Below are positions 1 to 64,000 of a stretch of 64,000 nucleotides of DNA, one piece after another. The first letter of the stretch is position 1, and each line of letters begins with the position of its first letter. The notes beneath the pieces were generated by a model that saw only the letters and a list, made by a program, of their open reading frames with translations, searched no databases and was not told the DNA's origin. Origin of the DNA: Octopus vulgaris (lineage: Eukaryota); contig OX597831.1 in the NCBI GenBank assembly GCA_951406725.2, forward strand, positions 19,158,001-19,222,000, written 5' to 3'. A program made the translations under genes and the position numbers.

Positions 1-130
1 TTGAATGAATTTACTCTTTAGTATTTCAATATATTTTTTTGTAATTTTGGTAAATATATCTGTTAAAATGAGATGTCAGTGATATTTTCGTTTTTGCGTA
101 ATTTAGGGACAATTTGATCACCACACCCTG
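1..130 (+). mobile_element. Right end (TIR) of the duplicated maT-like transposon
   Basis: Matches 23610-23739; ends ...CACCACACCCTG followed by TA. Confidence 0.75.
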
Positions 131-462
131 TATGCATGTGTGTGCGCGGGGTGTGTTTATGCGTGTGTTAATAATTCTAAGTTCATTTGCGTATAAATAT
201 TTCAGTTTGTCCTATAAAGTTCATCCAATGAAAGTGTCTCTGTCTCTCTGACATGTACAATTCACTCTAACTGAGAAGATTTTTACTACAAAAAAGCTAC
301 AAAATTATATCAATGATTTCTGATCAAGAAAAGCAGTTTTGAGGAACATACTTTCAAAACATTGCATAATATATTTATATAGTCAGAAAGATCAAGTTCA
401 AGTCAAACAATTATAAATTGTTATAATCAAAGGAAAAGCTCACATCATTTCCCCCTTTCTCG

Positions 463-531
<69 letters not shown>

Positions 532-1605
532 CCATAGCAGGCGTTGGAGTGTATATTGATTTAGTGTCGTTTACTTCAACAAACTTCGAATACCACCGCA
601 CTACCATAGTAGTATAAGGGCCTACCTTGATAAGATGGATTAGACAAAGTATATCAACTACATTTATAGGACCTCAGGTCACTAATCTCTTGGTGAGTAT
701 CGCCTGCTGGCAATATTTTCCCGTTGATAAATATAAGTATGCAAAGTTTCTATGTTCGTACAGCTTTCCCGCGTACGGAATTTACATTGTCTATAATTTA
801 GCAAACACTTTCCATGCTCACAACATTTATTTTTTTAAAAAATATTATTTTCGGCTTTAAACGAGCAACCGTCGATGAATTAAGAATAGTCGTTGAAAGG
901 TAATACGCAGAAATGCATAACAATGTTTTCTTTCTTTTTTTTCTTTTTTTTTTGCATTTCAGTTGCTTCAGGTTAGCAACTGGAGGAGCACCAGAGAGCA
1001 GATTGATTTGAAAAAAATACCTTTAAAAAATTCAAATTGTGTCTGTAGATTACTTTTTGAAAATAGAATGCATTTCAATAAAAACAATGCTGATCCATCA
1101 GACATTCTATGCGGGTATGTGGACGGAAATCTTTAGAAAGTATTCTGTGTATATTAATATATGTATATCACCGAACCTGGAGCTTAACTATAGTCTATTA
1201 GTGTATGCATATTTACTCATCATTACCTGATACCTTTGGGTCTTATTGACATTACATCTCATAAACCCCCTATATGTATATATATATATACATATATATA
1301 TAAAGATATATAGATAGAGATAGATAGATAGATAAGTATACGTGTATGTATATATATATGTTTATGAATATATATATATATTTATATATATATATATATG
1401 TATATATGTATATGTACACATATGCATATATATTCTTATATGTATATTCAGATAGATATGTATGTATATACATGAACATATATATTTATATGTATATATG
1501 CATATATACGTATATATATATATGTGTGTGTGTGTGTATGTGTGTGCGCGTGTGTCCCTGCGTTTGTTTTTTTTATGCGTGCGCGCTCTTATGTGTGTGT
1601 GTATT

Positions 1606-1650
<45 letters not shown>

Positions 1651-1778
1651 AAACCAGGACTAAAATCAAGTGACAGATTGGATATGTTCATTTGTTACTG
1701 CTACTGTCTCCATATTCCATGCAACAAATGAAAAAGAGTAAAGACAAATTCAGATTTAATCCTCGTATGGCTACTTAC

Positions 1779-1815
1779 CAACAGTGAGAAGCAAAAGAAA
1801 TATAAAATATTTCAT
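1779..1815 (-). CDS. Coding exon 1 (signal peptide MKYFIFLLLLTV) of secreted-protein gene copy A'; remaining exons presumably left of the window
   Basis: ATG, hydrophobic stretch, phase-1 GTAAGT donor; TATATAA-like box at about 1879-1887; same as 25437-25473. Confidence 0.65.
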
Positions 1816-2338
1816 CTTGATTTTTCGCTTTGAATTCAACTCCTCTTCATATTGTGACAACGTACACGTATCTTTTACTTATATATAATTAAGAATTGTG
1901 TAACACCTGTTTAAACCGAACAACACGACATATAAATTTCATATATGACATGTGGTAGTACTTGAATTGTTATTTTTATGAATAGTAGTTGGTACGTTAT
2001 CAGCTGATGTATATGCTATGTCTGTTTTATTGATACATATTTTTTGCAAATTGAAATAAACCATCCTTTTTCTTCATTTTGTGTTTAAGATCCTAGCGAA
2101 TGACTGAACATTTTACACTCACCGTCGCACAATGTAAAATAATTTTACGTTTAAAATGAACATGTGTGTATACGTACATAGTGAAATACGTCAGTATTAC
2201 ATACATATATATATATATGATAGGGGTATAGATTCGTAAGCGTACGACAGCGGTTTCAATACGTGGACAGATCACTGTGTTTTGAGTAAAACACTTCATT
2301 TCATGGCTTGAAAAGATCAAGGATGGCTCGTTTCTTAT

Positions 2339-2692
2339 AGGAACAGGCGTGGCTCTGTGCTAAGAAGTAGGCTTTCGAACCGCGTGTTTTCAGGTCTAGC
2401 ATTTCTGCGAGAATGGATTTGGTAGACGGAAACTGAATGAAACCCGTAGTATATATGTATGTGGGTATGTGTGTGTGAGCATGCGTCTGTGTGTGCGCGT
2501 GTATCTTTGTGTCCCCTTTCCCGGCGACCACTTCACAAACGGTGTTGGCGTATATAAGTTCCCATAACATAAGTACGAGTTTTAAGGAAAACAGAATAAT
2601 CACTGTGGTCGATTCGGTCGACTTAAAATTCTTCTAGACGGAACCTGCAGCACGACCGCATGCTAGTGACTGGAACAAGTAAAAGATAAAAA
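2339..2692 (+). mobile_element. tRNA-derived SINE, family 1 (degraded)
   Basis: Shares GGATTTGGTAGACGGAAACTGAA, an internal (TG)n and the ...GAAACAAGTAAAAGA-type tail with 41475-41894. Confidence 0.8.
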
Positions 2693-2699
2693 ATGAAAG

Positions 2700-2806
<107 letters not shown>

Positions 2807-2827
2807 GTGTGTGTGTGTGTGTATATA

Positions 2828-2905
<78 letters not shown>

Positions 2906-4226
2906 TAGCTGAGTTAGAGGTTAAAATAACCGTCTAAAAGATAGAAGTATCCATTAAACTACCGGCTTATTACCTATATTTATCCGTAGGCATACATATG
3001 CAAGCGTATTATACTAATAAATCATAAGTAACAACAAGGATAAAAATGAGTTTATAAAGAATCAAAATTTTAAGAAAACAGAAAATGGAGAAATATTGAT
3101 GAGCAAAAATTGAATTACATCAATTATTATTTGTTAATTCAATCCAAATAGACTGCATCCCATTTAACAGCTGTTTATGCTTCCAACGTTCAATAGGTTT
3201 TCGACGGACACAAGGTGGAGACACAATAAGATTGAAAATAATCATAATAATTTTAATAATTATGTTCACAGTACTAATTAATAGTATTTATCATAATATA
3301 TTGCTCATCGACTAACTGTAAATCTTTATTTAGTACTAGGTGGTTAAGTCCTTCCACCTGAAAATTGCGTTTGTGTTTGTATGTGTGTGTGTATATCTGC
3401 GTATATGCATATCTACGTACACACGTGTGTATAATGCATTTATGTATGTATATACACCGTAATAGAAATATAATTTGAAAGAGCCATTTAATTATATAGA
3501 AATCGTAAATTTAAATTTAATAGTATTATGCTTATCAATTTTTTCTCTGCTGATTTACGATCAAGTCGCTAACACGGTACAGACAGACATTTTTGAGATT
3601 TTATTAATAGTTCTTCTACAATGTATATTTTCTTTTCATTACTGTGTTCTCTCTTTTCCGCCGCACTTAGTTCTATAGATATTTGTGTGGTATTCGTGTA
3701 GATTGATTGGCAAGTTGGACATCAATTGAAAATATTAAGCAATTTTTATTTTCCTACTTTATTTTGATAATTGTTTAAAACGTTCCACAATATATATAAT
3801 CGTTCCACCTAGGTTCTTTTATCAAAATTAAAAAAATACTCCATTAGGAAAGAAAGAACTTGTACAATGTGCGAGACAACCGGATGTCATAGATTTCTAT
3901 TGCGCCTTAAATATTTGCATAGAATCATTTTATATCATTTATGCGTAAATTAAAATCATTGTAATACTGGAATCTTACAGCTGCAATGATGAATATTTAA
4001 CATCCAAATTTGATTTAAGATATGCCAAAATGTATGCTCTTTAGAATCAATTAAGATCAACCATTATTAAATAAAAAGTCATTAATGGTTTCATTCCAAA
4101 TTTACTTTATATGAAATCTTAATTATTACTTTTAAAGTAACATGCATTAGGGCTTTGCATATTTGGTTTTTATAATTAAGACGATGTTGAAATATTTAAT
4201 CGTACCTCCCCGTTTTATTTTAAAGA

Positions 4227-4345
4227 CTCTTCTTCTTCTTCTTCTTCTTCTTCTTCTTCTTCTTCTTCTTCTTCTTCTTCTTCTTCTTCTTCTTCTTCTT
4301 CTTCTTCTTCTTCTTCTTCTTCTTCTCCTTCTTCTTCTTCTCTTC
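4227..4345. repeat. (CTT)n microsatellite (copy at about 27814-27928)
   Basis: Pure trinucleotide run; source of the poly-Leu/poly-Arg ORFs. Confidence 0.95.
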
Positions 4346-4967
4346 TATCCCTTCCAAACCTGATTTTGTTCACTGCTGTTTGAGATTCCGGCATTCAAAA
4401 GCTACGAATTACTTTTGGTCTCATGAATCTTCGTAGTGTTAAATGGAAGGCAAACACCCATGCTCATTCATTCGCAGATTGCACATCTACTCACTCTCTG
4501 ACCCCCAAAAGCATCGCTACATCTTGGCAGCCAGTAGTGGACATTGGCACAAGTATATGTTCACACCACGCTCCGCTCCAGTGCTGAAACTAGCTTCGCA
4601 TGTACCAGCGCACTTGGCAGATATAATATCATTGGAATCAAAGAAACATTACCTTTGAATTTCGAAGTATTAATATAAACATCGAAATTCAAAAAATAGC
4701 AGCAGAAATGTTGATCATTCAGGAGCAAAAGTCAATACCAAAGTGATCATGTCATTCGACGAACGGCTGTGTCTCATATCGTGAAGATTTGATAGATGAA
4801 GATATTTTACCTGTCACAGGTCGAATTGTACCGTGCACTGCTTCGCATAACATGATGTATGTGTGCATATATATATATATATATATATGCTTTTGGCGCG
4901 AATGTTTTTTATACGGTGCCGTTTTTGCAATATAAATAATAATAATAATAGTATTTTTACATAAGCG

Positions 4968-5116
4968 TAAAGCCTATGGCGATATTCGCGCAATGACTAA
5001 GGAAAATAGTGTAATAAAGGGGCATATAAACCCTCGACAGAAACAAAGAAGGCTTATATGACCCTTTATTAGACTATTGTCCTTAGTCATTGTACCTTAA
5101 TCGCCATAAGCTTTAA
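4968..5116. repeat. Imperfect hairpin/inverted repeat (MITE-like; copy at about 28550-28700)
   Basis: CAATGACTAAGGAAAATAGTGTAATAAAGGG pairs with CCCTTTATTAGACTATTGTCCTTAGTCATTG; outer AAAGCCTATGGCGAT pairs with ATCGCCATAAGCTTT. Confidence 0.75.
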
Positions 5117-5663
5117 GCTTATATGAAAATAATATATATATATATATATTCATATATATACATATATACGTGTGTGTATACGTGTATATATATATATATA
5201 TATATATAAGTTTTCAATTGATATTTTCGTTCCCGATATCTCATCGTTCGACCATTTGTAATGAAAATAAACCCAAATCTGTAGCTATTATAGATTATAA
5301 TCCTGAACGTCAAACAGTCAGGATAATATTAAGTAAGTTCTCCTGTTTTCCTATCACACGGGATTACATTAATTTGTTGATTATTTTCATTGGAATGTTG
5401 ATAAGATTTTCTGTCATCTAATTTTGTTAATAACCGGAAATGTATATCTTCATCATTGCTTACGATTACCACTAGAAAAAAATATTAAACATCAAAATAT
5501 GGCCAGGTTTAATTCATTTAATTTGAGTTTTTCATGTTCGCGGAGTTTTATGGAGGAAAACCCTGTAGACTTCACAAAGTCATCGACCTTTTTTACCAAA
5601 TTCTGCCAGGCATTATTCAACAGAGAGCATATTTCAATGAAATCTTTCAATAAAATCTCAGTT

Positions 5664-5714
5664 AACAAAACTTTCCGACGAACGGGAACGTGAAACTCTG
5701 AGTAACAGCTTTTG

Positions 5715-5716
<2 letters not shown>
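5664..5716 (+). ncRNA. Degenerate minimal type I hammerhead ribozyme motif
   Basis: AACAAAACT..CCGACGA-ACG(GGAA)CGT-GAAA-CTCTGAG-TA-ACAGCTTTTGTT directly before (TA)n; core reads CCGA instead of CUGA. Confidence 0.5.
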
Positions 5717-5766
<50 letters not shown>

Positions 5767-6410
5767 CTGTATAGGGGATATACCCTATATATGGACTGGC
5801 CCTCAAATTATTTTAGATTATATTTTCCTCTTTGTATCAATGTCATGAGTTCATGGTCTGACATAAAATACATCTAAATTTACGTCATTTAGATATTGTA
5901 AACATTTTAAATACTGTGAAATATTTTTTAAACCAGGTATGAATGGAAGGGAAAGATTCTTGCCGAAATGATTCAGCTGATAAAATAGAACATTCTAAAC
6001 ATCATATCAACAAAAGGAGACCGCAATTCATCCAGCAGATTCAAAACATTATCGATTACACACCGAGAATATAGATGTAGATTATTTTCGAAAATCTCGC
6101 GGTATCAGAGTTAAACATGAGAAGTGTGGGGCACAAAATCTTTCTGAACTGAGCTTCTGCTAATTTATGTCGTCCAGAACACAGAAAATGGTTTGATCTG
6201 TACCAAGTGGTTACTTAACAACGTTAAAACGATCGCGAACATTGCAAGATTTGGGTTTTGGGAGAAGAAAATTTGGAAAAGACAAACGTTTTGTCCACTT
6301 ATAAACAATTACTTATTAAGGTGGGAAAATGATCAGAAAACCGTTTGTATTCATCTTTTCAAATATATAATAACATACCAAGTATTTACTATTAATTACT
6401 CTACTATAAA

Positions 6411-6470
<60 letters not shown>

Positions 6471-6562
6471 ATCATATTAAATGGAAATGGAATTTAACTA
6501 AAATTTACATTTCCAGTAGTCTATTGTGTAAAATTTTTAGTGCAAAAGACTATATATTACTG

Positions 6563-7250
6563 ATACGATATAGTGTATATTTAATTCCATGAGGAATCTA
6601 CTTATAGGATTCTAGAACAGCTAGGTTCTATAAACACAAAATTAGGGATAAAATTCAACAGGAACGAAATGAAAAATGAAAAACTTTTTACCGTCTAGTT
6701 TCCTGGACCAATTGGTCTCTGATTTTAGTTTAGCGAGTCAAGGAACTCGCTAGGTGCAATCTTCTTCAGCAGGACCACCTAGGGTTAAACGTATACACAC
6801 TGGGCGATGACAACTACTTGTCCCGTATTTATACGTCCTAACCTCTTCAAAATCTACTGCGCTGCCGCAGTCCTTCGCTAGCAATAAAAAAAAGGCAACT
6901 TTTAAAACCGAAAATTATGCCGGCGAAGGTCTGCGGCTGCGCAGTAGATTTTGAAGAGGTTAGGATGTATAAATACGGGACAAGTAGTTTTCATCGCTCA
7001 GTGTGTATACATTTAACCCTAGGTGGTCCTGCTGAAGAAGATTGCACCTAGTGAGTTCCTTGACTCGCTAAACTAAAATCAGAAACCAATTGGTCCAGGA
7101 AACTAGATCGTAAAATGTTTTTCATTTTTCATTTCGTTCCTGTTGAATTTTATCCCTAATTTTGTGGTTATAGAACCTAGCTGTTCTTTCTAGCGTATTG
7201 ACTTCCTATAAGTAGATTCCTCATGTGTTTAAATATACACTATATCGTAT
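6563..7250. mobile_element. Non-coding fold-back element with about 320-bp inverted arms, each carrying a hammerhead motif (probably PLE-derived)
   Basis: Arms 6563-6883 and 6918-7250 are reverse complements with few mismatches; 34-nt spacer; TA-rich flanks. Confidence 0.85.
7027..7100 (+). ncRNA. Minimal type I hammerhead ribozyme motif
   Basis: TCCTG-CTGAAGA-(A)GATT...AATC(A)-GAAA-CCAATTGG-TC-CAGGA. Stem II closes on an A-A mismatch; the minus-strand mirror copy (about 6701-6774) has GAAA changed to GAGA. Confidence 0.7.
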
Positions 7251-8168
7251 ATATCTTTATATATTTATATCTGTGTATGTATGTATTTATGTATGTATAT
7301 ATGTATGTATATAGCACTCGTAAATAGTTATGAAAATTCAAAAATAGTTATCATTTCGCTACTTACGGAAAAGAACAAAGAAAATAAATATGGAATATTT
7401 TATTACGTAGTTTAGCGTTGGACTCAATAACTGCTCAATCTCTGACGATATAACGCTGTAATTTCATTTATAATAGTGATGAAACATGTGTCGGAACGGT
7501 GCAACAGCCTAATAAATTGGATTTATGGCGTTCTTTTGTAATATTTCCGACGTATTTGTTGATTTAGAGAAAATTGTCTACATCATTACGTACGTTTGAT
7601 GAATTGTTTAAAAGTTTAAAGTAACTATCTTAATTTTGCCTGTAAATTTCTAAGCTTCAAAAGGGTCGAGCGGCTATCAGGTATTGGAGGTTGTTGGGGT
7701 GTCAGCCTTTCAAACCTCATAGACGTCTGCTGGCAACATATTTAACTCGGGTAAGAGTAAACATACAATATTTCTCTGCTCTTTTCACAGCTATATTTCG
7801 TTGGGAATTTAATTGTCTGAAAATCACTAATACGTTCGGGGATTCCAAAGTTATCCTGAATATCATCTGAGATAGCGGTCTAATGACTGCATGTTAGTTA
7901 AAGCAAGAGCTTTCAGTCTGTCCGCACTTACTTTACTTTCCTATTTCACACAGAGAACGGTTAAAGTGATAGAAAGTCTCCTGGGAAGCGTAGAGGCGGC
8001 GAAATGTGTAGATGCGGGGGATGTACAACTTTCACCATAAGATATATCGTGACGGATGTGTATCTGCTTTTCTCAGGGGAAATAGGTCACAAACATACTT
8101 TCCCTTGACACAAGAACATTGAACACACACACACACACACACGCACACACAAATACACATATATATAT

Positions 8169-8212
<44 letters not shown>

Positions 8213-8624
8213 TCCGGCTACACCAGCAATGTAACTACACACGTACTATTAGCGATTTCTTTTCCTTATTTGGACTTTTCTACTCCTTTCCGACAAAGTG
8301 CTCAGCACGAAATGTCAACTCCTTATTTTTACCAAGTGTTAATTATACACATTCCTTAAACCCGTTCTCTTGCTCTCCCTTAGCTGTATTCGTTTATTTG
8401 AACAGTGTTTCTTTATGTGAATTCCTGTGTTGAAGCATATATCGTTGTGTCTGGAGAGAGTCATTCAGTTTTAATGTTTTATTAACACACTCGCCGCTTC
8501 CATTTCCACTCATTTACTTCTTTATTTTCTAAAATTTTCCTTGCTTCTTGCAACCTCTTCTTGAAGTAACTGAGTGTATTAAGTACTAAGACATTAATAG
8601 AGAATGTCTCACGCCACCCGAGGC

Positions 8625-8674
<50 letters not shown>

Positions 8675-8756
8675 AAATATTAGGGAATAAATCCAAACTT
8701 ACAGGGAAAAATAAGATTGAGGATTGAATCCAATTTTATAGTAAAATATTATATTA

Positions 8757-8967
8757 TATTAAATTAGAGATAAAACCACTATCAGGCAAATCATACAATG
8801 AAATACTTAAGCCAATACATAAGATTATGAAACGATCGTAGTGTTATACTAATTATCCTTTTTTAATAATTTTGATATATATTTAAAATAATATTAATTA
8901 ATTAATCTTATGCATTGGCTTAAGTTTTTCATTGTATGATTTGCCTAATAGTGGTTTTATCTTTAAT

Positions 8968-8973
<6 letters not shown>
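8757..8973. repeat. (TA)n-embedded inverted repeat with about 70-bp arms
   Basis: 8757-8827 is the reverse complement of 8903-8973; the spacer starts with GAAA-CGATCG-TA (3' half of a hammerhead). Confidence 0.75.
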
Positions 8974-9007
<34 letters not shown>

Positions 9008-9013
9008 ATAATA

Positions 9014-9063
<50 letters not shown>

Positions 9064-9200
9064 GATACTGCTGTGACTACACATAAAACAATATCATTGA
9101 TGATGATGGTGGTGATGGTGAAGGTGATGATGATAATAATGATGGTAATGGTGGTGATAATGATGATAGTGATGGTAATGGTGATGATAATAACAATAAT

Positions 9201-12200
9201 AAGCCGACTACGGCTGCTGTAATGGTACGATTATAATTGTAACGGCAATGATGGCCGTCTCCCCACGAGCCAATCAAAGCTAAAAAATGATAACATTATC
9301 GTAGCACCAAAATGTTTTTGGAAACTAAAAGGAAAATTAAATCAGTATACCAAATCGCTTGTCCTATGGTTAATCTGGAAGCGCGTCCCCCAGGGAAGAG
9401 CCAGCCTGGGATCGAAAAGTCATCAACTGGCACAAACTCTTCTACCGAATACGGACATGGATGGTCACTTGAACGGGAAATCCCCCAACTCGAGCCCTCC
9501 AAGTTCACCACCACAACCACCACAGAAAGAAAAATGTAAGCGGAACAAATGGACCCGAGAAGAGTATAAAGAAGTAATATACGCTTATTACTATGCATTA
9601 GGTAGGCCATCTCAAGAGAGACACACCGCGAACTCTTACAGTATATGGAGAACACGGAATCAAGACAGTAGGCCCTATTTGGACGAGAACAAATTAGCAA
9701 ATGTGAGGAGGGATATCCTTAGAAATAACAGACTCACAGACAGTGAAATAAGCGCGATCAAGCACGCAACGGAAAATGACATAAATATAAGACACAAAGG
9801 AAATGAAGAATCAGATGAACAGTATAGCCCGCCACGAGGCTTAATTGAAAGACTGCCATCTGACCAAAGTACGCAAAGGCCTGAAGATACAAGAAATTCT
9901 ATTGTACCTGTTAAAGATAGCCAGGAAAATGAAAAAACAACAGTAACTGAAGATCTCGCATTTTCTGAAGAACACAGAGAGTCTATGGCAGAAATGAGGC
10001 AGAAAATCCTGAATAAGCTTGAAGTTGTAAGACATACAAGCATGAATGATAGAGAACCACTTCATAAACTTTCAAATACAAACCAAAATAAAAAACAAAT
10101 CCAAATTGGCAACTATGTAACAAATGAAATAATACGAGAATTAAAACCTGATTTTACTGAGTTAAATGAAATTATTTACGCTTCTGCTAGGGCAATTTAA
10201 ACCAGCTGTATGCCCCCGAAAAAACAAAGAAAACAAAACCTGGGAAGAAATCAAACCTGGAGAAGTAAAATTGAAAAAGAGATTGAATTTATGAGAGGGG
10301 AAATATCAATATTAAATGAACTAATATGTGGAAATGATATAAGATCCAGAACAGGAAGAAAGATGAAGAGAAAATTTGGATCATCACCAAGAGAAGAACT
10401 GATATCAATAAAAGAAACGCTGAAACAAAAAGTCCAAGCAAAAGCCCAAAGAATACGAAGATTTGAGAAGAGAAACAAGTTTTACAAGCAAAATAAGCTG
10501 TTCACATCCAATGCCAAACAATTCTACAGAGAAATAGGGAAGGAGAAAGTAAACGTTAAAAAACCCCCTCCCATGGAATAAGTTCAAAACTTTTGGAAAA
10601 GGATTTGGAGTGACAAGAAGACGTACAACATAAATGCAGACTGGATTATACAAACTGAAGGATCCTACCAAATTTTACAACAACAAGCATGGGAAGACAT
10701 CACAATAGCAGACCTAAGAAAGGCACTCACGAAGGCCCATAATTGGAAATCCCCCGGTAAAGATAGGGTGCCGAATTTCTGGTTCGCATCGCTCCCATGC
10801 GCACACGGTAAGCTAGTTCAGGTGCTCAATGGAATTATGAGAGACCCAAAGAAAACACCTGAATGGTTAGCAAGTGGCATTACTTACCTACTCCCAAAGA
10901 ATAACGAAACCAACCTTCCAAAAAACTATCGGCCTATAACCTGTCTATCCAACACGTATAAAATCTAACATCTATCCTGGCGGAGAAAACATATGCATTC
11001 ATGGAGAAGAACGATATTTTCCCCATTGAACAAAAAGGGTGCCGCCGAGGCTCTTACGGATGCAAAGATCAACTGCTAATCAATCGTATGATCCTTGAGA
11101 ACTGTCACAACAAGCGCAGAAATCTCAGCACCGCATGGATTGACTATAAAAAGGCCTTCGACAGTATACCGCATCCATGGATCTTGAGATCGCTGGACAT
11201 CTTCAAAATTTCCCCTGTGATTTCAAACTTCCTGAAGCACAATATGTCGTTGTGGAATACGAATCTCCAATTATACCACTCTAATGGAGTACTTGCCGCA
11301 GAAAATATAAACATCAACTGTGGAATTATTCAAGGTGACTCACTTTCACCTTTAATATTCTGCATAGCCCTAATACCCCTTACAAGTGAATTAAACAGAA
11401 CAAGGGTATGGGTATAAAATTGCCAATAAAAAAATAAGCCATCTATTTTATATGGATGACTTAAAACTTTATGGTAAAGACAATAATGAACTTGAAGGCC
11501 TATTGCGCACCGTGAAAGCATTCAGCGATGACATCGGGATGGAGTTTAGACTTGAGAAGTGTGCCAAGGCCACTTTCCAGAAAGGGAAAGTGAAGACCAC
11601 AAATTCAGTCGTGTTAGATGTTGACACAGTCATAAGAGAGCTTGAGCAAGAACAAACATACAAATATTTAGGGATAAATGAAGGCTCTGGTATTCAGCAC
11701 GCAAGCATGAAAGAGAAAATCAGGAAGGAATGTTATAAGAGAGTTCGTGCAGTCCTGAAATCTGAACTAAATGCACGTAACAAGGTGTTAGCTATAAATT
11801 CCTTAGCAGTTCCAGTTGTTACTTATAGCTACAATGTGTTGAACTGGAATATGAGTGAAGTAAAGAATATAGATAGGAAAATACGGAAGCTGCTGAGTTG
11901 TAATAGGATGCACCACCCAAAGGCAGACGTAGATCGCCTTTACCTTCCCAGAGACCAAGGAGGTCGAGGCCTGATCCAATTTGAACTAGCTTACAAAACA
12001 ACCACAATTGGACTGGCCAAATATCTCGAAATATCGAATGACTGGCTGCTAAAGCTCGTGGAAAATCACGAGAGACGAAAGAAGCTTCATTCTATCATAA
12101 AGGAAAGCAAAAAATATGCTATTGATCTCGTGCAGGACACCCAAACTGAACACCCCGAGGGAAGTACGGCAACTATTGTTTCAAAGAAGGTGAAAATGAT

Positions 12201-13171
12201 GGCAACGAAAAAAGCGCACGAGCAATTGGCTGATAGGTGGGAGGAGAAACCTCTGCACGGCAAATATGTGACCCGCAGCAAACAAGCTGATGTTGACCAG
12301 AAGCAAACCCATCAGTGGCTACGGAGCTCAGGGCTAAAAGCAGAGAACGAAGGTTTCATCCTGGCTGCTCAAGATCAAAGCCTATAAACTCGGAACTACC
12401 AGGCCAATGTGATGAAAAATGGAGCAGACCCAAAATGCCGATTCTGCAACGACATGATTGAAACAGTGGACCACCTAATCTCTGGATGTAAAGTCTTAGC
12501 ACCAGTGGAGTATAAATTAAGACATGACAGAGTTGGCCAATATCTCCACTGGCTAATAAGTCGGCATTACAATATCAAAACTGCCGACAAGTAGTATAAT
12601 CACCACCCTGAGGCTGTAACTGAAGGAGAAAATGTAACCATTCTGTGGGACTTTCCAGTGCATACAGACCGAACCATCAAGGCCAATAAACCAGATATTG
12701 TTGTGAAAGACCAAAACAATAAAGTTTGCTTATTGATCGACATGCGCATCCCCTGTGATCATAATATCTCAGCGAAAGAGTTTGACAAGCTCAGAAAATA
12801 TAAAGACCTACTCATTGAAATTGAGAAAATGTGGCATCTCAAGGCGGTTACAATACCAGTGATCGTAGGAGCACTAGGAATGATCAAGAAGGGAACCGAA
12901 AATTATATGAGAATGATCCCTGGCTTACCATCCCTGCAAGAAGTGCAAAAGATTGTCTTAACTGGTACATCACACGTATTGAGAAGAGCATTGTCGATGT
13001 GAGAACTGTTGCTGGTCATGTATTTTAATTTAACTTTAAAAAAAAAAATGAACGAACTACTGAGTTTGGTTTAATGGCCTACCAATGTATACAATGAGTT
13101 TCTTTGCCCTAGGAGTTGGGAAGACACTCGGAAAGAAATGATAGCAAATTTGAAAGAAGAAGAAAAAAAAG
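9201..13171 (+). mobile_element. R4/Dong-clade non-LTR retrotransposon (RT + RLE endonuclease), near full length, inactivated
   Basis: KWTREE N-terminus; RT motifs YRPITCL, WIDYKKAFDS, QGDSLSP, YMDD; CRFC..ETVDHLISGC knuckle; RHD and PDIVV..D RLE motifs. (TAA)n on both sides is the known Dong target. Confidence 0.9.
9457..13002 (+). pseudogene. Disrupted Dong/R4 single ORF
   Basis: Collinear ORF pieces 9457-10200, 10210-10581, 10768-10968, 11001-11417, 11452-12387, 12409-12594, 12658-13002 separated by stops and frameshifts. Confidence 0.9.
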
Positions 13172-13262
13172 TAATAATAATAATAATAATAATATGAGGG
13201 AATATTTCCAAACTTACCAGGAAAAATTCAATTTTGAAATACTAAATCAAATTTCACAAAAA

Positions 13263-13345
<83 letters not shown>

Positions 13346-13385
13346 GACAAAAAACACCTTTTATCGATTCAATAATGAAATTTTA

Positions 13386-13559
13386 AATTATACCATTTAG
13401 AAAAATTACATACTATAGAAAGATAAAACATAGAACAATGATTAAGTAATGTGCAAAATAATAAATAAAACATATATATTTGGTATATATAACATTGTTA
13501 TATGATTTATCTTATATTTAATCTTTCTATAATATGTAATTTTTCTAAATGGTATAATT
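13386..13559. repeat. (TA)n-embedded inverted repeat, apparently related to the 8.7-kb element
   Basis: AATTATACCATTTAGAAAAATTACATA pairs with TATGTAATTTTTCTAAATGGTATAATT; leader AGGGAATA..TCCAAACTTAC is shared with about 8682-8702. Confidence 0.7.
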
Positions 13560-13586
13560 CAATTTTTCATGTTTGAGTTTTTATAA

Positions 13587-13666
<80 letters not shown>

Positions 13667-13905
13667 TGAAAATTAAGAACTTTGACATGGAAACAAATAG
13701 ATGGATGCTCACAGCCAGACTTTACTCTAAAGGTTGCATGCACTCCATACTTTGTATAACGTTATGTAATATTTTGATAAAATATAGTAGGAATGAAAAA
13801 CTGAAGCTGACTTCTTTTAAAATAAGTATTTAATATTTTCGGAACTAATGGTTGGAAATACTTTCACAACAATACAAATATCTGCTGTATTTGCATAATA
13901 TTTAT

Positions 13906-13965
13906 TCATATTTGTATGAGTATTAGAGTTACAATCGCAGGAACGAATACTGATTCGATGTTCCC
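13906..13965 (-). CDS. Candidate terminal exon of gene A (phase 0: GNIESVFVPAIVTLILIQI*)
   Basis: Strong acceptor TTTTTCTGCTCTTTACAG; AATAAA at the stop; acceptor and exon conserved at 36893-36973. Reading phase uncertain. Confidence 0.4.
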   Translation of the reverse strand, partial: GNIESVFVPAIVTLILIQI

Positions 13966-15502
13966 CTGTAAAGAGCAGAAAAATATATTTATATATATTG
14001 ACGAACTTTTAATATAAACAAAAAAGAAAGCAGATTTCGTTTTTTTTTTCTGCTAGTACTTTCATGCTTCACAATTTTAAATGGTATTAGCCAGTCAACG
14101 AACGACATCTCATTATACTTTTCTACGCTTCACTAGTTTCAATCCTTAAACTACAGTTATACAAGAATACCGACGTGAAGACTTTTACTCCAACATGTCG
14201 CAGCTAATGCTCAAATTTGCGACTCGTACTTATTATGTCTTGATTCTCTCCCCTGAACCACTTATTGACCAGGGCATAAACAATCTAACAACTGTTACAA
14301 TGTTCACTCACAAGGCTTTTGTCAGTCCTAGCTTGTACTATGGGTCATTTGCGTAATTTGCCGCGTATGAGATTTCAGCTTGAACCAAAGGATTGCGAGA
14401 TCAGCTTCTTATTGCACAGGTGCTAATTGTTATGTGAATGCTTTTAAATCTAACTACAAAAATCTAGTGATTACTTTGATAGGTTATACCCTTTCTTTTA
14501 TACTATTGCCAGCGTGTTATGATTATTGAAGTCCATATGTATTACTGCGATATGCTATACTTAACGCATGTTAAACTTTCTGTAATATTATCGTAACAAC
14601 ACCAGTTTATAGAACTTCATTTTTAAGGAAGCATTCTCTGAACGCGATAGTGTATATTTTAGATTACAAGCAATGGTGACATGTATTACATATCTATCGC
14701 ATCAACGTCACTGTAAATCGCTCTAATATTCCCCCTAGTGCATTGCAATATCATATTAATACGGGAGAGAGAAAGAGAGTGAGAAATGTCAGCATCTGAT
14801 GTAGGAACTACAATAAAATTTAGTTTGGCATGGACGGTAGGCTTACCCCCAATTCTACTACCACAATTGCGGTTAATAACTATTTTCTCAAATTTACATA
14901 ATCGTAATAATATATGTCAGCATCAGTAGGAACGTACCTGCCGTGGCCTGGAAACAAAGTATTGATATGTTGTGAAAACCATTCACACATCATCAGAAAT
15001 TTTTCCAACACAACATGACAAATGATAGAGTGTACTTTCTATTAAAAATCTTTCGGAACTTTATGGGCCTTCCCGACATCCTGATTGATTTCGTCCACAA
15101 AACACACTGAGAGACTCCTGTACTTTCGGGAATAAAGCAAAAATATTTTTGAAAATTTATGAATTATTCAAATCCCCCTCCAACAGAAAATACTGATTTT
15201 GGCCATTTTTTGTATTGCACTGCGCACTTAAAAACGATAGGAAACGCCTTGAAGATCAAAATAAAATCGAAATATATTGGAATCATTAAAAGTTCCACTT
15301 GCTGCGTTTTCGAGCAGAAATATACCCAGAGGAAATTTATCGTTCTCTGCCCAATATACAAGCCATTATTCTATGCTCTTTTAATTGTCAGCAAGATAGC
15401 AAAGCAATTAGCATACCGGACAAAATGATTTTTGCTCCGAACGCAGTTTAAAATTCTGCCGCTGCCTGCATTCGCATTCATCATTTTGGTGTCGATAAAA
15501 TA

Positions 15503-16709
15503 TCAGGTCACCCCATAAGTTCTGTCCGATTTTACCTTTTTTAAAATTGAATGAAATTGAATTGTATTTTAGAATGTCTAATAGAATTAAAAATTAGTTT
15601 TATGCATTTGTGTCCATTTAAACTAATTAAATGTTATTTTACAGAATAATAGAATTAAAATTTCTTTGATTAAAATCCTTTCTAACATGAAAGTATCAAG
15701 ATAATTTGAGGCACATAATGCTTTATGGGTACAAAAAAGGGAACTCTGCCGCCGGAGAAATTTACACGCAGATTATGGGAAAGAATGCTTGAATGAAAAA
15801 TTTTCCAGCAGATTTTTTGCAAAATTCAGAAGTGGAAATTTCAGGCTTGAAGATGATGATCGAACAGGACGAATTGAAGAATTGAAAAGTTGGCAAAAAA
15901 GCATGGTTCAAACCATGCAACTGTTCATCGTCATCTTCAACAACTTGGAAAGGTTCTTAAACTTGGAAAATGGGTGCCTCATGAATTGTCCGAAAGCATC
16001 CGCAAATCCCGGGTTAACATCTGCTCTTCCCTCCATTATCGCGACGTTATTTCACCCTTTTTGGATAGACTTCTGACTGGTGACGAAAAATGGACATCCT
16101 ATCCTAAAAAGTGGTTTGTTTAAAGGGAAAAAAGCTCAACGAAAACCGAGAAGGGAACTTCATGGAAAAAGCTTTCTTCTCTTTATCGCATGTGATTGCA
16201 AAGGAGTAATTCTAACTTGTTACCACCTAATGCAACAATCAATGCTCAAGTCAGCAATTAGTGTGTTTGAACCAAGCTTTGAAGAAAAAGACCCGCTTTA
16301 GTGAATCGAAAAGGAGTAATGTTTCATCAGGACAATGCGCGACCCCACACTGCAAAGATCACATCAGAGATGATAGAAAAGCTTGAGTGGGAGAAAATCC
16401 TCAACCACCTTATTCTCTTATTTTCCCGACCTTACTCCTTCAGACTACCATTTGTTTTGTAGTTTACAGAATCATTTGTCGGACATAACTTTCGCAAGAC
16501 AGGTCGATGTCGAAACAGATATTTCAGTGATGCTCGCTTTGAAACCAGAAGAGATTTATATTGATGGGATTAAAAAGCTTGTAAATAGATGGAAGGATGT
16601 CATAGATAATCAGGGAAAGTACATTGATGATTAATTTTCAATAAAATATTACATTTGATCACTCGTTCTCTTTATTCAAAATTCAGTTAAAACTTATGGG
16701 ATGACCAGA
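15503..16709 (+). mobile_element. Mariner transposon, decayed, inserted into a SINE
   Basis: TIRs TCAGGTCACCCCATAAGTT / AACTTATGGGATGACCAGA with TA flanks; WVPHEL, TGDEKW, QDNARPH and PDLTPSDYHLF motifs; SINE halves at about 15400-15502 and 16712-16797. Confidence 0.9.
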
Positions 16710-17080
16710 TAAATAACATTCAGGTTTTTGGGGCGCTGCGATCGATTTCCTCCTCTCCTCAAAACTGCCGGAACTGTGCTTAAATTTGAAACCATTATAC
16801 TAGTATCGATTAAAAAATCATGCCAGTAATATACCGCGGATGCACAGAGACTATTAGAGGAAATACTGCAAGCATGGTAGCTGCATCTATGATTGATCTT
16901 GTTACGTCATTGTCGGCAAGTTCTATTTTGTATTATTTTCTATTTAAAAGAAAAGAAACGTAACTAATTAACAAATACTTTCTTTACTAGATTATTCCTT
17001 CAAAGGTGTATTTTAGAGCGGTTCATGTGATCTTATCTTTCTACAATGAAACTATTCTTACTCAAACAATCGTTTCTATT

Positions 17081-17228
17081 TTAGTTAAGACGGGAAGTGT
17101 AAAAGAAATTAAACAAATAGGATTGATGCAAATGACTTATCATAAACTTATGGAAATGAACAAAGTGAAAAAATCTTCTACAATATTTGTCTAATTCTTT
17201 CGTACATCCTTCAAACTTCTTGTAATCT
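17081..17228 (-). CDS. Exon 3 of secreted Cys-rich protein gene A (R-DYKKFEGCTKELDKYCRRFF...RLN*)
   Basis: Acceptor TTTTCATCTTTCAG; phase 2 matches exon 2; continues the Cys pattern. A GTAAGA donor lies 19 nt after the stop (17061). Confidence 0.6.
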
Positions 17229-17274
17229 CTGAAAGATGAAAATATGATTGAATGTTCTCTTCTGATCTAAGTAC

Positions 17275-17400
17275 AAGGACTGAAATTTGGCGGGGGAGGA
17301 TGCCAGTCGATTAGCTCGACCTCAGTACGTAACTGGTACTTAATTTATCGACCCCGAAATTATGAAAGGCAAAGTTGACCCCAGTGGACATTTGAACTCA
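17275..17400 (-). mobile_element. SINE family 2 fragment
   Basis: AACTGGTACTTAATTTATCGACCCCGAAA..GAAAGGCAAAGTTGACC shared with 43.3-43.7 kb and 46.2-47.1 kb. Confidence 0.75.
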
Positions 17401-18038
17401 AAAAACATGATTAAATGTTATACATTCAGCGTTTTTGCATTGTTTATAATTCTACCCTCTAATTTCCTCTAATATCAACTCTATTCCGGGCTGAAACTCT
17501 CTTTTTCTGTGGGTGAATCATAAGTAGCAAGATCAAATGCAATACTCGGGTATTTCAAAAATATAAACTGTCAAACACGTAGTTTAGTAACAATAGGCAA
17601 CACCGCAAGAAAGAACATTATTTCAGCCAGATATATTATCCAGGCATTGGACTTTTGAAGTTGTGGAAACAAACCTAGTGAAATTTCGTTTCAATATAAA
17701 TAAAAAATACGTGCTATGATTCACATTTAAGTGAGTGCTGCCTAACACATTCTGTGGGGTCATTTCACTTATTTGAAATGGGTATGTAAACAACCAAAAT
17801 ACCGTTCGAGTGGCCCAATACACTTTGTTCAAACTAGTTTAGTTTAAACCATACTAATATAATGTCTCAACAATTGTAAACGGATAAAAAGTTATAGTCA
17901 GTTTCATCGACTGAATACTATTTAATTATATCGATCATATTGAAAACAATACAAGCTTTACAACAAAAAACATCTGCCATAAAATTGCTCGATTAATCCT
18001 ACCCGTAACACCAAGAGTAGCAGTACGATCGTATATAC

Positions 18039-18129
18039 CTGCAGAATTCCGTTTTCGAATCAATTGCTGGATAGCTTGACGCACACATCGCTGAGGCCAC
18101 GTCTATGCATACAACTGACAACGCAACAT
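18039..18129 (-). CDS. Exon 2 of secreted Cys-rich protein gene A (D-VALSVVCIDVASAMCASSYPAIDSKTEFC-R)
   Basis: TTTTTAG acceptor, CAG/GTATAT donor, 91 nt, phase 1 to 2; joins exons 1 and 3 in frame and completes the signal peptide. Confidence 0.65.
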
Positions 18130-19322
18130 CTAAAAATTTGAAAATGTATTTGAAATTCTGAAATTATTTTTACGACAGTGAATTTATGCTGCAAAACAAA
18201 ACCATAATTTCCGTTTATGTACAATTCCTATTACTAAGAGAAGAGACATATGGCGGTTGTTGGCCTGATTTTGCGAAGTTATGCGTATGAGGTTAACGTT
18301 TCAAAATGTTCCGTGTTGGGTAGAACTTTTTTCAGGGTATTTCACAATGGTCCAATCTGCAAATTGTTTCTCATAATTTTTTAAATAATTCTCAAACTAA
18401 TAAGTGTGTGATTTAAGGTTGAATTAGCTGTTTTTTTTAGTAAATCCAACAAACACCTGATACCTTTCTCATTTCTTTCTCATATGTATTGATATGTTTT
18501 TAATATTTTGCCCCCAAAACTCATTTTAGCGAATGATGGTGCAGTGATTAATTGTCGGGATTTAAGCAAAGCAAAAATAAAAAAATAAAAGTAATTGAAA
18601 TTTCTGATCAGCCATCCTGCCCCAAGAGGGGCGGTTAGAAAAAGCAAAGTTACTATTCTATGAAAACAAATTATTTTTCACAAAACATTTTTAGAACACC
18701 CTATCACCCTAATGAAAGTCTTTGCACATATGTATACACACATACTGAGAAGCACGCAATGAGCTTGAGCTATATACGTTTATGGAGAATGAGAATGTAG
18801 AAAAAATGTATTGAGAGGGGGAATGTTTACCATGAAAATAGCCAAAAATTAATGTAATAGAGAAAGAGAGATTACTTCTCTGTTGCAGATTTTGAAATTT
18901 TAAACTTAAAATTTTTCAAATTTGATACATTGATGTAGCTTTACTCGTTGAATTCGAATTTGTGATTAATTTATTCCTTAATTGTTTAGTAAAATGTTGT
19001 AAGTTTTAACATTTTGAATATCTATTTGAATATCTATTTGTACAGGATAGGTGTGATAAAATGAAAGTAAAATTTAGAATACGAAGCATTCCAACGACAC
19101 AATACATATGCGCAGAGACAGCGTAATCAAGAGTGTGGTGTATAAGTGAAAGACAGATAGATAGAAGGAGGAGAACACAGGGAATTAGAGAAAGACTGCA
19201 AGAGAGTTGTCGATCTAGAAGTTGAGTTATGTTTCGTATATTGTGACGCAGATTTTGCGAATTAAATTCGATTTATGCCTAGCTGCATATATTCGCATTT
19301 ATATAGTGTATATATACAGGGT

Positions 19323-20441
19323 CCTATACCTTCAGAACGTCCGACGACGGAGTGTTCCTCCACACCAGGGCTGATGGTGGATTGTTCAATCTTGCGCGCC
19401 TCAGAGCTAAGACCAAAGTCCGTCAGGTGCTGATCAGAGAGATCCTCTTTGCTGACGATGCCGCCCTAACATCACACAACCAGCCGGGTCTCCAGAGGCT
19501 GGTTAGCTCCCTAGCGGATGCCTGCCAAGAGTTAGGCCTTACCATCGGCCTGAAAAAGACAGAGATCATGGGCCAGGACGTCGGAGGGGTCCCCAGCATC
19601 ACTGTCGGCGACCACAGCTTGCAGGTGGTGAAAGATTTCACTTACCTGGGATCGACGATCTCCGGCAGCCTGTCCCTCGAGCCGGAGCTGAACAGACGGA
19701 TTGGGAAGGCTGCTGCTGCCATGGCTAAGCTCTCCAGGAGAGTGTGGGAAAACAACATGCTCACAATAACCACCAAGATCGCAGTGTACCGAGCCTGCGT
19801 GCTGAGCACCCTACTCTACGGCAGCGAGAGCTGGACAACATACACCCGGCAAGAATGCCGCCTCAACGGCTTCCACATGCGGTGTCTTCGACGGATCCTT
19901 GGCATCTCCTGGAAGGACCGAGTACCAAACGGAGTCATCCTAGAACAGACTAATATGCCAAGCATGCATGCCCTCCTCGTGCAGAGACGACTGCGCTGGC
20001 TCGGACACGTCTGCCGCATGCAGGACGGTCGCATGCCTAAAGACATCCTGTACAGCGAACTCACCACGGGATCCCGACCCAAGGGACGTCCACAGCTACG
20101 ATACAGGGATGTGTGCAAGCGCGACCTGAGGACTGCCAACATCTGTGTGGACACGTGGGAGGTAACAGCTGCTGACCGCTCTGCCTGGCGTCGGACAGTG
20201 AGGAAAGGCGTTTCCATAGCTGAGGAAAGGAGAGAACAGCTGTGGTCGGACAGGCGGGACAGGAGGAGGACAACTGCAGCAACACCCCACACGTACCCAT
20301 CGATGTTCGTGTGCAGCAACTGTACCAGGGACTGCCACTCTAGAATTGGACTGTTCAGTCACAGCAGACGCTGCTCATCATCAAAGTAGGCCCCACCCTT
20401 GGCGCGACCCATTGTCTATCAAGACAGACGGGGAAAAGAAG
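19323..20441 (+). mobile_element. 5'-truncated RTE (BovB-like) LINE, young
   Basis: 11-bp TSD ATATACAGGGT (19312-19322 and 20442-20452); AAG-rich tail; much more GC-rich than its flanks. Confidence 0.92.
19352..20389 (+). CDS. C-terminal part of RTE reverse transcriptase ORF (open frame)
   Basis: LFNLARLRAKTK, LFADD, FTYLGS, LLYGSESW, LRWLGHV and terminal CxxC..SRIGLFSH..C motifs. Confidence 0.9.
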   Translation: MFLHTRADGGLFNLARLRAKTKVRQVLIREILFADDAALTSHNQPGLQRLVSSLADACQELGLTIGLKKTEIMGQDVGGVPSITVGDHSLQVVKDFTYLGSTISGSLSLEPELNRRIGKAAAAMAKLSRRVWENNMLTITTKIAVYRACVLSTLLYGSESWTTYTRQECRLNGFHMRCLRRILGISWKDRVPNGVILEQTNMPSMHALLVQRRLRWLGHVCRMQDGRMPKDILYSELTTGSRPKGRPQLRYRDVCKRDLRTANICVDTWEVTAADRSAWRRTVRKGVSIAEERREQLWSDRRDRRRTTAATPHTYPSMFVCSNCTRDCHSRIGLFSHSRRCSSSK

Positions 20442-20446
20442 ATATA

Positions 20447-21731
20447 CAGGGTGGGGAAGCAAAATTTACAATATTTTGAGGCAGGGATTGAAAGACATTG
20501 TATGACTAATCAGTTTATTGAAAGTCATGAGAATTATTTGCCACAAGAAAATTTACATAACAGAAAATGTTTTTATTCTGTGTCCTTCTTTCTCAATAAC
20601 TGCCATCACACGCTTCCTGGATCTTGTGCAAGTGTTCCTCAAATATTTGGGAGACAAAGTCTCCCATTCTTCATTAATAGTATCTTTAAGAGAGTCGACA
20701 TTACTGTGTGATGTTCTATTGGTAGCATGTTCTAAAACGCCCCAAATAGCATAATCCAGAGGGTTTAGATCTGGGCTAGAAGGTGGCCATAAACAGGATT
20801 CTCAAAAATTGCTAAAGTTGGGTTTGCAGAAATCTTGTATTTTTCTAGCTGTGTGGGCTGGAGCACCATCCTGTGTCCATACATAATTGCCATCTGGGTA
20901 GTTTGCTTTAAGCCATGGCAATACCTGGTATATCAGAGTCTTGTAGTAAGTATTAACATTGATCTTTTCATAAGCTTTGTAGAAATTTATACGCACTTTC
21001 TTTTTATCGGAAACCAACAACACCAAAAGCCATAACTTGAGCAGGATGTTTTGTTTTGAATGTCCCCTTAACCTCAGCTGTTGATTTTGCAATAAATCTA
21101 TCCTTTCTGCGGTTCAGAACAGCATTGACACTGAAGATCTTCTCATCTAAAAAGATCGTTACAATGGAGGACTTTTTCTTGAACCATGTAATAATTTTCT
21201 TGCACCTTTCCAATCTCTTTTCCATCATAGCTGTTGTCAACAAGTGTTTTGGTGTTCTTGTGTACGATTTTAACCTCAAATCATATTTTACTGCATTTCT
21301 AATGGTCTTGTTGACTACCTCAAGTTCAGTTGCCATTTTTCTCATGGATTTGGTTGGATCCTTTAGGAAGTTGGATTTCAGAGCTTTAATAAAAGCTTTG
21401 GTACATATTTGTTGATTCCTCCACTTCCAGACCTCGTCATAATAGTTTTGCTCATAGTCATTCTATTCTTTACATTATAAACAGTCTTTATGGACACTCC
21501 AACTATCCTTGAAATCTCCTTTAGTGTGACGAGTACATTCACCAAATCACACACTCTTTGACATTTGCTTTCCTGATTACTCATATGGGTAAATGTTTCT
21601 GAAAAGGTAACGATAATAGTGTTAGATATGATTACGACATCAATATATGCTAGGTTTCAAAACAATTGACTTAGTGCCTGCTGAGAAAAAAAACAACTTA
21701 TCGTTCATTGTAAATTTTGCTTCCCCATCCC

Positions 21732-21732
<1 letters not shown>
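20447..21732 (-). mobile_element. maT (DD37D) Tc1/mariner transposon, decayed
   Basis: TIRs CAGGGTGGGGAAGCAAAATTTACAAT / ATTGTAAATTTTGCTTCCCCATCCCG with TA flanks; FLDEKIF and QD-(37 aa)-DY with WPPSSPDLNPLDY. Confidence 0.9.
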
Positions 21733-21791
<59 letters not shown>

Positions 21792-22624
21792 AGATCTATT
21801 TGAATTAGATGCTTAAGTTGGAACACCAAATTAGTGCGGTGTGATCCGGACAACTCAAACTAAGGCGAATACGATCAAATTAAGCAACAAGATATCAAGA
21901 GGTGATGCAGTACTACGACCGTTTCAAGCTGCTCCATGTAATTAAACAATGCTATCATTACATCAATTTAAATGCAGGGCTATTCATATCTGCGTAAATA
22001 AATAAAAAATAATTTTTAATCAGATTGACATATTAGGCGCAGGATTTGCTCTGTAATGATACTAAGTGTGCCGTAATAAAATCAAACACGCATCCAAATT
22101 TACTGTTCGAATAACAAATTTATGTTAACTTATTTTAGATTAACATAGGTTATATTGATCCCAGAAACTTGGAAATGAATCATCTGCATCACTATACTAA
22201 ACAAAGCTGAAATTTGACGTTGATCTATTGCTTAAACAATTAATTCTTCGGCAAACAGTCACCACAAACATGTCTCGGTACTAGTGACCTGCAAATGTTC
22301 TAGCATTCTCCATTACATCTTAGTTTAGACTCACTCTTGCCTCAAAATGTTACCCCACATTCTACGTTCCCACCTTTAGCAGATGAATTTTACTATATTG
22401 AAAACAGTGCTAAAATTTGACAACATGAACCTACACAAATTGATTTACAATCAATTTATACAAAAGCTGTGCAGCCGTTCACGTATTCATCTAACGGTGT
22501 CAACGTGTCACTGTAGAAATAGGAAGCTATTACCATCTGTCCAATATGAAACAAAATACCCGAAGAAATTATGAGTAGAAACCAACAAGATGGCTACCGT
22601 TAGATGGCATGCAATTGGTTATAA

Positions 22625-22691
<67 letters not shown>

Positions 22692-22693
<2 letters not shown>

Positions 22694-23739
22694 ATTCTCA
22701 GCGGATACTCCAAATAGGGTTTGTGTGTCAATCTGAGGACAGTGCAGAGGATTCGTAATGAAATGGATGTGTCTAATTGGGAATACGAAGGAACGGCAGA
22801 TCGGAAAACTGACTATGAACGTTCTCATAAGAAAAGAACTCCTGAATTTATTGGTAAGATCCGGGCAATGATTAACAACGATCCCTCCATGTCAATTAGG
22901 TCCATCGGTTAGGGACATGGGATTGATTGTCTGAGTTTCTTATAAGGCAGGTAGTGTATGAAGATATTCCATATTCCTTATACAAGATTCGAAAGGGCCA
23001 TAAAGGGCGAGAGGGCCATCAAGGGCGAAAGGGTCATGAAACAGAAGAAACAAAACGCGCTACGAAGCTTTGGAACAAACTCAAGTGTCCCCTCCAACAA
23101 AGCATGCTTTGGAATGTCTCCAACGAGAAAAATTTCTACCAGGACCAGATGGTGAGCATACAAAACAACCGTTGCCTTACAATGTTCCTAAAACATGAAC
23201 CGATTGTGATAAAAATTAAACTTTTAGTCAATATTATGGCGTTTCGAGTGATCACTAGTGATGGCGACGTTATGCCTCCATTCATCTTCCCACGTGGTCT
23301 CAGATTCAACACGGATGCCTTCATCAAGAGCTTGAAGGTAATAGCAGAACCCAGTTATGTCTGTCGAACAATTTCTGCGATCACATCGCTCCTAAAATCT
23401 AGCCACCTAACGTTCCAGACCGCAACCCATTTGATCATCATATGTGGGGTACAGTTGAGCGAGAAACCAATAAAACTCCTTGTAACCAAAGATAAACCAA
23501 AGATAAAGGCAAAGATTATTGACCGACTTAATCAAAGAGTGTTTCCAGAAATGTTGCAGGAGTTTCCGAAGTCATCTGGAAGCTGTGACTGAAATTAATG
23601 GCGATTTCATTGAATGAATTTACTCTTTAGTATTTCAATATATTTTTTTGTAATGTTGGTAAATATATCTGTTAAAATGAGATGTCAGTGATATTTTCGT
23701 TTTTGCGTAATTTAGGGACAAGTTGATCACCACACCCTG
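22692..23739 (+). mobile_element. maT-like transposon remnant (left end lost)
   Basis: RTVQRIR, SNEKNF and ITSDGDVMPPFIFPRGLR fragments; right TIR ...CACCACACCCTG-TA. Confidence 0.8.
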
Positions 23740-24096
23740 TATGCATGTGTGTGCGCGGGGTGTGTTTATGCGTGTGTTAATAATTCTAAGTTCATTTGCG
23801 TATAAATATTTCAGTTTGTCCTATAAAGTTCATCCAATGAAAGTGTCTCTGTCTCTCTGACATGTACAATTCACTCTAACTGAGAAGATTTTTACTACAA
23901 AAAAGCTACAAAATTATATCAATGATTTCTGATCAAGAAAAGCAGTTTTGAGGAACATACTTTCAAAACATTGCATAATATATTTATATAGTCAGAAAGA
24001 TCAAGTTCAAGTCAAACAATTATAAATTGTTATAATCAAAGGAAAAGCTCACATCATTTCCCCCTTTCTCGCTCTCTCTCTCTCTCTCTCTCTATA

Positions 24097-24142
<46 letters not shown>

Positions 24143-24986
24143 CCATAGCAGGCGTTGGAGTGTATATTGATTTAGTGTCGTTTACTTCAACAAACTTCGA
24201 ATACCACCGCACTACCATAGTAGTATAAGGGCCTACCTTGATAAGATGGTTTAGACAAAGTATATCAACTACATTTATAGGACCTCAGGTCACTAATCTC
24301 TTGGTTAGTATCGCCTGCTGGCAATATTTTCCCGTTGATAAATATAAGTATGCAAAGTTTCTATGTTCGTACAGCTTTCCCGCGTACGGAATTTACATTG
24401 TCTATAATTTAGCAAACACTTTCCATGCTCACAACATTTATTTTTTTAAAAAAATATTATTTTCGGCTTTAAACGAGCAACCGTCGATGAATTAAGAATA
24501 GTCGTTGAAAGGTAATACGCAGAAATGCATAACAATGTTTTCTTTCTTTTTTTTCTTTTTTTTTTGCATTTCAGTTGCTTCAGGTTAGCAACTGGAGGAG
24601 CACCAGAGAGCAGATTGATTTGAAAAAAATACCTTTAAAAAATTCAAATTGTGTCTGTAGATTACTTTTTGAAAATAGAATGCATTTCAATAAAAACAAT
24701 GCTGATCCATCAGACATTCTATGCGGGTATGTGGACGGAAATCTTTAGAAAGTATTCTGTGTATATTAATATATGTATATCACCGAACCTGGAGCTTAAC
24801 TATAGTCTATTAGTCTATGCATATTTACTCATCATTACCTGATACCTTTGGGTCTTATTGATATTACATCTCATAAACCCCCTATATGTATATATATATA
24901 TATACATATATATATAAAGATATATAGACAGAGATAGATAGATAGATAGATAAGTATACGTGTATGTATATATATATGTTTATGAA

Positions 24987-25037
<51 letters not shown>

Positions 25038-25265
25038 TTATTTATATATATATATATATGTATATATGTATATGTACACATATGCATATATATTCTTATA
25101 TGTATATTCAGATAGATGTGTATGTATATACATGAACATATATATTTATATGTATATATGCATATATACGTATATATATATATGTGTGTGTGTGTGTATG
25201 TGTGTGCGCGTGTGTCCCTGCGTTTGTTTTTTTTATGCGTGCGCGCTCTTATGTGTGTGTGTATT

Positions 25266-25308
<43 letters not shown>

Positions 25309-25436
25309 AAACCAGGACTAAAATCAAGTGACAGATTGGATATGTTCATTTGTTACTGAAACTGTCTCCATATTCCATGCAACAAATGAAAAAGAGTGAA
25401 GAAAAATTCAGATTTAATCCTCGTATGGCTACTTAC

Positions 25437-25473
25437 CAACAGTGAGAAGCAAAAGAAATATAAAATATTTCAT
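25437..25473 (-). CDS. Exon 1 of secreted Cys-rich protein gene A (signal peptide MKYFIFLLLLTV)
   Basis: ATG at 25473; phase-1 GTAAGT donor; splices in frame to 18129. Confidence 0.65.
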
Positions 25474-25499
25474 CTTGATTTTTCGCTTTGAATTCAACT

Positions 25500-25546
25500 C
25501 CTCTTCATATTGTGACAACGTACACGTATCTTTTACTTATATATAA
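25500..25546 (-). promoter_or_regulatory. Putative core promoter of gene A (TATATAA box and CACAATATGAA leader)
   Basis: TATA-like box about 65-70 nt before the ATG; CACAATATGAA also precedes the paralogous exon at 40166. Confidence 0.45.
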
Positions 25547-25995
25547 TTAAGAATTGTGTAACACCTGTTTAAACCGAACAACACGACATATAAATTTCAT
25601 ATATGACATGTGGTAGTACTTGAATTGTTATTTTTATGAATAGTAGTTGGTACGTTATCAGCTGATGTATATGCTATGTCTGTTTTATTGATACATATTT
25701 TTGCAAATTGAAATAAACCATCCTTTTTCTTCATTTTGTGTTTAAGATCCTAGCGAATGACTGAACATTTTACACTCACCGTCGCACAATGTAAAATAAT
25801 TTTACGTTTAAAATGAACATGTGTGTATACGTACATAGTGAAATACGTCAGTATTACATACATATATATATATATGATAGGGGTATAGATTCGTAAGCGT
25901 ACGACAGCGGTTTCAATACGTGGACAGATCACTGTGTTTTGAGTAAAACACTTCATTTCATGGCTTGAAAAGATCAAGGATGGCTCGTTTCTTAT

Positions 25996-26350
25996 AGGAA
26001 CAGGCGTGGCTCTGTGCTAAGAAGTAGGCTTTCGAACCGCGTGTTTTCAGGTCTAGCATCTCTGCGAGAATGGATTTGGTAGACGGAAACTGAATGAAAC
26101 CCGTAGTATATATGTATGTGGGTATGTGTGTGTGAGCATGCGTCTGTGTGTGCGCGTGTATCTTTGTGTCCCCTTTCCCGGCGACCACTTCACAAACGGT
26201 GTTGGCGTATATAAGTTCCCATAACATAAGTACGAGTTTTAAGGAAAACAGAATAATCACTGTGGTCGATTCGGTCGACTTAAAATTCTTCTAGACGGAA
26301 CCTGCAGCACGACCGCATTCTAGTGACTGGAAAAAGTAAAAGATAAAAAA
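25996..26350 (+). mobile_element. tRNA-derived SINE, family 1 (duplicate of 2339-2692)
   Basis: Part of the duplicated segment. Confidence 0.8.
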
Positions 26351-26382
26351 TGAAAGCACACACATATATATATATATATATG

Positions 26383-26433
<51 letters not shown>

Positions 26434-26454
26434 GTATATATATATATGTATATA

Positions 26455-26487
<33 letters not shown>

Positions 26488-28441
26488 GGTTAGCTGAGTT
26501 AGAGGTTAAAATAACCGTCTAAAAGATAGAAGAATCCATTAAACTACCGGTTTATTACCTATGTTTATCCGTGGGCATACATATGCAAGCATATTATACT
26601 AATAAATCATAAGTAACAACAAGGATAAAAATGAGTTTATAAAGAATCAAAATTTTAAGAAAACAGAAAATGGAGAAATATTGATGAACAAAAATTGAAT
26701 TACATCAATTATTATTTGTTAATTCAATCCAAATAGACTGCATCCCATTTAACAGCTGTTTATGCTTCCAACGTTCAATAGGTTTTCGACGGACACAAGG
26801 TGGAGACACAATAAGGTTGAAAATAATCATAATAATTTTAATAATTATGTTCACAGTACTAATTAATAGTTTTTATCATAATATATTGCTCATCGACTAA
26901 CTGTAAATCTTTATTTAGTACTAGGTGGTTAAGTCCTTCCACCTGAAAATTGCGTTTGTGTTTGTATGTGTGTGTGTATATCTGCGTATATGTATATCTA
27001 CGTACACACGTGTGTATAATGCATTTATGTATGTATATACACCGTAATAGAAATATAATTTGAAAGAGCCATTTAATTATATAGAAATCGTAAATTTAAA
27101 TTTAATAGTATTATGCGTATCAATTTTTTCTCTGCTGATTTACGATCAAGTCGCTAACACGGTACAGGCAGACATTTTTGAGATTTTATTAATAGTTCTT
27201 CTACAATGTATATTTTCTTTTCATTACTGTGTTCTCTCTTTTCCGCCGCACTTAGTTCTATAGATATTTGTGTGGTATTCGTGTAGATTGATTGGCAAGT
27301 TGGACATCAATTGAAAATATTAAGCAATTTTTATTTTCCTACTTTATTTTGATAATTGTTTAAAACGTTCCACAATATATATTATCGTTCCACCTAGGTT
27401 CTTTTATCAAAATAAAAAAAATACTCCATTAGGAAAGAAAGAACTTGTACAATGTGCGAGACAACCAGATGTCATATAGATTTCTATTGCGCCTTAAATA
27501 TTTGCATAGAATCATTTTATATCATTTATGCGTAAATTAAAATCATTGTAATACTGGAATCTTACAGCTGCAATGATGAATATTTAACATCCAAATTTGA
27601 TTTAAGATATGCCAAAATGTATGCTCTTTAGAATCAATTAAGATCGACCATTATTAAATAAAAAGTCATTAATGGTTTCATTCCAAATTCAATTTATATG
27701 AAATCTTAATTATTACTTTTAAAGTAACATGCATTAGGGCTTTGCATATTTGGTTTATATAATTAAGACGATGTTGAAATATTTAATCGTACCTCCCCGT
27801 TTTATTTTAAAGACTCTTCTTCTTCTTCTTCTTCTTCTTCTTCTTCTTCTTCTTCTTCTTCTTCTTCTTCTTCTTCTTCTTCTTCTTCTTCTTCTTCTTC
27901 TTCTTCTTCTTCTTCTTCTTCTTCTTCTATCCCTTCCAAACCTGATTTTGTTCACTGCTGTTTGAGATTCCGGCATTCAAAAGCTACGAAGTACTTTTGG
28001 TCTCATGAATCTTCGTAGTGTTAAATGGAAGGCAAACACCCATGCTCATTCATTCGCAGATTGCACATCTACTCACTCTCTGACCCCCAAAAGCATCGCT
28101 ACATCTTGGCAGCCAGTAGTGGACATTGGCACAAGTATATATTCACACCACGCTCCGCTCCAGTGCTGAAACTAGCTTCGCATGTACCAGCGCACTTGGC
28201 AGATATAATATCATTGGAATCAAAGAAACATTACCTTTGAATTTCGAAGTATTAATATAAACATCGAAATTCAAAAAATAGCAGCAGAAATGTTGATCAT
28301 TCAGGAGCAAAAGTCAATACCAAAGTGATCATGTCATTCGACGAACGGCTGTGTCTCATATCGTGGAGATTTGATAGATGAAGATATTTTACCTGTCACA
28401 GGTCGAATTGTACCGTGCACTGCTTCGCATAACATGATGTA

Positions 28442-28472
<31 letters not shown>

Positions 28473-28760
28473 GCCTTTGGCGCGAATGTTTTTTATACGG
28501 TGCCGTTTTTGCAATATAAATAATAATAATAGTATTTTTACATAAACGTAAAGCCTATGGCGATATTCGCGCAATGACTAAGGAAAATAGTGTAATAAAG
28601 GGGCATATAAACCCTCGACAGAAACAAAGAAGGCTTATATGACCCTTTATTAGACTATTGTCCTTAGTCATTGTACCTTAATCGCCATAAGCTTTAAGCT
28701 TATATGAAAATAATATATATATATATATTCATATATATACATATATACGTGTGTGTATAC

Positions 28761-28795
<35 letters not shown>

Positions 28796-29444
28796 TTTTC
28801 AATTGATATTTTCGTTCCCGATATCTCATCGTTCGACCATTTGTAATGAAAATAAACCCAAATCTGTAGCTATTATAGATTATAATCCTGAACGTCAAAC
28901 AGTCAGGATAATATTAAGTAAGTTCTCCTGTTTTCCTATCACACGGGATTACATTAATTTGTTGATTATTTTCATTGGAATGTTTTATGTAATTCTATTG
29001 GGAACTTTGAAATTCCGTCTATGAAGTATCTTTAAATGGCGTGCACGTTTTCATGCTTAGCAAAGAGTGACATCAAAGACGATTTTCCAGTTTATTGTCA
29101 AAATATAAAAATAATACGCATGGAAATACTTACAGCAATATATAGATTCCCGGGATTCTGCCATTGTATTTGTCGCCCAATTTCCAGAGAATTCGTGAAT
29201 AAAAGATAACCTGGAAAACAGTTTGTCAGAAAGTGAAGAAAAGTGAATTTTGCTTTAATTGTTGGAGACTTTCTTCAGTTATGAGAAAGAATTTCTGTTC
29301 AAACTTCCATATCTCATCATTCATTTTGGCTACGAAAATCCCCAGGCGAATACCTTCAACTTGTAACAATTTGTTTTCGCAGAGTATAACAAGCTGTATA
29401 GGAATGTCGGAAGGCAGTATTATTTATATGCATGTATGAATGTT

Positions 29445-29475
<31 letters not shown>

Positions 29476-30236
29476 GGATATATACATGCATATATGGCTA
29501 CAGGACGTCAGAAATGCGGAGTAGATAAAACAGGGCGCACCTGATGAATGAAAGGTACTTTATGTTGCCTGTCTTGTCTCTGTATTTGTTTCTTTCGTTG
29601 TTCCTAAAAAATGTTCGTTTTCCATGCTTTTGTTTTTATGTTTCAGTTTCTCATTTTGTTCACGTTTTTTACGTGCTTTACCCATGTGTCCTCCAACGTG
29701 TTACAATCACTTCCTCAGTTCATTATTTCAGTAAGTTCTCCGTTAGATCCTATTTTCATTTCACTCAATGTGAGAATCTTACGCAGCGCGTCAGTTTTTG
29801 CAGTTTACAGACAAATCTAACCCTAGAGATATAACTGAAAAAATAGACAAATTACAATTATAATCAAAATACGAAATACTGATGTAAAGATGTAGACAAA
29901 CAACAAAAAAATGAGTCAGGCTTACTGCGAATGCTCATTATCACCGATTTTTAAAACAATTAGTATTTGAAACCCCACTAATACTATCTGCTTACTTCTT
30001 GTAATTTTTGTTTATCATATTGTATATTTTTTATCTCTGCTTTAAAAATAGTCAAACGTATGTAAAAGTCATATGTATGTGTATATATTTTCTTCAGGTT
30101 TGCTTTCAGACGACGGTGTTTATACATTTCCCTTGTCTCGAGTTACGGTCACTTACCAGAGTTGAGCTCACCATAAAGGAGACGATTTGGCAAGCTCTCC
30201 TTTTTCATTCTAATAACATGTCCATTTTAATAACAT

Positions 30237-30288
<52 letters not shown>

Positions 30289-30294
<6 letters not shown>

Positions 30295-30805
30295 AGAAAA
30301 TGGAGGAATAGATTTTAATCAATCATCAACTACTAGATAATACCAATTCATATAATGTATTAACTAATTATTTAGGAACATCCAGATCAAACAGAATAAT
30401 ACAGAATAAAACAGTACACATCAATGAGTAAGATAATACCATAAGAACAATACATATAAATATAAAATGGATCTCACAGCTGTTTCAGCCTGTAGATAAG
30501 AGTATCTCATTATGCTCATATTAGTCACATATATTAAGGTTATAAATGAGTTACTTATATATATATCTCAAGTCTTCGCAGAGATTATAAAGTACAGTTA
30601 TAGAGGTATAAAATTATGGAGGTATAAAATGAAGATATAAAGTGCAAATATGAATATTAGAGAAGGTACCCATATACAAAAATAAGTATATATACATACA
30701 TACATATACATATAAGTGTATATACACCTGCATGGTACTTTACTGGCAGTATATTGAATAAATGTTATCCCATAGTCGGTTACACTCACAATCCCTATCT
30801 CACTT

Positions 30806-30808
<3 letters not shown>
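30289..30808. mobile_element. Non-autonomous PLE terminal-repeat remnant between (TA)n tracts, with a degenerate minus-strand hammerhead (about 30471-30585)
   Basis: Similar to 48588-48960 (AAGAAAATGGAG leader; ACAGCTGTTTC.GCC.TGTAGATAAG); 30730-30808 is an inverted match to about 48410-48490. Confidence 0.7.
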
Positions 30809-30856
<48 letters not shown>

Positions 30857-30909
30857 TTATGAATAAATGAAAGAATGAAGTTGAATGACAAATTAACAAA
30901 TTTCCTTTA

Positions 30910-30989
30910 TTTTCGACATATGTTTCGAAGGCTGCATATTCCTAATTGTGAAGGAATAAGGAGTACATTATGCCGCTTTCTCATCAGGA
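30910..30989 (-). ncRNA. Mirror hammerhead on the minus strand (intact core, shortened stem I)
   Basis: Reverse complement of 31062-31141; the 5' arm of stem I is cut by the inversion breakpoint. Confidence 0.7.
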
Positions 30990-31058
30990 GCTATGCGCTC
31001 CGTGAGAGCAGTCATCTAAAAGCTTTTGTGAATCTTGATATTGACATAAATTCCTTGT

Positions 31059-31141
31059 TTTTCCTGATGAGAAAGCGGCATAATGTACTCCTTATTCCTT
31101 CACAATTAGGAATATGCAGCCTTCGAAACATATGTCGAAAA
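31059..31141 (+). ncRNA. Minimal type I hammerhead ribozyme, intact core
   Basis: TTTTC-CTGATGA-GAAAGCGGCATA...TATGCAGCCTTC-GAAA-CATATG-TC-GAAAA; GUC cleavage triplet. Confidence 0.85.
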
Positions 31142-31344
31142 TAAAGGAAATTTGTTAATTTGTCGTTCAACTCCATTCTTTCATTTATTCATAAATTTTA
31201 TAAAAATACACAAAAATTTCCACACGAAAACACGTAGTATCTGCCCTAGGCACGTAACTTCAACCGTGTTATTTCTTATGTGAATTTACTACCCAGGTAT
31301 CGGTTAAACGAATTATCCATAAAAAGATATTTCCTTTTTCTACT

Positions 31345-31404
<60 letters not shown>

Positions 31405-32593
31405 CATACATACACACATTCATACATACATATATACATACATATATATATATATATATGTATATATGTATATATATTTACACTATCTTCTACGTTGCTT
31501 GGACCTAGTCTATATTGATATTAACATGTATAGTAAGAATAGTAAAAATGTACGTGTTGGAGATCTATGTCCCTATATAAGTATGTATGTTGTTATATTC
31601 TAGTAATAATGCATGTAAAAGTGAATAGGTGTGCTTACATAAATAGATACGTATATATTTTCATTTTTGTTTACATTCATTTCTTCACTCTTTAAAAATA
31701 GTAAGTATATATGAAACACGCGTATATCTATGGAGAAATAGATGTATGCATGCTCATATATTTTATATTTTACTTTAATATATTGTTTCCTTTCCTGGTT
31801 TTGTATTTGTAAGAGACTATGTAAGAGGTGTATATGTGTGATAAATATAAATAGATACTTGTGTGTATCACACTACATTGTATGTATACACACTACTCTG
31901 CATATAAGCAAAAAAATATTAAGAATATATGAGGGAGTGCAGGAAAGTTCCCGGTTGTGTCTATAAGAAAATACAGGAGGATCAGTAATGAAGCTGTTCT
32001 TTTTTGTTTAGTTATTTTATGCTTGCGGGACACATCGTTGTATAACTACTTCAAAATAACAAACATATATACGTGAAGCGGCATAATATATATTTATATA
32101 CTTGAATATGTGTGCGCAATAGTTGTGACTACTCATGCGCTGTTCTGTAAATAGGAGATAAACACGGTTATTCAAGAATTCATATCATCCCAGCTTCAAT
32201 GGGATTTAGATAAAATATTTAATTTTGCAAGATTTAATACATTAGTACTTACATTAGTATTTCATTATTCATTAGATTTATGTTTTATAAAATGGTCTCA
32301 TTGTAAGATACATTAATAAATAAGGGATATGGGTTTGAGTACATTGCAGGGTTGTTGACAATTATTGCCGCTTTGTAAGGGTAATTAATTTACCTAATAT
32401 TTCTGTTGTTCTAACTACAGCTCTGCTTTCGAAATAACATGTCATCTAATTTGTATCGTTCCATACACATTTGGAAACATATAAAAACAACTGTTAATTA
32501 GTTTGTTTATAAATGTGAGTTTGTGTATATATAGAGAAATATACGAGTTTGTGCGTGTGTTTATACACGCACACATATATATTTATATGCATA

Positions 32594-32647
<54 letters not shown>

Positions 32648-33228
32648 TGTGTCTTTGGTGCTGTGCGGTTAGTCCTCATATCAAATGGATTTCTAAATAT
32701 GTCACCGACTTTGATTTCTCCTTCAAATTCCATTTCCCATCATTTCCGTTTTCTGATTCGATGCAGCTTTGTTTTACGTTCATCTGACAAGAAACATTCT
32801 TTTTTAATACGCGACGTTCTTTTCAAATCTCCATTTGTATAAATGTATTTGTATTTATCTCAATTCCACATGAGATTTGCTTGTCTTATCCTTAAGGTAT
32901 AAACTTTTGTTGGTCTTTTGTTTTGAAAATCCATAGAACACTATCAGTTAAATATATCTGTGGTTAGTTGTTGAAGAGCGTACAGCATATTGAAAATCTT
33001 TGCTTGGCTTTTGTTTGTGTTATAATTTCCTTGTGTAAATTATATAATCTAGAAGAAAATAGATAGGGTTTACCGGCTAAACTTTTTATTTAAATTATCT
33101 TTTAGATGTCTGGTGAGTTACCACTGCAACTGAAGTGCTTAGAGCTTGTACCTTATATTTATTCTCCATATTACGTACCGATTATTCGTTCTAACGCACA
33201 CTCGCACATGCACATATACGCACATACT

Positions 33229-33295
<67 letters not shown>

Positions 33296-35562
33296 GTATA
33301 CGAATTAAATACATTGTATTACTTTATACAATTCTTTTTATGTAATATACAAGAAAATAATTCCACTTTATGAATACAAGGAAATACGTAATAAAACAGC
33401 AAGACACACTACTCTTTTCCTTTTTCAAAAACAAATTATTCTCCTATATAATACAGGACCATTACACAAGCTTGAATGGTGACAGAATGTATTTTTTCCC
33501 ATTTCCTTCATAGGTAGTATCCTATATGTTTTGCTCATCTGCTCAACTACATTGCTCATAAGTTTTGCAAAATTTTCCCCTTCACATTTATGTGTATCAC
33601 AAATTGTTATGCAACCTGTAATACAGCATCGCATTTATGTATGTATGTATGTATGTATGTATGTATGTATGTATGTATGTATGTATGCCATTATTCAGTT
33701 TTATTTCAAGATTTCTTGCTAAAAGAGAAAGAGCCTGTTTCTAAACGAGATCAAATATCCCTTCACTGGAGTTTCAACCTCAAAAACAGAGTTTCTTTTA
33801 TACGTAAATATTTACATGTTTTGTTCTATGTATGCTTTCTCATGCATATATTTTCATGTATAGACATGCTCATATATACTTAAATATTAAACCTCTGGAA
33901 AAGTTTACAGATTTTTCAGTTCCACTTATTCCTTGGATCTGAAATCTTCGAATCAGCGTTATCTTTTCTGGTACTGAGAAGTCTAATTGTTCAAGATTGG
34001 TATTTAGGCAGTGTCTTACATATCCTAGAGCCCCAAAAAAGTATGTATGTGTAGATGATATATATATATCGAAACAATAAAAACAATGATAGCCTGAGAA
34101 ATGTCTGTTATGTAACACAGGTGTGCATCTGGCAGTTTTGGTTGCTGAATTAGGTTCCCACTTCGAGACCAATCAATTCTACGATAATAACTCCTCATCT
34201 CAAATATTCTGTTATTGTAAATAATGGAAATTACACAAACACGTTGTCAGGCCCACTATCCTAACCTAAAAATTGTCATAGTTAAAAATGTGTTGTCAAA
34301 TCGATAATGAATACAATGCAAGCGAGAATAATGCAGATATTTTCAATTTTAATTTTTTTTACCGCCAGTAAAAACCTTCAACCTATGCATTAAAGTTTCG
34401 AAATATAAGATTCCATATTTAATCATTTGGATTGCTATGCTTAGACACATTATCCTATTTTCAGTTTTGACCTGGATCCACCATTCTTATTCTGGGACGA
34501 AGAAGTTTAATTGCCCCAGATTTCGCGACAATCACCCATGTCGGAAAATGTCAAGCCACCACTATTATTCGAGTGTTAGCTTACCTCGAACGTAATTGAT
34601 ATTCTATATCTCAATGATTACTTTGAAAACATTATACAAACAGCTTAAAAATTAGGCAGGTGTTTTCAACCAGTAACACCCCAAAATATTATCAATGGTA
34701 CTAAGTGTGTCACAATAAAATAAAGCCATAACCCAACATGCAATTTGGTTATCAATTTATCGTTTACTGGTGTTCATTTAACTTACATTCATCTTCCTGA
34801 AATACCCTGAAACGAAGCTTTTGTTTCAAAGTGTTGACATATGTTTGTAGTTTAATTATACTGAAATGTTGTCTGCTAAATTATTATTGTCAGACTTAGA
34901 GAGGCATTACTACTCGACGAAATTAATACGGTAAACACCAGGGTTAACCTCCCAAAGGGATTTTATCAGATATATATGTATATATTAACCGGCTTCTTCT
35001 TAGTTCAAAATCCCATGGCTTTATTCATATCGATCCTCTTATTTAGATTAATTCTTCAGCTGAGATTCCTCCTGCATTCGATGATACTTGAGATGACTTT
35101 AATGTAAATATATTGAAGAGGAAAGGCACTTCGTAGAATCTTTTCAGGTGGCTTTGAATATATAGTATGCTATTGCTGGCGATACTTTCAATAGGTATTA
35201 TAATATTAATGACAATATTTACAACAATTCAGTGAATGACATTTGTATTGCTTTCTAATGCTGAAGCGGTTAAGTTGTATTGGAATGGATAGTGAAGCTT
35301 TATTTTGTATCCTCATTCGCACGTACAGTGAAGCCAGTTGAGATTTAAGAGTAACCCCAACTTTTCTTTTCCATTGAATTAATCTTCTTTTCATTTACTT
35401 TACTCATGCAATGTCTCTGTCATAAAATTCAGAACTGTAATTATATATGTAAACATATATATATATTCAAATTCTGTCAAATGATGTAATGTAATATGCA
35501 TGTACGAGAGGTGCTCGGCTTGGTTTACCATTAAAACACCAGCTTAGACTGCAACTAAAATA

Positions 35563-36127
35563 TTGGGTTGTCCGGAAATTCGTGCCGATTTATAGTAGCT
35601 TACATTTCGACTTATTTTAGAACATGGTTCAGTGCATAAAATAGGATTTGACTAGGCCTCCGTTTAGAGCACAGTTTAAGTTATCTATTCATGGAGGAAG
35701 AGTTATGTTCCTATAACCTGTGTTAATTCTGTAACCCTTTAAAATGGGAGATAAGAAAGTTCATTTTCGGCACTTGATGCTTTGGGAACCAGATAAAAAT
35801 TGCTGCAGCTCGGCTGTGACGTGTTACCCCACCCTCCATATCCACGAGATATTGCTCCTTCGGATTTCCACTTATTCAGGTCTCTGCAGAATAGTCTTAA
35901 TGGTAAAAATTTCAATTTCTTGGATGATGCAAAAAGATAACTTGATAAATTATTTGCCATGAAATCGCACCAATTCTGGGAAGAGGGTATTTTTAAGTTA
36001 AAGGAAAGATGGAAACGCATTGTGCAATAAAATGGTTCATATTTGGTTGATTAAAAATGTAATGGCAAGTATTTATTGACCTTTTTCTTTCCTTTAAAAA
36101 TCGGCACGAACTTTTCAGACAACCCAG
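35563..36127 (+). mobile_element. Internally deleted mariner element
   Basis: TIRs TTGGGTTGTCCGGAAATTCGTGCCGATTT / AAATCGGCACGAACTTTTCAGACAACCCAG with TA flanks; N-terminus MGDKKVHFRH lies directly beside LPHPPYPRDIAPSDFHLF. Confidence 0.88.
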
Positions 36128-36269
36128 TATATCCGCCTAACAAAATCGTTCGTCATTGAGAGGACTGATAGACATGGCGTGAAAGGTATTTGACGACACG
36201 TGTTCATCTTACTATAGCAGCATATTTATCAACTTAATATTTTCTATATTTCAGAATTATCAATGGCAG

Positions 36270-36520
36270 AGCCTATGATTAGAAAGATATGAAGAGGCAC
36301 GCTGTCATTGTGGTTATAAAGGCTGATCAAAGCAATTTAGAAATAGCACGATTTTTAAAAGTATCTACATCCTTCGTTTACAAAATCCGCAAGGAGATAG
36401 AAACCAAAGACATAAATGTATGGCCAGTATCAAAATGTAAGAAGCATTACAAACGCACAAATAGTATTAGAACACCAGAACACCGGTTTAACTCCATATT
36501 GATTAATATACCTGTAATTC
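36270..36520 (+). mobile_element. maT-like transposase N-terminal (HTH) fragment
   Basis: KRHAVIV..SNLEIARFLKVSTSFVYKIRKE..RTPE resembles the 22.7-kb element. Confidence 0.6.
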
Positions 36521-36694
36521 GTTAATGTGTGATAGTATTAGTGTTAACACTTATCAAGTTCCAGTTGTATTTATAGATGTTTTCATCCGTCCTATATAGG
36601 AGAACAGAATTTTAATAATAAAATATAAGGAAAAGGGAGAGTTTGATCACAGACAAAAAATCCATTTATTTATATAATAGTCCAATTTCCTATC

Positions 36695-36788
36695 GCCTAC
36701 GTACGTTTCAATTTCTTACTTTCATTCATATTTTACAATAAAGGTTGCATTATGCATTGAAAATGTAAGAAGAAATCTCTTCAGGGAA
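36695..36788 (-). ncRNA. Minimal hammerhead motif (solo PLE terminal remnant)
   Basis: Minus strand: CC-CTGAAGA-GATTTCTT...AAGAAATT-GAAA-CGTACG-TA-GG; stem I weak. Confidence 0.65.
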
Positions 36789-36892
36789 AAATTCACAAAA
36801 TACTCGTGCATATACTAATGGTTGGAGTTTTGCTTAACGACTGAAATCGCAGCATGCTTGAGCGCGCGTGTGTGTTAGAATGAATTATAGTG

Positions 36893-36973
36893 TTAAAACA
36901 GCAGAGGCTTTGTGTCTGTTGCATGAATAATTAGTATTACTACAGCAGAAGCGAATTTTGATTGAGTCCTTCC
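36893..36973 (-). CDS. Candidate terminal exon of paralogous gene B
   Basis: Acceptor TCTATTTACAG/GG conserved with 13965. Phase 0 reads GRTQSKFASAVVILII...; phase 1 reads IKIRFCCSNTNYSCN. Confidence 0.35.
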   Translation of the reverse strand, partial: GRTQSKFASAVVILIIHATDTKPLLF

Positions 36974-39900
36974 CTGTAAATAGAAGCTAAATACCGTCCT
37001 CTTCCTCTTTTATGATATATAAATATATAATGAAATTATTGTATACAGTGATTCACTCACTAGACTGTAGAATTTTTGTCGAACTAATCGCCCCCAGGGC
37101 TTATTATATCTTGTCTTGAACTGTTACGTTACGAGGATGTAAACACACCAACACCGACTGCCAAGTGTTGGTGTACGTAAAACACTGACGTGAATTCACA
37201 AAGCCCCAAATCATAATTGCTTGAAATGAAAGACATAATTTTAGGAAAACAAATCCACCGATGAAAGTAATTTCATGTGATGAAAGTGTGCGACTACAGC
37301 AGTCGGTTGCATCGATTGCGTATTCGGCCGCCGAGGCAACGCTTCTATAATGAAATATAAGTATTTCATATTTGTGAAACCAATGGTGGAATAACTGCAC
37401 AATAAAACAGATATATATCGGAGCAGCATAATATTTATTTATATATGTATGAGCAATATATACAATCGCACTAAAAAATAGTCAAAATAGCAGAAAATAG
37501 CAGAATAAAATATGGTTATTCAAAAATCTGTAACGAGGAGGCTTTAATATAAATAAAACCACTGTATTTTGTTTCTCCTTCTATTTTAATTACAACGCGA
37601 TTAGCAACCGCGTTTACCACACCAATGTAAAACTATTATATTATACATTTTTTATGGATTCTACTTGTTTCAATCATTTGATTGCTGCCATGCGAGCGCA
37701 CAGCCTTGAAAGCATTTAGTTTAACAAATTGCCCTTACTACTTCATATTGTAACGTGTACTTATGCCTTGCACATTTCCCTAACCGCTAGTTTGTGGCGA
37801 CGTAAACAATCCGAAAACAAAATGGCTACGTGATAGGGTTGGACAAATACACACACGAACACACACGTATCTAAAGAGAGATTAGTTCATTTCGAAAATT
37901 GTTGTAACCGGTAGTTAGAAAGCATCAATCATCTACACGGCTGGTATAGATGGCGTAAAGCGATAGACACTCGTTCGATAAAGGTTATTTAACCAAGTAT
38001 GTTATGGAACTTGTCACATATCTAATTAGATTGGGATTTCGATAAGACAACCACCACTTAAGAAGTCGTGGTTTAGCAAAGGAGATTGATAATTATTCAA
38101 TCATAAATGAAAGGGTGCAGGGAATTGAGAAGAAAATGTGCATTACCTACGTTTCCAAAACCAATTTGAATGTGTTTTTTTATGTAACTCAAAGTTTTAT
38201 AGAATTTACATTTATGGATTGTATTTATTATGGATTGAATCTATGGATTGTATTTCAATAATGTAGAATTTATATTAACATGAACAGTGAAAAATATTAC
38301 ATATGTAGCACATGTATTTCATGTAAACCGCTTTGATATTCCTGCTAGTGGATCATATCTTAAATCCGGAGAGAGAAGGAGAGAGGCAGAGATTGTAATA
38401 CAAGCTGAATAACCACGTATATTTGGCCGATGGCAACAATAGCAATGGAATTACTTTGTAATAATACCGAAACATTTTGGGGAGGTGTTAATTGGAAGGC
38501 TGACTAGTGTTTTATTGTCAAGCTAGTGTGACCGTAGCCGTATCGAAAATGCTTCACATACAATTTCAGCGACAGAAAAGAATGTTGCGGTTACTACAGA
38601 AATGCTTCATCGACGTCACAGGGATTTACATAGCATTCTTCAGATTAAAGTAGTTGTAATGTTATAATGAATACCAAAATCGGTAATAATGCATTGCTTA
38701 CTCCATCTGTGTCACAGGAGTTTTTCTGTTTCTCCGTTGTAGCAACTCCCTGAAAACAAAACGTTGATGTGTTGTAAAATCTTTGATTGAAAACGAATAA
38801 TAAATCTTCAGAAGTATAGCCTGGGGAAATGTATCGCTATCTACGGAATATGGACGCTATCATGCAACGATCGATTAAAAAGGCATATCAGTAATAAACT
38901 CTAGGTGGAAAGAGACTGTGAAAAAAGAAATACTACAAGCATGGGAGCCGCATTTTCATTCAAACCGATTATGTCATCATTGGCTAATTCTATGTTGTAT
39001 TTTCTCATATTAATTTCAAAGAGAAAATGCTAGTTAACATATTCCACCATTCCTTACTCGACGAGCTTTCAGTTTCAGACTACCAAATCCACCACAAGAC
39101 TTTGCATAAAGCATGGTTCTTCACTATCTATCTTATTGATTTAGATGCTGTGATGTTATGCGATGTTTCGTTTTAAGTTACAAATTGAGAATTCTTGTCT
39201 GATTTGGAAGATATTGCTACCTTTATCAGGTAGTTGATGACATTGGATAATGGTTTTTATCTATTCAATTTTTTATGAATCCTCTCTGATTCCTGGGAGA
39301 AACAACTACACAGACACTTGTATATTCGATATTTCGGTGAGTTGAGCAATGGGCTTAACGTTGACACTGTTAATCCTCTTGTTACTAATACGCTATAAGC
39401 AAAAGTGATAATACGAACTTATTCCTCAACAAACAACCTCAATCGCACCATTGCTAAAACCGTGTTGCCCAGGTATCTTCCTGTATTCAGCGAGTTCAAA
39501 AGTAGCCATTGGTAGCAAAGCCAATAAAACACAGCTGCAACCGACAGTGAAACCACAATTACACTACTCTCTGGTTGATTTACACATTCTAAAACCAATG
39601 GTAACATTTGATAAAATGGACCTACAAAATAAATCATCGACTCTTACATATTGTGTCGCACTGTCCAACAGACGTTTACACATTCTGCCATTGCTGGAAT
39701 ATGAAGGTACGAATATTTTTTCAAAATGCAACAATATCTCTGGTAGAAATTATGAGTAAAATCGCAGGGTAAATTAAAACACTCATTCCAATTATTAATA
39801 GAGTAAACCCACGACATGTTGAATTAAAATTATACTGGCAACTGGCTCGAAAATCGACAGAAGGAAAAGTATACGAATATCTAAAGTATCCACTTGGGAT

Positions 39901-40126
39901 GTGCAAACAAATGAGAGGTAGGACATGGAGATGTGAAATGAAAGAGCAAAATTATCCGGATTTAATTCGATATTATCCTAGTATTCAAATAAAATATGAG
40001 TCTACTACTTACATATATGAGAAGAAAGATTCATAAAACAGAGAAATGATATAATGGAATCAATATATCCGTTATATTCTGTGCAGGATTGATGAGACTT
40101 TAGGAACAAATTATATCGATACATAC

Positions 40127-40166
40127 CTGGTATTAAAATCAAAATAAACATAGTATATTTCATCAT
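40127..40166 (-). CDS. Exon 1 (signal peptide MMKYTMFILILIP) of paralogous gene B
   Basis: MKY start, hydrophobic, phase-1 CAG/GTATGT donor, shared CACAATATGAA leader and an upstream TATATA. Confidence 0.5.
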
Positions 40167-40606
40167 GAAATTTTTTGCTCACTTCAAAATCTTTTCATAT
40201 TGTGGTGTCTTACACGAAGCAATTACTAATATATATGTTATGTAACATGTGTTTGAAGAAAAGTTTGAATGTTGTCGACTGGCGTAATTAAGATATTTGA
40301 AGTTAAATAGTTAATGCAATGTGTGTGATAGATCGCTAGCCACTGCACATTCTTTGTTTTCTCTCCTTGTTTCTTTCTCTGTTCCCTTCTGTGCAAGAGC
40401 CTAAGCCCGAACCGTTAAAGACTTTTTGACTTCCCGAGCATCTGTTTGTTATCTACACCAGCTATCTTCGTCTTTTATTTTTTATGAATTCGAAGCACTG
40501 CTGTAAACAGCGGAAGTAAGCAATATCGTGAAAACGTAGTGCACGTGCACAGCAACGTTCAAGGTGAACCTGTGCCAAGCGATTTCACTCTGCGTGCTTT
40601 AGCTTT

Positions 40607-40620
40607 GTTACTATGGCAAC
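40607..40620. promoter_or_regulatory. RFX X-box-like palindrome GTTACTATGGCAAC
   Basis: Close to the GTTRCCATGGYAAC consensus; CGGAAGT (ETS-like) and GTGCACGTGCAC lie within about 100 bp. Confidence 0.35.
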
Positions 40621-40683
40621 AGTCCGAATACTTACTGATCAGACCTCATAGATATTTTAGATTCATTTCCAACGTGCCACATA

Positions 40684-40756
40684 GTATTTAAATTGCAGGT
40701 GCAATAATAACGAATACGTATTTAAATTGCAGGTGCAATAATAACGAATACGTATT
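40684..40756. repeat. 34-bp direct tandem duplication
   Basis: GTATTTAAATTGCAGGTGCAATAATAACGAATAC twice. Confidence 0.9.
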
Positions 40757-41474
40757 ATTCATTAGTATGGTGGAAATATATTGACAATAAAAGACAATAA
40801 TAATTATTTCCTAATTTATTGTTGGTAATCAAAATCTCTAATTTGGTAACATCTTTATCCTGTATGGAGAAAGAGTCCAAATATTAAATCTCCATAAATA
40901 TAGTTATATGATAAAGTTTTTATCACTTGAATTTGAATTCCATCACACGAAGGTGGCTGTATTATGTGGCATTAAAGCAGTGATAAATCAGCGATGATTA
41001 AAATGGAATGGTAATTGGAATGCAAACCAAAACTTCATTCGTTCAGCGAGTTATGTTTACTGCCGCATAGTATCCTGAGATGACTATTAAATCTTAAATG
41101 ACACCCAGATCAACTGGTGGGCCATAGAGGAAGATTGATAGAGATTAGTTACATTTCATCTAATATATTGGGAATTAATTGCTTTGATCTGTCTGGCGTA
41201 GTACAGATGCACACCAAAATTTTTCAAACTGTTTCATGTAATATTAGTAGAAAACATCATGTATAATCTGATCAGACTGAGATGCACAGAACTGCATGGA
41301 CTGAAAGAGAGATAGGCTATCTTCTGGAGCAAATGGATTTGTTACATTAGTGCAAGACGAAACGCTAGGTTATGGCGCTTACCCACCATTCTTAAAAAAG
41401 AGGTCATCTAAAGTTATTCATGTTCATTTTTTCCTCGAAGCTTTACGAACTGAGAACGCAAAAATGTTTATATA

Positions 41475-41637
41475 GGCGTAGGAGTGGCGGCGTGGTAAGT
41501 AGCTTGTTTACCAACCACATGTTTCCAAGTTCAGTCCCACTGCGTGGTACCGTTGGCAAGTGTCTTCAACTATAGCCTCGGGTCAACCAAAGACTTGTGA
41601 GTGGATTTGGTAGACGGAAACTGAAAGAAACCCGTCG

Positions 41638-41679
<42 letters not shown>

Positions 41680-41894
41680 TGTGTCTGTGTTTGCCCCCCC
41701 CCCCCCCAATATCGCTTGACAACCGATGCTGGTGTATTCACGTCACTGTAACGTAGAGTTTAGGTAAAAAAAAGAACCGATGGAATAAGTACTAAGCTTA
41801 CAAAGAATAAATCCTGGGGTCGATTTGCTCGATTAAAGGCAGTGCTCCAGTTTGACCGCAGTCAAATCTCCGAAACAAGTAAAAGAGTAAAAGA
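41475..41894 (+). mobile_element. Full-length tRNA-derived SINE, family 1
   Basis: A/B-box-like head (GGAGTGGCGGCGTGGTAAG; AGTTCAGTCCC), internal (TA)(TG) tract, AAAAGAGT tail. Confidence 0.88.
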
Positions 41895-43294
41895 ACTAAA
41901 GGCATCGTTGTATTGTTCTTCTTTCCTCCTTCCAACGTCAACCATGTAAATTGCATTGTCAAAATCTCACGTATTTTCTCAAGCATTTGTATCAATTCGA
42001 TAGAAAGCTGGCTCCCTTTGAATTGGAACTTAAAACCTACAAAACTACATGAAGATTGTCGATTAGTTCGAAGGTTCTAAAATGACACTAGTATTTTTTA
42101 CTACTCCAGGAAATTGAATGGATGAAGTTGAAACATAATGAAGAATTTATTGTATATTCTATAAAAACAAAATACTGCCGAAAATATTTTCCAGACAGTT
42201 GCAAGCCAGCATTGAATAAAGAAATTCCATTTGGGGAAATCGCTAAAAACGTAGTTATATGGATAGAAATAAACATATCGTTAATAGAAATATGGAAAGA
42301 GATACAATAGAAGCAAGGAAGAAAAAAGAAAACAGAATGTTAATAAGGAAGATACAGAGGTAAAGGTAGTTACCCCTCCGGGGCTTAGCGTAAAAGTCGC
42401 TTATGTTAAGATGCAAATTTTGAAGGAGGCAAAAGCGGAAAGAAAAATGTTGGAAATGAGTGAAAATAAAAAATTAAGCCGCAAGAAAATAAGAAAGCTA
42501 AAATAAGATGAAGAGGAAAAAAATATAAGTTGTGTGATTCTTAAAGACGTTACAAAGAAAACGATTAGTCAGACTCACATTAAATGAAAGCGTGAAATAG
42601 TTTGCAACTTTCAATAGAAAATGTAGAGTCAAGATTTTTGTTTAGCTTTGAGGGAAAAGTTGTCAATTTATAAAGAAAATGCGTTCTTCATTCGAAGTGT
42701 CTTTAAACGTTTCGCTAATACACTGCTATCGACATAGAGGTGCTGTTTACATAGGAGACTGAACGAATTTGTTTAGCGGAGGCACTTGCCGTGTCTTCCA
42801 TAAACTTTGTTAATAGCAACATGAAAAAGCATTGTTTTTAATATAAATATATTGGAAATATTACGAGCTTTATCAAGTTATTTGAAACTTCAAAGTATGG
42901 AATAAATAATTTCAATAATAGCTCATTTTGATCGTATGCAAAATAAAATATCGATCACCATAAATTTGCGCACGCAACTGTTTTAAATGTTGCTGCACAC
43001 CATAAAATATAGGAAAAAATTATGATATATATAGAAAATTGAAATGTAGAGATAAGAATTACCTGAGACTATACACACACCCTTTGTAACGAACAAAGCA
43101 AACAGCGAATATATCTTCCTTGATAACATTTCATTATTAATAGTTTGCAGGTTTGTAAATCCTCAGGAATTGACCACCAGAAATTCGGCCAGGTAAAAGC
43201 CACCTAAATGTAAATTATCTCTTTAAGATATAAACAGTTTGTTGTTACCTTTTAGAAAGTACACAGGTAGACAAATACATTAATGGATTCCAAT

Positions 43295-43680
43295 TTGGGG
43301 ACAAGGCTAAAACTTTCGGGATTGGTGCTATGTCCATTAGATCGAACCTAGTCCTAAAATGGTCCTTATTTCATCGACCACCGAAAGAATGAAAAGAAAA
43401 GTCGACCTCGGGGAAATTTGAACTCAGAACGTAAAGACAGGCGAAATACCTATTTCTTTACTACCCACAAGGGGCTAAACACAGAAAGGACAAACAAGGA
43501 CAAACAAACGGATTAAATCGATTACATCGACCCCAGTGCGTAACTGGTACTTAATTTATCGACCTCGAAAGTATGAAAGTCAAAGTCGACCTCGGAGCAA
43601 TTTGAACTCAGAACGTAACGGCAGACGAAATACTGCTAAGCATTTCGCCCGGCCTGCTAACGTTTCTGCCAGCTCGCCGT
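43295..43680 (-). mobile_element. SINE family 2, dimeric copy
   Basis: Reverse complement of the units at 46203-47105. Confidence 0.85.
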
Positions 43681-44500
43681 CCTAAGATGATGAATTACAT
43701 TATAAACAAATGTAAAATACTACTAACGAAAGGGAATAGGTTGGGTCTATATGTTACACATATACATGTGTACTTATCTACATACATACTTACATACATA
43801 AATGCATGCATACATACATACATTCATACATACATGCATACACGCCTGCGTAGATAGCAACATGTGTGAGTGTGTTGATTGGTTGTTTCATTCATTTTTT
43901 GATTAATTGATCGATTGTTTGCAAGGAAAAGACTGACGGAGACATTTTCCGCATAGAATTTGAAAAACTATGTACAATTCTAAAAAGATTTACTAATCAT
44001 TGATTTTAAAACTGAATTGTTTTTACAGAGAATTCCGTCGCTTGGTAGCTTTTGCTTATTGGTTTTGGTGATTTGGGGCTTATACTGTTGCGGTGAAACA
44101 TAGAAAAACCCTTCTGCCCTCCATCTATCGCGAAAGCTGGACGGAGAGCTAGCGGCAGAATAATTCGGTTTGTGCTCCTGTTTATCAATTATGAAATGAA
44201 GGACGTTGCACAAGAACCGAACGCACTGCCCGGGATAAGAATTGAGCCACGACATTTATGGGAGTGTGACAAATAGCTGGTCACCAGGTTGCGAATATTA
44301 TAGATATATGCATTTAGTATTAACATTTAATATCAAAATTCATATTTGCTTGTCCTTTATATATATCCCAGTCTATTCGTGACATTCACCTTCTAAAAGT
44401 TATTCTTTAACCTCACTAAATTCATTCTAGCCGTTTCGAAATATAAAATATAAACATAAATGTAAATGTATATACACACACACACACAAACATATATATA

Positions 44501-44580
<80 letters not shown>

Positions 44581-44582
<2 letters not shown>

Positions 44583-44675
44583 CGTAGGTGTGGTTGTGTG
44601 ATAAGAAGCTTGCATCCCAACGACATGGTTTCGGGTTCAGTTCCTTGTGTGACACCTTGCACAAGTGACTTCTAA
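44581..44675 (+). mobile_element. SINE family 1, 5' fragment
   Basis: GGCGTAGGTGTGGTTGTGTGATAAGAAGCTTGC..GGGTTCAGTTCC. Confidence 0.75.
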
Positions 44676-44709
44676 TTTACCCTCTCAGTGAGACAGACGG
44701 GACAGGGAC

Positions 44710-45134
44710 ATGCGGGAATCTTTATTGATCACTACATTTATTTCGACCCATCTAGCATCAATCCATCGCGGGTGTAACTCTGAACATCTGGTTTAGCTGT
44801 ATCCCTCGGTGTAGATGTGTCTTTGTCGGGTGATTTCAATAAAATAGGCTCTGTGTTTTTGTTGTATTGCGTATTTTCTTTTTCAATCTGTTATTTGTTT
44901 TGGTTCTTCTAACGGTTTTGAGCTACGTACCTTAATCTGCCACTTCCGTATAATAATACCATGCAGAACACATGTGAAACAGAATTTATTTTAAAGTGAT
45001 TCCTGTAAAAATCGCCTGAAGAAACTCTTCTATGCCGAGGGATACACCTGAATGAGATGTTCAGAGTCCCACCCGCGACGAATAGATGCTAGATGGGTGG
45101 ACACAATTTAAGCGATCAATAAAGATACTCGCAT
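44710..45134. mobile_element. MITE-like element with about 105-bp imperfect inverted repeats
   Basis: ATCTTTATTGATC, ACCCATCTAGCATC, CTCTGAACATCT and TGTATCCCTCGG blocks are mirrored at 45029-45134. Confidence 0.75.
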
Positions 45135-45231
45135 CTTCCATATTCAATCTCTTTTATTAAACATGTGTGTGTGTATACATATGTGTATCTGTATACTTAC
45201 GTACACGTGTGTGTATTTGTAATACACATTT

Positions 45232-45398
<167 letters not shown>

Positions 45399-46202
45399 AA
45401 GAAAATATTGATAGATTATGGTTTGACTGTCCAAACGTATATCACTTACCAATAACGATCTACGACATTTATCAGACAAGATGAAATCTTGAAACTTGCA
45501 GAAGACTGGCGCAATACATTGGAAAAAGCTACACACACCATATAAGGCGAGGAACCTACTTATCTTTGTTTATTTTGCCTATAGTACATTCTCCAAAAAC
45601 TCTGTATAGTACATTCTGTATGACGCAAATCCAGCGTAAACATAGATACCTATTATTTGATAGTGAATTATTGATACAAACGATAATTGAATCTCAAAAC
45701 ATAGAATCCCCTATGAATGACGCGAAATGCTCATGAAACCTTAGAACTACATTTCTAATACATCGAATAGTTGCAGTTCTCGAAAAAAGGTAGCTATTCA
45801 GAAAGATGACTTTACAGAAAGAAAATTAATGTAGAAATTGTCATAATGCGTAAAACTGAAACAAGTCTACATCTTAGATAAAAGTTCTAAAGAAACTAAA
45901 GAAATAATTTACATATTATTATATTTTCGCTTTGTAATAAACACAGATAATGTTATTGCTTTTACTTTCATAAGTATTTTTTGCTAATTTCAACGTCTGG
46001 TGCTTTAATGAATTTCTTAATATAAACTTGTTTGAACAAGTATTCAGTGGTAAATATTTGCCTTCTCTAAAAGTTTATATACATTACGTGTACAAAATAT
46101 ATTATTACCTTTTATTCTGACATTTTTAATAATTTGAACAACATGTTGAAGTGACATGTAATCATACTTATGACACGTCAGTACTTTCAATGTATACAAC
46201 AC

Positions 46203-47105
46203 GGCGAGCTGGCAGGAACATTATCACGCCGAGCGAAATGCTTAGCGGTATTTCGTCTGCCGCTAAGGTCTGAGTTCAAATTCCGCCGAGGTCAACTTTG
46301 CCTTTCATCCTTTCGGGGTCGACTAAATAAGTACCAGTTAGACACTGGGGTAGATATAATCGACTTAATCCGTTTGTCTGTCCTTGTTTGTCCTCTCTGT
46401 GTTTAGCCCCTTGTAGGTAGTAAAGAAATAGGTATTTCGTCTGCCGATACGTTCTGAGTTCAAATTACTCCGAGGTCGACTTTGCCTTTCATACTTTCGG
46501 GGTCAATAAATTAGTACCAGTTACGCACTGGTGGCCGATGTAATCGACTTAATCCGTTTGTCTGTCCTTGTTTGTCCTCTCTTAGTTTAGCCCCTTGTGG
46601 GTAATAAAGAAATAGGTATTTCATCTGCCGCTACATTCTGAGTTAAAATTCCGCCGAGGTCGAATGTGCCTTTCATCGTTTCAGGGTCGATTAAATAAGT
46701 ACCAGTTAAGCACTGGGGTCGATGCATTCGACTTAATCCCTTTGTCTGTTCTTGTTTGTCCTCTCTATGTTTGGCCCCTTGTGTGCAATAAAGAACTAAG
46801 AAACGTAGCGTGCCGGGCTAAATGCTTAGTGGTATTTTATCTGCCGCTACGTTCCGAGTTCAAATTCCGCTGAGGTCGACTTTGCCTTTCATCCCTACGG
46901 GAGCGATTAAATAAGTACCAGTTACGCATTGGGGTTGATGTAATCGACTTAATTCCATTGTCGGTCCTTGTTTGTCCCCTCTATGTTTGTCCCCTTGTGG
47001 GCAATAAAGAAATAAGAAACGTTAGCACGTTGGAAAGAATGCCTAGCAGCTTTTCGCCAGTCGTTACGTTCTGAGTTCAAATTCCATTGATGTTAACTTT
47101 GGTTT
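46203..47105 (+). mobile_element. Head-to-tail array of about 4.5 SINE family 2 units (184 to about 220 bp)
   Basis: GGTATTTCGTCTGCCG..TGAGTTCAAATTCCGCCGAGGTCGACTTTGCCTTTCATC recurs at about 46247, 46431, 46615, 46831 and 47050. Confidence 0.88.
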
Positions 47106-47182
47106 CGACAATGTTGTTTGTTATATCAGTATATGTTATCGAAAAATAAAGAAAAACATAACGTTTATTTTCACAAAGATAT

Positions 47183-47562
47183 CCTTTTATCTGTTTCTGT
47201 CATTTGACTGCGGACATGCTGGAGGAGAGTCTTAAAGCGTGTTAGACGAAGAAATCCACAGCAGGATTTATTCTATGTAAGCCTTTTACTATTGTTCTAT
47301 TTGCCGAAGCGCTGATTTACAAGGACATAAACACACCCGCATCGGTTGGCAAGCGATGCTGGAGAGAAAAACCCACAAATACACAAATATATTCACATAC
47401 GACGGGCTTCTTCCAGTTTCCCTCTACCAAATCCACTCACAGGGCTTTGGTCAGTCTGAGGCTATAGTAGAGGACACTTTCCCAATGTGCCACGCAGTTG
47501 TACCGAACCCAGAATCATGTGGTTGAGAAGTAAGCTTCTTACCACAGAGCTACGCCTGCGCC
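47183..47562 (-). mobile_element. SINE family 1
   Basis: Reverse complement of the 41475-41894 pattern. Confidence 0.8.
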
Positions 47563-48349
47563 TATTAAATGCGTATATATTACTTTTATTAGAGTATTAT
47601 GATATCTTAGTTTTACCGACAAGGACAATCATTCAAGTATGTTCTCTTTCCATTTAGATATTATATAATATACTACATAATAATACTATTGCAAGATTGC
47701 GAGGATGTCGTTGATGTGGGTTCGCAATGTCGTTAAGTGTCAATTGATGGACATTTTAGATTTAGCGGAGATGCATCATCCATGTTTTACAAAGCAAACT
47801 CGTTCATATGGAAATTATATTCCACTGCTATTACTTTATTATTTCAAAAGCACAGCATACAGAGAAAGAGAAGGGAACGTCTTCACATTTCAGGAATAAT
47901 AATGCAGTGATGCTCGGTGTAATCTTTGATTTAATCATTGCATCGTAGTTACGCATGTGTGTATGTATTTGTGCATTTAAATGTAAAATTGAAATTCTAC
48001 GCATGCTGTAGCCTCCAAAATGTTCTGAGATAAAACATATAGGACTTTCAACTGAATATATATTCCATGGTACCAAATGAGTACAAAACAGGAATTCGAT
48101 ATTCTTTTTAGTTTTTCTCTTTTATTCTTTTATATTGTTTCAGTGATTAGACAGCCGCCATGCTCGGGCGCCGCCTTGCAGAATTTTAGTCCAACGGATC
48201 TATCCCAATACTTATTTTTTAAAAGCTTATTACTTATTCTGGCTATGTATTAGGATAGGCCGCTCAGTTACGGGTACGTAAGCACAACAACGGCTGTCAA
48301 ACGGTGGCGTGAGAATAAAGTCACATGCATATACATACATACATGCATG

Positions 48350-48406
<57 letters not shown>

Positions 48407-48409
<3 letters not shown>

Positions 48410-49950
48410 AATTGAGATAGGGGTTGTAAATGCAACCATCCATGGGATAACATATATCCAATATACTGCTAGTGAGGTAACCAACAAAGTTAATACATAA
48501 ATGTTGATGATTGCGATGCAATCAATTCATTTACTGTATTATATGGGCAAAGGTAAAATGATTTACCACAAATTACTAATACAAGATAAGAAAATGGAGA
48601 AATACATCTAAATCAAATATCAATTCCCAGATAATACTCAATCACATACTTTATTAAACCACCACATAAGAGACTGTAGGGTTAAATATAAAAAGCAGAA
48701 CAAATCAGTGTACATAAAGGAATGTACATAAAAAAGTGTATATAAACGAGGAATGTTGTATAATAAGTAGAATATATATAAAAGAGAAAATAAATATAAG
48801 TAAATATAAATATAAGTATAGATTACATCTTACAGCTGTTTCGGCCATGTAGATAAGTATGTCTCATTTTACCAATATTAACCCTTTATGGTTGGTCAAT
48901 ATATAGATATAAATGAGACATTTACAAAATTATCATAAGGCCTCTTCGGAGATTATGTAATATAAATCAGTCTACATATATACCCACATGGGTGTGGGTG
49001 CATGCCCATAATACAACATATACATATACATATGAGTGAATATACTCATACTCTTATACATATAAAAATATACATATACATAATGATATAAATAAATAAT
49101 ATAAATTAGTAAACATATATATGTGTTCCACATTCAATGTCTCAGTTTTTCGACTTAAGAATAACAACTTGAGGGGTAATCCACATAGTGATGACGATAC
49201 ACTATGGCTAATAATACCATATGCAATGCAGATTAAAACGGATATAGTCAGAACTATACATAAAGTAATATATAGACTATTTACTAAGGGTAAGTATAAA
49301 TTTAGCCAAATAATTAACAATAGAATTATTAGAATAGGATATAGTAACACGAATAATCTAGCCACCATCATCTCCTCCTTCAACAACAAGAAATTGGATT
49401 GCTTCTATAATGATAGAAAGATAAATATGGGTAGTAGTGAAAATAAGTGCAATAATATCAACAGAAATAGGGCTACGCAGATTTCTACCAGGGTTAAATC
49501 TCCTCAATCGGTTAATGGCTGCAATTGCAGAAGCAAGAATCAATGTGTGTTTGGTAATAAATGCCTGAGGAGAGAGGTGGTTTACCAATGCACTGTAAAT
49601 ACAAAATAGAATAGCAGGGTGTATATTGATAACTAAAAATAGTATAAAACAACGGCTAAACTATCATAGATATACTTTAAAAATAAAAATAGGATGAACT
49701 CTACGGGGTTAAGTACGTATATCTGGGAACTCAAGAGTAAGAACATAGATTTAAAATTAGATTGGGAAATACTAACATCTGCACCTGTATACAATAGTAG
49801 AAATAAAAATGCTCTTTATGTATCAATGGAATTTTCTTCATCATCAAAGCCGGCCAACCCATTATTAACAGCATTAATGAGCGAAATTTTTTTTGCCTTC
49901 ACAAATTGGCGTACACTTTCTCTAGATTTAAATAACATCTAATTCTTCTA
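48407..49950 (+). mobile_element. 5'-truncated Penelope-like element (Naiad-like GIY-YIG end) preceded by an inverted terminal repeat
   Basis: WLIIPY, IRIGYSNTNNLATIISSFNNK, CNCRSKNQCVFGNKCL..VVYQCTV, STGLSTYIWELK, CSLC and CLH motifs with stops/frameshifts; starts at (TA)n. Confidence 0.85.
48828..48952 (-). ncRNA. Hammerhead motif in the inverted PLE terminal repeat (CCGA core variant)
   Basis: Minus strand: TCT-CCGAAGA-GGCC..(about 90-nt insert containing TGTCTCATTT/AAATGAGACA)..GGCC-GAAA-CAGCTG-TA-AGA. Confidence 0.7.
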
Positions 49951-51420
49951 CCAGTAACCTTTTAGCATTCATCTATATAGAACTGTACTATTGGTCCTTA
50001 CAATTTATATTTTATAACTTTTGTATCTCCATGTATGTGTTCTACATTGATTGTTTCTGTCCCGACTGGAAAAATATACAAAAATATATAGTTATTCTGA
50101 TATATGCATGGTATTCGGAACCCCACAGAGTCTTTTATAGGTGTAAGATGTATATGCGCATCATATCTTAGGGCACTAGTTTGAGTTTTTACTATACCAA
50201 TATGTAATATTTAAGAGTCTATAATTACTATAAGTTGTTTATCTCGATGAGCATATAAGGTGGGCTTTTTTTCTTTTTTTTACGGTTGGTTTGTTGGGGG
50301 TTGTGCGATTTCTGCGGCACAGGCGTGGGCCCGGGTGGCGCTGCACCGGAGTTTGTGAATTTAAAATTGTCATTATCTTCCTCACGGTTGGTCAATTGAG
50401 AGCCGCCTGACCTCCACCACACCGCACAAGCAATTATAAAGTATTGTAGTTACGATATATCTTTTTCTAATGTTAGTTTTCGAATTGGCAGGCTCGTTTA
50501 TATTAATAACAAAATATTTAGATATGCCTTCACTAATGTTTATATAAGAAAACATATCATGGCATTGGTGTAATGATGGCTAATGATGTTGGTTGAAACG
50601 TCTGACACTAAATGCCGTAAATAATTTAGATGTAAAGTAAGTCAGAACAGTGTTAGGTCACTGAATAATTGTAACACAATTCAAAATGACATACCTTTTC
50701 TTGTTTGGGACACACGTCGACATTTGGAAAGTACAAGAGGTGAACGGATATCATCAATATATCACTTTGCCTTTGTGGCCGGAGGATGGCAATCTTTACA
50801 TGTAGGGATACTACAGTTATAGCGTTATACAGATTATAATTAATATAAATCTAATGATGGTAATTTTGTCATCAGTTATACGAGTTATATGTCGATGTGT
50901 TCAGTGTTTCTAACTCCATTTGCTTCATGATTCTTACTCATAATCTCAGTATGGGAGGTGATTTCCTTTCTGATTTTCTCTCTCTATGTATCTCCCTACC
51001 TGAGTGATCGATAGGTAACTTGCTCTTTCTGATTGATAACATATTTTTTATATAATTAAGGTACATGATGTTTGGAAAAACGTTTGGTAAATGCATTAAT
51101 CGTGATGTGAGGTTATGCACCTGGTATTTTTAAAGACACAAATAGTTCCAAACCATTCCTACCTCTATAAGTTGCTACTGCAAGTCGCAGGTCATAGCAT
51201 TTTCCTTCTGGATAACTCTTAAACTATTTCCAAAGTAAATAACCTCCGACAGATGAAATTCTATTATTGCAAACGTTAAATTCTATATTATTAGATATAC
51301 CATCTCTGATGTGTAGATACATAAGTATTTATATCTCATATGATATACAAACATACAGGGATACAAATGCATAGAAATTTATGCCATGGTCATTTACCAC
51401 ACCAAGGGTCTCCTCATATG

Positions 51421-51513
<93 letters not shown>

Positions 51514-51514
<1 letters not shown>

Positions 51515-51730
51515 CTATAATTATAAGCATAATTATAATTAGGGTTCAACAAATTGCTTCATCACATGCCGAAATTTAGAAATAGCAGTTAAATACTATT
51601 CCTCTACCATAAGAGATATCTGGGAAATATCTTATCGTAGAAGAATAGCATTTAACTGCTATTTCTAAATTTCTGTATGTGGTGAAGGAATTTGCTGAAC
51701 CCTTATTATAATTATGCTTATAATTATAGA
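51514..51730. repeat. (TA)n-adjacent fold-back with about 100-bp arms
   Basis: TCTATAATTATAAGCATAATTATAA..GAAATTTAGAAATAGCAGTTAAAT is mirrored by ATTTAACTGCTATTTCTAAATTTC..TTATAATTATGCTTATAATTATAGA. Confidence 0.85.
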
Positions 51731-52693
51731 ATTTTTGTATCAGGTTATCGATAAAGGTTATTTTAACATACCGAACTACTTGGTAAAATTTTTAATTAAT
51801 TTTACCCTTTATTATTATTGAGTATATATATATCTATATGTATGTGTGTGTATATATATATTTATATGTATGTGTGTATATATATATGTGTGTTTGAGTT
51901 TGTGTGTGTGTGCATGTGCATGCGTGCTCATGTGTGAGTGTGTATAGGCATTATTTCTGTTACTTATTGGTGGTTTATTAGAACGTCTGGCTGGGCTAGA
52001 ATATGTGCATCTAAATAATTGCTTTCAGTCGTTCTACCTCGACGCCAAACAAATTTATTCTGATCACATTCATACACTGTTTGAGAAAAGCTTTTAAAAT
52101 AATTGCACGATTCGAAGTCTCATGAAATACGTAATCACGTAATGCTTCTATTGCGCAACTAAAATTGTTTTAACCGATTTCTATTACTTGAATTTCTTAA
52201 TCACATCCTATACTAAATACGAAAGGGACGAAACGAAGAGTATAATATAAACAAACGTTACATAATCATAAAGTATGTCTGATTTATCGATCGTTTTTAC
52301 ATAGGGGTAAATTACTTCATATTTATGCATACCTGCATACAAATGTGAGTGAACGCGTGTCTCCGTGTCTGTCCGTGTGTCTGAATGATTCGTTTCGGCT
52401 AGAGGATAAATTGCGGTAAATAATGGCGTTTAAATACTTGTTTGAAAAGCATTTGTGTTAGAAGAATTTGAAGGCAGCGTCTGATGTCTTCCAAGTGTTG
52501 GGTTTTGCGTTAAATTCCAATATTTATGCTGTGTTCACTACTATTTTAGCTTCTTTGAATTCAGCCATTAAACCGAAATATTCGAAATTTCTAATTTTTA
52601 TGACTTTAAACAATACATATACATACATCCATACACACACATATATTTAATAATAATAACAGCAGCAACAACTACAACAACAACAGCAACAAC

Positions 52694-52725
<32 letters not shown>

Positions 52726-52732
52726 CAACAAC

Positions 52733-53310
52733 ACCCACCGACAGGTATGAACATCATCGTGAGCCAGTCGCTAATGATAAAAATGTCACTACCCTCTGGG
52801 ATTTTTCAGTCAACCCCGACAGAACGTTCCAGGCTAATCGACCATACATAGTCATTAAAGAGGGATACTAAAATACTTGTAGATTAATATATATAAGTCT
52901 TCCCACTGATAAAAAGATATTTGTAAAAGAATTTGACAATTTAAGTAAATATAAGGACCTGGAAATTGATATACAAAAGATGTGGCATCCTAAACCGAGA
53001 ACTGTTCCTGTTAATGTGGGTGTCCTAGGTATGATAAGAAAGGGATGCTCGATTCATCTCGATGCTATCTCAGGAGAACCATGTATCAGAGAAATCCAAA
53101 GATTGTGCAGACAAGTGCTGCCCACATCCTAAGTAAAAACCTGTCAATTTAAATACGTATTGTATTACACAGAACTATATTGCTACGACCCCTGACACTT
53201 CCCCTCCTCAAACTTTCAGTCATACCTGTAACATCTCTTATAATTCCCTCACCCTAGGACGTTGGCATGTCTGGGTGAATGATTGTAAGAAATATGCAGA
53301 TTAAAAATAA
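52733..53310 (+). mobile_element. R4/Dong 3' fragment (RLE endonuclease region)
   Basis: Similar to 12600-13170 (LWDF, KEFDNLSKYKDLEIDIQKMWH, VGVLGMI); follows (AAT/AAC)n. Confidence 0.8.
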
Positions 53311-53823
53311 ATAATAAATATAATCCATGGCTTATAAATATAATAATGGCTGTCGTGGCTTCTCATCTGAACTGATTGGAAGTGTTATCATGTATATTGT
53401 TTTGTCTTGGTATAAAAGATGGGCTACGGGAAATATTCTGCTCAGTACCACAGATATGCTTGTCAGTTGCTTGACCATAACCATTTGAGCATGCCCCTTA
53501 GTGGCTGACGATATGTGCATCTCTGATCACGTGCAGAAGTGATGGGGGAGCATCATAACCCTGTGCTGAAAGGGATTCTTGGAAGTTTGGATAATTCACA
53601 TGTGAAAACATGGGTGTTTTATTCAACATACTTAAACAACCCATATTCAATGACCTTTTGAGGTTACTCGACCTGCAGACAATTCTAACTGGGCCACACC
53701 TGCAAACTCATGCGCTGTTAATCTTCGCGCATATATGTGATGCATGTGCCTGGTGTACCCCTATCAGGGCTTCGAATATTTTACCCCTGTGTCACTTTCA
53801 TGGCATGCACTGCTCTCTCACTC

Positions 53824-53884
<61 letters not shown>

Positions 53885-54460
53885 TTATAATGAACAAAAA
53901 GGAAAACGCATTGAAGGAAAAGAAAATGTGCGGTCAGTTTGGAAGAGATGTGAACGCTAAGACAATTACAGAGAACCGGTGGCTATAGATGAGGTAGAGT
54001 GACCTGAAGATAGAAACAGAAGCACTCATATGAGCAACTCAGGTACCAACCATAATGACGAATTATATGAAGTGCAGAATAGACAAAACTACCTATAGCG
54101 ACAAATGCAGAATATGTGGTGACAGGGGTGAAACGGTATGACGCATCGTAATTGCAAGCCCGAAATTGACACAACGTGAATGCAAAAGTTGCTCTGTTGA
54201 AAACACGGCCTGCAAAGAGCAAATACGTGGTATGAGTGAACTGCAGAAGGTACAGAAAATGATAATTGCAAAATCCTGTAGGATGCAATGATCCTCTACA
54301 ATCATCTGACCAGACATCGGAAACGGACATTGTTGATGTGAATAAAAAAGAAAGAACACGTATGATAATGGACCTAGCTTGCCTCGATGACAACGGGATC
54401 ATTATGAAAGAAGGAAATGTAGACTACTATGATGATTTAAAGTAGGAAATACGAACTTTG
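53885..54460 (+). mobile_element. Older R4/Dong fragment (Zn-knuckle region)
   Basis: KEKKMCGQF, DLKIETEALI and DKCRICGDRGETV fragments directly after (TAA)n. Confidence 0.7.
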
Positions 54461-54944
54461 TTTTCTTCGTTGAAAAACCCACGATCAAAAGGGCGCCTGA
54501 TCAAAAGGGCCAGAGCCTTTCTCCTTTAATTGAATATTTTTTTACAGGTGCCCGCTCAGAATTTGTCTTTTCACACTGTCCATTTCTTCCAACATTCACC
54601 CACTTTTCAACAAAATTACTAGAAGGCAACACATCCTTTTCCACCCTCAACTTCATTTTCAAGTGAAACTTGAAACAGTTGATGAGGGCTTGGTCAAAGA
54701 GGTAAGTGTCTCACTTTAGCCATTTCAGACGTGTCTACCAAACTACCTATTTCGCTACAGAAAAGTTAAAACGGCTTGCTTCTCCTGGCCAAAGGAGGGC
54801 GGCGAGCGAATATTCTTTATGGAATCAGCAAGATCATGCATTGTTTATCTTGATATGATATCACCATGTCGAATTTCTATTTTGTAGATTTCTATTAAGG
54901 AGAATTACTTTTAGAGAATGTTCATATCAAAAGTGGAATTTTCC

Positions 54945-55021
54945 AGGGGACTCGTAAACACACCAGCATCGGTTGTCAAGTCAAGCGATGACGGACATGC
55001 ACACACACATAAACACTTACT

Positions 55022-55101
<80 letters not shown>

Positions 55102-55264
55102 CGACGGGCCTCTTTCAGATTCCGTCTAAAAATCCACTCACAATGCTTTGGTCGTCTCGAGAGTATCGGAGAAGATAGCTGCCCAAGGTGCTACGCAGTA
55201 GGACTAAACCTGGAACCATGTAGTTGGTAAACCAGTTATTTACCACACACCCACTCCTGTGCCT
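54945..55264 (-). mobile_element. SINE family 1
   Basis: Reverse complement of the family 1 head and (TG) core. Confidence 0.8.
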
Positions 55265-55273
55265 ATAAGTACA

Positions 55274-55315
<42 letters not shown>

Positions 55316-55852
55316 AAAGTATGTAAGAGAGTCCTAGCAAGACCACTGCAGTTCCTCTTTCAGAGCTTCCTTGCAGCTTCCTTACATATAAGTTTATATA
55401 TATATATAAATATCTTTCACATTTTATTATCTCAGTATTTGTAACTGTTATCAGTTAAATATTTTGCAATCTTCATAAAAAAGACAATCTAACATGAAGC
55501 TATAACACGACTATGTATTTATCTTGTTACTAATCTATTTGCAGTAAATCTCTAAAGATGTTTATTTATTAATCTATTACTCTATCGATAATGCTGTCTT
55601 TAATTTATTTTTTTCTATTTTCTTGTAGGCTTAAATAGTGTTATATTGATCAATATTATATATCCAGCCCAATGTATGTATGAATGTATGTATGTTTATA
55701 TATATATGTTTGTGTGATTGTGTGGTTGTGTTAACGTACGTACATATATATGCATGTACCATAACTTTGTTTTGTTTATATGGATAAATATATACATATG
55801 TGTGTGTGTCTATTTGTACATATAGGCGCATACACACATGTGCATACTCAGA

Positions 55853-55903
<51 letters not shown>

Positions 55904-56592
55904 GTATATGTATATGTATATATGCATGATACTTATATTATATGACTTATATTTATGTAGATGTGTATAACTTTCATTACATTTTACTCTTTATCTATAC
56001 AACTCGCAAAATTAATCCTGCACAGTATATCACTGCAAAACCCCGCGAGATTAAGATAAATATTTGGTTGATTTGACCAGATTAAACCGCATTTGTTGTC
56101 AAACATAACTTAATCTATTGTATTATTTGCAATCTTCATAGCTGTTGCCAGCAAGAAAGTGTCATGATTGCTTTGTAGATAATAATTGAATTTCTTTGGA
56201 GCGTGCTGCATAGATGCTTGCATCATCTGTAAACATTAAAATCTTAAAAACCTTTTTCTTGGTTTAAGAGGAAAGCATGCAACCTCCTTTCTCTCATACT
56301 GACATACGGAGAAAATAAAAATAGAGGTTACTGGCAGAACTTTTCCCAGTTAGTTAAGTTTCCGAACAACTTGTAAAATGGCTCGTAAAGAGCCTTAGTC
56401 CTTTTTCATTCACATTCTTACAGTGGAAGAATTCGTCTACATTTTTTATTGCCGTAAAAAAGGTTCTCTTGTACTTAATGTACTTTACTCTTGTACTTAA
56501 TCTATTCTATATGTAAATTTACACCACCATATACACCTACATATATATATATATATATATGTGTGTGTATATGTATACGTTTATATCTGTAC

Positions 56593-56649
<57 letters not shown>

Positions 56650-56861
56650 TTTTTTGAAATAGAAAGATGAATAATCTTGTAGCAGATTATTCAAAAGTTT
56701 AACCGATACCTCGGTAGCAAAAATCACAGCAGAAGACAGCACGGTTGGAGGTACAACCATATGGTGTTGCAACCGTGCGTTGGTGCGGATAATTGAAATT
56801 AAAATATTATTGGTGAATTGAAGAAATGGAGCTGAACGAAGATTGAACAGAAATCGTTTTA

Positions 56862-56950
56862 TTTCATTCTACACGTGTTTCGAAAGGCACAATTTACCAA
56901 AATCCGATTGAATAATGAGACCATATTGTGTCTTTCTCTTCAGGAAGAAA
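56862..56950 (-). ncRNA. Minimal type I hammerhead in the PLE 3' terminal repeat, intact core
   Basis: Minus strand: TTC-CTGAAGA-GAAAGACACAAT...ATTGTGCCTTTC-GAAA-CACGTG-TA-GAA; same sense as the ORF at 57572-59410. Confidence 0.85.
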
Positions 56951-57571
56951 TAGGAAATCCGTTTGAAAAAACAAAAACAGAACAGAGGCGGAGCAAAACA
57001 AATCGAACTAGGCTCCTAAGAGCCCATGGCAAAACTGTTTATCAGTGTATGTTGAGAACCGGTGGTTGAAGATTTTAACGGGTCAGGCAGCGGTCATTCC
57101 TGCGGGTGAGTGTGTGTAGATGTTCTTTGTGACCGAGAATAAAGTCCTGACTATTTAAGGAATATTGGATGTTTTATAAGGAGCGAGAAAAAATCTACTT
57201 AGAGACATGTGTGTGTTTACTGTTCTATATATGTGTGTGCTGGCGCAGGTTGGCGAGACCTCCGTCAAGGGGTAGAAAACATTTTTTGTGTACGTGTGTG
57301 CGTTTGATCGTTCGGCTGTCAGTGGTTAAGCCGCTCTACACAATGGCTACTGCAGTAAGAACCGTTGGGTGGCAGAAAAAAATATATTATGTTTTATGTG
57401 TGCGTGTGTTCGTCTGAACCTGCCTTGTCAAGGAAACCCCCGTCGTCAAAAAACAAAGCCCCGTTTATCTTACAGGAGTAATTCCCCTTGCAGTGGTTAA
57501 TCGTAATTATCTTAAAGGCTATTTCAGAATTTGTTACCAAGGGCTATGGGTGCATGTATTATTTATAAACG

Positions 57572-59410
57572 CTATTTAAAAGCCAGATAAGTGTAACGCC
57601 GCCAATGGGGGCATCGAAAAGCCGACTGTAAAAGTCCGTTTACCATCCGGCATCTGGCGAACAAAATATGGAAGAGTTCGGAGACACAAAGGTTGCACTT
57701 CCTTCTGCCCCTATCAAATGGGAGGGCCACCGACAAAATTGACCATTCCAGCCTGTAGCTTGAGTTCGTAACCTTCAATCGGCATATTAGCTTGCTGAGT
57801 CCCGTGGTCTGGCGTTTGTTCATGTCCCGAAAAGTTGCGTAATGATTGGAGATTCGCAAAGCCAATCTTGACGATGAGGCCCCTACATAAGTGTAGACAT
57901 CTGAGTCCGTGTAAACCTTGCATTGGTAGACGGCGTATCTGATCTTGGAGTTCGCCGACGTGAATCTTATTCTGCTAGGATTAGTTTCTGAAATTAGAAC
58001 TGCGTTCCTGTCACTATATTTGTTACGAGAACTGCAGCCGCTTACTACTTTATTTTCCACTACGTCACTATTAACTAAAGGAATAAACCCTGATTCTCCA
58101 CTATCTATCAGAGTGCTGTCATTGCTAGTGCCCGTAGTGCTGCTATTGCGGATTATGAAGCTGGGGTCGCTAATGGGGCTCTCTAACCTACTCCCATTGT
58201 TACCGTCAACCACAACACCCCGATTTATAACTATACCTCTAGTGTGTACTCCCTGGCTGGAGCTGAGATTATGTGTCACTGTACTGGCTCTCATATCATT
58301 AATACTACTATAATTATTCCTACTGAGCATTAAACCGGGAGCGGAAGAGGCTGTGCCTCCGGAAAAAGGTGATAGGGTCTTAGTAAATAGCCTATTATTA
58401 TGGGAGGCGATTATCTGGGCGAGGTTTTTAGTGTTGGAGAAAGCTATCCTAACTTTATGCGAGTTAACCGTGGAGTAATATTTGGAATTTCTGGGGAAGT
58501 TATTGGCGATGGCTTGTCTAAACATGAGGGGGAGGTTAGTTCTAATCTGCTTACCAAAGGGAATTACAAACCATATATACTTATTCCTATCTGTGTGATG
58601 GGTCGGGATGCCAGCTCTCGCATTCGGGTGGGTGATTCTCGGATGAATAACGGGTTTTGGGTTAGTGTGAGATCTCCCGGACCGATAATTATCCTTGTTC
58701 GCTAAATTAAATGCGGGAGCGACTGCCCCAGCACCCGCCGCGCTCCCGTCCCTACTTAAATTGTTTATGTTATTATAGACGGCCCTATCCTGATGACCGT
58801 ATGATGGCATCGGAAGGGCCGGATCAACATAAATTACCTTCTGCCTATAACCGACCTTGGATAGTGCGGCGTTATTAAATTCCGCTTTCTGCATAAAAAT
58901 ATCGGCACTGGCGGACAAGCCAGACAATCTTAGAGAGATGTTTTTAACCAAATTGTCTGTTACGGTTTTGGCATGATTTGAGAAGACACTGACATACTTC
59001 AAATTAGTGGAAGGCTTATGGTAAGGGCAGTATGAGTCGCTATTAAGGTTAAGTGTAACGTCTAGGAAATTAGCCTTGGTGAGTTCATTATCAAAAACTA
59101 TATTCATGCCCATTCTATTAAAAAACCTAGCTAACCTGCTCTTAGTTTTCTGCACTATTCTGTTCGTGGTGTTTTGCAGGTAAAACAGACAATCGTCACG
59201 ATACAGGCCGCCCGCGATCTCCGGGAATTGGTCGGACAATTCGTAGAGAATATATATTCCGACCAAATCGGCTATCTGCGCACTATCCGAACTACCCATA
59301 GGCACATCAAATTCATTGGGAGTATCTTTACGGATCCACAACTTATTATCAAACTTAGAAAAAGATTTCCTGGCAACTAAAATGATATCTATCTCTTCTC
59401 TGGTGAGGCC
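57572..59410 (-). CDS. PLE RT (C-terminal half) + GIY-YIG endonuclease, 5'-truncated, open frame
   Basis: EEIDIILVARKS, FDVPMGSSDSAQIADLVG, GLYRDD, NFLDVTLNL, SNH; VYQCKV..YVG..R..NH, TGLSK, CNLC..E, CPH (Naiad-like). Confidence 0.9.
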   Translation of the reverse strand, partial: GLTREEIDIILVARKSFSKFDNKLWIRKDTPNEFDVPMGSSDSAQIADLVGIYILYELSDQFPEIAGGLYRDDCLFYLQNTTNRIVQKTKSRLARFFNRMGMNIVFDNELTKANFLDVTLNLNSDSYCPYHKPSTNLKYVSVFSNHAKTVTDNLVKNISLRLSGLSASADIFMQKAEFNNAALSKVGYRQKVIYVDPALPMPSYGHQDRAVYNNINNLSRDGSAAGAGAVAPAFNLANKDNYRSGRSHTNPKPVIHPRITHPNARAGIPTHHTDRNKYIWFVIPFGKQIRTNLPLMFRQAIANNFPRNSKYYSTVNSHKVRIAFSNTKNLAQIIASHNNRLFTKTLSPFSGGTASSAPGLMLSRNNYSSINDMRASTVTHNLSSSQGVHTRGIVINRGVVVDGNNGSRLESPISDPSFIIRNSSTTGTSNDSTLIDSGESGFIPLVNSDVVENKVVSGCSSRNKYSDRNAVLISETNPSRIRFTSANSKIRYAVYQCKVYTDSDVYTYVGASSSRLALRISNHYATFRDMNKRQTTGLSKLICRLKVTNSSYRLEWSILSVALPFDRGRRKCNLCVSELFHILFARCRMVNGLLQSAFRCPHWRRYTYLAFK

Positions 59411-60872
59411 ATACTGCCCTTACCATAAGCCTTCCACTAATTTGAAGTATGTCAGTGTCTTCTCAAATCATGCCAAAACTGTAACAGACAACTTGGTTAA
59501 AAACATCTCTCTAAGATTGTCTGGCTTGTCCGCCAGTGCCGATATTTTTATGCAGAAAGCGGAATTTTATAACGCCGCACTATCCAAGGCCGGTTATAGG
59601 CAGAAGGTAATTTATATTGATCCGGCCCTTCCGATGCCATCATTCGGTCATCAGGATAGGGCCGTCTATAATAACATAAACAATTTAAGTAGGGACGGGA
59701 GCGCGGCGGGTGCTGGGGCAGTCGCTCCCGCATTTAATTTAGCGAACAAGGATAATTATTGGTCCGGGAGATCTCACACTAACCCAAAACCCGTTATTCA
59801 TCCGAGAATCACCCACCCGAATGCGAGAGCTGGCGTCCCGACCCATCACACAGATAGGAATAAGTATATATGGTTTGTAATTCCCTTTGGTAAGCAGATT
59901 AGAACTAACCTCCCCCTCATGTTTAGACAAGCCATCGCCAATAACTTCCCCAGAAATTCCAAATATTACTCCACGGTTAACTCGCATAAAGTTAGGATAG
60001 CTTTCTCCAACACTAAAAACCTCGCCCAGATAATCGCCTCCCATAATAATAGGCTACTTACTAAGACCCTATCACCTTTTTCCGGAGGCACAGCCTCTTC
60101 CGCTCCCGGTTTAATGCTCAGTAGGAATAATTATAGTAGTATTAATGATATGAGAGCCAGTACAGTGACACATAATCTCAGCTCCAGCCAGGGAGTACAC
60201 ACTAGAGGTATAGTTATAAATCGGGGTGTTGTGGTTGACGGCAACAATGGGAGTAGGTTAGAGAGCCCCATTAGCGACCCCAGCTTCATTTCCCGCAATA
60301 GCAGCACTACGGGCACTAGCAATGACAGCACTCTGATAGATAGTGGAGAATCAGGGGTTATTCCTTTAGTTAATAGTGACGTAGTGGAAAATAAAGTAGT
60401 AAGCGGCTGCAGTTCTCGTAACAAATATAGTGACAGGAACGCAGTTCTAATTTCAGAAACTAATCCTAGCAGAATAAGATTCACGTCGGCGAACTCCAAG
60501 ATCAGATACGCCGTCTACCAATGCAAGGTTTACACGGACTCAGATGTCTACACTTATGTAGGGGCCTCATCGTCAAGATTGGCTTTGCGAATCTCCAATC
60601 ATTACGCAACTTTTCGGGACATGAACAAACGCCAGACCACGGGACTCAGCAAGCTAATATGGCGATTGAAGGATACGAACTCAAGCAACAGGCTGGAATG
60701 GTCAATTTTGTCGGTGGCCCTCCCATTTGATAGGGGCAGAAGGAAGTGCAACCTTTGTGTCTCCGAACTCTTCCATATTTTGTTCGCCAGATGCCGGATG
60801 GTAAACGGACTTTTACAGTCGGCTTTTCGATGCCCCCATTGGCGGCGTTACACTTATCTGGCTTTTAAATAG
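59409..60872 (+). CDS. Inverted second copy of the PLE thumb-linker-GIY-YIG region, open frame
   Basis: From YCPYHKP to YLAFK it is nearly identical to the minus-strand ORF; the upstream part of the listed ORF (59316-59408) is antisense RT. Confidence 0.85.
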   Translation, partial: PYCPYHKPSTNLKYVSVFSNHAKTVTDNLVKNISLRLSGLSASADIFMQKAEFYNAALSKAGYRQKVIYIDPALPMPSFGHQDRAVYNNINNLSRDGSAAGAGAVAPAFNLANKDNYWSGRSHTNPKPVIHPRITHPNARAGVPTHHTDRNKYIWFVIPFGKQIRTNLPLMFRQAIANNFPRNSKYYSTVNSHKVRIAFSNTKNLAQIIASHNNRLLTKTLSPFSGGTASSAPGLMLSRNNYSSINDMRASTVTHNLSSSQGVHTRGIVINRGVVVDGNNGSRLESPISDPSFISRNSSTTGTSNDSTLIDSGESGVIPLVNSDVVENKVVSGCSSRNKYSDRNAVLISETNPSRIRFTSANSKIRYAVYQCKVYTDSDVYTYVGASSSRLALRISNHYATFRDMNKRQTTGLSKLIWRLKDTNSSNRLEWSILSVALPFDRGRRKCNLCVSELFHILFARCRMVNGLLQSAFRCPHWRRYTYLAFK

Positions 60873-61489
60873 CGTTTATAAATAATACATGCACCCATAG
60901 CCCTTGGTAACAAATTCTGAAATAGCCTTTAAGATAATTACGATTAACCACTGCAAGGGGAATTACTCCTGTAAGATAAACGGGGCTTTGTTTTTTGACG
61001 ACGGGGGTTTCCTTGACAAGGCAGGTTCAGACGAACACACGCACACATAAAACATAATATATTTTTTTCTGCCACCCAACGGTTCTTACTGCAGTAGCCA
61101 TTGTGTAGAGCGGCTTAACCACTGACAGCCGAACGATCAAACGCAGACACGTACACAAAAAATGTTTTCTACCCCTTGACGGAGGTCTCGCCAACCTGCG
61201 CCAGCACACACATATATAGAACAGTACGAGACATAGGCAGAAATATCCAGAAACCAGGCTGGCCTGCTCGCCTCGCCGCTAGAATTTTGTAGGGGTTCGC
61301 TCCCCTGCTCGCAATATCTCGGGTGCAGCTGTGTATCGTTAACCAGTGAGTGCAGATATCCTCTCGCGGATAAAAAATTGCAGTAAAGTCCGTTCGAACG
61401 CACAGCAATGTTGAAGTGGCTACGGACATTATATATATATATATATATATTTATAAATGTGTGTGTGTGGTTGTGTGTATGTGTATATA

Positions 61490-61522
<33 letters not shown>

Positions 61523-62457
61523 GTATATATGCATGTATGTATATATGGATACATATGTATACACATACTCCTTAGTATTAGTCTCTTTCTCTCTTACTCT
61601 CTTTCCCTTTGTGTATGTGTGTGTGTGTGATTGTGTTCCTGAATTTTCAGTGTGTAATGGTGTTTCTGATTTCTTTCAATAATATTATTTTTCGTGGAAG
61701 TGTGAGCTTTGACGTAATGTTTTAAAGCTATCAAGTAATTACGGACTGTATTTGAAATGAATTAGTGTAGTATCACGATCTCTCAGTCTATTTAAATTGA
61801 TTAAATTAGATTTAAAACTATCGAGTTTATTTTGGTTGGTTAGCAGTAGAAGCATTGATATGAATACTTGTGTAGTTCACCCCTCTCTCCGTCAGGCTTT
61901 TTCTTATGGTACATTGCTTTCCATTTAACATAATTATTAGATTGTTGAGTTTTCTTATTACTCTTCCGATGAGGTTTACTCTATATAGTTTTACCACTGT
62001 TTTATTATTTATTTTATAACAAAGAAATTAAAGGGGCCTTCTCCGTCTCCACCTGGTTATTTTCGCGTTGTGGAGAATGTTAGGTAGGATAATTACTCAC
62101 CAAGCAACGGTTCGTTTATATGTATATATTCGTAACGACTCAGTTAACTAAGCTCCCCGTTCCTAAAAGAATTTCACGTACACCAACCGAGTGACTGAAA
62201 ACGTATGCCATCGGAGAACAGCTTAGGTCAGATTTTGTTTCTCCATACAGGTTTGTGTTTCAAGTGCATTCATCATATCTCACTTTCTCTTCACTTCTAA
62301 TCCCTTTCCATTTCCCTTTCTCTTATTTCTGATGAGAAACAAATTATTCAGAAACTGCGCATGTTCTGTTCTTCTTCTGCTTTATTGCAATTCAGTTATT
62401 ATATTGTTATTATTCATGTGCCTGGATTTTTTCTCTTGCAAATAATACTTACGTAAA

Positions 62458-62527
<70 letters not shown>

Positions 62528-62528
62528 C

Positions 62529-62580
<52 letters not shown>

Positions 62581-62599
62581 ATGCATGTGTGTTTATGCG

Positions 62600-62744
<145 letters not shown>

Positions 62745-62799
62745 GTACACACACTTATACAAATAATTTTATGCTATAATATGCTATAATCATTTACGT

Positions 62800-62905
62800 A
62801 ATTGCGTTGACAGCATTCCGTCCGTTTTAATTTCTGAGTTCAAATTCCACCGAGGTCGTCTTTGCCTTTCGTCCTCTCCAGGTTGATGCAATAAGTACCA
62901 GGTTT
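62800..62905 (+). mobile_element. SINE family 2 fragment (another at about 63560-63740)
   Basis: TCTGAGTTCAAATTCCACCGAGGTCGTCTTTGCCTTTC. Confidence 0.75.
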
Positions 62906-64000
62906 CGTACCAAAAGCAGAGTGGAATATTAACATTTCAAACCTACTACACAATGAACAATGGTGGCAACATCGGAAAACGTACGGTAAAATAACGTCCA
63001 TGTATTTGAAGTTCGTAAAATCAACAACAGTCTTCTTTGCGAAAGAGTGATGTTACAAGCGATATGATCTTAATCGTTATTAAGTATCGCGTGTTGCAAC
63101 GATTAGTTTTGAATGAATGCAGCAAAGCCAGTGCCTGCAATATGATATTATAGGCAACACATGCCACTGCTAAAGAAACTTTGACACGCGCAGGAATAAA
63201 ACTTTCGCTCATGTACAATATATTATATAATGTCTGGTTTCATGTAAGTTACATTTTACTTATTAGCATTATTTGAAAGTCCCCTTTTCAAGATGACAAC
63301 GTAAGCCAAGAATATTATGAAAGCATTCAAAAATTCATAACCTCTGCTCTTTTCAAACACACATATGTCAGCTCCATGGCATAAAATATCGTAGCTTCAC
63401 CCCCAGAGACTTTGCCTCATGCGATATAATGTCACGTAATCTAAGCAGGTCTTTCCAGAAATAATATATTTTACATTCTGAAATAAAGGTTTCTACCAAT
63501 TTATATTGACTTAGACAGTCATATCAAATATGACTGGTAAAGAGTGCAAGATGGAGTGCTGCTAAAAATTATTCTAGTGTATTTGTTTTCTGGTTCTTTA
63601 CGGTCTGAGTTCAAATCCTACTGATATCAACTTTGCCATTTATTCTATTTCGGGAACCAATGAATTGCCCGTCACGTGCTGGGGTACTAGGAACCGAGTA
63701 GCCTCTCCCCTCAAAGGTGTTGGCCATGCGTCTATGTCAGCAGCTAGTATTACTAATATTAATAATACAGACACACACATTACTGTGTATGTGTGTATAT
63801 CTATGTAGACTTGACTATCAAGATTTTTTTTCTGATTCTCGTAAACCCTATTTTAAAAAGTATTAACAAAATATTGTATACAAAGGAATATAAAATTATT
63901 TTATATTAAGAATATAATGTATCAATATCAAATTTGTTCTACAAAACTTTTCTTGTGCTACGTGAAAGGTGGAAGGCGTTCAACAGATTTTTTTTTTCTG

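What the first reader, a model, noticed from the sequence alone, without database searches (positions are those of the whole stretch)
30853..31198. Tiny fold-back element made almost entirely of two mirror-image hammerhead ribozymes
Seen: 137-bp inverted arms beside (TA)n, each with an intact type I core (CUGAUGA / GAAA / CAUAUG / UC), so both strands encode a hammerhead; no ORF. Known: Penelope-like elements carry minimal hammerheads with palindromic stem III and often insert with inverted ends; described animal retrozymes are mostly direct tandem repeats. Inference: this is either a minimal abortive PLE insertion or a non-autonomous hairpin-type retrozyme whose transcript folds into a rod that masks its own ribozyme, as in ambisense viroid-like RNAs.
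Basis: partly seen in the sequence, partly recalled or inferred. Interest (0 to 1): 0.8.

Follow-up and report, generated by a model that had tools for sequence, protein, structure and literature searches.

The report
Fold-back stub of a Penelope retroelement
This short hairpin is two truncated, back-to-back tail ends of a Penelope-like jumping gene inserted in a TA repeat, with only one complete hammerhead motif (cleavage untested), so it is ordinary transposon debris; but its relatives almost always pair one short-ended with one long-ended arm, which likely records how such elements prime their copying on both DNA strands.

Summary
The 137-nt inverted arms are real, but the insertion is larger (30853-31347, between two (TA)n tracts) and only the + strand has a complete hammerhead; the - strand copy lacks its stem I 5' strand. 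Both arms are 5'-truncated 3' ends of a 3.5-kb Penelope-like element (RT + C-terminal GIY-YIG, Hydra-like). The junction is unique in the genome (1 hit, against 801 for the ribozyme 3' half), and 53 sampled fold-backs have 53 different breakpoints, so it is not a self-propagating retrozyme. This is the published 'inverted pLTR plus tail' pattern, and this scan noted it before in two other genomes. What is less ordinary is in the family. The tail is about 145 nt (published: 30-40). Inverted pairs join one short-ended (A) and one long-ended (B) arm in 53 of 53 sampled cases, with 1 clear exception in a second set of 11. 5' ends pile up just after a TATA/Inr-like site. The linker zinc knuckle tied to (TA)n targeting is absent, yet (TA)n is still the target. 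Likely mechanism: two-site priming from both target strands.

The parts
30808..30853 (.). (TA)n target tract, left side
   Evidence: TA-type repeat follows the 3' end in 81 of 83 sampled relatives
30853..30989 (-). Short arm: 5'-truncated copy of the element's 3' end, from -74 to site A (about +62 from the predicted cleavage site)
30902..30989 (-). Incomplete hammerhead: core 30987-30981, stems II and III, C17 at 30915; only 2 nt of the stem I 5' strand
30989..30990 (.). Head-to-head junction of the two truncated 5' ends; unique in the genome
   Evidence: 1 match at up to 1 mismatch
30990..31347 (+).
31051..31149 (+). Complete type I hammerhead motif of the PLE kind: stem I 31051-31063/31137-31149, CUGAUGA 31064-31070, stem II 31071-31082/31113-31124, GAAA 31125-31128, palindromic stem III, predicted cut after 31136
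31199..31347 (+). Tail of about 149 nt between the two fixed 3' ends (site A and site B), present on one arm only
31348..31477 (.). (TA)n/(TACA)n target tract, right side

Best explanation
The feature is a one-off insertion of two 5'-truncated 3' ends of an endonuclease-bearing Penelope-like retroelement, set head-to-head in a (TA)n tract and likely made by priming reverse transcription from both cut target strands at two different fixed sites on the element's RNA. [quoted passage not shown] Inferred: the nuclease cuts both strands of (TA)n; one 3' OH primes at A and the other at B, probably helped by the AUAU/UAUA letters that follow both sites in the element; the two cDNAs grow towards the RNA 5' end, stop early and are joined. 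Many short arms, including this copy's long arm (starting at -146), likely ran off the 5' end of an mRNA starting near -153. The hammerhead is a passenger from the parent's pLTR. It would need a dimer partner or protein help to cut, and in a read-through transcript of this copy it is predicted to be buried in a 137-bp duplex. My odds: about 0.95 for the identity, about 0.6 for the two-site, two-strand mechanism.
For: Parent element: upstream sequence of longer copies encodes a GIY-YIG-type domain and an RT with DKT, RIRW, FDVPMG and GLYRDD motifs; 681 homologues at E<=0.001. The motifs match the published Hydra proteins seen in the supplement of PMC8557442 (compared by eye). Partial tandem with the ORF starting after site B (L061-L063). 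Unique junction; 801 exact copies of the hammerhead 3' half, control 0. In the first 100 of those 801 hits (84 loci; 83 after dropping L108, a segmental duplicate of L107): 53 inverted pairs, all A+B; 29 with no partner seen (16 B, 13 A); 1 unclassifiable. Sister family: 7 of 7 classifiable pairs A+B among 30 loci, at homologous positions. In 31 of 53 pairs the A arm reaches more than 10 nt further 5' than the B arm, and in 18 of 53 the B arm starts at or after site A, so neither arm can simply be a copy of the other. Paired arms differ by a median 2.0% against 5.1% to other loci (33 pairs; 28 below the median of others; 8 share rare variants). 28 of 136 arm 5' ends fall in -155..-135, against 5 and 4 in the flanking 21-nt windows (7 of 10000 null runs reach this); TATAAAG at -181 and TCATT with its A at -153 lie there in L062. 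Published: inverted 5'-truncated copy plus one-sided tail (PMC8557442, PMC3846280); two internal RT start sites, both strands cut and extended, hammerhead cleavage not needed in vitro (PMC11167929).
Against: The pairing rule has exceptions. Among loci picked by the nuclease region there were 10 A+B, one clear B+B (L059), one possible A+A (L042, cut at +50 by foreign sequence) and 4 unclassifiable pairs (read by eye). The main sample was seeded on an exact 27-mer, so it favours arms reaching -16 and less-mutated copies, and covers only contigs C1 and part of C2. Arm similarity could also come from gene conversion within the palindrome, and it cannot tell one RNA molecule from two of the same source. 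The start site at -153 rests on a pile-up and a motif, with no RNA 5'-end data; a strong RT stop would look the same, and the sister family's nearest upstream TATAAA is at -308. AT-rich letters at both sites make microhomology hard to tell from chance. None of the long copies I read had an unbroken full ORF. PMC11167929 found priming at RNA sites not homologous to the cut DNA and no difference in start site between strands.
Confidence: 0.8

Rival explanations
1. Same parent, other mechanism: the inverted arm arises by self-priming or fold-back copying of a single cDNA or antisense template (as proposed in PMC3846280), and site A is a nuclease resolution point, not a priming site.
For: In this copy the short arm is nested in the long arm. 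Paired arms are more alike than other copies. Short palindromes sit at some junctions (L012, L022). PMC8557442 ascribes the tail to endonuclease-mediated resolution.
Against: In 31 of 53 pairs neither arm contains the other, and in 18 of 53 they barely overlap or do not overlap. A-ended arms also occur with no partner seen (13 of 83).
Confidence: 0.14
2. A non-autonomous, self-propagating hairpin retrozyme or ambisense viroid-like RNA with a ribozyme in each polarity.
For: A near-perfect rod is predicted (z -29.7). Short fold-backs are common: 45 of 53 pairs total 700 nt or less, and 17 of 53 have two complete hammerheads.
Against: Unique junction; all 53 breakpoint pairs differ; the - strand motif lacks stem I; no same-strand repeats in 83 loci; none of the 53 partner arms begins within 5 nt of the cleavage site; ends are set by sites A and B, not by the cut.
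Confidence: 0.02
3. A post-insertion rearrangement or assembly artefact: one ordinary truncated copy was duplicated in inverted form by repair or mis-assembly at the (TA)n.
For: The copy sits between microsatellites, and no contig laid on it bridged this exact junction (short contigs, so uninformative).
Against: The arms differ at 2 positions. The short arm ends at the same site A as dozens of independent loci and a sister family. Other head-to-head joints appear in an independent run's contigs (table 5).
Confidence: 0.04

Closest known systems
Inverted pLTR plus 'tail' insertions of EN+ Penelope-like elements (PMC8557442; PMC3846280)
   Same: Head-to-head 5'-truncated copies, tail on one end only, hammerhead in the pLTR, microsatellite target, partial tandems, Asn-rich insert between RT and EN (also described in PMC3846280).
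   Different: Tail about 145 nt instead of 30-40; this copy keeps no coding sequence. I found no count of short-end/long-end pairing in the passages read.
Hydra clade of C-terminal EN+ PLEs (PMC8557442, section 11 and supplement)
   Same: DKT motif, RW motif, GLYRDD, C-terminal GIY-YIG-type domain without CCHH, CxxC and CxH around the conserved E and N, (TA)n target, hammerhead.
   Different: Linker CxCX5C absent; RWK reads RWL; unit about 3.5 kb (published: generally under 3 kb). The published cephalopod family Hydra-1_oBim has a different hammerhead sequence.
PAc (Poseidon of the green anole), two internal RT start sites (PMC11167929)
   Same: Two fixed start sites downstream of the hammerhead define the tail; AT-rich target; an AC-rich stretch follows site A here.
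   Different: The sites are about 145 nt apart and both lie upstream of the AUG (about +260), not inside the ORF; both are followed by ATAT/TATA letters that could pair with the target.
L1 twin priming (described in review PMC9148063, citing Ostertag and Kazazian 2001)
   Same: Both target strands prime on the element RNA, giving an inverted 5' segment.
   Different: In L1 one primer uses the poly(A) tail and the other a variable internal site; here both sites are fixed and the arms overlap in 35 of 53 pairs.
Metazoan non-LTR retrozymes (PMC7229834; bioRxiv 10.64898/2026.07.22.740005)
   Same: Type I hammerhead with weak palindromic stem III, small non-coding unit, PLE ancestry.
   Different: No direct tandem repeats, no fixed monomer, ends not at the cleavage site.

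Membership tests
EN+ Penelope-like element insertion | Parent ORF with RT and GIY-YIG endonuclease | tested here: met
   by motifs and homologues; Pfam and PDB sequences gave no informative match
EN+ Penelope-like element insertion | pLTR from partial tandems, with adjacent inverted 5'-truncated copy | tested here: met
   L062; 53 of 83 sampled loci are inverted pairs
EN+ Penelope-like element insertion | One-sided tail | tested here: met
   present, but about 145 nt rather than 30-40
EN+ Penelope-like element insertion | Hammerhead motif in the pLTR | tested here: met
   3 stem II pairs change on both sides among 4 sequences
Hydra clade | DKT and RWK motifs; divergent RT4 | tested here: inconclusive
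   DKT present; RIRWL instead of RWK
Hydra clade | EN lacks CCHH; CxxC and CxH flank the conserved E and N | tested here: met
Hydra clade | Linker zinc knuckle CxCX5C | tested here: not met
   absent from the open linker-EN frames of this family and of the sister family; a CxCx4-6C pattern is present in 79 of the 81 homologues that reach the EN, of 120 held
Hydra clade | (TA)n insertion preference | tested here: met
   81 of 83
Hydra clade | Placement in the clade by RT phylogeny with published members | not tested
   published sequences were seen only as supplement excerpts; no tree was built
Non-LTR retrozyme | Direct tandem repeats of a 150-450-nt unit, each with a hammerhead | tested here: not met
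   0 of 83 loci (motif search within the 3-8 kb held per locus)
Non-LTR retrozyme | Circular RNA monomers | not testable with these tools
   only assembled contigs were offered
Ambisense viroid-like RNA | A complete ribozyme in each polarity | tested here: not met
Active hammerhead ribozyme | Self-cleavage as monomer or dimer | not testable with these tools
   needs a cleavage assay

The most novel reading that the evidence does not exclude
This Hydra-like family is a natural read-out of Penelope integration. One ribonucleoprotein primes the two target strands at two dedicated, non-interchangeable RNA sites 145 nt apart (fixed-site twin priming), mostly on the 5' leader of the mRNA. It finds (TA)n through primer-template pairing at AUAU letters instead of through the linker zinc knuckle, which it has lost.
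Probability: 0.35. Interest if true: 0.6.

Novelty: new variant of a known kind. Interest (0 to 1): 0.33.

Why it matters
The hairpin itself is ordinary PLE debris and should not be taken for a viroid-like replicon. The family is useful because PMC8557442 names the origin of the inverted/tail structures and of the microsatellite bias as open questions. A long tail makes the two ends easy to tell apart, so hundreds of young insertions can be scored. The near-strict A+B pairing, the 5'-end pile-up and the missing zinc knuckle each give a sharp prediction for the in vitro system of PMC11167929.

Tried and rejected
Rfam scan: no hammerhead model matched at E<=1. Pfam on the RT and linker-EN pieces: 2 DUF matches below cut-off, nothing informative. 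PDB sequence search with the alignment: 0 hits. Sequencing runs: no RNA holder listed on record; only assembled contigs. Contigs of guessed-RNA runs cover the pLTR and scattered ORF pieces but cannot show starts, strand, level, circles or cleavage, so they are not used as evidence. No contig bridged this junction (uninformative). Rejected: recurring breakpoint; cDNAs starting from hammerhead-cleaved RNA (no partner arm begins at +1); retrozyme tandem arrays. The TATA/Inr print-out is valid for L062 only: for L026 the script picked an earlier CTCATT and for L036 an unrelated locus position. The first TA-flank score was distorted by alignments running into the repeat and was replaced. Literature: seven full-text searches; 'Penelope + pseudo-LTR + twin priming' gave 0 papers. 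Subscription papers, Repbase and Dfam were not searchable, so the family or the pairing rule may be described there.

Full report
Observation. The inverted arms are as described: 30853-30989 and 31062-31198, 137 nt, 72 nt apart, with two mismatches. The + strand holds a complete type I hammerhead of the PLE kind: stem I with 11 of 13 pairs, CUGAUGA at 31064, stem II with 10 of 12 pairs, GAAA at 31125, a one-pair stem III capped by palindromic AUAU, and C17 at 31136. The - strand copy has the core but only two contiguous stem I pairs, because the 5' strand of stem I lies in the spacer. Rfam does not detect either copy. The motif is conserved by covariation: among four natural sequences (this copy, an older subfamily, a diverged copy and a sister family), three stem II pairs change on both sides and loop III stays self-pairing (CATATG, CACGTG, CATGTG). 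Four related sequences are weak statistics.

Extent and parent. The insertion runs from the (TA)n ending at 30853 to the (TA)n starting at 31348. Searching it in G000 (2.8 Gb) gave 3361 first-look candidates, of which 40 were scored; the best share the long arm to the same last base. Longer copies extend upstream into a GIY-YIG-type domain and an RT. L061-L063 show the near-whole unit, about 3.5 kb from site B to site B, with the AUG about 50 nt after site B. The RT has 681 homologues. Its DKT, RW, FDVxMG and GLYRDD motifs and a nuclease without CCHH match the description and supplement excerpts of the Hydra clade. The linker knuckle CxCX5C is absent from this family and its sister, but a matching pattern is present in 79 of the 81 homologues that reach the nuclease. 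I therefore file it as an EN+ PLE that works like Hydra, not as a tested Hydra member. None of the long copies read had an unbroken full ORF.

Not a self-propagating unit. The junction occurs once in the genome, while the hammerhead 3' half occurs 801 times exactly. I took the first 100 of those hits (all of contig C1, the start of C2), which collapse to 84 loci, and dropped L108 as a segmental duplicate of L107. Of 83 loci, 53 are head-to-head pairs with 53 different breakpoint pairs, 29 show no partner and 1 is unclassifiable. None has two same-strand hammerheads, no partner arm begins at the cleavage site, and 81 of 83 end in a TA-type repeat.

The pairing rule. Every arm ends at site A (about +45 to +95 from the predicted cut) or site B (about +210). 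All 53 pairs are A+B; independent choice would give at most half (binomial p about 1e-16, computed on 54 before removing the duplicate). In loci picked by the nuclease region I read 10 A+B, one B+B (L059), one possible A+A (L042) and four unclassifiable pairs. A sister family with 48-64% protein identity, which has a copy in this window, uses homologous sites (+65 to +72 and +215), and 7 of its 7 classifiable pairs among 30 loci are A+B. The dozen fold-backs are also A+B but were selected for likeness to the window and are not counted. In 31 of 53 pairs the A arm reaches further 5' than the B arm, and in 18 the B arm starts at or after site A, which simple fold-back copying cannot give. Overlapping arms are closer to each other (median 2.0%) than to other loci (5.1%) in 33 pairs, which fits one template source but also gene conversion.

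5' ends. 28 of 136 arms start between -155 and -135, against 5 and 4 in the flanking windows; 7 of 10000 runs of a smooth truncation model reach that peak. In L062 a TATAAAG at -181 and a TCATT with its A at -153 sit at this edge; reading them as TATA box and initiator rests on my recall of core-promoter consensus and on a similar pair described in PMC3846280. The window's long arm starts at -146, so it likely copies almost the whole mRNA leader and lacks those upstream motifs. An RT stop would explain the peak equally well.

Mechanism. Inferred: the nuclease cuts both strands of (TA)n, each 3' end primes at one of the two sites (both are followed by ATAT/TATA letters in the element), the cDNAs stop early and are joined head-to-head. 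Overlap of the arms in 35 of 53 pairs needs either strand displacement on one RNA or two RNAs. The hammerhead is inherited from the pLTR. In a read-through transcript it is predicted to be fully buried (stem pair probabilities 0.0, rod 0.999), whereas a transcript starting at 30990 forms inner stem I with probability about 0.47. By the double-hammerhead model (PMC4209133) the - strand copy could at most serve as substrate in trans.

Comparison. The architecture is published: an inverted 5'-truncated copy and a one-sided 30-40-bp tail (PMC8557442, passages, section 11 and supplement excerpts read; PMC3846280, passages read), two internal RT start sites and both-strand extension (PMC11167929, parts 1-2 of 4 read, covering the main text), weak dimer-type hammerheads (PMC4209133, passages), retrozymes as tandem repeats (PMC7229834, passages; bioRxiv 10.64898/2026.07.22.740005, first of five parts; its supplements could not be seen), and L1 twin priming (PMC9148063, passage; the 2001 paper itself not read). 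Two earlier notes of this scan reached the same reading in other genomes; I saw them after forming mine and did not test them. What I did not find in the passages read is a tail this long, a count of the A+B rule, or a (TA)n-targeting Hydra-like family without the knuckle; my searches are listed under Tried and rejected and do not cover Repbase, Dfam or subscription journals.

Verdict. A real but ordinary product of a known process, with a family that offers a clean test of how that process works. Interest 0.33.

Noticed in passing
window 56650-61226: Large head-to-head insertion of a sister Hydra-like family: 1817-nt arms at 99% identity, open 615-aa and 541-aa frames (RT end to nuclease), hammerhead variant on the - strand (core near 56944, CACGTG stem III, predicted cut at 56870), B end at the (AT)n near 56650; the right arm is cut at 61226 by about 200 nt of other sequence.
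   Followed up: partly
window 49100-49606 (+): Fragment of a third Hydra-like element that keeps the linker knuckle (CNCRSKNQC).
   Followed up: no
run X7, record 25, laid on window 31037-31138: One fold-back contig from a guessed-RNA run of organism B has six A>G changes (31067-31108, two in the CUGAUGA core) that are absent or nearly absent from X16 and X17; it may be A-to-I editing of a hairpin transcript, but there is no matched DNA.
   Followed up: no
window 1-5399 and 23610-28984: Direct segmental duplication, 96% identical over about 5.4 kb.
   Followed up: no
window 9223-12999 (+) and 19307-20386 (+): Broken non-LTR retrotransposon frames, RT-like by eye; families not determined.
   Followed up: no
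window 46247-47022, 43329-43680, 17305-17403: Tandem and dispersed copies of a 184-216-nt repeat, probably a SINE (label recalled, not tested).
   Followed up: no
L061:2957-4704 and 7181-8864: The element's 3' part plus flank is duplicated about 4.2 kb apart; not a clean element tandem.
   Followed up: partly
sampled arms, positions -56 to -42: [quoted passage not shown]
   Followed up: no
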